Below, one piece after another: positions 1-52,279 of a DNA stretch of 52,279 nucleotides. The stretch spans positions 44,578,508 through 44,630,786 of the forward strand of contig NC_068987.1 in assembly GCF_001194135.2 (NCBI RefSeq), given 5' to 3'. Within the stretch, counting starts at the first letter, position 1; each line of letters starts with the position of its first letter. Under the pieces are notes generated by a model that searched no databases, was not told the origin of the DNA, and saw only the letters and a program-made list of their open reading frames with translations. Both the position numbers and the translations under genes were made by a program. Origin of the DNA: Octopus bimaculoides (Eukaryota).

Positions 1-9994: not shown

Positions 9995-12176
9995 GCATGT
10001 GAATCAGCAGCTTGAAGTGTTTCAGTTTGCCAGACAGTGTGCCGGGGAATATTGTCATATGGTAGAGAAGTGTATTTGCATGGATGATGATTGACTTACA
10101 GTTAGTGACTCTACAAAGAAAGAGGCTTGTAAGTGCCATTATGAAAAGCTATTAAATGTAGAGAATTCATTGGAAGAGAGTCTGCCTAGTGTGGATTGAA
10201 CAGAGGGACCAGCAATATAAATAGACAGTAGTGTTTTAGATAAAGCCATGAAAATGGGGAAAGCTCGGCCCATGAGAAATAACTGCCGAAATGCTTAAAA
10301 TATCTGGTGTTGTGAGTTATCATCTAGTCACCTATATAGTTAATCAGGTGTTGCACGAAGGAGTCATACCAATGACTGGTGTAGTGGTACCACAGACTGC
10401 TACAAAGGTAAAGGTGATTCCTTAGATAGAAATAATTACCATGGTATCACATTGTGGGATGAAAGTCATGGAGAGGGTCATAGCCCAACTAATTAGAAGA
10501 GTGTTAGTTTAGATGAGATGCAGTTGGGTTTTGTGCCAGGGAGAAGCACCACTTATGCTATATTTCTGGAAAGACAGCTACAGCAGAAGTACCTAGCCAA
10601 AGATAAACTTCAGTACTTAGCTTTTGTTGACATGGAGAAAGCCTTTGACAGGGTACCCTGATCCCTTATCTGGTGGTCAATGTGGAAACCAGGGATAGAC
10701 AAGTGGTTGGTGAGAACTGTACAAGCCATGTACAGAGATAAAGTAAGAAAGATGAGGGCTGGCTATGAGTAAAGTGATGAATTCAAGGTATAAATAGGCG
10801 TTCATCCAGGCAATAACAGAGGAATTTAAGACAGGCTACCCCTAGGAGCTCCTCTATGCTGATGACCTTGCACTAATTGCTGAGTCACTATCAGAAGTAG
10901 ACAAGACATTTCAGGTGTGAAAGCAAGGTCTAGAATTGAAGGGCCTAGAGTCAACCTAGCAAAAACCAAAGTCTTAGTAAGAACGCAGACAAATCACAAA
11001 TCCCTTCAAGTAGATAGCCCTGCTCAATCTGTAGTAAAGGTGTAGGTAGAAATTCCATAAGATGTACCTGGTGTAAGCTATGGACGCATAAGAGGTGCAG
11101 CAATATCAGAGGTAGGTTAACTGGGAAAATAGTTTTTGTGTGTGGAAGGTGCAATAAACACTAAAACTGTACAGAATATTGATTTTTATCAAATGCCATT
11201 GGGGTAAGCTAGAGGTAGTGGATATTTTCCTTTATCTAGGTGACCAAGTCAGTAGCGGAAGTGGATGCTCTGAGAGTGTAGCTGCGAGAATAAGGATAAG
11301 CTAGGCAAAGTTCATGGAGCTCCTACCTCTGTTGGCAACAAAGGGCTTTAGTTAAAGGCAGGCTATTTGATGGCTGTGTGTGAACGGCTATGCTACAAGG
11401 CAGTGACACATGGGCTGTGACCATCAAGGACATGCATAGACTTGAGCAAAATGAAACCAGTATACTTTGCTGGATGTGCAATGTCAGTGTGCATGTACAA
11501 CAGAGTGTAAGTGTCTTGAGGGAAAAGTTGGACATAAGAGGCATCAGAGACAAGGACAGTTGTGTAAAGAAGTGCTGATTTCTAACAGTAGAGAGAACCT
11601 GTGGAAGAGATAGATCCACAAAGGCATGGAATGAAGTATGATCTTCGAACATTGGGCTTCACAGAGGCAATGACTTTTGACTGAGACCTTCAGCAATATG
11701 TTGTGCATGAGAAGACCTATCAAACCAAGTGAAATCATAGTCACGACTGCTGCTGGTGTCACATGACTGGCACGTAAAGACCACCTATTGAGCATTGGGC
11801 CTCACAGAAGCATTGTAGCTGATGCCAGTGTCAACTAACTAACACTTGTGACAGTGACATGTAAAAAGCACTTTCAAGTGGTAAGCCTCACGGAAGCAAT
11901 GATAAATGACTGAGACTTTCAGTGTGTTGTGCTTGAGAAATGGACCAACCAAGTCAAGTGAAATCGTAGTTGTAGATACTGGTGTTGCACAACTGGCACC
12001 CAAGCCAGTGGCACATGGAAACACCCATTACGCCCTCAAAGTGGTTGGCATTAGAAAGGGCATCCAGCTATAGAACCCATGCCAAATGAGACTGGTGTCT
12101 AGTGCATCCCCTCAACTTCCCAAACTGCCCAGCCCATGCCAGCATGGACAACAAATGTTAATTCATGATGATGATA
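9995..12176 (+). mobile_element. Degenerate 5'-truncated RTE-clade LINE (RT, Cys-rich insert, 3'UTR, (GAT)n tail)
   Basis: Homologous to the copy at 32635-35875; many stops and frameshifts. Confidence 0.85.
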
Positions 12177-12515
12177 ATGGGGGATTGAAAAGGCATGTCA
12201 AATTTCATGCTGTGGCACTTGTTCTCTCTCCCAGCCAGCACAGGTGTGCATTATGTAATAGAATGTGCAAATCTTTACCCAAACTTGAGTCAAGTGTCTC
12301 ACATTGCATCATCATCAACTCATTTCAATGATTTTAGCAATGGCTTTGCTTGTATATAAGAAAGCAGCTACTATGAATATCTATGAGGGTGTCTGTGTGT
12401 ATATATATATATGTGTGTGTGTGTATATGTATGCATATATATAAATGTATGTATGTATATGTGTATGTATACATGTATATATATATGTATGTATATATAT
12501 ATATGTGTGTGTGTA

Positions 12516-13059
12516 ATATACATAATTATAACAAGGGCTTGGCGTGCGCCTCACCACGCACTGAGAAATAGACGTCAAAAGACAATATTACCATCAAAAA
12601 TTCTCCGAGAAAAACACACTGCATAATAGGCTAGTAGAAGAAAGAAAATGAATTAAAACTTTGGTTAACCGCGTACAAGATCGTGTTTTGGGCTTAAAGT
12701 AATAAAAAACTACCTTTTTGCCTTCATCAGCGTTGGTATACCCAGGCATATAAATATGAGTGGCCACGATTATGCAAGCGAGCTGCATCCGCTTATCTTA
12801 TACCCTTTGAGACTCACAGATATATGCTGTGAAGTAGAATTCATATCGTTCTCTTATAGCCACGTGCAGTGTTTTAAAGATCAATTCTGCAGTTAATACA
12901 GTTTTGATCAAGGAGTAAATATCTTTTTCAAATATTAATTACAATGATAATAAGGAGTAAGATCATAAATGATTTTTATGGTGGTAATAGTGTCTTTTGA
13001 TGTCTATTTTTTAGTGCATAGTGCGGTGCAAGCCAAGCCCTTGTTTTAATCATGTATAT
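12516..13059. mobile_element. ~545-bp ORF-less element with ~85-bp terminal inverted repeats and an internal minus-strand hammerhead motif
   Basis: IR 12516-12600 / 12973-13059 (about 80% identical by eye). Motif at 12668-12737: CTGATGA-AGGC...GCCC-AAAA-CACGATCTTGTA/CG. Confidence 0.6.
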
Positions 13060-13289
13060 AATTATAAAATATTTATAAAATTTACCTATGAGGTTTTATT
13101 TCTGTGCTGACCACTTGGTAAAAACCATTTATGATTTTACCCTTTATTATTATATATATAGGTTGCTTCACAACCACATCGTTCAGGTTCATTCCACTGC
13201 AGTGAACCTTGGGCAAATGTCTTCTACTACAGCCTAGGAACCATGAGGCTGGTAAGCCAGCTACTTAAAACACAGCCACTACTGAGCTT

Positions 13290-13323
13290 ATGTGTATAGA
13301 TGTATACATATATATGTACATGT

Positions 13324-13355
<32 letters not shown>

Positions 13356-14230
13356 GTATGTATATATGTATGTGTATAGATGTGTATATGTATGTATATA
13401 TGTATGTGTATAGATGTATATATTTATGTATATGTATATGGATATATATATATTCATATAGATATATATACACATGTATGTATATATATATCTATATATA
13501 CATATATATGTATATATATGTACATATATATATATGTATATATATATATATGTATGTATATCTATATATACATATGTATGTATATATATATATATGTATG
13601 TATATCTATATATACATATGTANNNNNNNNNNNNNNNNNNNNNNNNNNNNNNNNNNNNNNNNNNNNNNNNNNNNNNNNNNNNNNNNNNNNNNNNNNNNNN
13701 NNNNNNNNNNNNNNNNNNNNNNNNNNNNNNNNNNNNNNNNNNNNNNNNNNNNNNNNNNNNNNNNNNNNNNNNNNNNNNNNNNNNNNNNNNNNNNNNNNNN
13801 NNNNNNNNNNNNNNNNNNNNNNNNNNNNNNNNNNNNNNNNNNNNNNNNNNNNNNNNNNNNNNNNNNNNNNNNNNNNNNNNNNNNNNNNNNNNNNNNNNNN
13901 NNNNNNNNNNNNNNNNNNNNNNNNNNNNNNNNNNNNNNNNNNNNNNNNNNNNNNNNNNNNNNNNNNNNNNNNNNNNNNNNNNNNNNNNNNNNNNNNNNNN
14001 NNNNNNNTATATATATATATATATATGTATATGTATGTATATATGTATGTGTATAGATGTATATATTTATGTATATGTATATGGATATATATATATTCAT
14101 ATAGATATATATACACATGTATGTATATATATATCTATATATACATATATATGTATATATATGTACATATATATATATGTATACATATTTGTCATCATCA
14201 TCATCATTTAACATATATATACATATATAT
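13290..14230. repeat. (TA/TG)n compound microsatellite spanning an assembly gap
   Basis: Dinucleotide runs; it produces the spurious YI-repeat ORFs. Other runs at 1-27, 645-675, 4292-4328, 9825-9985, 12395-12515, 15742-15830 and 31710-31953. Confidence 0.95.
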
Positions 14231-15740
14231 ATATCATCATCGGTTAACGTCCGCTTTCCATGCTAGCATGGGTTGGACAATTTGACTGAGGACTGACAAG
14301 CCAGAAGGCTGCACCAGACTCCAATCTGATCTGGCAGAGTTTCTACAGCTGGATGCCCTTCCTAACGCCAACCACTCTGAGTGTGTAGTGGGTGCTTTTA
14401 CGTGCCACCGGCACAAGGGCCAGTCACACGGTACTGGCAACAGCCATGCCCAAAAAGGTCTTTTCTGCATGCCACCTGCACGGAAGCCAGTCCAGCGGCA
14501 CTGGCAACGACCTTGCTCGAATGATTTTCTAACGTGCCACCAGCACAAGTGCTAGAAGGCAACGCTGATAACGATTACACTATAATGGTGCTATTTACGG
14601 GCCCCTAGCACGGAAGCCAGGCAGCTGCTCTGGCAATGAAGCACGCTCGACAGTGCTGTTAGTGTTCCACTGGCACGGTTACCAGTCATCGAGTATGGTT
14701 CAATTACGATTTCATTTGTCCAAACAGGTCTTCACAAGCAGAGTTTAGTGTCCAATGAAGAAGAGGTTGTCATGGGTGCCAGTCATTGGATTCAGTTCGA
14801 TTTCAAATTTCAAATTCACTTGCCTCAACAGGTCTTCGCAAGCAGGGTTTTAAGTGTCCAATGAAGTAAAGATACGGATTAGTGAGCTGGCTACACTTCT
14901 GGCAGAGAACACAGATTATGCTCTCACTTGCCTTGCCGGATCTTCTCACGTACTGCTTATTTCCAAAGGTCCCGGTCACTGGTCATTGCCTCGGTGAGGC
15001 CTAAAGTTCGAAGGTCGTGCTTCACTACCTCATCCAAGGTCTTCCTGGGTCTACCTCTTTCACAGGTTCCTTCAACTGCTAGGGTGTGGCACTTTTTCAC
15101 ACAGCTATCCTCATCCATTCTTGCCACATGTCCATATCAGTGCAATCGTCTCTCATCACCACAACTGATGCTTCTTAGGTCTAACTTTTCTCTCAAGGTA
15201 CTTACACTCTGTCAAATATGCACACTAACATTACACATCCATCGGAGCATACTGGCGTCGTTTCTTGCAGGCTTACACATGTCCTCAGCAGTCATGGCCC
15301 ATGTTTCACTGCCATGTAGCATGGCTGTTCGTACACATGCGTCATACAGTCTGCCTTTTACAATGAGTGAGAGGCCCTTTGTCACCAGTAGAGGTAAGAG
15401 CTCTCTAAACTTTGCCCAGGCTATTCTTATTCTAGCAGCTACACTTTCAGTGCAGCCTCCCCAGCTACAAACTTGGTCACCTAGGTAGCGGAAGCTATCA
15501 ACTACATCTAGTTTTTTTTCCCTGGAGTGTGGTAAAGATTGTTTTCTGCACATTCTCAGTGTTTATTGCTCCTGAACATCTGCCACATACAAAAACTATC
15601 TTCCTAGTTAACCTTCCTTTGATATTACTGCACCTCTTATGTGTCCATAGCTTACACTGGGTGCATGTTATGGAGTTTCTACCTATGCCTTTTCTACAGA
15701 TCAAGCAGGGCCATCTACCTGAAGGGGTTTCTGTTTTGTC
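14190..15740 (-). mobile_element. RTE-clade LINE 3' fragment with internally repetitive 3'UTR
   Basis: VVDSFRYLG...RIRIAWAKFRELLPLL...LYDACVRTAMLHGSETW; intact Cys4-His-Cys3 insert; (CAT)n tail at about 14190-14240. Confidence 0.9.
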
Positions 15741-15839
15741 TGTATATATATATATATATATATATGTGTGTATATATATATATATGTATATATACATATA
15801 TGTATATATACATATATGTACATATATACATATTTCATT

Positions 15840-18397
15840 TTTTTATTTTTCATTTTATCTAGTTTCAGCTCATGAGCTGTGGCCATGCTAGGGCACCGCC
15901 ATTTGGTGTTGCTACACAATTTTATTTCACCAATTTTACTTCAGGAATTGACATTTGATGTAGCTGCCCTCATCTGCACCTCCTTCCGCGAAGTTGGTTC
16001 ATCTGGGGCACCTGACAGGAAGAGGTCCAGCCTCATCTTGAAGACACCTATATCCACCCCATGCAGGTCTCTCAGGTCCTTCGGGATGATATTGATGAGC
16101 TGTGGACCTCTGAAGCCCAGGCTATTGCAGTATCTTGTCCTACATTTTGATGGCATGTTTGGAGCCCTTGGCACTATGCAATGGTGTCCAGTTCTTTTAT
16201 TTGTGTAACTTTCAGTGCCAAAGTTTGGGACAATTCCTTTGAGGATCTTCCAGATGTATATTATGGCATATCTTTCTCGCCTACGCTATAAAGAATAGAG
16301 TCTTAATGTCTTGATTCTTTCCCAATAGCTTATATGCTGCATAGAGGCTATCTTCTTCGTGTAGCTTCGTTGGATTGCCTCAAATTCTGAGATTAATTTG
16401 ACACTGGTTGGTAACCATAGCTGAGAGCAATAGTCAAAGTGCCTTAGAACAAGTGTCCTCCAGAGGACCATCATTGTTTCCTGATCTCTTGTTCTAAAAG
16501 TCCTAAGAATCCATCCGGTCAGTCGCCTGCATTTCATTGCCAATTTAGCAACATGCACATGAAAGGATGCATTATTACACATGTAAATGCCCAGGTCTCG
16601 CACTGACTGTGCCTCTGGGATTGCAGTCCAGGTCCAGTGTATTTAACGGGTACTGCATTTAGCTTTACATGCTGATAGCACAAGGCTTGAAACTTTTCAG
16701 CATTAAGCTGCATGTTATTCTTTTCAGCCCACTTGTATATTTCATCCAGCTCACATTGCAAGTGCATAGTGTCTTCAGGGTTCTGTATTACCTGTGAGAC
16801 TTGTGTATCATCTGTATAACTTGTGATCGTGGCTGAGGGCATGTCTGAGAAGGCCATTATGAACAGTAGTGGTCCCAAAACAGTGCCTTGCGGAACACCG
16901 CTCACTATTTGCGTGTCATTGGAGGTGGCCCCATTGGCTACTACCACCTGACTTCTATCCTTCAGAAAATCATGAAGCCATTCTCCCAATTTTCCAACTA
17001 TGCCGAGATCACGCAGTTTGTGACATATCATTCCATGATCGACTTTATCAAAGGCCTTTGCAAAGTCGAGATATATCACTTTCACAATTGAGTGGTTCAG
17101 TAGCTGTTTCAGCACCCAATCATAGTGTTGTAAGAGCTGAGTCAGGCAGCTTCTTCCTGGTAGGAAACCATGTTGGGTGTCAGGCAGCAAGTCATTTTCT
17201 TCAAGGAAGGAGATTAGTTTTCTTCTGACTTTTCTTTCCATGACCTTGCTGATGTGCGAGGTCAGAGAGATAGGTCTGTAGTTCTTGGCCTCTGCTCTGC
17301 TATCTCCTTTATGAATAGGGCATATTTGACCCTCCTTCAGTTTTCTTGAGAGTTTGCCAGATGCAAGGAAGCTCTGAAAGAGGGACTGCAGTGGTCTTGC
17401 TAGGACTCATTTACATACTTTTAGAAGGACTGCTGAGAATCCATGAGGGCCAGTAGCTGAGTTTGGGTTCATTTCATCTATAGCCCTTATTACATCGTCT
17501 TCCTTTACATTGACGTAATTGATCATCATTGCCTCTGTTTTTATATCTGCAGTGGTAAAAAAAGTCAGTTGGAATGCTACTTGAAAGTGCCCTAGGGGTG
17601 GAGTGAAAACACTTTTGAATTGCTCATTTAGTATTTCACTTATCCTCCTTGGGTTTCCTGTGAGTATACCATCTTTTTCAAGGAGTGGCCCTATCCTGCA
17701 GTGCACTGAAGCTGTTTCTTTGGCAAACTTGTAGAAAGGTCTGGGGTTAGATTTTATATTGTCTATAGCCCAGGCTTCTTTTTCGTGGGAAAGTTGCAGA
17801 TTTTTTTCAATCTCCAGCAGTTGTATTTTCAGGTGGGACTTTTTACTGCTTTCAATTTGTTTGTTTAGGCGATTTGAAACTTTTGTACGCCGTCTCATTA
17901 GAATTTTTCTCTCCCTGGGGATTTTGTTCTTGTGTACAGTGGCCTTTCTCTCCGGGACACATTTGTAGCATATGGCTTGCATTACATACATGAATTGTTT
18001 AAGTTTCATGTCGATGCCCGGTGCGGAGAGTCATTTAGTTTCGTTTGAGGATCTCTTTCTCAATTTATTTCCAGTTTGCCTTATGGAAGTTCAAATTGGA
18101 TAGATTCTGAGAGTTTCTTGTAGGCTGCATGTCCATGGTTTCCTTTGGTCCGTACATGGTCAGCTCCACCATGTTGTGATCCGAGAGTAGCGTCGGTGTC
18201 ACTTTCACATTATGGATGAGATCCATATTATTTTTGAAGCAGAGATCCAGTATTTTACCTGCCCTGGTTGGTTGGAGTACTATTTGTTCCATTTACAAAG
18301 TGTTGGCGAGGTTCAGGAGGGAATTCACCTATCCTTGTTCGTATCGCGTCATTCCTGGAAGAGAAAGGCCCTCGGGCCATCTGACATTGGGCAGATT
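15840..18397 (-). mobile_element. CR1/L2-superclade LINE ORF2 (APE endonuclease end plus RT), frameshifted, cut by a gap
   Basis: QPTRAGKILDLCF...SDHNMV; QHGFLPGRSCLTQLL; YLDFAKAFDKVDH; SGVPQGTVLGPLLF; YTDDT; SLERRRERY. Confidence 0.92.
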
Positions 18398-18497
18398 NNN
18401 NNNNNNNNNNNNNNNNNNNNNNNNNNNNNNNNNNNNNNNNNNNNNNNNNNNNNNNNNNNNNNNNNNNNNNNNNNNNNNNNNNNNNNNNNNNNNNNNN

Positions 18498-18529
<32 letters not shown>

Positions 18530-18804
18530 GTTTGTATATAAATATATGTATATATGTTTGTATATAAATATATGTATATATATACATGCACATGTATATG
18601 TATGAGAATTCCACATGAGCAGTGCGTGTGGTTGGCCATGTCTCAATCCCATGTGTGCTGGCACATCCGTTGCGCTCTTTCTAAGTTATGCGTTATACGT
18701 GTAGCATCCTTTTTTTTTTCCTTCTTTTCTTTTTTGTTTTATTTTAGTTATTAACAATACATGTGTATGTTTTCAAAAATGAACCTATGAGCATGCAGAT
18801 GTTG

Positions 18805-19365
18805 CTAAATAATATATTGATTACTAACTTCCAGCCTGTTTATTTGGGGACCTAGTCTTTCTATGAGTATAGCTTCCTTAATTCTTAAATTACCTAAATT
18901 TCTTTCAATAGCCTCAATTGTAACTGTTATGCTTTCGTCAGTGTTCCGGCATCTGCCTAGATGTATTCTGGAGGAGGCTCTTATGTTTAGATGTTCTTTG
19001 ATGTGGGCGTGTAACGGTCTTGTTGTGCTACCCACATAGAACTTGTTGCATTTGTTACATTGTATTCTGTACACAACATTTACCCTTTGACATAAATCTG
19101 TCAGACAGGACAGTTTGTTTGTGTGCATTGATTGTTATCCCTTGTTCATTTCTTTGCGAGGTGTCTTCTCAGTGAGCTGCCGGCGTGGACTAGTTGTATG
19201 TCTAGCCCTTCTCTTCTTATGGCTCTTCGGATGGCTGCAGTTATCCTCTTGCTAAAATGGGGGTATTTTAAGAAAGTATGTGTTGCTGGGTTTTCTATAT
19301 GTTCAGCGTGTTGGTTGTCTTGGGTACTTAAGCCAATTTACAATGGATCTAGTATCTACTCTTAA
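18805..19365 (-). mobile_element. Penelope-like element fragment (RT-EN linker and GIY-YIG endonuclease)
   Basis: VVYRIQCNKCNKFYVGSTTRPLHAHIKEH...RIKEAILIERLGPQINR: GIY-YIG signature with CxxC; upstream frame LKIPHFSKRITAAIRRAIRREGLDI is linker-like. Confidence 0.85.
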
Positions 19366-19381
19366 CAGTTTTTTATATATA

Positions 19382-19714
19382 TCATCATCATCATCATCAT
19401 CGTTTAATGTCCGTTTTCCATGCTAGCATGGGTTGGACGATTTGACTGAGGACTGGTGAACCAGATGGCTACACCAGACTCCAATCTGATTTGGCAGAGT
19501 TTCTACAGCTGGATGCCCTTCCTAATGCCAACCACTCCGAGAGTGTAGCGGGTGCTTTTACGTGCCACTTGCACGAAGGCCAGTCAGGCGGTACTGGCAA
19601 CAGCCACGCTCAAAATGGTGTATTTTACGTGCCACCTGCATAGGAGCCAGTCCAGCAGCACTGGCAACGATCTTGCTCGAATGTCTTTACACGTGCCACC
19701 TGCACAAGTGCCAG
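19382..19714 (-). mobile_element. Short RTE 3'-end copy with (CAT)n tail
   Basis: CATCATCGTTTAATGTCCGTTTTCCATGCTAGCATGGGTTGGAC. The same tail is at about 2830-3010, 3450-3630, 22600-22820, 25920-26050, 28260-28390 and 29150-29315. Confidence 0.8.
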
Positions 19715-20448
19715 NNNNNNNNNNNNNNNNNNNNNNNNNNNNNNNNNNNNNNNNNNNNNNNNNNNNNNNNNNNNNNNNNNNNNNNNNNNNNNNNNNNNNN
19801 NNNNTATGAATAATAATAATAAATGGAGCAAAACACATATAAATAAAAGGAACTTTTATTTATATGCGTTTTGCTCCATTTATTATTATTATTCATATCT
19901 TCTCAAAATGTATCACTTTAACTTGGTATCTCTACTTGTAAAACGGCTGTGATATCTTGGTTTCTAGTGTAATTTTGCTACCTCTGGTAACTATTAACAT
20001 ATTTACATTATCAAAGGTTTTTTTAAAACTGAGATAATATTAATATATACATAAACTAATATATATACTGTTTTCTCCCCCATTGTGCATATTAATCTCC
20101 ATTATGTCCTTCATGTTGTATCAACATTTCATGCATTTATTTAAGTTAAGGAAGTTATTAAAAGTTGAAACCCATCAGTGACTTTTGGGATGCACTGTTT
20201 ATACGTGTGTGTCTGGTCAAGCCAATGAAATATTTTCGTGTGTGTGTGTTTCTCCTTTACTACCACTTGACAACTGATTTTGGTTTGTTTACATCCTTAA
20301 CAGTTCCGGAAAAGAGACTAATAATTTAAATACCCAACTTTAAAAAACAAGTACTGGAGTTGAACTGTTTGTCTCAACCCTTCAAGGCTGTAACCCAGCA
20401 TGGCTGCAGTCCAGTGACTGAAACAAATAGAAGATATGTATGTGTATG

Positions 20449-20486
<38 letters not shown>

Positions 20487-21029
20487 TACATATATGTTTG
20501 TGTGTGTAAGGAGGGAAGAAATGTTTTGGAGTTCTATAATGCAAATGACATGTTGATCTACTTCACCAACTTCAAGCAACCAGTTTGACTACATTCTCAC
20601 CAGAAAACAGGTTAGACAGATGTTTGTAAATGCAGTCTTCTCCTGTGAAGAATGAACAAGCCAGTATAGGTTAATGATGTCAGACTTAGAGCAAGAAGGA
20701 TTCAGAGAGACAAATCAATCTGAAAAAGGAAGATAAGATGTTTAAAGATCCATTGAATAGATATTTAGTACTAATTGAGGTATACAACTTAAAGGATAAC
20801 CAAAGTTTTTACAAGACAACCTACTGTAGCTGTTACAAATTTCCAGTCAGCCCAAGAGTGATGTGGTGGTAGAACAGCAAAGTAAACAGAGCCATAAAAG
20901 CAAAGAGATGGGTTTTGTAGGATTGGAAGAATGGGAGTAGCTGAGAAATATACCAGGTAAATAGAAGAGAAGCTAGGTGAATTGTTTATTTAGCAAAAGA
21001 AGAAGCAAAGTGAGGAGACTTTGCAATGT

Positions 21030-21900
21030 TCTATGGTGTGTGGACCATAGGCTTGAGGTATTCTGGATTGTTAGATAAGTGTATCAAAGAAAACCGAGAT
21101 GTAGGAGAAAAATGTGTACAGATGGATAAAGGTACGCTTGTACTTAGTGATTCTGGACAGAAAGGCATAAAAGGCTACTAAATGTGGAGTGGCAGAGGGA
21201 CCAGTCATTCTCGTTGACAAAAGTATGTTAGATAAATCAATTAAGATATAAATACAAGGTTCACCATTGGGTCATCAAAAATTACTGCTGAGATGTCCAA
21301 AATATCCAGTGGAATGGCATACAGCCTAATTACCTGTGTAGTTAATCAGGTTGTACAGAAAGGTAGCATGCTCAATAGCTGGTGTGGTGGTATTATAACA
21401 AGCTGGTGTCTTAGAGGGAAGTAATTACAGAGATAACAAATTGCTGGATCAGGTCATGAAAGTTACAGCAAGAGTTATTGATCTATTAATGAAGATTTTG
21501 TGCCTGGAAGAAGTACTACTGACATTCTCTTTCTAATAAGGCAGTTTCAGAAGTAATTAACAATGCTGCATAGTAGTGAAATGTAAGCTGTGAACACAAA
21601 TGACATTGAAAACTAGAAAGAAATGAAACTAGCATGCTCTGCTGGATGTGCAATGTTAATGTGCATGTACAACAAAATGTGAGTATGTTGAGAGAGAAAT
21701 TAGGCATAAAAAGAATCAGATGTAGCATGCAAGAGAATAGACTTTACTGGTATGGTTTTGTGATGCAGATGGTTGAGGGCAGCTATATAAAGAAGTACTG
21801 ATTGCTAAATCTGGATGAAAGCTGTGGAAGAGAGAGACCCATGAAGACTGATCTCAGGATGTTGACCCTCATAGAAGAGATAAAGGTCCAAGATGATTGG
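21030..21900 (+). mobile_element. Highly degenerate, internally deleted RTE fragment
   Basis: Nucleotide similarity to 33450-35300 judged by eye. Confidence 0.65.
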
Positions 21901-23283
21901 TGATATACTATGCTCAAGAAGACTCATCCGTCTCAGCAAAAATGAGATCCAAAAAGTATATCATTTATATCTGTGCTTCGACATCTAATCTGTAATTGTT
22001 GAGTATTTCCCCTATAACTCATTTTCTTAAAACCCATCCCTTCATCACTCTTTTAGCTACAGGGCTATTCACTCAGGTGCTGTAATTATATGAACCCCTT
22101 CTGTACAGTCAGTAATCCATCTCCTTGGAACCTCTTTTGTCACATTTACAATAATATCCCTTACCACTTCATTTTCCACTGAATACTCCTTTCCGTTGAA
22201 CACCTTATGATAGCTTAATATCTTATAAACAATGTCTGTTTTTTGTTTTGTTTTCTACATATACTCTGTGTAACACACAAACCTGTATTTCATAAGAAAG
22301 GATCCAATACATGAATGGATATATATATGCAGTTCTAAATATTGAATATTTGTCATACAATTTAAGCTTTTGAACAGCTGCATAAAAATGTGCCAATCTC
22401 TAATTGTGGGTGAATCTGTGTAAAAAGTAGACCCTGACAGACATAGGACAGAGTGATGAAGCATGATCTTCGCATGTAGGGTCTCACAGAGGCGATGACA
22501 AGTGATCATGACCTTTGGTGATTTGCTGTTCCTAAGATTCGTCAGGCAAGTTAAATCATAGTTGCGGCTGGTACTGGTGACATGTAACAGCACATATCCA
22601 GTGACACGTGAGAGCACCCATGCCAGTGACATGTAAGAGCACCAATGCTGTTAACACATAAGAGCATCTGTGCCAGTGACATGTAAAAGCACTCTTAGAG
22701 TGGTTGGCATTAGGAAGGGCATCCAGCCATAGAATTCAAACTGAAATCAGACTGGATCCTGGTACAAGTTTCCAGCTTGCTAGTTCCAGCCAAAAAGCGG
22801 ATGTTAAATGATGATGATGTTATATATATATATAAATGCAATAGAGGGCATTAAAACGTTTGGACAGATAGACGATACATAGGCAGACAAGAGAAACGAC
22901 AATTAGGACAAGCAAAAAAAGACAGGTCATTCTTGGCTTTCTTTCATCAGTCAAATCCCAGAAGTCACGACCATTTTGGGCAGTTACACTTGAGATGGTT
23001 TGATCTGGTTGTCCCCCAAAAAAGAGCATTAGAGCTCTTTTTAAGAAAGCTCTCGAATATGTACAGTAACAAAGACAAAAAAAAAACAAATAAACAAAAA
23101 GCGGAGAACATGGTACGCAATTACGAATACAAACAACAAGAAATAACAACAGGTGTCTTTCGACTGAGAACAATTCAAATTGAGCTGGCATGTATGAAGT
23201 GAAAGCCTAAAGGCAGGAACATGGGAGATGGACATGAGGTGTTGACGGTTGGCAGTTAGGCCAAGAAAGAAAGATCGTGTGTG

Positions 23284-23314
<31 letters not shown>

Positions 23315-24333
23315 GCACATTTATCATATCTTGATACTTTGTGGAATCCCTGTTGACAAGCCAATAATAAAGTGTTAAATAGTTATAGTATGCAAATTAA
23401 TAATTCCAGTTCTCAGAAGCTACTAGATTTGTTATGTATATAAACAGACTGACTGATTATTTCTATGGATTATGTCAAGTGATGAGACCCCAATGAAGTT
23501 GTTCATTACTTTTTCAATTTATGGAGTAGTAGTTAAATTTATCATCTTTTTATGTCTACTTTGTAAGTTTATATATATATATATGTTGTGGGGAGGTAAC
23601 TTCGTGCCAGGTGTTAAGATGATAAAGTATAAAGGCGAGATACATGGCTACCCCAGCAGGAATGGGAGAACATGATGGTGGAGCTGAAGTGTCCGGGCAT
23701 ATCCTCATGGTACAAGAAGGTGGATAAAGAGAGAATAGGAAGAATGATTCTAATTACATTCCCAGATGTCTAGATACCTATTTCCCGACATCCAACTGAC
23801 TCAAAACATGTTGAATTATGAAAAATAAAGTGTTTTGCTTTGAAACAACAAAAGATTTGTGATAGATTTGAAACCACAAACTGGGAGTTGGTAACTCAGT
23901 ACCTTATCTAATCAGCCATTTCACTTTGCTGTTGTTAACCCTTAAGCATTCAGATTACTCTGACAAATGTAATGGTTATTTATTCACATTGTTTTGAATT
24001 AATCATGCTTTATCTCAGTTTTAAGATTTTGGTGATGTGACTGTTTTATTCTTATACTGACATTGTAGGGTAGATTTGATCACTTTGAACATAAAACAAG
24101 TAGAATATTTTGGCTGGATATGACTAGTTTGAAAGCTAAAGGGTTAATGTAGTTATCAGAACTAGTTTTAGCATAATTTGACTAATTAAAACAAAGCCAA
24201 ATAATCTCTGTTTACAGATAACTGTCATTCTTTAGTCGAAAGAATTTTACACATATATTTCTCTGCTCTTCTTAAAATATTAAAAGTTGGAATGTTTTCT
24301 CATTTTTTACTCTTTTATACCTTACTATTTTAG

Positions 24334-24470
24334 ACCCTTCGAAAAGTTTTACTGATGACTCTCGACTCTCCCGGTTGATGCGACGTCTGCTCAAGGAGAG
24401 TGATAGAGACCGGCGTCTCAATGCTGCCAAACAGCTGAAAGATCATTTACATTCAACTGATGGAGTAAAA
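24334..24470 (+). CDS. SMG1: SMG1 exon 2 (DPSKSFTDDSRLSRLMRRLLKESDRDRRLNAAKQLKDHLHSTDGVK)
   Basis: TAG acceptor and GTAAGT donor; matches recalled human SMG1 SDESRLSNLLRRITREDDRDRRLATVKQLK. Confidence 0.95.
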
Positions 24471-26493
24471 GTAAGTTTAAATATTGTTTTATTTATATAT
24501 TTGTTTATTGTTTAGCCCCCATGAATTCCTCTTATTGAACAACACTATGATCAAAGATTCCACATTTTTTTGTCTTTTTACTTCTATCTAATGTCCTTCT
24601 TCCCTTTAAATCAGTAGGCTGTTATTTGAGATAGATTTTGTTAGTTTTAATTGGTTGAGTGTCAGTGTAGGGGGTTCTCTCTTTGGAGTTAAAGTTTAGT
24701 TTTTTTACGTAAATGATGGATGTCAGCATTTGCATATATGATAGTGATGGGGGGAGGGGGTTAAATTTTAGTTTCTCTTCCCCAACCATAGCAGTGGTAT
24801 TTATTTGTAGAATCATTTTCCCCTTGTCTTAATTGCACACCTGAGCTAAAATTTAAATGTCCATTTATGATCTCAGCAATTTATTGTGCAATTATGCATG
24901 AATGTAAAAACCATACACTTTAGTTAGACAAGATGTTTTCTAACTGCTTGCATATTGTTTGTATAAGGTTGCAAACTTGTTTCAAACCTGAAGCACAGGA
25001 AGTGCTATGTGTCACCTTGGGCAAGTGTCTTCTGCTGTAGTTAGTTCCAGGCTTGTGAGTGGATTTGGTAGATGGAAACTGAAAAATGCCCATCATTGTG
25101 TGTGTGCGTGTGTGTCTGTCCCCTTGTCTTGATATTGTTTGTCAGTCATTTCCAATGTTCAGCAAAAACATGACTGGCCAAGAGAAATATTACCTTGCTT
25201 AGAAACTGGTAAGGATTGATAACAGGAAAGCTATCTGGCTGTAGAAAATCTATATCTATAAGCTGTCTAACCCATGCAAGCATGGAAAAGTGAATGCTAA
25301 AGCAATGATGAAGATGAAATAGACACTAATTCAAGCCAACACTGCAAAATCTATTATGCTATTCTAAAGTCATGTCTCATCTTAAATTGTCCCATCTGAG
25401 TTGGATTAACTCAAATTCCACATGCACAGCCAATTTACCTGCATTCTGGTAGTGTTTTATTAGTCCAGCTTGTCAACTACTCAGAAATATTTGTACAATT
25501 GAGACTGATATGCATTGACTAAGTACACCATGTCTGTTTCTGCTTTAGTCTCCTGAAAGAGCTGTTATCATAGTCCTAGCCACCTGCAACACAAAAATGC
25601 AACAAATATTCACTGTCATGCTATACCACTACACCCAACCCTACTGACCATTATACAACAGTCTTCAGTGTTTTGTCCTTAGATTGATTGAAGTGTATCT
25701 TAGATGATGGACATGGGTTATTGTTTTGTCTAGCATAAACTGACTGGAATTGCCTAACGTTAACAGCAACAGTAACAAAGCCAATCCATTCTCAGGTAAT
25801 GGGAAACTGATATTCAGTTTGCAGTTTTTTTTTCTTTTTTTTTTCTGTGGATTACAGAATTTTCACATATCCAGTCCTTCACATACATATATAAACATAT
25901 GTAAAAAAAAATCTCATAGGAAGGGCATCCAGCTGTAGAAACTCTGCCAAATCAGATTGAAGCCTGGTGTAGCTACCTGGTCCATCAGTCCTCAGTCAAA
26001 TCATCCAACCCATGCTAGCATGGAAAGTGGACGTTAAACGATGATGATGATGATATATGAGTTGTTTTTTTGTTTTTTTTTTCCATTTGAAAAATCCCTC
26101 CTTTCTTTTCTGAAATGCTTTACCATAGTTTTGCCCATCTGCATATATTTTTCCTATTCTATTCAGGATGTAACAGAGGGCCAGGTAAGTTTAGAAGGAT
26201 TGCTAGTCAGTTTTTGTTTCTTTACTATACTAATTACAACAATTACTTAACATAGTTTGTTTTTCCTTTTTTGTATTCTCTCAACTTGCACTTGTTTGTT
26301 CACATGTTTTTCTTTGCTTTTTTTTTCTCTCTTCTACATACAAATGTGTATGCATGTGTGCACACACGGACACACGCATGCACAAATATAATCTTATCAG
26401 TTTAACCTTTTAGTATTCACTAGTTGATTACATTGGCCCCAGTACTTATTTCAGTTTGGTACTTATTTTTATCAGGCCACTAAGTTACAGGAC

Positions 26494-26525
<32 letters not shown>

Positions 26526-26759
26526 GCGAGAAAGGGTGAAACCTTGTTAAACTTGATATTACATAAACCAGATGAAATCTAAATTAAGAAAATGTCTATC
26601 AGTGTTGACTTTCCATGCTGTTTGTAGACTGGTTGAACTTGACACATTACTTTTGGTAGCTGGAAAGGGATTTGGCATATCTCAGTTGTATTCTTCTTAG
26701 TTACATCATTACATCACTTTCATATAAACACACTGAGTGCTCTATTTGTTGAACTTCAT

Positions 26760-27900
26760 ATCATGTACTTAGCATTCATTGACCTTGAGAAAGCCTTTGA
26801 CAAGATGACTTGGTCCCTCATCTGGTGGTCACTGTGAAAGCTAGGAGTAGATGAATGGCTAGTGAGAGCCATTCAAGCCATGTACAGAGATGTCTTTAGC
26901 AAAGTAAGAGTTAACAATAAGTACACTAGTGAATTCAATGTGCAGGTAGTTCATCAGGGTTCAGTTATCAGCCCCCTTTTATTTATCATAGTCCTCAAAG
27001 CCATATTGGAGGAACTTAAGACCAGTAGCTCATAGAAACACCTCTATGCTAATGACCTTGTTATAGCTGCAAGTGTAGAAGAATTAAAATTCCATATATG
27101 GAAGCACACCTAGACCCAAAGAGTCTTATGGTTAACTTAGCAAAAACTAAAGATCTAATTAGCAGGAAAACTGAATGAACACTAATCTTTTCAGGTAAAT
27201 GGTCCTGTTCTATATGTAGACAGGTGTAAGTAGAAATTCCATTCAGTGTGCTCAGTGCAAACTATTGACACATAAGTGGTGCTGTGGAATCAAAGGAAGG
27301 TTATCAGAAAAAGAATTTGTTTGTGACATATATGCAGGAGCAATAAATAAGAGCTCACTGGAAATAGATGTTCTGAAATACGCAGGAGGCTCCCTAAAAG
27401 TAGTAGATAGTTTCTGTTATCTAAGTGATGTAATTAGCAATGAAAGAAGATACTCTGAAAGTATAGTGCTAGAATACAAATTGGCTGGAGAAAGTTCAGA
27501 GATCTTGCATATCTGTTGGTAACAAAAGACCTCTCTGTCAGAAAGAAAGGCAGATTGTATGATGCCTCTGTACGAACAACAATACTACAGGACTGAAACT
27601 TGGGCTGTGAATGCAGAGGACATGTGGAGACTTGAAAGAAATGGAACACGTGTGCTCCAATGGATGTGCAATGTCAGTGTGCATGTACAGCAAAGCAGGG
27701 CATAGGAGGCATCAGAATTGGTGTGGAGGAGAGAAGATTGTGCTGGTATGGTCATGTGTTTTGGATGGATGAGGATAGCTGTGTAAAGAAGTACCGATTG
27801 CTAAACATGGAAGGAGCATGAGGAAGGGGTAGACTGATCTCAAGATGTGGAACCTCTTAGAGGAGATGACAGGGTACTGAGATGAAAGGCAGGTCTTCTC
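26760..27900 (+). mobile_element. Degenerate RTE RT fragment
   Basis: TACTTAGCATTCATTGACCTTGAGAAAGCCTTTGACA (FVDxEKAFD motif) and downstream similarity to the other RTE copies. Confidence 0.8.
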
Positions 27901-28734
27901 AAGCACAGCATAATGCCAATCTCAGTAGAATTGAGGCCCTGTCAAGCCTTCCTCCACAACTCCTCTTTTATTTCCTTCCCTTCCCCCTCTGCTGAACTGA
28001 TATCCTCTGCATCCAATTCATTCCCTATCTCTATTCATCTGTCACACTATTTTTACTCAGTGCACTTCCTATTCTCTCTCATATTCATGTTGTACCTGGA
28101 CCTCACATATCTTTCTTCCTCTCTCTTTTTCTCCTCACTTTCCAGGTGGGCAAGACATGTATTCACCTCTTCAGCAAGACACCTGCTCCTCTCTCAGTCT
28201 ATCATAGTTTCTGTCTCCAGTCTATACCCCACTCAATGGAGGGGTCTTATCTTGTGAGTCCTTGGTGACCTCACTAGGGCTGGTGCCACATAAAAGCACC
28301 CAATACATTCTGTTAAATGGTTGATGGCATCCAGCTGTAGAAACCATGCCAGCATGGAAAAAAGAACATTAAATGATGATGGTGATACATGATGGGCTTT
28401 CAGTTTCCATCCACCAAATTCACTTTGGTTGGCAAATAGAAGACATTTGATCAAGTACAATTCAAGTACTGCAGTCATTGTAATCAATTAAACCTTTTCA
28501 TTGGTTACTAAATGAGAAATAATTTCTACAAGATGAGCTGGTATATGATACTTTCACTTCAGACAAAATTCCTTCTGGTATTAAGTTAAAACCTTTAGTT
28601 TGGATACTGCTGAGTCATCTTTGCTTTTTGTCCTTCATGTGTTTATAATGTAAGCAGTGGTCATATACCGCTGTCAAACTGTCTTTACACCTACCAGAAG
28701 TTGCCTTGTGCTTATGTTAAATTATTATTGTAAA

Positions 28735-29615
28735 GCAGTGAGCTGGCAAAATCATTAGCACGCTGGGCAAAGTGCTTGGTGGCATTTTGTCTGTCTTTAC
28801 ATGCTGAGTTCAAATTTTGCCAGGGTCAACTTCATTGACCCTGAAAGGGTCAATAAATTAAATACCAATTGTGTACTGGGGTTGATATAATTGACTAGCC
28901 CCTCCAAAATTTGTGCTTTTATTAAAAAAAGGAGTATTTTTATTATTAAGAAGGCAAGAATCATCCACATACTGGACAAAATCTTGATATTTCATCTGGC
29001 TTTATGATCTGAGTTCAAATGATGCTGAGGTCAACTTTGACATTTGTCCTTTCAGAGTTGATAAAATAAGTACCAGCTGAGCACTGAGATGGATGTAATC
29101 AATTTCTCCCTCCCCATACAATCTCGGGCCTTGTGCTTGGCACATAATAAGCACCCGATGCACTCTGTAAAGTGGTTGGCATTAGGAAGAGCATCCAACT
29201 GTTGAAACCATGCCACAACAGACAACTGGAGTCTGGACAGCTCTCCAGCTGGCTGGCTCCTATCAAACAGTCCAACCCATGCCAGCATGGAAAACGTTAG
29301 ACGATGATGATGATTAAGATAGTAAGCTGGCAGAATCATTAGCATGTCAGACAAAATGCTGAGAGACTTTATTTTGAGATCTTTATGTTCCGGTTTCAAA
29401 TTGTATTGAGGTTAGCTTTCAAGATCAATAAAATACAGTACCAGTGAAGCACTGGCACCAGTGTAATCACTTCCCCAAATTTCCCAGGTGAAATGCTTAG
29501 CGGTATTTTGTCCGTCATTTTCACGTTGTGAATTCAAATTCTACTGAGATCGACTATATCTTTCGTAATCAACTATCCCACTCCTCCAAAATTCAGGCCT
29601 TGTACCTATATTAAA

Positions 29616-29651
<36 letters not shown>

Positions 29652-30101
29652 GGTGGCAGAATTGTTAGCATGCTGGACAAAATGCTTTGCGGTATTTTGC
29701 TACATTTTGAGTTCAAATTTCACCAAGGTCTCCTTCAACCTTTCATCCTTTCGGGGTTGTAAATTAAGTACCAGTGAATCACTAGGGTTGATGTAATCGA
29801 CTAGTCCTCTCTCCTCAAATTTCAGACCTTGTACCTATATTAAAATGGATTATTATTATTATTAAGGGGGCGAGCTGGCAGAATTGTTAGCATATTGGAC
29901 AAAATGCTTAGTGGCATTTCTTCCAGATGTTTACAGTCTGTTATAGTTCTGTCAAAGACAGCTTTGGTTTTCATTCTTCCACAGTCAATAAAATAAGTTG
30001 AACAGTGGGGTCAAATGTAATCTATCCCTCTTCCCCCAAATTTCAGACATTGTGCCTATAGTAGAAAGGACATTTATTATTAAATATTATTATTATTATT
30101 A
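28735..30101 (+). mobile_element. Cluster of about six tRNA-headed SINE copies, head-to-tail with (ATT)n tails, interrupted by an RTE-tail fragment
   Basis: Repeated head GAGCTGGCAGAAT(C/T)GTTAGC...GAGTTCAAAT near 28740, 28950, 29322, 29485, 29650 and 29865. Confidence 0.8.
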
Positions 30102-31916
30102 TTGGAGGTACAGTGTAGTTGTTAGTCTAAGGTGATCAGAAGCTATGTACATGTAAATAAATTGCAACCTGATCTCAGTCATTGAGTCCTGCTTGGAAGG
30201 TGTATTATTCTATTTCATGGTAGAGTGATTTATGATAATAGCAATATTGTAAATCCATCGGTTCTAATGATTTATACAAATGGCCTAATTTGTAAAATAG
30301 TGTCTTAACTAGCATGATGAAAGGCATTTCAATATTTTTTCATAGATAAATTTTGCTTTTCATCATTCTGATGTCTACTAGAAAATACAACTTTTGTGTC
30401 AGTTTGACTTAAGTCGCCAAAATCCTATCTCCACATTTTGTACTAGTGGAGAGAGACCAATTTTTTTTCCTCCCTTTTGATAATTTACGATAATTAACTT
30501 GCACCAAGATAAGCACTGACGTAGCTGTGTAAAGAAGCTTGCTTCCTGACCATGTCTTGTGTTCAGTCTCTTTATATGGCACCATGGGCAACTGGCTTTT
30601 ACTATAGCCCTGAACCAACCAATACCTTGTGAGCAGATTTTGTTGATGGAAAATGTCTCCATAATGCCACAAGATGTCTTAAAACTGCTGATCTTGGATA
30701 AAACTCAAACATATTGCACTTTTAAACTTCATCCACAACACCTGGGTTCTCTTTCTTTGTAGCCAGATATTTCAGTACTGCTTTCTCTGATTAAGTTGTT
30801 TTCTAAAGTGTCCTGCTTTCTGTCTTCACCACAGGGCATTATAATTTGTTAACTTTTCGGGGAACAAAAGGCAATTGGTGTTTTAGAATGTCCTAGAAAT
30901 GTGTTTGGTTTGAGCTTTTTATGGAAACTTGAAATAATACTACTATAGTATATCCTGTTTGTATACAGCATATACTAAAATAGTTGTTTGTATTGCATGT
31001 ATTGGTGTTGGTGTGAGCTTGTAATCGTATGCATACATAATGTGTTTGTATGTCACTTGTAGTAAAACTGAGAGCAACATAAACTAAACCGCAAATGTCC
31101 TTTTAGAAAACCAGCTGGTACAGCGAACATATAACTTGTTTCATAGAAAAGTAGCAGATTTGATATCTCACTCTGCATGTTTGGTTCAACAAGCATTACT
31201 TGAACACCCTTACTCACCCACCACCACCACACACATCTTTGTATCTTTATGGACTTCCACTTTCCTTTCTAAATTTTCCGACATTGACTACACTTCACCT
31301 CCTCTTCCCATGCCTTTTAGTTGTAGCTTTATAAGAAAGTGAGTGTCTCCTCTTACTACTACTACTACTACTACCACTTTTAATAGCTTTTTGTTTGGTG
31401 TTTCTTACTTATACAAAAGACATAAATCTGTTAGGATATACAGACTGTATTTATGCAGAGAAGATAAACTTTTTGCAAAGTGAGTGCATGACCTTGTTTT
31501 GATGTGTTGGTTGTAATTATTCTTACTTCCACTTCACATATTGTCAATGTCCTTTGAAGGTGCATGAGTGTCACAAATATTTTCTCCTCTTGGGTGACAA
31601 TAATTAAGCTAATCACACAAGAATGAATTATTGCTGATTGCAAAGAAGTTTGCACAGAAAATACAAACATTTCAATCATGCCTTTATTTCCCAGGTGTGA
31701 GCTTATGAAGTGTGTGTGTGTGTGTGTGTGTGTGTGAATATATATTTATGTATGTTTATATGTGTGTGTGTGTATACACTATATATTTGTTTATAACTAT
31801 ATGCATATATGTGTGTGTGTGTGTGTGTGTGCATGTATGAATGTATACACATTATATATGTTCATAAGTATATACATGTGTGTGTTTGTGCGCGCGCACA
31901 CGCACGCACACACACG

Positions 31917-31956
<40 letters not shown>

Positions 31957-32634
31957 TATCAAGGTGAAAACTAGTTCTCATCTGATACTGAAACCTAACT
32001 GCTATAAGCATTTCTTATTGGTGCAGGTGTGTCTTCTCAACTACAGGGATTTGGATTCAGTCTCACTGCATGGCACTTTGAGCAAGTGTCTTTTATTATA
32101 GCTCTGGGCCAATCAGATCCTTAAGAGGGAGTTTGATAGATGGGAACTGGGTGCAACACTATGACACTGAAGACCTATTCAGTACCCTTAATGTTTGTGC
32201 TTAACTCCATGTTACATTAGATGTAATCATCTGTACTTATGTTATACAGATTTGTGGCTGTGTATGTTAACACAATTCATTGGAATCTGGTTGTCTGAAT
32301 TCTGTGAGGATGGGAATATTTCAGAGTTGAGGGATGGCATATGTTTGTGTATGTTGATATGATTAACCTGGATTGGTTTGCTATATACATCAGGCATCAG
32401 CTCTGTGAGAAGAGCCAAGATCTATTTTCATGGTTGTAGACATGAGAGAGAGAGATGGTTGATTTTGGTTTACGGCAGAAGATTTCCGTTGAGGAAATAT
32501 AGATTAAAGAGTTCTTTCCTAGAAACACCATGCAACAGATTTGAATTCAATCACAATAGATCAATATCTTATGCTCATTAGCCATCTTGCCTCTGGTTTC
32601 ATTATTTTTATTTAGTTTTTATTTTAATGCTGCA

Positions 32635-35600
32635 ACCTTTTTCTTGGCTTACACCCCTCAGCCCGGGCTACCTGATGAACAGAAAGACTGATTTTATGAC
32701 ACCCTCTTGCAGACTACCTTGTCGACAAATAGACAGGGACCTTCTCTTTGTGGCTGGCAACTTCAATGGGTATGCTGGACAACATGCAGGGTTTTCCATG
32801 GCGTACATGGAGGCTATGGTTTTGGTTCCTGCAATGAGGAGGGAACCAAGCTGCTGGAGTTCTGCAATACAAATGATCTTATGGTTTGCAATACTAACTT
32901 CAGGAAACCTGCCAGCCACCTATTCACCTACTGATCTGGTGGACACACTAGTCAAATTGACTACATCCTTGCCAGGAAACCAGAAAGATGGCTACTTATA
33001 AATACCAAAACCTTCCCAGTTGAAGAATGTACCCCACAACTTAGATTAGTAGTTAGCGACTTCAGGATCAGGACTAAATGGATACCCAGAAGACGACCAG
33101 CATAGAGAAGAAGGGTCTGGAAGCTTAAAGATCCTGCGAATAGACAGAGATTTAGAGACATATTACTCAAAGCGTTTGATGAAATAGAACGGGATAAAGC
33201 ATCACATGATGTGGAAGACAGCTGCAGGTTCCTACTGGACAACCTGATTTGTGGATGGTGCAAAGTCCCCTCTCAACCCAGGATAACGTGGTGGTGAAAC
33301 AATGTAGTTGACAAGGCCATTAATGAAAAAAAACAGGCATGGAAGGACTGGAAGAACGGTGGTAGCAGGGAGTTATATCAGATTGCCAGAAGGGAAGCTA
33401 GAAGACATGTTTACTTAGCCAGAAGGGAAGCATATAAGAAAAAATTTGCCATTGTTCTGTGTTGTGAGGACCAAAGGCTTGAAGTGTTTCATGTTGCAAG
33501 ACAGTGTGTGAGAGAAAATCATGATGTCATAGGAGAGAAATGTGTTCGCATGGATGATGGTTCACTTGCATTTAATGAGGCTGCAAAGAAAGAGGTTTCG
33601 AGACGCCACTACGAAAGGTTGCTCAATAAAGAGAATGAATGGGAGAAAGAGTCTGCCGAATGTCGACCTAACAGAGGGACCAGCTATCTGAGTTGACAGT
33701 ACCATGATAGATAAAGCAATTAAGAGTATGAAGACAGGGGAAGCCCCCGGCCCATCAGGAATCACCGTAGAGATGCTTAAAATATCTGGTGGTGTCAGCT
33801 ATAGTTTAGTCACCTGTATAGTCAATCAGGTGATACATAAAGGAGTCGTAACCAATGACTGGTGTATTAGCACCATAGTCGACTGCTAAAAAGGTAAAGG
33901 TGATGCATTAAATACAAATAATTACAGAGGTATCAAGCTGTTGGATCAGGTAATGAAAGTCACAGAGAAGGTCATAGCCCAACTAATTAGCAAGATCATC
34001 AGTATACAGAAGCTCCCAGGAGCAACCTGTCTTGAATTCCTCTGTTATTGCCTGGAGGACTATGATGAATAAGTTAGTTTAGACAAGATGCAGTTTAGGT
34101 TTGTGCTAGGGAAAAGCACCACTGATGCTATATTTGTGGTAAGACAGTTGCAGGAGAAATACCTAGCCAAAGATAAACGTCTGTACTTGGCTTTTGTTGA
34201 CATGGAGAAAGCCTTTGACAGGGCTCCCCAATCCCTTATCTGGTGGTCAATGAGGAAACTAGGGATAGAAGAATGGTTAGTGAGAGCTGTACAAGCCATG
34301 TACAGGGATGCGGTCAGTAAGTTGAGGGTTGACAACAAGTATAGTGAAGAATTCCGAGTAGGGGTCAACCAAGAATCAGTCCTCAGCCCCCTCTTATTCA
34401 TCATAGTCCTCCAGGCAATAACAGAGGAATTCAAGACAGGATGCTCCTGGGAGCTTCTCTATACTGATGACTTTGCTCTAATAGCTGAGTCACTATCAGA
34501 ACTAGAGGTGAAGTTTCGGGTGTGGAAGCAAGATGTAGAATCAAAGGGCCTTACGGTTAACCTAGCAAAAACCAAAATCTTTTAAGTAGGAGGGCAGACA
34601 AATAACAAATCCCTTCAGGTAGATGGCCCTGCTTGATCTGTAGAAAAGGCTTAAGTAGAAACTCCATAATATGTGCCCAGTGTAAGCTATGGACACATAA
34701 GGGGTGCAGCAATATCAAAGGAAGGCTAACAGTGTTTATTGCTCAGGGGCAATAAACACTGAAAATGTGCAGAAAACCGCTTCCATCACATGCCAGGGAG
34801 AGAAACTAGAAGTAGTTGATAGCTTCCGTTACCTAGGTGACCAAGACAGTATCGGGGGTGGATGCTCTGAGAGTGTAGCTGCTAGAATAAGAATAGCCTG
34901 GGCAAAGTTCAGAGAGCTCCTACCTCTGCTGGTGACAAAGGGCCTCTTGCTCAGAGTAAAAGTTAGACTATATAACACATGTGTGTGAACAGCCATGCTA
35001 CATGGCAGTGAAGCATGGGCCATGACTGCTGAGGACATGTGTAAGCTTGCAAGGAATGAAGCTAGTTTGCTCTGCTGCATGTGTAATGTCAGAGTGCATA
35101 CACAATAGAGTGTAAGCGTCCTAAGAGAAAAGTTGAACATAAGAAGCATCAGATGTGTGTGCAAGAGAGATGACTGCGCTGGTATGGTCATGTATTGCAC
35201 GTGGATGAGGACAGCTGTGTGAAAAAGTGTCATACCCTAGCAGTAGAGGGAACCTTTGGAAGAGGTAGACTCAGGAAGACCTGAGATGAGCTGATGAAGT
35301 ACGACCTTCGAACATTGGGCCTCATCAAGGTGATGACAAGTGACCGAGACCTTTGGAGATATGATTTGCTTGAGAAAACCCGGCAAGCCAAGTGAGACCG
35401 TGACCGTGGCCTATGCCAATACAGCACAACCAGCCCATTTAAGAGTACCCTTCAATCATCGGACAATAAACTGCGCTTGCGAAGACCTTTTGAGGCAAGT
35501 GAAATTGTTGTTGTGGCCGATGCCAGTGCTGCCTTACTAACTCCCATGCCAGTGACACGTAAAAAGCATAATTCAAGCGTGGTCAATGCTAGTGCTGCCT

Positions 35601-35875
35601 GACTGGCTCCAGTGCCAGTGGCACATAAAAGGCACCATTCAAGCGTCGTTGATGCCAGTACTGCCTGACTGGCACTCGTGCCAGTAGCACATAAAAAGCA
35701 CCCACTACACTCTTGGAGGAGTTGGCATTAGGAAGGGCATCCAGCTGTAGAAACTTTACCAGAGCGGATTGGAGCTTGCTGCAGTCTTCTGGCTTGCCAG
35801 CCCTTAGTCAAACCATCCAACCCATGCCAGCATGGAAAGCAGATATTAAATGACGATTAGGATGATGATGATGAC
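32635..35875 (+). mobile_element. Longest RTE-clade LINE copy (APE EN, RT, Cys-rich insert, repetitive 3'UTR, (GAT)n tail), inactivated
   Basis: VAGNFNG...NEEGTKLLEFC...QIDYIL; FVDMEKAFDR; LSPLLFII; LLYTDD; in-frame stops and frameshifts. Confidence 0.93.
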
Positions 35876-37704
35876 CATTGGGAAGCTAATGAAATACTTT
35901 TCAGTTGTACAGTATTCTCACCACTAGCAGTAAAAGCCTGTACCTATATATATATATATGCATACACTTTTGAACATAATATTGAGGACAGCTTTTTGTT
36001 TTACAATTCAGTTGACTACAATTGGCTGAAACAGTCAATAGCTCTTATTTGCAATATTTTCTGGCAGAAAAATCTGTTTTGTTACCTTAGTCAGAGCTTC
36101 AGCTATAACTTGAAAAGATCCGGTGGAAATTAAGAGGGTTTTCGTAGTGGAAGTGCAGGTATAAGTGGATTTGGAACCTGAATATTTTCTGATGCATTCA
36201 TCTAATAATGATAAACTTGGTTAGCTAGGATTCTCTAAGGGTTGTTGGTGTAGGTTCCATATCAGGATACAAATTGCTCTGTCAGATTCAAAACTAGCTT
36301 TGCTATTTCATCACCATACATCTTGAGGAAAACATAGCCCAACATGTATTGTCAGTATTTTTTCTAGAACTTTCTGTTTTTTAATTCAGTGTTTATTATA
36401 GAAGTATTGGATTAGCTAAATATCTGATATTGCTTCTTTTGAAAAGTGCTGTACTTCTGAACTGACACTGCAGGCAAATAAAATAGTGTTGCTGTTGCTT
36501 ATTGCAATAAGCTGTATTGCATAGTATGTACTTGTTAGGTGGAATGTGCTATTGGACATAGTGTAATGACTGTTATTATACAAAACTGCCAAATGTTTGA
36601 GTTGGTTGAGTATCCTATCAACTTGGTTTGTTTTGGATATTGCCTTCCTATTAATTCCAATTAATATCTCTCAGAATGTGTAGGATAAAAGAATGATTTC
36701 ATTTCCTTATTTATGTAGAGAAAAGCTAACCAATCTTATGACTTTACCATTTGAAGTTCATATAGTTTGTGCTAGCTAACCAGTGACCTGGTTGAGCATG
36801 AGGAAATGTAAAATTTGTCTCAACAGTAACAAAGTATTGTTAGTCCTTTTCTTACTGTATTTCTCTTGAAATACAATGCCTTTATTTCAATTAATTTTGA
36901 ACATAATGGAGAGTTTAGTTAAAGTAATTGGTGTTTGGAACTTAAATTAACATGAAATTGTGATGGAGGGTTTAAAACTTAGATCATTTTATTACTTTTG
37001 TTACTATATTTCTGTTGAAAATACCCTTCATTTGTTTCAATAAATTTCAAATATAGTAAAGAATTTAATCAAATAACTAATTGTTTTTTTAAATAATGAA
37101 GACTAGTAAAATAATTTTGTCATTATTAAGCTGATGCTTGTGACATTAATTAACATGAAGTTTTGATGTAACATTTTAATTTAGATCACTTTAACTCATT
37201 TATTACCACATTTCTGTTGAAACACCCCGCATTTGTTTCAATTAATTTTGAAAATAATGAATTTAGTAAAATAACTTTATTTTGCTAAATAACGACTTTA
37301 TTTTACTTAATAACTTTGTAGTTATTAAGCTAGTGTTTGAAACATAATTGTGCTGAATTCAAATCCCAGAGAGGTTAACTTGGTCTTTCATATTTTTGGG
37401 TCAATAGGTTCTAGTTGAACATTAGAGTGGATTGTAATTGACTTCCCCCTCCCCTTAAAAGTGCTAGCCTTGAATTATTATTGTGATTGTGGTGGTAGCA
37501 GTGGTGTTGGGAGAGGAGGAAGGTTGGCAGAATCGTTAGAGCATGAGACAAAATACTTCATGATATTTGTTCTAGCTCTTTACATTCTGTGTTCAAATCT
37601 TGGAGAGGGGCCAGATTTGCCTTTCATTCTTCCAGGGTTAATAAAAAAAACTATACCAGTCAAGTACAGGGGTCAGTATAATCAGCTAACCACATCCTGA
37701 TAAA

Positions 37705-37900
37705 ATTATTATTAAGGTGGTGAACTGGCAGAACCATTCACAAAAGGCTTAGTTGCATTTCTTTTGTCTTTACATTTCGAGTTCAAATTCTGCCAAGGTT
37801 GACTTTACCTTTCATCATTTCGTGATCAATACAATAAGTACCAGAGTTGATGTAATCAACTGCTGACTCCATGTCAAAATTTGAAAGCATTATTATTATT
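37705..37900 (+). mobile_element. tRNA-headed SINE
   Basis: GGTGGTGAACTGGCAGAA head, (ATT)n tail; another copy at about 37500-37700. Confidence 0.75.
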
Positions 37901-37904
37901 GCTA

Positions 37905-39440
37905 TCTATCTATAATACATTAAAAGTGAGCTTGAATCTTCCTTGCTTGCAATGTTACCCAGCCAAACTGGTGCATAATGGGAAAATACTATGAATTAAA
38001 ATAGCAAGTAATAAAATCTCAAGAAGAGATAGTAATAATGTATACTAAACAGTAAAGCGAGTAGCTACATCAAAGTAGTAGTTGAATATTACTACTAGTT
38101 TAACCCCAGGGGGATTCTCTACCAGCTGGTTTTCGGTGTAAGCTCTGCACCCTTTATATACAATCCATTGCTAGCAGGGTAGGGGGTGAACTCCAACTAC
38201 TCTTCAGCAGCTAACAGTAAATGTTTCTATTTCCGCTTTTGTTAAACACAATATTTTAATCATTTAGAAATATTTTTAAGTGAATGTAATTTCAAAAATG
38301 TAAGTTGTTTGTGCAGTAAGTATCTATATTTTAGCTTTCTTTAAACAGACAATATTTTTATGTTTTTTAAAATTATTTTCAAGTGAATACTGTTACAAAA
38401 ATTTTTTTTGACATATTTTATAAAAGACTTATTTGTAACCTCGGTGTGAAATAATTTTTTTCCATAAGTCTTTTTGAGTGCATTCAACATATTTCACCTC
38501 CAAAGATTTGACTGTTATTTCTAGCATGCCCTACTACCATGTAACAGCTATTTGCAATAAAGGGCCTGAAATACCTGTTACGTGGTAGCGGGGCATCCAA
38601 GAAATAGCAGCCAAATCTTTCCTTTTCTGAGGAAAGGAGCCGGTTAAGCTTGATTTCAATATCACATTCGTTGAAAGCATCTGAAATAACCTGGAAAAGA
38701 AAAAAAGCCCACGAAACAAAACTCCATTGCTGGGAAACTCACACTTACTGGTCATCCAATGGGTCACAGGTAGTCTAGTAATACATTAAAAGTGAAGTTC
38801 TGTCTTGCTTGCTTGCAATGTTACACAGCCAAACTGGCACATAATGGGAAAATACTTTGAAAGTAAAGTGCCCCTGGAATGTGAATACGAATGGAATGAA
38901 ACAAGTTTTGCATAAATTGGACCAGTAGTTATTGAGATATTCATAGTTTTGGGGTATAAATACCCAAAACGGTGTATAATGGGGAAAGTACTCCGAAAAT
39001 AAAACCCTGAAAGGGAAGAAACGCTAAACTTTCCATTAAACACATTATTATTTTTAAGGGAAAATGACTTTAAAAATACGGTAAATATTTCATAAAGGAC
39101 CCATTTGTAACCTCAATGTGAAATAGTTTCTTTTCTATAGGTTTCTTTCAAGTGCATTCAACGTATCTTGTGTCCAAAGATTTGGTTGCTATGCCACCAC
39201 ATAACAGCTATTTGCGATAAAGAACCCGAAATACCTGTTACGTGGTAGCAGGGCATGCAAGAAATAGCAGCCAAATCTTTCCTTTTCTTGGGAAAGGAGC
39301 CATTTACATGTGATTTCAATGTCACATTCGTTGAAAGCATGCAAAATAACATGGAAAAGAAAAAAAAACCCATGAAGCAAAACTCTGTTGCTGGGAAACT
39401 CAGACTTCCCCAGTGACCCAATGGGTCACTGGTAGTTTAG
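37905..39440 (+). mobile_element. Head-to-tail dimer of a non-autonomous Helitron-like element
   Basis: 5' TCTATCTATAATACATTAAAAGTG; unit 1 ends with hairpin + CTAG (38775-38778); unit 2 restarts TAATACATTAAAAGTG and ends with perfect hairpin CAGTGACCC-AAT-GGGTCACTG (39411-39431) + TTAG; units share about 350 bp. Confidence 0.75.
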
Positions 39441-39442
39441 TT

Positions 39443-39670
39443 ATCATTATTATTTTTAAATATTCTTTTCTACTCTAGGCAGAAGGCCTGAAATTTGGTG
39501 GGGGGCTAGTCAATTAGATCGACTCCAGTATGCAACTGTACTTAATTTATTGACCCCGAAAGGATGAAAGGCAAAGTTAACTTCAGTGGAATTTGAACTC
39601 AGAACGTAAAGACGAAACACCACTAAGCATTTTGCCTGACATGCTAACGATTCTGCCAGCTCACCACCTT
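39443..39670 (-). mobile_element. tRNA-headed SINE
   Basis: Reverse complement head at 39650-39670, with the ATT-rich tail at 39443-39455. Confidence 0.8.
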
Positions 39671-39875
39671 AAAGAAGTTGAAGTCAAAGGTTCTTATTTC
39701 CTAAGGGTAATGGACTGGCAAAATCAATAGAGTTGCATATAAAATGTCTAACCCTGAGGTTGAATTTACATGTCATTGTTCTTGGGGTTAATCTTCTTAA
39801 CTGTTCCCTCCCTACATATTTTTGGTTTTGTTGCTACCTAAGAAATTATTCATTTATTTTTCTCTGTATTTGCAG

Positions 39876-39934
39876 GTTGCTGCAAAAGTAACTGAAGAGT
39901 TACTTGCTGCACTTCAAGAACTTTTTTATGAAAG
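39876..39934 (+). CDS. SMG1: SMG1 exon 3 (VAAKVTEELLAALQELFYER)
   Basis: TTGCAG acceptor, AAG|GTAATT donor, phase 0 to 2; aligns to LVKQLDNILAAVHDVLNE. Confidence 0.88.
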
Positions 39935-40878
39935 GTAATTATTACATCACAGTTTATTTCTTGTAGCATTTTTTTCCTTTGTGTTTGTACTTAGCTGAAT
40001 GACTGAACACATGAACATTACATTAATATCTTAATATAACCATTGTTATGTTCTCTTGAACAAGAAAAGTAAACTACTTAGCGCAACCTGCATGACTCTG
40101 GATTGGTTCCACTTTTATTTTGTGGGTGAGTGATGAGTCAACAAACAGTAAGATGCTGATCCTAAAATGTAAAATGTCTACATTTGCAAATGCCGTCACA
40201 CTCATCTTAAATTGAACAAATAGATATAAAAGAGTTGAAAATGCAATTGTACACACTCAATGATTTATGTATTCATTTTTGATATGTTCTGGCAGCTTCA
40301 AATGTGAATATATGATTGTTGTTGTTTGTTCATAACACACATGATTCACTAGTGTAAGAAGACTTTTAGATGCTGTGGTGTTTCAACTTTATTGTGTCTC
40401 CTCAGTCAAAGCTATTCCATGAGACCTACACATCTAGCAAGAACACAAACTTTTGTTTATAGGAATTAGCATGTATGTTATTTGCTAATATATATACCAA
40501 ACAGATAATAATCCATGTGGTGCATGCAACGCATCAAGAATCTAAACAATAACATACCTATTTATTCTTAAATGTTCTGGTAAATTTGGATATGAATATC
40601 TAATCTCTGCTGTTTGTTCTTTGTCAAAGAATGCCTCCTCTCCTTAGATGTTATGTGTTCATAACGTGCACATTTCAATGGTTGAAGGGAATTTTGAGAC
40701 ACCACAGTGTTGACTTTGTTTCTCCTTAGTCAATTGTATACATAGTTTTATTATACATATAATGAATTAATGTGGTTAGTAAACAAATTTTCAGCAAGGG
40801 ACTTGTTTGAATTGCTTTTGTCTCTTTGGGATTCCCATAATTCACCATATGCTCTACTGATGATAGTTTACAAATATT

Positions 40879-41050
40879 GGTTTAAAATTTTGGGGCAGGG
40901 GATAAGTCAATTACATTGACCCCGGTGTTCAACTGGTACTTATTTCATCAACCCCCAAAAGTAAAGTTAACCCTGGCAACATAAAGTAGGAAGAAATGTT
41001 GTGAAGCATTTTTCCTGGGACAGTAATGATTCTGCCAGCTCACCACCTTT
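40879..41050 (-). mobile_element. tRNA-headed SINE with perfect 16-bp TSD
   Basis: ATAGTTTACAAATATT at 40863-40878 and 41051-41066. Confidence 0.85.
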
Positions 41051-41066
41051 ATAGTTTACAAATATT

Positions 41067-41560
41067 AATGAATACCACTGTAGTTTAGAAAACTTAAGGA
41101 AGCAGCACATATACTAGGACATAACTACCTCCTAAGCAGGCCAAGTGCAGAGATTAATACAATATGGGAAGCAATAATTATGAAAGAAAAGAGCAGATTG
41201 TCACAACAGATTACATAGACATTAGGTTTATAAGTCTTAAAAATTCATTGTCACTGTCTTTGGGCATAGCATAGTAGATAAAGATGTTGATTAATATAGT
41301 GCAGTGACCTAGAGGTTTTGAGTTCATTCCCAAGCAAGGCACAGAGGTAATTCAAGAAAAGCGACTGAAGCAAAAAATGTTACGAAAGGCAAAGAGCAGA
41401 ATGGAAACAGTGTACCCCATGGATCAAATAGAAAGGTTCAAAATTCTGATACAACAACTGAGTTCAACATGACACCTGAAGATGGCTGGAGCATGTAACA
41501 GCTGAAATGTAGTGAGAACAACAATCAAAATGAAGACACCAGTCCAACTAATATAAACAG
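41067..41560 (+). mobile_element. Penelope-like element 3' remnant: GIY-YIG C-terminal tail plus hammerhead-bearing 3' region
   Basis: 41087-41218 translates RKLKEAAHILGHNYLLSRPSAEINTIWEAII...*, similar to Penelope-like ORF ends. Hammerhead motif CAC-CTGAAGA-TGGCTG..CAGCT-GAAA-TGTA/GTG at 41473-41514 on the same strand. Confidence 0.65.
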
Positions 41561-41562
41561 TA

Positions 41563-42937
41563 CAGGCATACCTCAGCTTAAGTCATTTTGATCTAAGTTG
41601 TTCTCGATTATATGTGTTTTCAAAAATAATATATGGAAAAATATAAATCGAGTGAAGTCATTTTACTCGATTTTACGTCTGTCCGCCACAAATATTGGAA
41701 TTGTAAAATCAATAGAAAACTGTTAAAAGCACATAAAATCATGTTACAATAAATAAGAATAAAAGCATATAAAATCATATTAAAATACGTTCAGTAAATG
41801 TTAAGATACTCACCATAAAGTAGTGTAGCTTAGTGAACGAAATCATGAAATCAGCTGTGTTGTCTTATTTATCATTCTTTCGGAGCTCATATTGCACTGT
41901 AGTTCCAATATCTACCGTTAGGCGTCGTTGTCACTTGATTCCCACGATTCTTTTGAATTCAGATTTGTTTGCATCTGTTTATCAGCTACTTTCTCATTCT
42001 CATTCATTTGTGACTTTATTTTTTGCCCCCATGGCTCCTAAGAAAATTCATTGGGAAAGAGCTAAGCGTCATACTATAACACTGGAAGATAAACTGGCTA
42101 TGATAAAACGCTGTGAAAAAGTGATAGCAATTGCACGATCTTTTGGTATGAGTCGGACAGCTGTATCAACAATTGTACATAATAAGGACAAGATTTTAGC
42201 ACATATCAGATCTGAAGTCCCCGAATGAAGAACACTGACATCAATAAGAAAAGAGGCAAAATCTTTGAAGAAATGGAAAATCTTCTTTCTCTTTGGATTG
42301 TTAAGTTGAAGTGTCAGTGTGCTACTATTAGTTAAGAAATCATTGAAGAGAAAGCATTGTCTTTGAGGACCTGAAGGAAAAGTATCCAGATGAGAAAGTT
42401 GTAAAGTTCAAGGCAAGTCAAAGATGGTTCATGAGATTTAAAGAGCGAAGAAGTTATCACTCCATTAAGAAGCAAGGTGAAAGTGCATCAGCGGACGAAC
42501 AAGCAGCAGCGGAATTTTCTATTTAAAATTTTTTTTTTTTTTTTACTATTGCAAAATAATAATAATTGCTGAATTTGTTTTTAAGCTTAAAAAAGGCTTT
42601 TATTTTACCATGTCTTATTATAAACCCCATTCATAAATAGAGCTTCTGCAATGTATGGTAAACACTGCCAAATTATATTCATAAATTTAATTTTTTTTTT
42701 TTTTTTGCTGTACTGTATTAAAAAATAAAAATTATTTGTTTGTAAGCTTAAAATAGGTTTTTATTAACCATGTATTATTGGAGATGCATTCATAAATAAA
42801 GTACAAAACTGGGAATGGTTATTATTGGTTTAACTTAGAGGCAAGAAAATTTGGCCTAGCCTAGCCTAGAAACAAGTTAATTCGACTTAAGTTGTATCTC
42901 ATGGAACCAATTAACGACATAGGGTGAGGTATGCCTA
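41563..42937 (+). mobile_element. Tigger/pogo-like DNA transposon, internally deleted
   Basis: TA-CAGGCATACCTC...GAGGTATGCCTA-TA termini. From 42031 a broken CENP-B-type double HTH (RHTITLEDKLAMIKR...IARSFGMSRTAVSTIV; FKASQRWFMRFKER). No DDE domain. Confidence 0.9.
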
Positions 42938-43341
42938 TATACATAATATAAATTCTGCATCTCATAAATATAGAATTGTATTGATGAAATATGTTTTGAT
43001 TATTTGTCACTTAATGTTTTACTTGATAGAAGCATGTGAATATGTTATTACTTACCTTTTAACTATGAAGAGGTTAATGTTATAAGATGTCCTTTTTTTT
43101 AACATTAACTTCTCTTCTCAGCCAGATTGACTGAAACAAGTAATTTACCTTGTTTAGAGTGGCTGGAGTAGTTCAATAGCTATAGTGGAGCCTGAAATCC
43201 TTGTTAGTATTCTACCATTTTGATTAATAATTGGTTAAAAACTTTAGTACTCATTAGTTAGAATTTAATTACAATAAGTAAATACTTTGGTTCCTTTAAT
43301 CAAATTTTTACTGACATTTTGTCTCCATTTATCTCCTGTAG

Positions 43342-43419
43342 AATCTATAAAGAAATAAAGTATGAGGTTGCTTTATGTATTGGAACAGTAGGCAGTATAA
43401 TGGGACCAAATGCTGATAG
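43342..43419 (+). CDS. SMG1: SMG1 exon 4 (IYKEIKYEVALCIGTVGSIMGPNADR)
   Basis: CTGTAG acceptor, GTAAGT donor, phase 2 to 2; aligns to LQELRQEGACCLGLLCASLSYEAEK. Confidence 0.9.
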
Positions 43420-43762
43420 GTAAGTACTGCTATTAACTTCTACCATCTAATAGAAGTTTCCTTTTGTGATTGACCTTATATGAACCAATTTTTATTTATC
43501 CTTTTAAAATACTTCCTTAAATCTAAATACTAAGACAAATTGCTTGTAAATATCTAATATTGAATAACAAGTGTAAGAATGATTTTAGAAAATGTGTGTA
43601 GATTGTGGAGTTATGTAGCTCGAAATATTAACTGTTATAATTTTGACTTTAAGTCTAGAAAGATGAAGATATTTAAATATTAGGGAAATACTATGGCTGG
43701 TGTGTGTGTGTGTTTGACTTTCAGAAATAGCATTAAATGTTATCCCATTTATATGTTTGCAG

Positions 43763-43844
43763 ATATTTCCAATGGTTGTTTGCCCAAACCAACAGTGCCA
43801 CAGATGATGACATCAGGCAGCTGTTTCTTCTAGCATTACTTGAG
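43763..43844 (+). CDS. SMG1: SMG1 exon 5 (YFQWLFAQTNSATDDDIRQLFLLALLE)
   Basis: TTGCAG acceptor, GAG|GTAAGT donor, phase 2 to 0; aligns to IFKWIFSKFSSSAKDEVKLLYL. Confidence 0.92.
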
Positions 43845-46162
43845 GTAAGTACAAACCCAGTCAATGTTAAAATCATTTCAATCTTTTTTTTTTCTTTCTA
43901 CTCTGCTATAAGTGCAACAGAACATAAAATTAATGGTTGAATGTTGATGAACAGTATCAGGCTGCTCATTGACATTCACACTTGATATACTGGATGCGTT
44001 TTACTTTAGTCTGTCACTATTGCTGCACATTACTTCTGTTGTTTATGTTGAAGTCTCAGATAAACCTGCTAGAGCAGCAGTACTGTTACATGAAACATCA
44101 TTAAGTTTGTTAAACTGCAAATTGTTATTAAAAATAACATTTGTCATTGTAAAAGTTCATTTATATTTTGGAGGATCAGTAGCTATATTAAACTAAGATT
44201 ACTTACTCATTGATCAGTGAGTTTAAATCTGTTTCTAGTATTTTATTCATTTATTTCAATAAGAACACTGACATAGTCTAAATTCATTTCGAATATTATG
44301 TCCTATCCAATAAAAAGATTTATCTCTCGCTTAATGCAAGAGATTTGTACTAAAATCGCTGTCATCTGAAGACCCACTTTAAGAGTTTTAAGAGGCTTTT
44401 AGTCATTTTAAGATACCGCAAGCTAGTAAAGGTGCAAAAACAAAGGACCACCAAATATTGTGCAGTATTTAGCTATGTGTCTTTCTATGCTGAGTTCAAA
44501 TCTAGCTAGGATCCTTTTTTTCTCTTTTGTCTTCTATCTATTCAAAGTTAATTCAAATTGAGTATAGTAATGAAGATGGTAGATTCAATTCTCTATACCC
44601 TTCCTCTAGCAATTTCAGACCTTGTAATTTTAGAAATCATTATTTGAAGAAGCCATGGAAGCAGAAAACTACCCCACATCTTTTTGTTTTTAAAGATTTG
44701 AGAAAGTTTTTTTTTCCCCAGTCTCTTTTACTGGAGTATAAGGGTAATTAGATGGGATTAATGTTCTGTGTCAATCATTGAAGGGGCTTAGTTGAATGAA
44801 GTTATATGGGTAGATGATGAATTTCAGCTGGATATGAGGTTTTTACTTTTTTTTAAATTTATGTTCTGGTGGAAGGAACAGGCCCTCTGAATTCATTGAG
44901 ATAGATGCCATTAAACTGTTGCAAATCGGCATCTGCTGGGAGGAGATAGAGGGGTCCATGTTCCAGGAAAGCAGGAATAAGTGTAGTAATGAATTTTGGG
45001 CGTAGATAGTTAGACACAGGAAAAGTGAAGTGACGAGGAAAGACAAGTGGGTTGGAGACGCATGAGTCACAAACAACACAAGTCCATGTGACTCCAAAAA
45101 CAGAGGCCATTATAGTATCAGTAAAAAGGGCAGAGAGAGGATTCAGTTTACTTGTGGACAAGAGGCTGGAGTGTGACTGAATGAGTTTATGCCAATCAGT
45201 CTCTTTCTCATAATGTAAGAAGAATTAGTCAAAGCATTTGGTAAGCTGTCTAGGTGTAGGTTATATTGGACATGCTTGGTGGAGAGATTGTACTCCAGGT
45301 GAGGTTAGGAGTGATGGCAGTAAGTTCGACTTTAGTCAGTTGCTCTTTGACAGATGTGGATTTTGGTGGAAGAGACAAAGAGAGATGATACAATTTGTCA
45401 GCAGACCAATTTTTCCTGTTACATTTTCATAATTTTACTTTTTACATTATAAAATCTGAGATATTTAGCAAAGAGTAAAAGGATGTGATGTTCATTCCTT
45501 TTCTAGAGGTATTGAGTCACTAATCAATTTGTAGAGTGCTTGCCCTCTTAAGTACCAACTTCCACCATTTTGTTTTGAAACATAAGGCCTTGTATTTGTA
45601 TGAGAGAGATTGTGTTTCGTCTCTTTCTCAAAAGTATTTTTGAGGTAAGTGAAGTGAAATGCTTACATGGAATGAAAACTAAGTCACAGTGAACTTACTA
45701 AGTGTGTGGGTATTGTTGATTGAGTCAGCTCAAATATTTTACTATACTAAAGAGATGAAAGTAAATTCCTTTGAGATTTGAACCTAGAACATCTGTTATG
45801 AATTGACTTTTAACCAAGTTTTGCAGTGATTAAGCAAGCGTTGATAGGGCCTGTATGTGGTTGCTCAACCTGCTAGAAACAGACACTGAGTTGTGTTAAA
45901 AAAGAAGGATACATTGGATTATGTAATCCTAAGTATACACTGTATTTGACTAAGCAGTGAATGTCGGCACAGCTAGAATCCTTTTGATCAAAGGTATACT
46001 CAGTCAGGGTCGATCTGGGTTTCCCCTCCTTGTAAATGGTATTGCAAATTCAACAAAATGACCATCATAAAGGAAATCTAAATCTTATTTATTTCACCAT
46101 TCCTTATGCAATCTAATTTAGGTAGTTAATTATTTCACTTATTCTTTTCCTTTTTTCTACAG

Positions 46163-46210
46163 ACTTTGAAATGTGATGAGAAGAAGCAAACATTAGCTGA
46201 TTTCATGCAG
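46163..46210 (+). CDS. SMG1: SMG1 exon 6 (TLKCDEKKQTLADFMQ)
   Basis: Polypyrimidine tract + TACAG acceptor, CAG|GTAAC donor, phase 0 to 0; aligns to ALETVGEKKAFSSVMQ. Confidence 0.88.
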
Positions 46211-47244
46211 GTAACATAACGTTTGTTTTTTAATTTTTTTTTCTTCTGATACTTGTATTCCTATAGGTAGAATTCTGGTTTCTATTGTGTATGTATAGAT
46301 GAACATTGGTGAGAACTTAAAGAAGGGGAAAGCTTGTCAGTGCTCTACAAACTTTCTTAAGCAGAACATGAAGGCTCAATTAATAGCATATGGACACATA
46401 GAACTGACATGACACTTAGATCACAGAAGCTACACACATAACAGTAGACAGACCAAGCCTCAATAGAAAACACGAATGGAACAGTAACACCCACCACCAC
46501 ACCACACCACATGACTAAAAATAGGGATGAGATGAGAGAGGGGGGAAAAACCCATAAATAATACACAGAAACACACGGGGTAATACACACAATAGACATA
46601 TATGCACTTACCTGGGATTCTTATGAGAAACAGAGATAGATGTATAAAAATTTTTTTTTTTAATAAGTAAAATAAATAAATATATAAATATATCTGTCAC
46701 ATACCTGTGATAAATATAAGACAGAAATAAATAAAACTATATAAAGGTCATGGATACATACAACATACGAAGTGAGCCCATACATACACACATGAAATTT
46801 CACGGACAGCCATAACAATGTCATCAACACAACTAACAACATCAGCAGCAACAACCACCACCATGGCCAAACACACATACACAGAAGAATACAGGAACTG
46901 TACCATATTTTTTTTTGTTTTTTCGGGTCTTAGGACAGTAGAAGAGGATGGGACTGAAGGGAAGGCCACACTGCTGCTAAAAGCTATGACACACATGCAG
47001 GCATACACACACGCACAACCAAACAAGGTCACAAATGCATTCGCACATCTTAGAAGAACAGAATGGAGTAAGTGGAGCAAGAACACACACAAAAACAGTG
47101 TTGCTGAAGAGGTCACAGATATGTGATGAAAGATTTCTGGACAATAGACATGGAGTTAAAATAATAAAATAAGAAGAGTAATAAATGAGTGAAGGAAAAA
47201 TATATTGTGTGTGTGTTTATTTGGCAAAAAAAGAAAAAAAATGA

Positions 47245-47800
47245 CTGTTCTAAAATACAACAACATCAATATGTTATTGAATAAGCTTCTGGGAGAAGTA
47301 TTCAATTAAAACTCACTTGAGAGTGTTGTTGATGATCAGGATAGTGTTAACTACACCATCGAAATTTTGAACTCACTAGAACCACCAGGTACAGCTCCTC
47401 GTTTTCTTCAGCTGAAAAAACGGACTCCTATTGCATAATTTGTCTCATCCAAAATTATGCAATGGTACAATTGTGCACAAACTTATGAGGAACTGCATTG
47501 AGACAAATATTCTCAATGGTTGTGGTAAAGGGGAGACTGTCTTCATTCCTCACAAATCAGTTATACCATCTAATGTTCCATTCCACTTTAAGCAGTTACA
47601 GTTTCCTATCCAAGTTTCTTTTGCTGAGCATTAATAAAAGTTAGGGCCAAACACTAAAAATTGCTGGATTGCAACTTGAAGAACCATGCTTTTCACATGA
47701 CCAGCTTTATGTAGAGGCCTCACGTTAGGGACTAAAAGCAAATCTTTTTGTTTATGCATTCTGAAATAAAACAAAAAACATTGTTTATAAAGAAATGTTC
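47245..47800 (+). mobile_element. Helitron RepHel PIF1-like helicase C-terminal pseudogene fragment
   Basis: EILNSLEPPG...NLSHPKLCNGT...GKGETVFIP...QFPIQVSFA..INKS*GQTL...CFSHDQLYV..SR...KTKNIVYKE. Confidence 0.92.
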
Positions 47801-48393
47801 ACTCTTAATGCAACATGAATACTTCAATAATTTAATTTGCCATAACTATCATTACATTCAAGAATGAGTAAATTACCATTGGTGTATTGATAAATAAAAT
47901 AACACATACAACTCACTTATTATTGTCAGATAATAACAAACAGAAGTTTGTGTATGAAATTGATCTTTTTCCTTCTTCAATTATTACATGTTTTTCTCTT
48001 ATAAACTACACACATACAGGAGGAGTAAATTATATATATAATAATACTTTGAATGTGGCTCCTGAGAAAGAATAAAAGTAATTATTCAATCAACGACAGG
48101 TATTTGACACCTGTTTTTCCATAGCAGCATGGCTTGCCTTCCAGTTTCTGTTCTACCAAATTCCTTCACAAGGCATTGGTTAGCCTGGGGCTGTGGTAGA
48201 AGTTACTTGTCTAAACATCTTGAAGCCACATAACTGAGAAGTGAACTTCTTAACCACACATCCATGTCTGTGTCTACGTGTGTGTGTGTGTGTGTGTGTA
48301 CACATGCATATATGTGCATGTGCATACACACACACATATGATACACTCTCACATTTTCTCATCTTTACTTTTCCCATTTTTTTTTCTCTTCAG

Positions 48394-48519
48394 AATGTAA
48401 TGGCTAATGTGCAGACATTGTTGGAAAATGCTGACAGTGCTGAGATTCTCATTGCTGTTGTCAACATAATCCAGCAGCTTTCAAAGGTCTACCCCCATGT
48501 GTTCAACTCTCACTTTAGG
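48394..48519 (+). CDS. SMG1: SMG1 exon 7 (NVMANVQTLLENADSAEILIAVVNIIQQLSKVYPHVFNSHFR)
   Basis: Canonical splice sites; aligns to LQSILENVDTPELL...YPHIFSTNFR. Confidence 0.95.
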
Positions 48520-48903
48520 GTAAGTTGCTTTATTTTGTACATGTGTTCCTTCATGCTGGAATTTGCTTGATAGTGTTTATGGTTCTGCATTGTTTCACTC
48601 TCTATGTAGAAAAAAGCAGCCAAATCTTTTTCAAGTTACACCCTACTCATCATTTTACATTCATATTTCTGTGCTCGGATGAATTAGGAGGAATTCATGG
48701 AGACAGTCTTTTCATGGTTGGATGCCCTTCTTGTTGCCAACTCTCACTTATTTGTAAACAAGGTAATATTTCTCTATGGCCTGACATATTTTTGCAAAAT
48801 ATTGGAAATGAATGACACTGCTTGTTTGACAGTGGCACTCATTTGCAAGGCAAGGAGACACAAACATACATTCTCTCTTTCTCTTTCTTTCTCTCTCTCT
48901 CTC

Positions 48904-48961
<58 letters not shown>

Positions 48962-49387
48962 TAAATTACAAAGTGCTCTTGATGGAAGTTTATCTTCACA
49001 CCTTGCCTCAGGTGTTGATATACTCCTTTGGTTTTTGATGCTTTTCAGATTTTGAAAGTAGAAATTGAGTTACCTACAATAATCCAAACACATGGCTTTT
49101 ATTCTTTGTGACTCAAGATGATGTACAACATGCTGACATCCAGCAGCTACACTATGTATATGTATATTACTGTAATGATATGGTGTTGCTGGTTTCTGCC
49201 TTGAAATGATATGCTGGAAATTGTTTTCCAGATAAAAGATGGCAGTGCCAAGCTGAAAGAATTTATTATTTTAATTTTTGAGAAGAAAATAGAAAAATCA
49301 AGCCTCTTAGAGCTGCTGATGAATTTTGTCATCATTAATGTTCTTGTTGCTGATTTCTTTTTGTCCTTGATTGTGTCTTTGATGTAG

Positions 49388-49729
<342 letters not shown>

Positions 49730-50631
49730 TGAAAAAACGTTGGCCCTTGTCAGTAATTTGTACTCAATTGTCACATTCCTTGACTAAAATTTTCTTCTTT
49801 TAACATTTCTTTTATATTCCAGCAATCCCATTTTTGTTTTGTGTTTGTGTGCGTAAAGATGAGAAGCAGTCTGATGCCTCGTAAGCTGGGATATAAGAAT
49901 AACTAATTGAAATTAGTGAATGGAAGGATAAACTTGACTTACTGTCATGATGAAGAGAGATTTAATAAAGGTTTTAATTCAGTGGTTTAAATATAAGACT
50001 GAGTGAGGAATTGTCTGCAAGAGAAGAGAAAGAATTGTATGAGTTTGGATGTCATGGTATAGAACTGAAGGAATTACTCCTTGTTTAGTTACATAATGTT
50101 TCTGATTTATAAGAAACTATGTTTCTAACAGTTTGACCTCCATTAACCAACAATTTCAGTATTTACCATGTTTGTGTATGCGCTCTGTCTAGAGTTAGCA
50201 AGCTTTGAAGTTGTTATAGCAGTACAAATTGTATATTTCTTTAAAGAAAACTAACTCTATCAATCAAAACATTTTACAATATATCTTTCTACGAATTCCC
50301 CCCTCTCTCTTGCTCTTGATAGTGATAATTTATTTTTGTTTGAGATGATTCTCATTAACATAACTTGGGTTCACATTTTAGGCTGCAGTCCCTCCATAAA
50401 ATTACTTTTATTGTAGTTGTTTGGAAAGGGATATACTGCAATAATCAGCAAGCTGGATTTGAGATAGATGTACAATAAAAGACTTTAGTACAACAAATTG
50501 TTTTAAAATGAAAGTATTGAATATATATTACAGTATGTGTATTTTAAATGACTGACTGAAAATGACCAAGCTGTAGCAATTTTGTTGAATGTATTTCTTT
50601 ATATGTTGCTTTCAATAATTTTTTTGTCAAG

Positions 50632-50808
50632 GACTTGAACCTGCAAGTGAATGGACAAATAATGACTGAGGACGAGATCCCAGCCGTATCAGAGTGCAAT
50701 ACTAAAATTTCTGCATTACTCAAAGTTTTTACAACAGTCGTTAGAAGTCTTGGAGATAGCTTCTCACCAAACAAAGGGTCAACTATATCGAAGGAATATA
50801 TATCAGAA
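50632..50808 (+). CDS. SMG1: SMG1 exon 9 (DLNLQVNGQIMTEDEIP...LLKVFTTVVRSLGDSFSPNKGSTISKEYISE)
   Basis: AAG acceptor, GTAAGT donor; matches LLRVFSTVVRSIGERFSP. The gene continues beyond the window. Confidence 0.95.
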
Positions 50809-51947
50809 GTAAGTGTAAAACTTCATTTTTGTTTCTGAATTTCTCTAATTCCTGACTTAGTAGTTAATGGACTCTGCATTATATACAAAGATAAAAGGTT
50901 CTAAAACTAATTTCCATTGAAGCTGGGTCTGTTGTTTCCTTTTAAACCTAGGTCAACTCTAGTTGAGCAGACTTGTGGTCAAAGGCATGCTTGTCTTTCC
51001 TTTCTAGTTTTACATTATCCAATGTCCTTTTTATTTTTGTAAAGATGGTACAGTATGATTTATTCCCTTTTGATACCCACCCACCTGAGACTGCCCTTGG
51101 TCCTATGAAACAAGCATCTATTTTAAAGTGATTTAAATTAAAACCTTTCATCAGAATTTCATATTACTTTATGTTCCAAACATCAGCTTAATAATGACAA
51201 TGTTATTGTTAGAAAGAGATTCTAGCTCTGAAAAGCAAAAAAAATTTCCCCAATGTAAAGATTGTTACAAATACCAACAATAAGATGTGAAGAGAAATTA
51301 GATTAACTCAAATGAGACTGGTTTACCAGTAAAGAGGATGATATTCTGTGATTAAGTAATGGCACGGTCCAGGCATGGCTGTGTGATTGAGAAGTTTGCT
51401 TCCCAACAACATGGTTTTGAATTCAGTTGCAATGCATGGTATCTTGGATAAGTGTTTTCTACTATAGCCCTTGGTCAAACAAGTCCTTGTGTGTGAATTT
51501 GGTAGATAGAAACTGAAAGAAAAACATTTATTGGCTTCAGTGCAAAGAGCCATGGAAAGATCCATACTAGGAATATTATTGGAAGAAAATATCCAAAACT
51601 AGATAACTTGAGAAATAGAGCAGAGTGAATGTTATGATTACAGAATATTGAAAGCACAAGGTCCACTGGGCCAGACTTGTTGCAATTTTCACAAACAACA
51701 TGTGGACCTAGGCATTGCTGAGTGGTATCCAAAGAAATAAGAAAAACCACTTGAAAGGCCTCTGCAATGATGGGAAGATAATTTAGTTACATGATTTGGG
51801 TCAGCATGAAAAAGAATTATGTGATCAAGAAACAATTTGAAGTGTATTGTGACCAGCAATGTATAACAACCAGTAGTCTGGTCAATAGTGATATGCGTGT
51901 TTGTGTGTGATTATATATATATGTGTGTGTGTGTGTATGTATATATA

Positions 51948-52279
51948 TCATCATCATCATCATCGTTTAACGTCCGCTTTCCATGCTAGCATGGGTTGGA
52001 CGATTTGACTGAGGACTGGTGAAACCGGATGGCAACACCAGGCTCCAGTCTGATTTGGCAGAGTTTCTACAGCTGCATGCCCTTCCTAATGCCAACCACT
52101 CAGAGAGTGTAGTGGGTGCTTTTACGTGTCACCCGCACGAAAACGGCCACGCTCGAAATGGTGTCTTTTATGTGCCACCCGCACAAGCCAGTCCAGGGGC
52201 ACTGGCAACGATCTCGCTCGAAAATCCTACAGGAGCCAGTCAGGCGGTACTGGCAACGGCCACGCTCAAAATGGTGCAT
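51948..52279 (-). mobile_element. RTE 3'UTR/tail with ~50-nt tandem subrepeats, continuing off the window
   Basis: (CAT)n tail + TTTAACGTCCGCTTTCCATGC; repeated GCACTGGCAACG units. Confidence 0.85.

Follow-up and report, generated by a model that had tools for sequence, protein, structure and literature searches.

A candidate 18-nt in-frame microexon in intron 2 of the Octopus bimaculoides SMG1 gene

Known neural microexons are typically deeply conserved, and UGC and UGCAUG motifs mark those that are regulated by Srrm/eMIC and Rbfox. In a mutagenesis study, the microexons that depend on SRRM3/4 were characterized by a strong 5' splice site and a long distance between the branch point and the AG, with a UGC between these two in some 75-79% of them; the order of elements in a typical eMIC microexon is branch point, pyrimidine tract, UGC and AG (bioRxiv 10.1101/2024.09.17.613571). 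Here we set against this class, and against the other kinds of short intronic splice-site pairs, a candidate exon of 18 nt in the gene encoding SMG1, located in a 52-kb window of genomic DNA from Octopus bimaculoides ("the window" being the whole stretch of DNA that was analysed). Judged from its sequence, the chance that this candidate is a genuine, lineage-specific cassette microexon of SMG1 is about even (a probability of roughly 0.5); that its splicing would be under neural regulation is a good deal more doubtful.

The candidate resembles the bilaterian neural microexons controlled by SRRM3/SRRM4 (Srrm234 eMIC) in that it is in frame, falls at 18 nt into the 3-27 nt class and has a very strong 5' splice site, and in that its putative branch point lies far from the AG (-45) with UGCs between the two. 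The insert it would encode is polar and charged and, as placed on a predicted structure, would enter a surface linker beside a structured repeat, which would be a further likeness. It differs from these microexons in that the proximal pyrimidine tract comes after its UGCs, which do not stand between the tract and the AG, and in that its 3' splice site is strong and not weak. With Rbfox-activated cassette exons it has in common a TGCATG at +167 and a second GCATG downstream, whereas its hexamer stands in TG/CA-rich DNA, where such a motif arises easily. Like intronic pseudo-exons, it is found deep in a long, TE-rich intron and has no homologue in the orthologous proteins; unlike them, it has a splice-site score above that of every true exon and every decoy in the window. 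Recursive splice sites and RS-exons likewise combine a long intron with a strong acceptor and a closely following strong donor, but the candidate regenerates no 5' splice site.

The sequence of the window at this locus is ATTTTTCCTATTCTATTCAG/GATGTAACAGAGGGCCAG/GTAAGTTTAG (a slash marks a splice border), with tttttcctattctattcag/ immediately before the 18-mer GATGTAACAGAGGGCCAG and /gtaagt immediately after it; the 18-mer itself occurs only once in the 52-kb window. An earlier note, made from the sequence of the window, had placed an exon at 26167-26184 in phase 0/0 and without a stop, which is correct to the base, and had described a strong acceptor and a perfect donor, to which our scores of 6.6 for the acceptor and 12.6 bits for the CAG/GTAAGT donor correspond. 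The length of the candidate is a multiple of three and its frame is open, as in the in-frame microexons of 3-27 or 30 nt. Because the 18 nt would be inserted at the phase-0 junction of exons 2 and 3, their inclusion leaves the frame intact and adds the stop-free reading D-V-T-E-G-Q. The mRNA including the candidate would read GGAGTAAAA/GATGTAACAGAGGGCCAG/GTTGCTGCA and the mRNA skipping it GGAGTAAAA/GTTGCTGCA, while the peptide of the inclusion isoform would run across the junction as ...STDGVKDVTEGQVAAKV.... The features of the locus are collected in Table 1.

Table 1. Coordinates, in the window, of the candidate exon, the exons of its host gene and the neighbouring signals and repeats
Feature	Position	Strand	Basis or remark
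Probable SMG1 coding exon 1, Ser-rich N-terminus	6465-6998	+	Reading frame and phase only; start codon not fixed
SMG1 coding exon 2 (upstream flank)	24334-24470	+	Phase-0 end; splice signals and human SMG1 alignment
SINE copy, ending 108 nt before the candidate	25917-26058	+	Self-comparison; at least 8 copies in the window, both strands
Three UGC motifs	26116-18, 26132-34, 26140-42 (-51, -35, -27)	+	Motif scan
TTTAC, only YTNAY branch-point-like motif in 110 nt upstream	26119-26123, A at 26122 (-45)	+	Putative; motif only
3' splice site, pyrimidine-rich tract TTTTTCCTATTCTATTC then AG	26148-26166	+	Acceptor score 6.6
Candidate cassette microexon, GAT GTA ACA GAG GGC CAG = DVTEGQ, phase 0/0	26167-26184	+	Sequence, splice-site score
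5' splice site CAG/GTAAGT, 9/9 consensus match	26182-26190	+	Donor score 12.6
TGCATG, Rbfox-type hexamer	26351-26356, +167 from the donor	+	Inside TG/CA-rich low-complexity DNA
Reverse-transcriptase (LINE-type) fragment, ~460 nt downstream of the candidate	26643-27032	+	Pfam RVT_1, E 4.4e-10
SMG1 coding exon 3 (downstream flank), 59 nt	39876-39934	+	Phase-0 start; splice signals and human SMG1 alignment
SMG1 exons 4-9, used in calibrating the splice scores	43342-43419, 43763-43844, 46163-46210, 48394-48519, 49388-49558, 50632-50808	+	Human SMG1 alignment

The host gene encodes SMG1, the mRNA-surveillance kinase, and the candidate is found on the sense strand of its intron 2, which measures 15.4 kb and separates coding exons 2 and 3; given that exon 2 ends at 24470 and exon 3 starts at 39876, the candidate lies 1.7 kb into this intron. 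Exon 2 is bordered as tttag/ACCCTTCG...GGAGTAAAA/gtaagt, its final codons being GGA GTA AAA with the last one complete, and exon 3 as tttgcag/GTTGCTGCA...GAAAG/gtaatt, opening on a codon start with GTT GCT GCA. The joined translation of the two exons, PSKSFTDDSRLSRLMRRLLKESDRDRRLNAAKQLKDHLHSTDGVK/VAAKVTEELLAALQELFYE, aligns to residues 140-201 of human SMG1 (6l53_A) without a gap (E 6.8e-9), and the similarity of the spliced exons 2-9 to human residues 140-430 is collinear (E 1.2e-72). These alignments bear out the assignment to SMG1 made in the earlier note, together with its coordinates for exons 2 and 3 and their phase-0 junction, as well as its claim that human SMG1 lacks the six residues; when the 18 nt are included, DVTEGQ stands opposite a gap of six residues in the human protein, precisely where exons 2 and 3 meet. 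The named hits to the spliced N-terminus are SMG1 or SMG1-like, with the exception of two uncharacterized proteins. The Ser-rich frame at 6465-6998 is probably coding exon 1, as the donor at its end (GCAG/gtaaca at 6998) has the phase that exon 2 needs.

An acceptor and a perfect donor could stand 18 nt apart in an AT-rich intron by chance, forming a pseudo-exon that is unspliced or spliced as rare noise; on this reading, an 18-nt exon without dedicated enhancers goes unrecognised. We consider this a serious possibility, somewhat short of an even chance, and the strength of the splice sites bears on it in both directions. All AG..GT pairs 3-51 nt apart were scored on both strands of the window (~18,000 pairs), using for the donor a generic metazoan weight matrix, the values of which are approximate and follow general consensus frequencies, and for the acceptor the pyrimidine content, the bases at -3 and +1 and a penalty for an upstream AG. 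With a sum of 19.2 bits the candidate ranks first among these ~18,000 short pairs on both strands, and none of the eight verified SMG1 exons in the window, whose scores range from 6.1 to 18.6, comes up to it. Second on the + strand, at 17.5 bits, is a true exon, the 48-nt exon 6 of SMG1, so the score is able to single out real exons. Decoys reach at most 16.4 bits on either strand, and the candidate exceeds them by 2.8 bits over ~100 kb of strand. Its lead over every verified exon and over the best decoys counts against a pseudo-exon, as does the fact that it is in frame, stop-free and richer in GC than its flanks. Only 15 of the 3295 AG on the + strand have an acceptor score at or above the candidate's 6.6, and CAGGTAAGT occurs a single time on that strand, at the candidate donor.

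Chance copies of AGGTAAGT do occur in this window, however, and decoys of up to 16.4 bits are present on both strands, both of which favour a pseudo-exon. The sequence AGGTAAGT is found six times on the + strand, three times at verified SMG1 donors, once at the candidate and twice by chance (at 3633, in a degenerate SINE copy, and at 45643), and there are two further chance occurrences on the - strand. In simulations with Markov chains of order 1 and order 3, 0.015-0.02 pairs of at least 19.2 bits are expected per 52-kb strand, and 0.0025-0.005 per strand-window where the pair must also enclose a multiple of three and be free of stops. At thresholds of 14-16 bits the real decoys are ~1.5-3 times commoner than the simulated ones, so the real tail is the heavier, and we therefore took the chance rate as ~0.01 per window. 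Over the intronic sense strand of a genome of 2-3 Gb this rate gives a few hundred chance pairs in a whole-genome scan, which by our estimate is comparable to the number of true microexons that can be expected to reach such a score; judged by splice strength alone, the odds are thus about even or tilt slightly against the candidate. A pair this strong is unusual for one window, and it is not decisive for a scan of the whole genome.

The motifs around the candidate were compared with their background frequencies in the same window. At least three TGC within 55 nt, as found upstream of the candidate, occur with a background frequency of 0.047 (+ strand positions), and at least two TGC within -40..-4 with a frequency of 0.09 (+ strand). 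Two of the UGC motifs (-35 and -27) lie between the putative branch point and the AG. Five nucleotides past the putative branch-point A there is an AG at 26127-26128 (-40), which is too close to it for use, and from there to the 3' splice site no further AG follows. The UGCs precede the proximal pyrimidine tract (-19..-3), an order other than that of the typical eMIC microexon; a second tract further upstream (-72..-56) fits the typical order only when the AG at -40 is ignored. On the other side of the candidate, the TGCATG hexamer is followed ~25 nt beyond by a second GCATG at 26376, both within gtgtatgcatgtgtgcacacacggacacacgcatgcac low-complexity sequence, and the background frequency of a TGCATG within 200 nt downstream is 0.09 on the + strand. 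Both the TGC lying about 27 nt upstream and the TGCATG at 26351, which had been pointed out before, are present (26140-26142, at -27, and 26351-26356). The UGC and TGCATG motifs are found jointly with a background frequency of 0.007 on the + strand and 0.002 on the - strand, and a joint background of only 0.2-0.7% speaks against a chance pseudo-exon. The enrichments are mild and were selected post hoc; they are compatible with eMIC/Rbfox control and constitute weak evidence for it.

The search for transcripts and isoforms covered a collection of 5.8 billion proteins. Querying it with the peptide of exon 2, the candidate and exon 3 gave a sole match (P0001), which is a genomic read-through ORF of exon 2 encoded on a 1.8-kb Logan genomic contig (L001) from another cephalopod. 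This contig has the same exon 2 boundaries as the window and aligns to it in exon 2 only (77% nucleotide identity); the ~1.5 kb of intron 2 that it carries, truncated and unalignable to the window, contains no DVTEGQ-like exon. The spliced N-terminus (298 aa) retrieved 62 SMG1 fragments, all of at most 520 aa and the best of them 53-61% identical, among which there was no cephalopod sequence and no full-length SMG1. Every orthologue fragment that spans the exon 2/3 junction lacks an insert there, and these fragments include sequences from primates, salmonids, pufferfish, the coral Orbicella and the annelid Ridgeia, as well as the invertebrate sequences P0002 and P0019; the candidate, if real, is therefore lineage-specific and not ancestral. 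The same absence from the orthologue fragments, together with the TE-rich surroundings, also agrees with a chance pseudo-exon. The linker varies in sequence and length among the orthologues; P0002, for instance, has three additional residues a little way past the junction. For the closest orthologue (P0004/L002), the contig proved to be a partly spliced transcript whose sequence begins only ~110 nt before exon 3. The 69-aa ORF that spans the candidate had no exact match, and the concatenated intronic ORFs around it gave none either, the latter being an unreliable negative because P0001 was missed as well. The literature search yielded no paper linking SMG1 to a microexon at this site, and SMG1 is not mentioned in the main text of the one paper with octopus splicing data.

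The position of the junction in the protein was examined in an AlphaFold2 model of the orthologue P0002 (mean pLDDT 82.7). In this model the junction, PENS/KTIL, is in a short helix (residues 24-32, block means 74-76) that joins two longer HEAT-type helices of higher confidence (residues 7-21 and 34-48). The earlier description of the insert as lying between helical repeats is thus roughly right, in that the site is between the longer helices; the junction itself falls inside a short helix of lower confidence. By this model, the six polar or acidic residues would make the connector longer at the outermost N-terminal tip of the HEAT solenoid. In three PDB entries of SMG1 the match to the query does not begin until residue 130 (6z3r) or 176 (7pw4, 6syt), which suggests that several cryo-EM models define this extreme N-terminal part poorly.

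Variation of this linker would also suit an exon that is constitutive in the lineage, always included and making the normal linker six residues longer. Constitutive microexons exist, the linker differs in length among orthologues, as in P0002 with its three extra residues, and the splice sites of the candidate surpass those of every constitutive exon in the vicinity. We nevertheless consider a constitutive exon improbable, given that exons 2 and 3 join to a gapless alignment with human SMG1 and that exons this short are seldom recognised without tissue-specific help (in part after bioRxiv 10.1101/2024.09.17.613571).

Very improbable indeed is an aid to splicing, in the form of a recursive-splicing or decoy site for removing or regulating the 15.4-kb intron that is not kept in the mRNA: the length of the intron, the position 1.7 kb from its 5' end and the very strong juxtaposed sites would be in keeping with such a role, but a recursive site needs AG/GTRAGT, the acceptor here reads CAG/GATGTA, and the end of exon 2 joined to the start of the candidate gives AAA/GATGTA, which is no donor, so that the 18 nt once joined would stay in the mRNA. 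Classical recursive splicing is excluded, there being no GT directly after the acceptor AG.

SMG1 phosphorylates UPF1 and thereby commits mRNAs to nonsense-mediated decay, and cephalopod nervous systems lean heavily on post-transcriptional diversification. If the candidate is a genuine cassette microexon, its signals suggest that the spliceosome would use it between exons 2 and 3, where it would insert Asp-Val-Thr-Glu-Gly-Gln into the linker, short and variable, that connects two HEAT-type helices of the N-terminus, at a site equivalent to ~K183/L184 of human SMG1, and would leave the remaining kinase sequence unchanged. An exon of 18 nt is too small to be recognised by ordinary exon definition, so that skipping would be the default, and inclusion would occur where an activator acts to stabilise early spliceosome assembly. 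The candidate activator is Srrm234/eMIC, which would bind the UGCs that follow the putative branch point at -45 and precede the AG, and Rbfox at the downstream UGCAUG is a possible helper. A cephalopod-specific neural microexon controlled in this way (by Srrm234/eMIC, possibly with Rbfox) would provide neurons with an SMG1 isoform of their own, having a longer N-terminal HEAT-arm linker; we put this forward as a speculative and, on balance, unlikely outcome.

Were it true, a neural isoform of SMG1 would form a direct link between the microexon programme and the machinery by which alternatively spliced mRNAs are policed, and a tissue-specific isoform would let one cell type, for example neurons, tune its mRNA surveillance. 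Even if real, the candidate would be one more lineage-specific insert of six residues, placed in a linker that varies among orthologues and is remote from the kinase domain. As far as its sequence goes, the candidate is well-formed on present evidence, and nothing more. Its practical value is in two precise junction sequences that are cheap to look for in existing RNA-seq; gene models built from vertebrate protein homology will miss such exons.

The surroundings of the candidate were also searched for repeats and RNA structure. No Rfam family exceeded the threshold in a search of 24000-40500, and a 151-nt segment containing the candidate shows no more stable folding than shuffled sequences (z = 0.35); with no Rfam match in intron 2 and this z value, a non-coding RNA or other structured element is unsupported. 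The candidate sits in an island of ~580 nt between the SINE copy and the LINE fragment (Table 1), and self-comparison within the window found no second copy of this island (26059-26640). The GC content of the candidate is 0.56, compared with 0.26-0.29 in its flanks, and real exons contrast with their flanks in the same direction. Part of the GC excess of the candidate stems from the consensus bases themselves.

SMG1 exon 6 (46163-46210), which is only 48 nt long (TLKCDEKKQTLADFMQ; human counterpart ALETVGEKKAFSSVMQ), served as the internal positive control of the splice-site scan, and its acceptor, at 10.3 bits, scores highest among the verified SMG1 exons in the window.

Folding of the sequence around the candidate, the putative 18-nt microexon in SMG1 intron 2, predicts in the minimum free energy and centroid structures alike that GCCCAUCUG (26133-26141) can pair with CAGAGGGC, which lies within the candidate exon itself (26174-26181), through 8 bp with one bulge. 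The upstream arm overlaps the UGC motif at -35 and extends into that at -27, and the loop of the predicted pairing would hold the 3' splice site of the candidate; the region around the candidate folds no better than its shuffles (z 0.35).

Among the SMG1 orthologue fragments, P0004 is the closest, with 61% identity; it is encoded on a contig, L002 (ENA ERZ27229307 k141_67414), that is spliced across about 410 codons and begins (positions 1-153) with intron sequence, ...tttattatag|, immediately 5' of the equivalent of exon 3 (AASKVGDDILNSLQDVYFER). Given this abutting intron sequence, the contig is therefore either a partly processed transcript, in which the 3' end of intron 2 is retained, or the product of an internal start. 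In the homologue search, a 665-aa query of concatenated ORFs separated by runs of X gave zero matches at E<=1 although it included the exon 2 segment, whereas the same segment queried alone recovered P0001, an exon 2 read-through ORF from another cephalopod, at E 1e-15; for long composite or low-complexity queries, the no-match outcomes of this protein search are not trustworthy. The N-terminus of SMG1 is of low complexity here, with no alignable counterpart among the orthologue fragments compared, and a run of Ser codons (a TCG/TCA repeat at 6780-6815) falls within the probable first coding exon (about 6465-6998).

Self-comparison of the window revealed an abundant SINE-like repeat of ~140 nt, with a (GAT)n tail at its end, copies in both orientations and a between-copy identity of 68-93%; its consensus resembles the common octopus SINE, in keeping with a cephalopod source. 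One degenerate copy is the source of the chance AGGTAAGT at 3633. Two further transposon remnants were noted. About 460 nt past the candidate, on its downstream side, lies a fragment of a LINE-type retrotransposon that has decayed, with broken reverse-transcriptase frames (Pfam RVT_1, E 4.4e-10). The other is a pogo/Tigger-like DNA-transposon remnant with a match to the N-terminal DNA-binding domain of CENP-B (E 1.2e-9) and, below threshold, to the Tc5 HTH.

Repeat-derived features and assembly gaps in the window
Feature	Position	Strand	Location
LINE-type fragment	26643-27800	+	SMG1 intron 2
Related LINE-type copy	34182-34411		
Related LINE-type copy	10613-10739		
pogo/Tigger-like remnant	42031-42484	+	SMG1 intron 3
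SINE-like copy	19387-19524	-	
SINE-like copy	51945-52088	-	
SINE-like copy	14225-14364	-	
SINE-like copy	35729-35866	+	
SINE-like copy	25917-26058		
SINE-like copy	29183-29314		
SINE-like copy	2876-3017		
SINE-like copy	12052-12178		
N run	4329-4907		
N run	13623-14007		
N run	18398-18497		
N run	19715-19804		

The four N runs (1154 bases in total) all lie in intron 1 or upstream of it, none touching intron 2, and their varied sizes point to a scaffolded short-read assembly.
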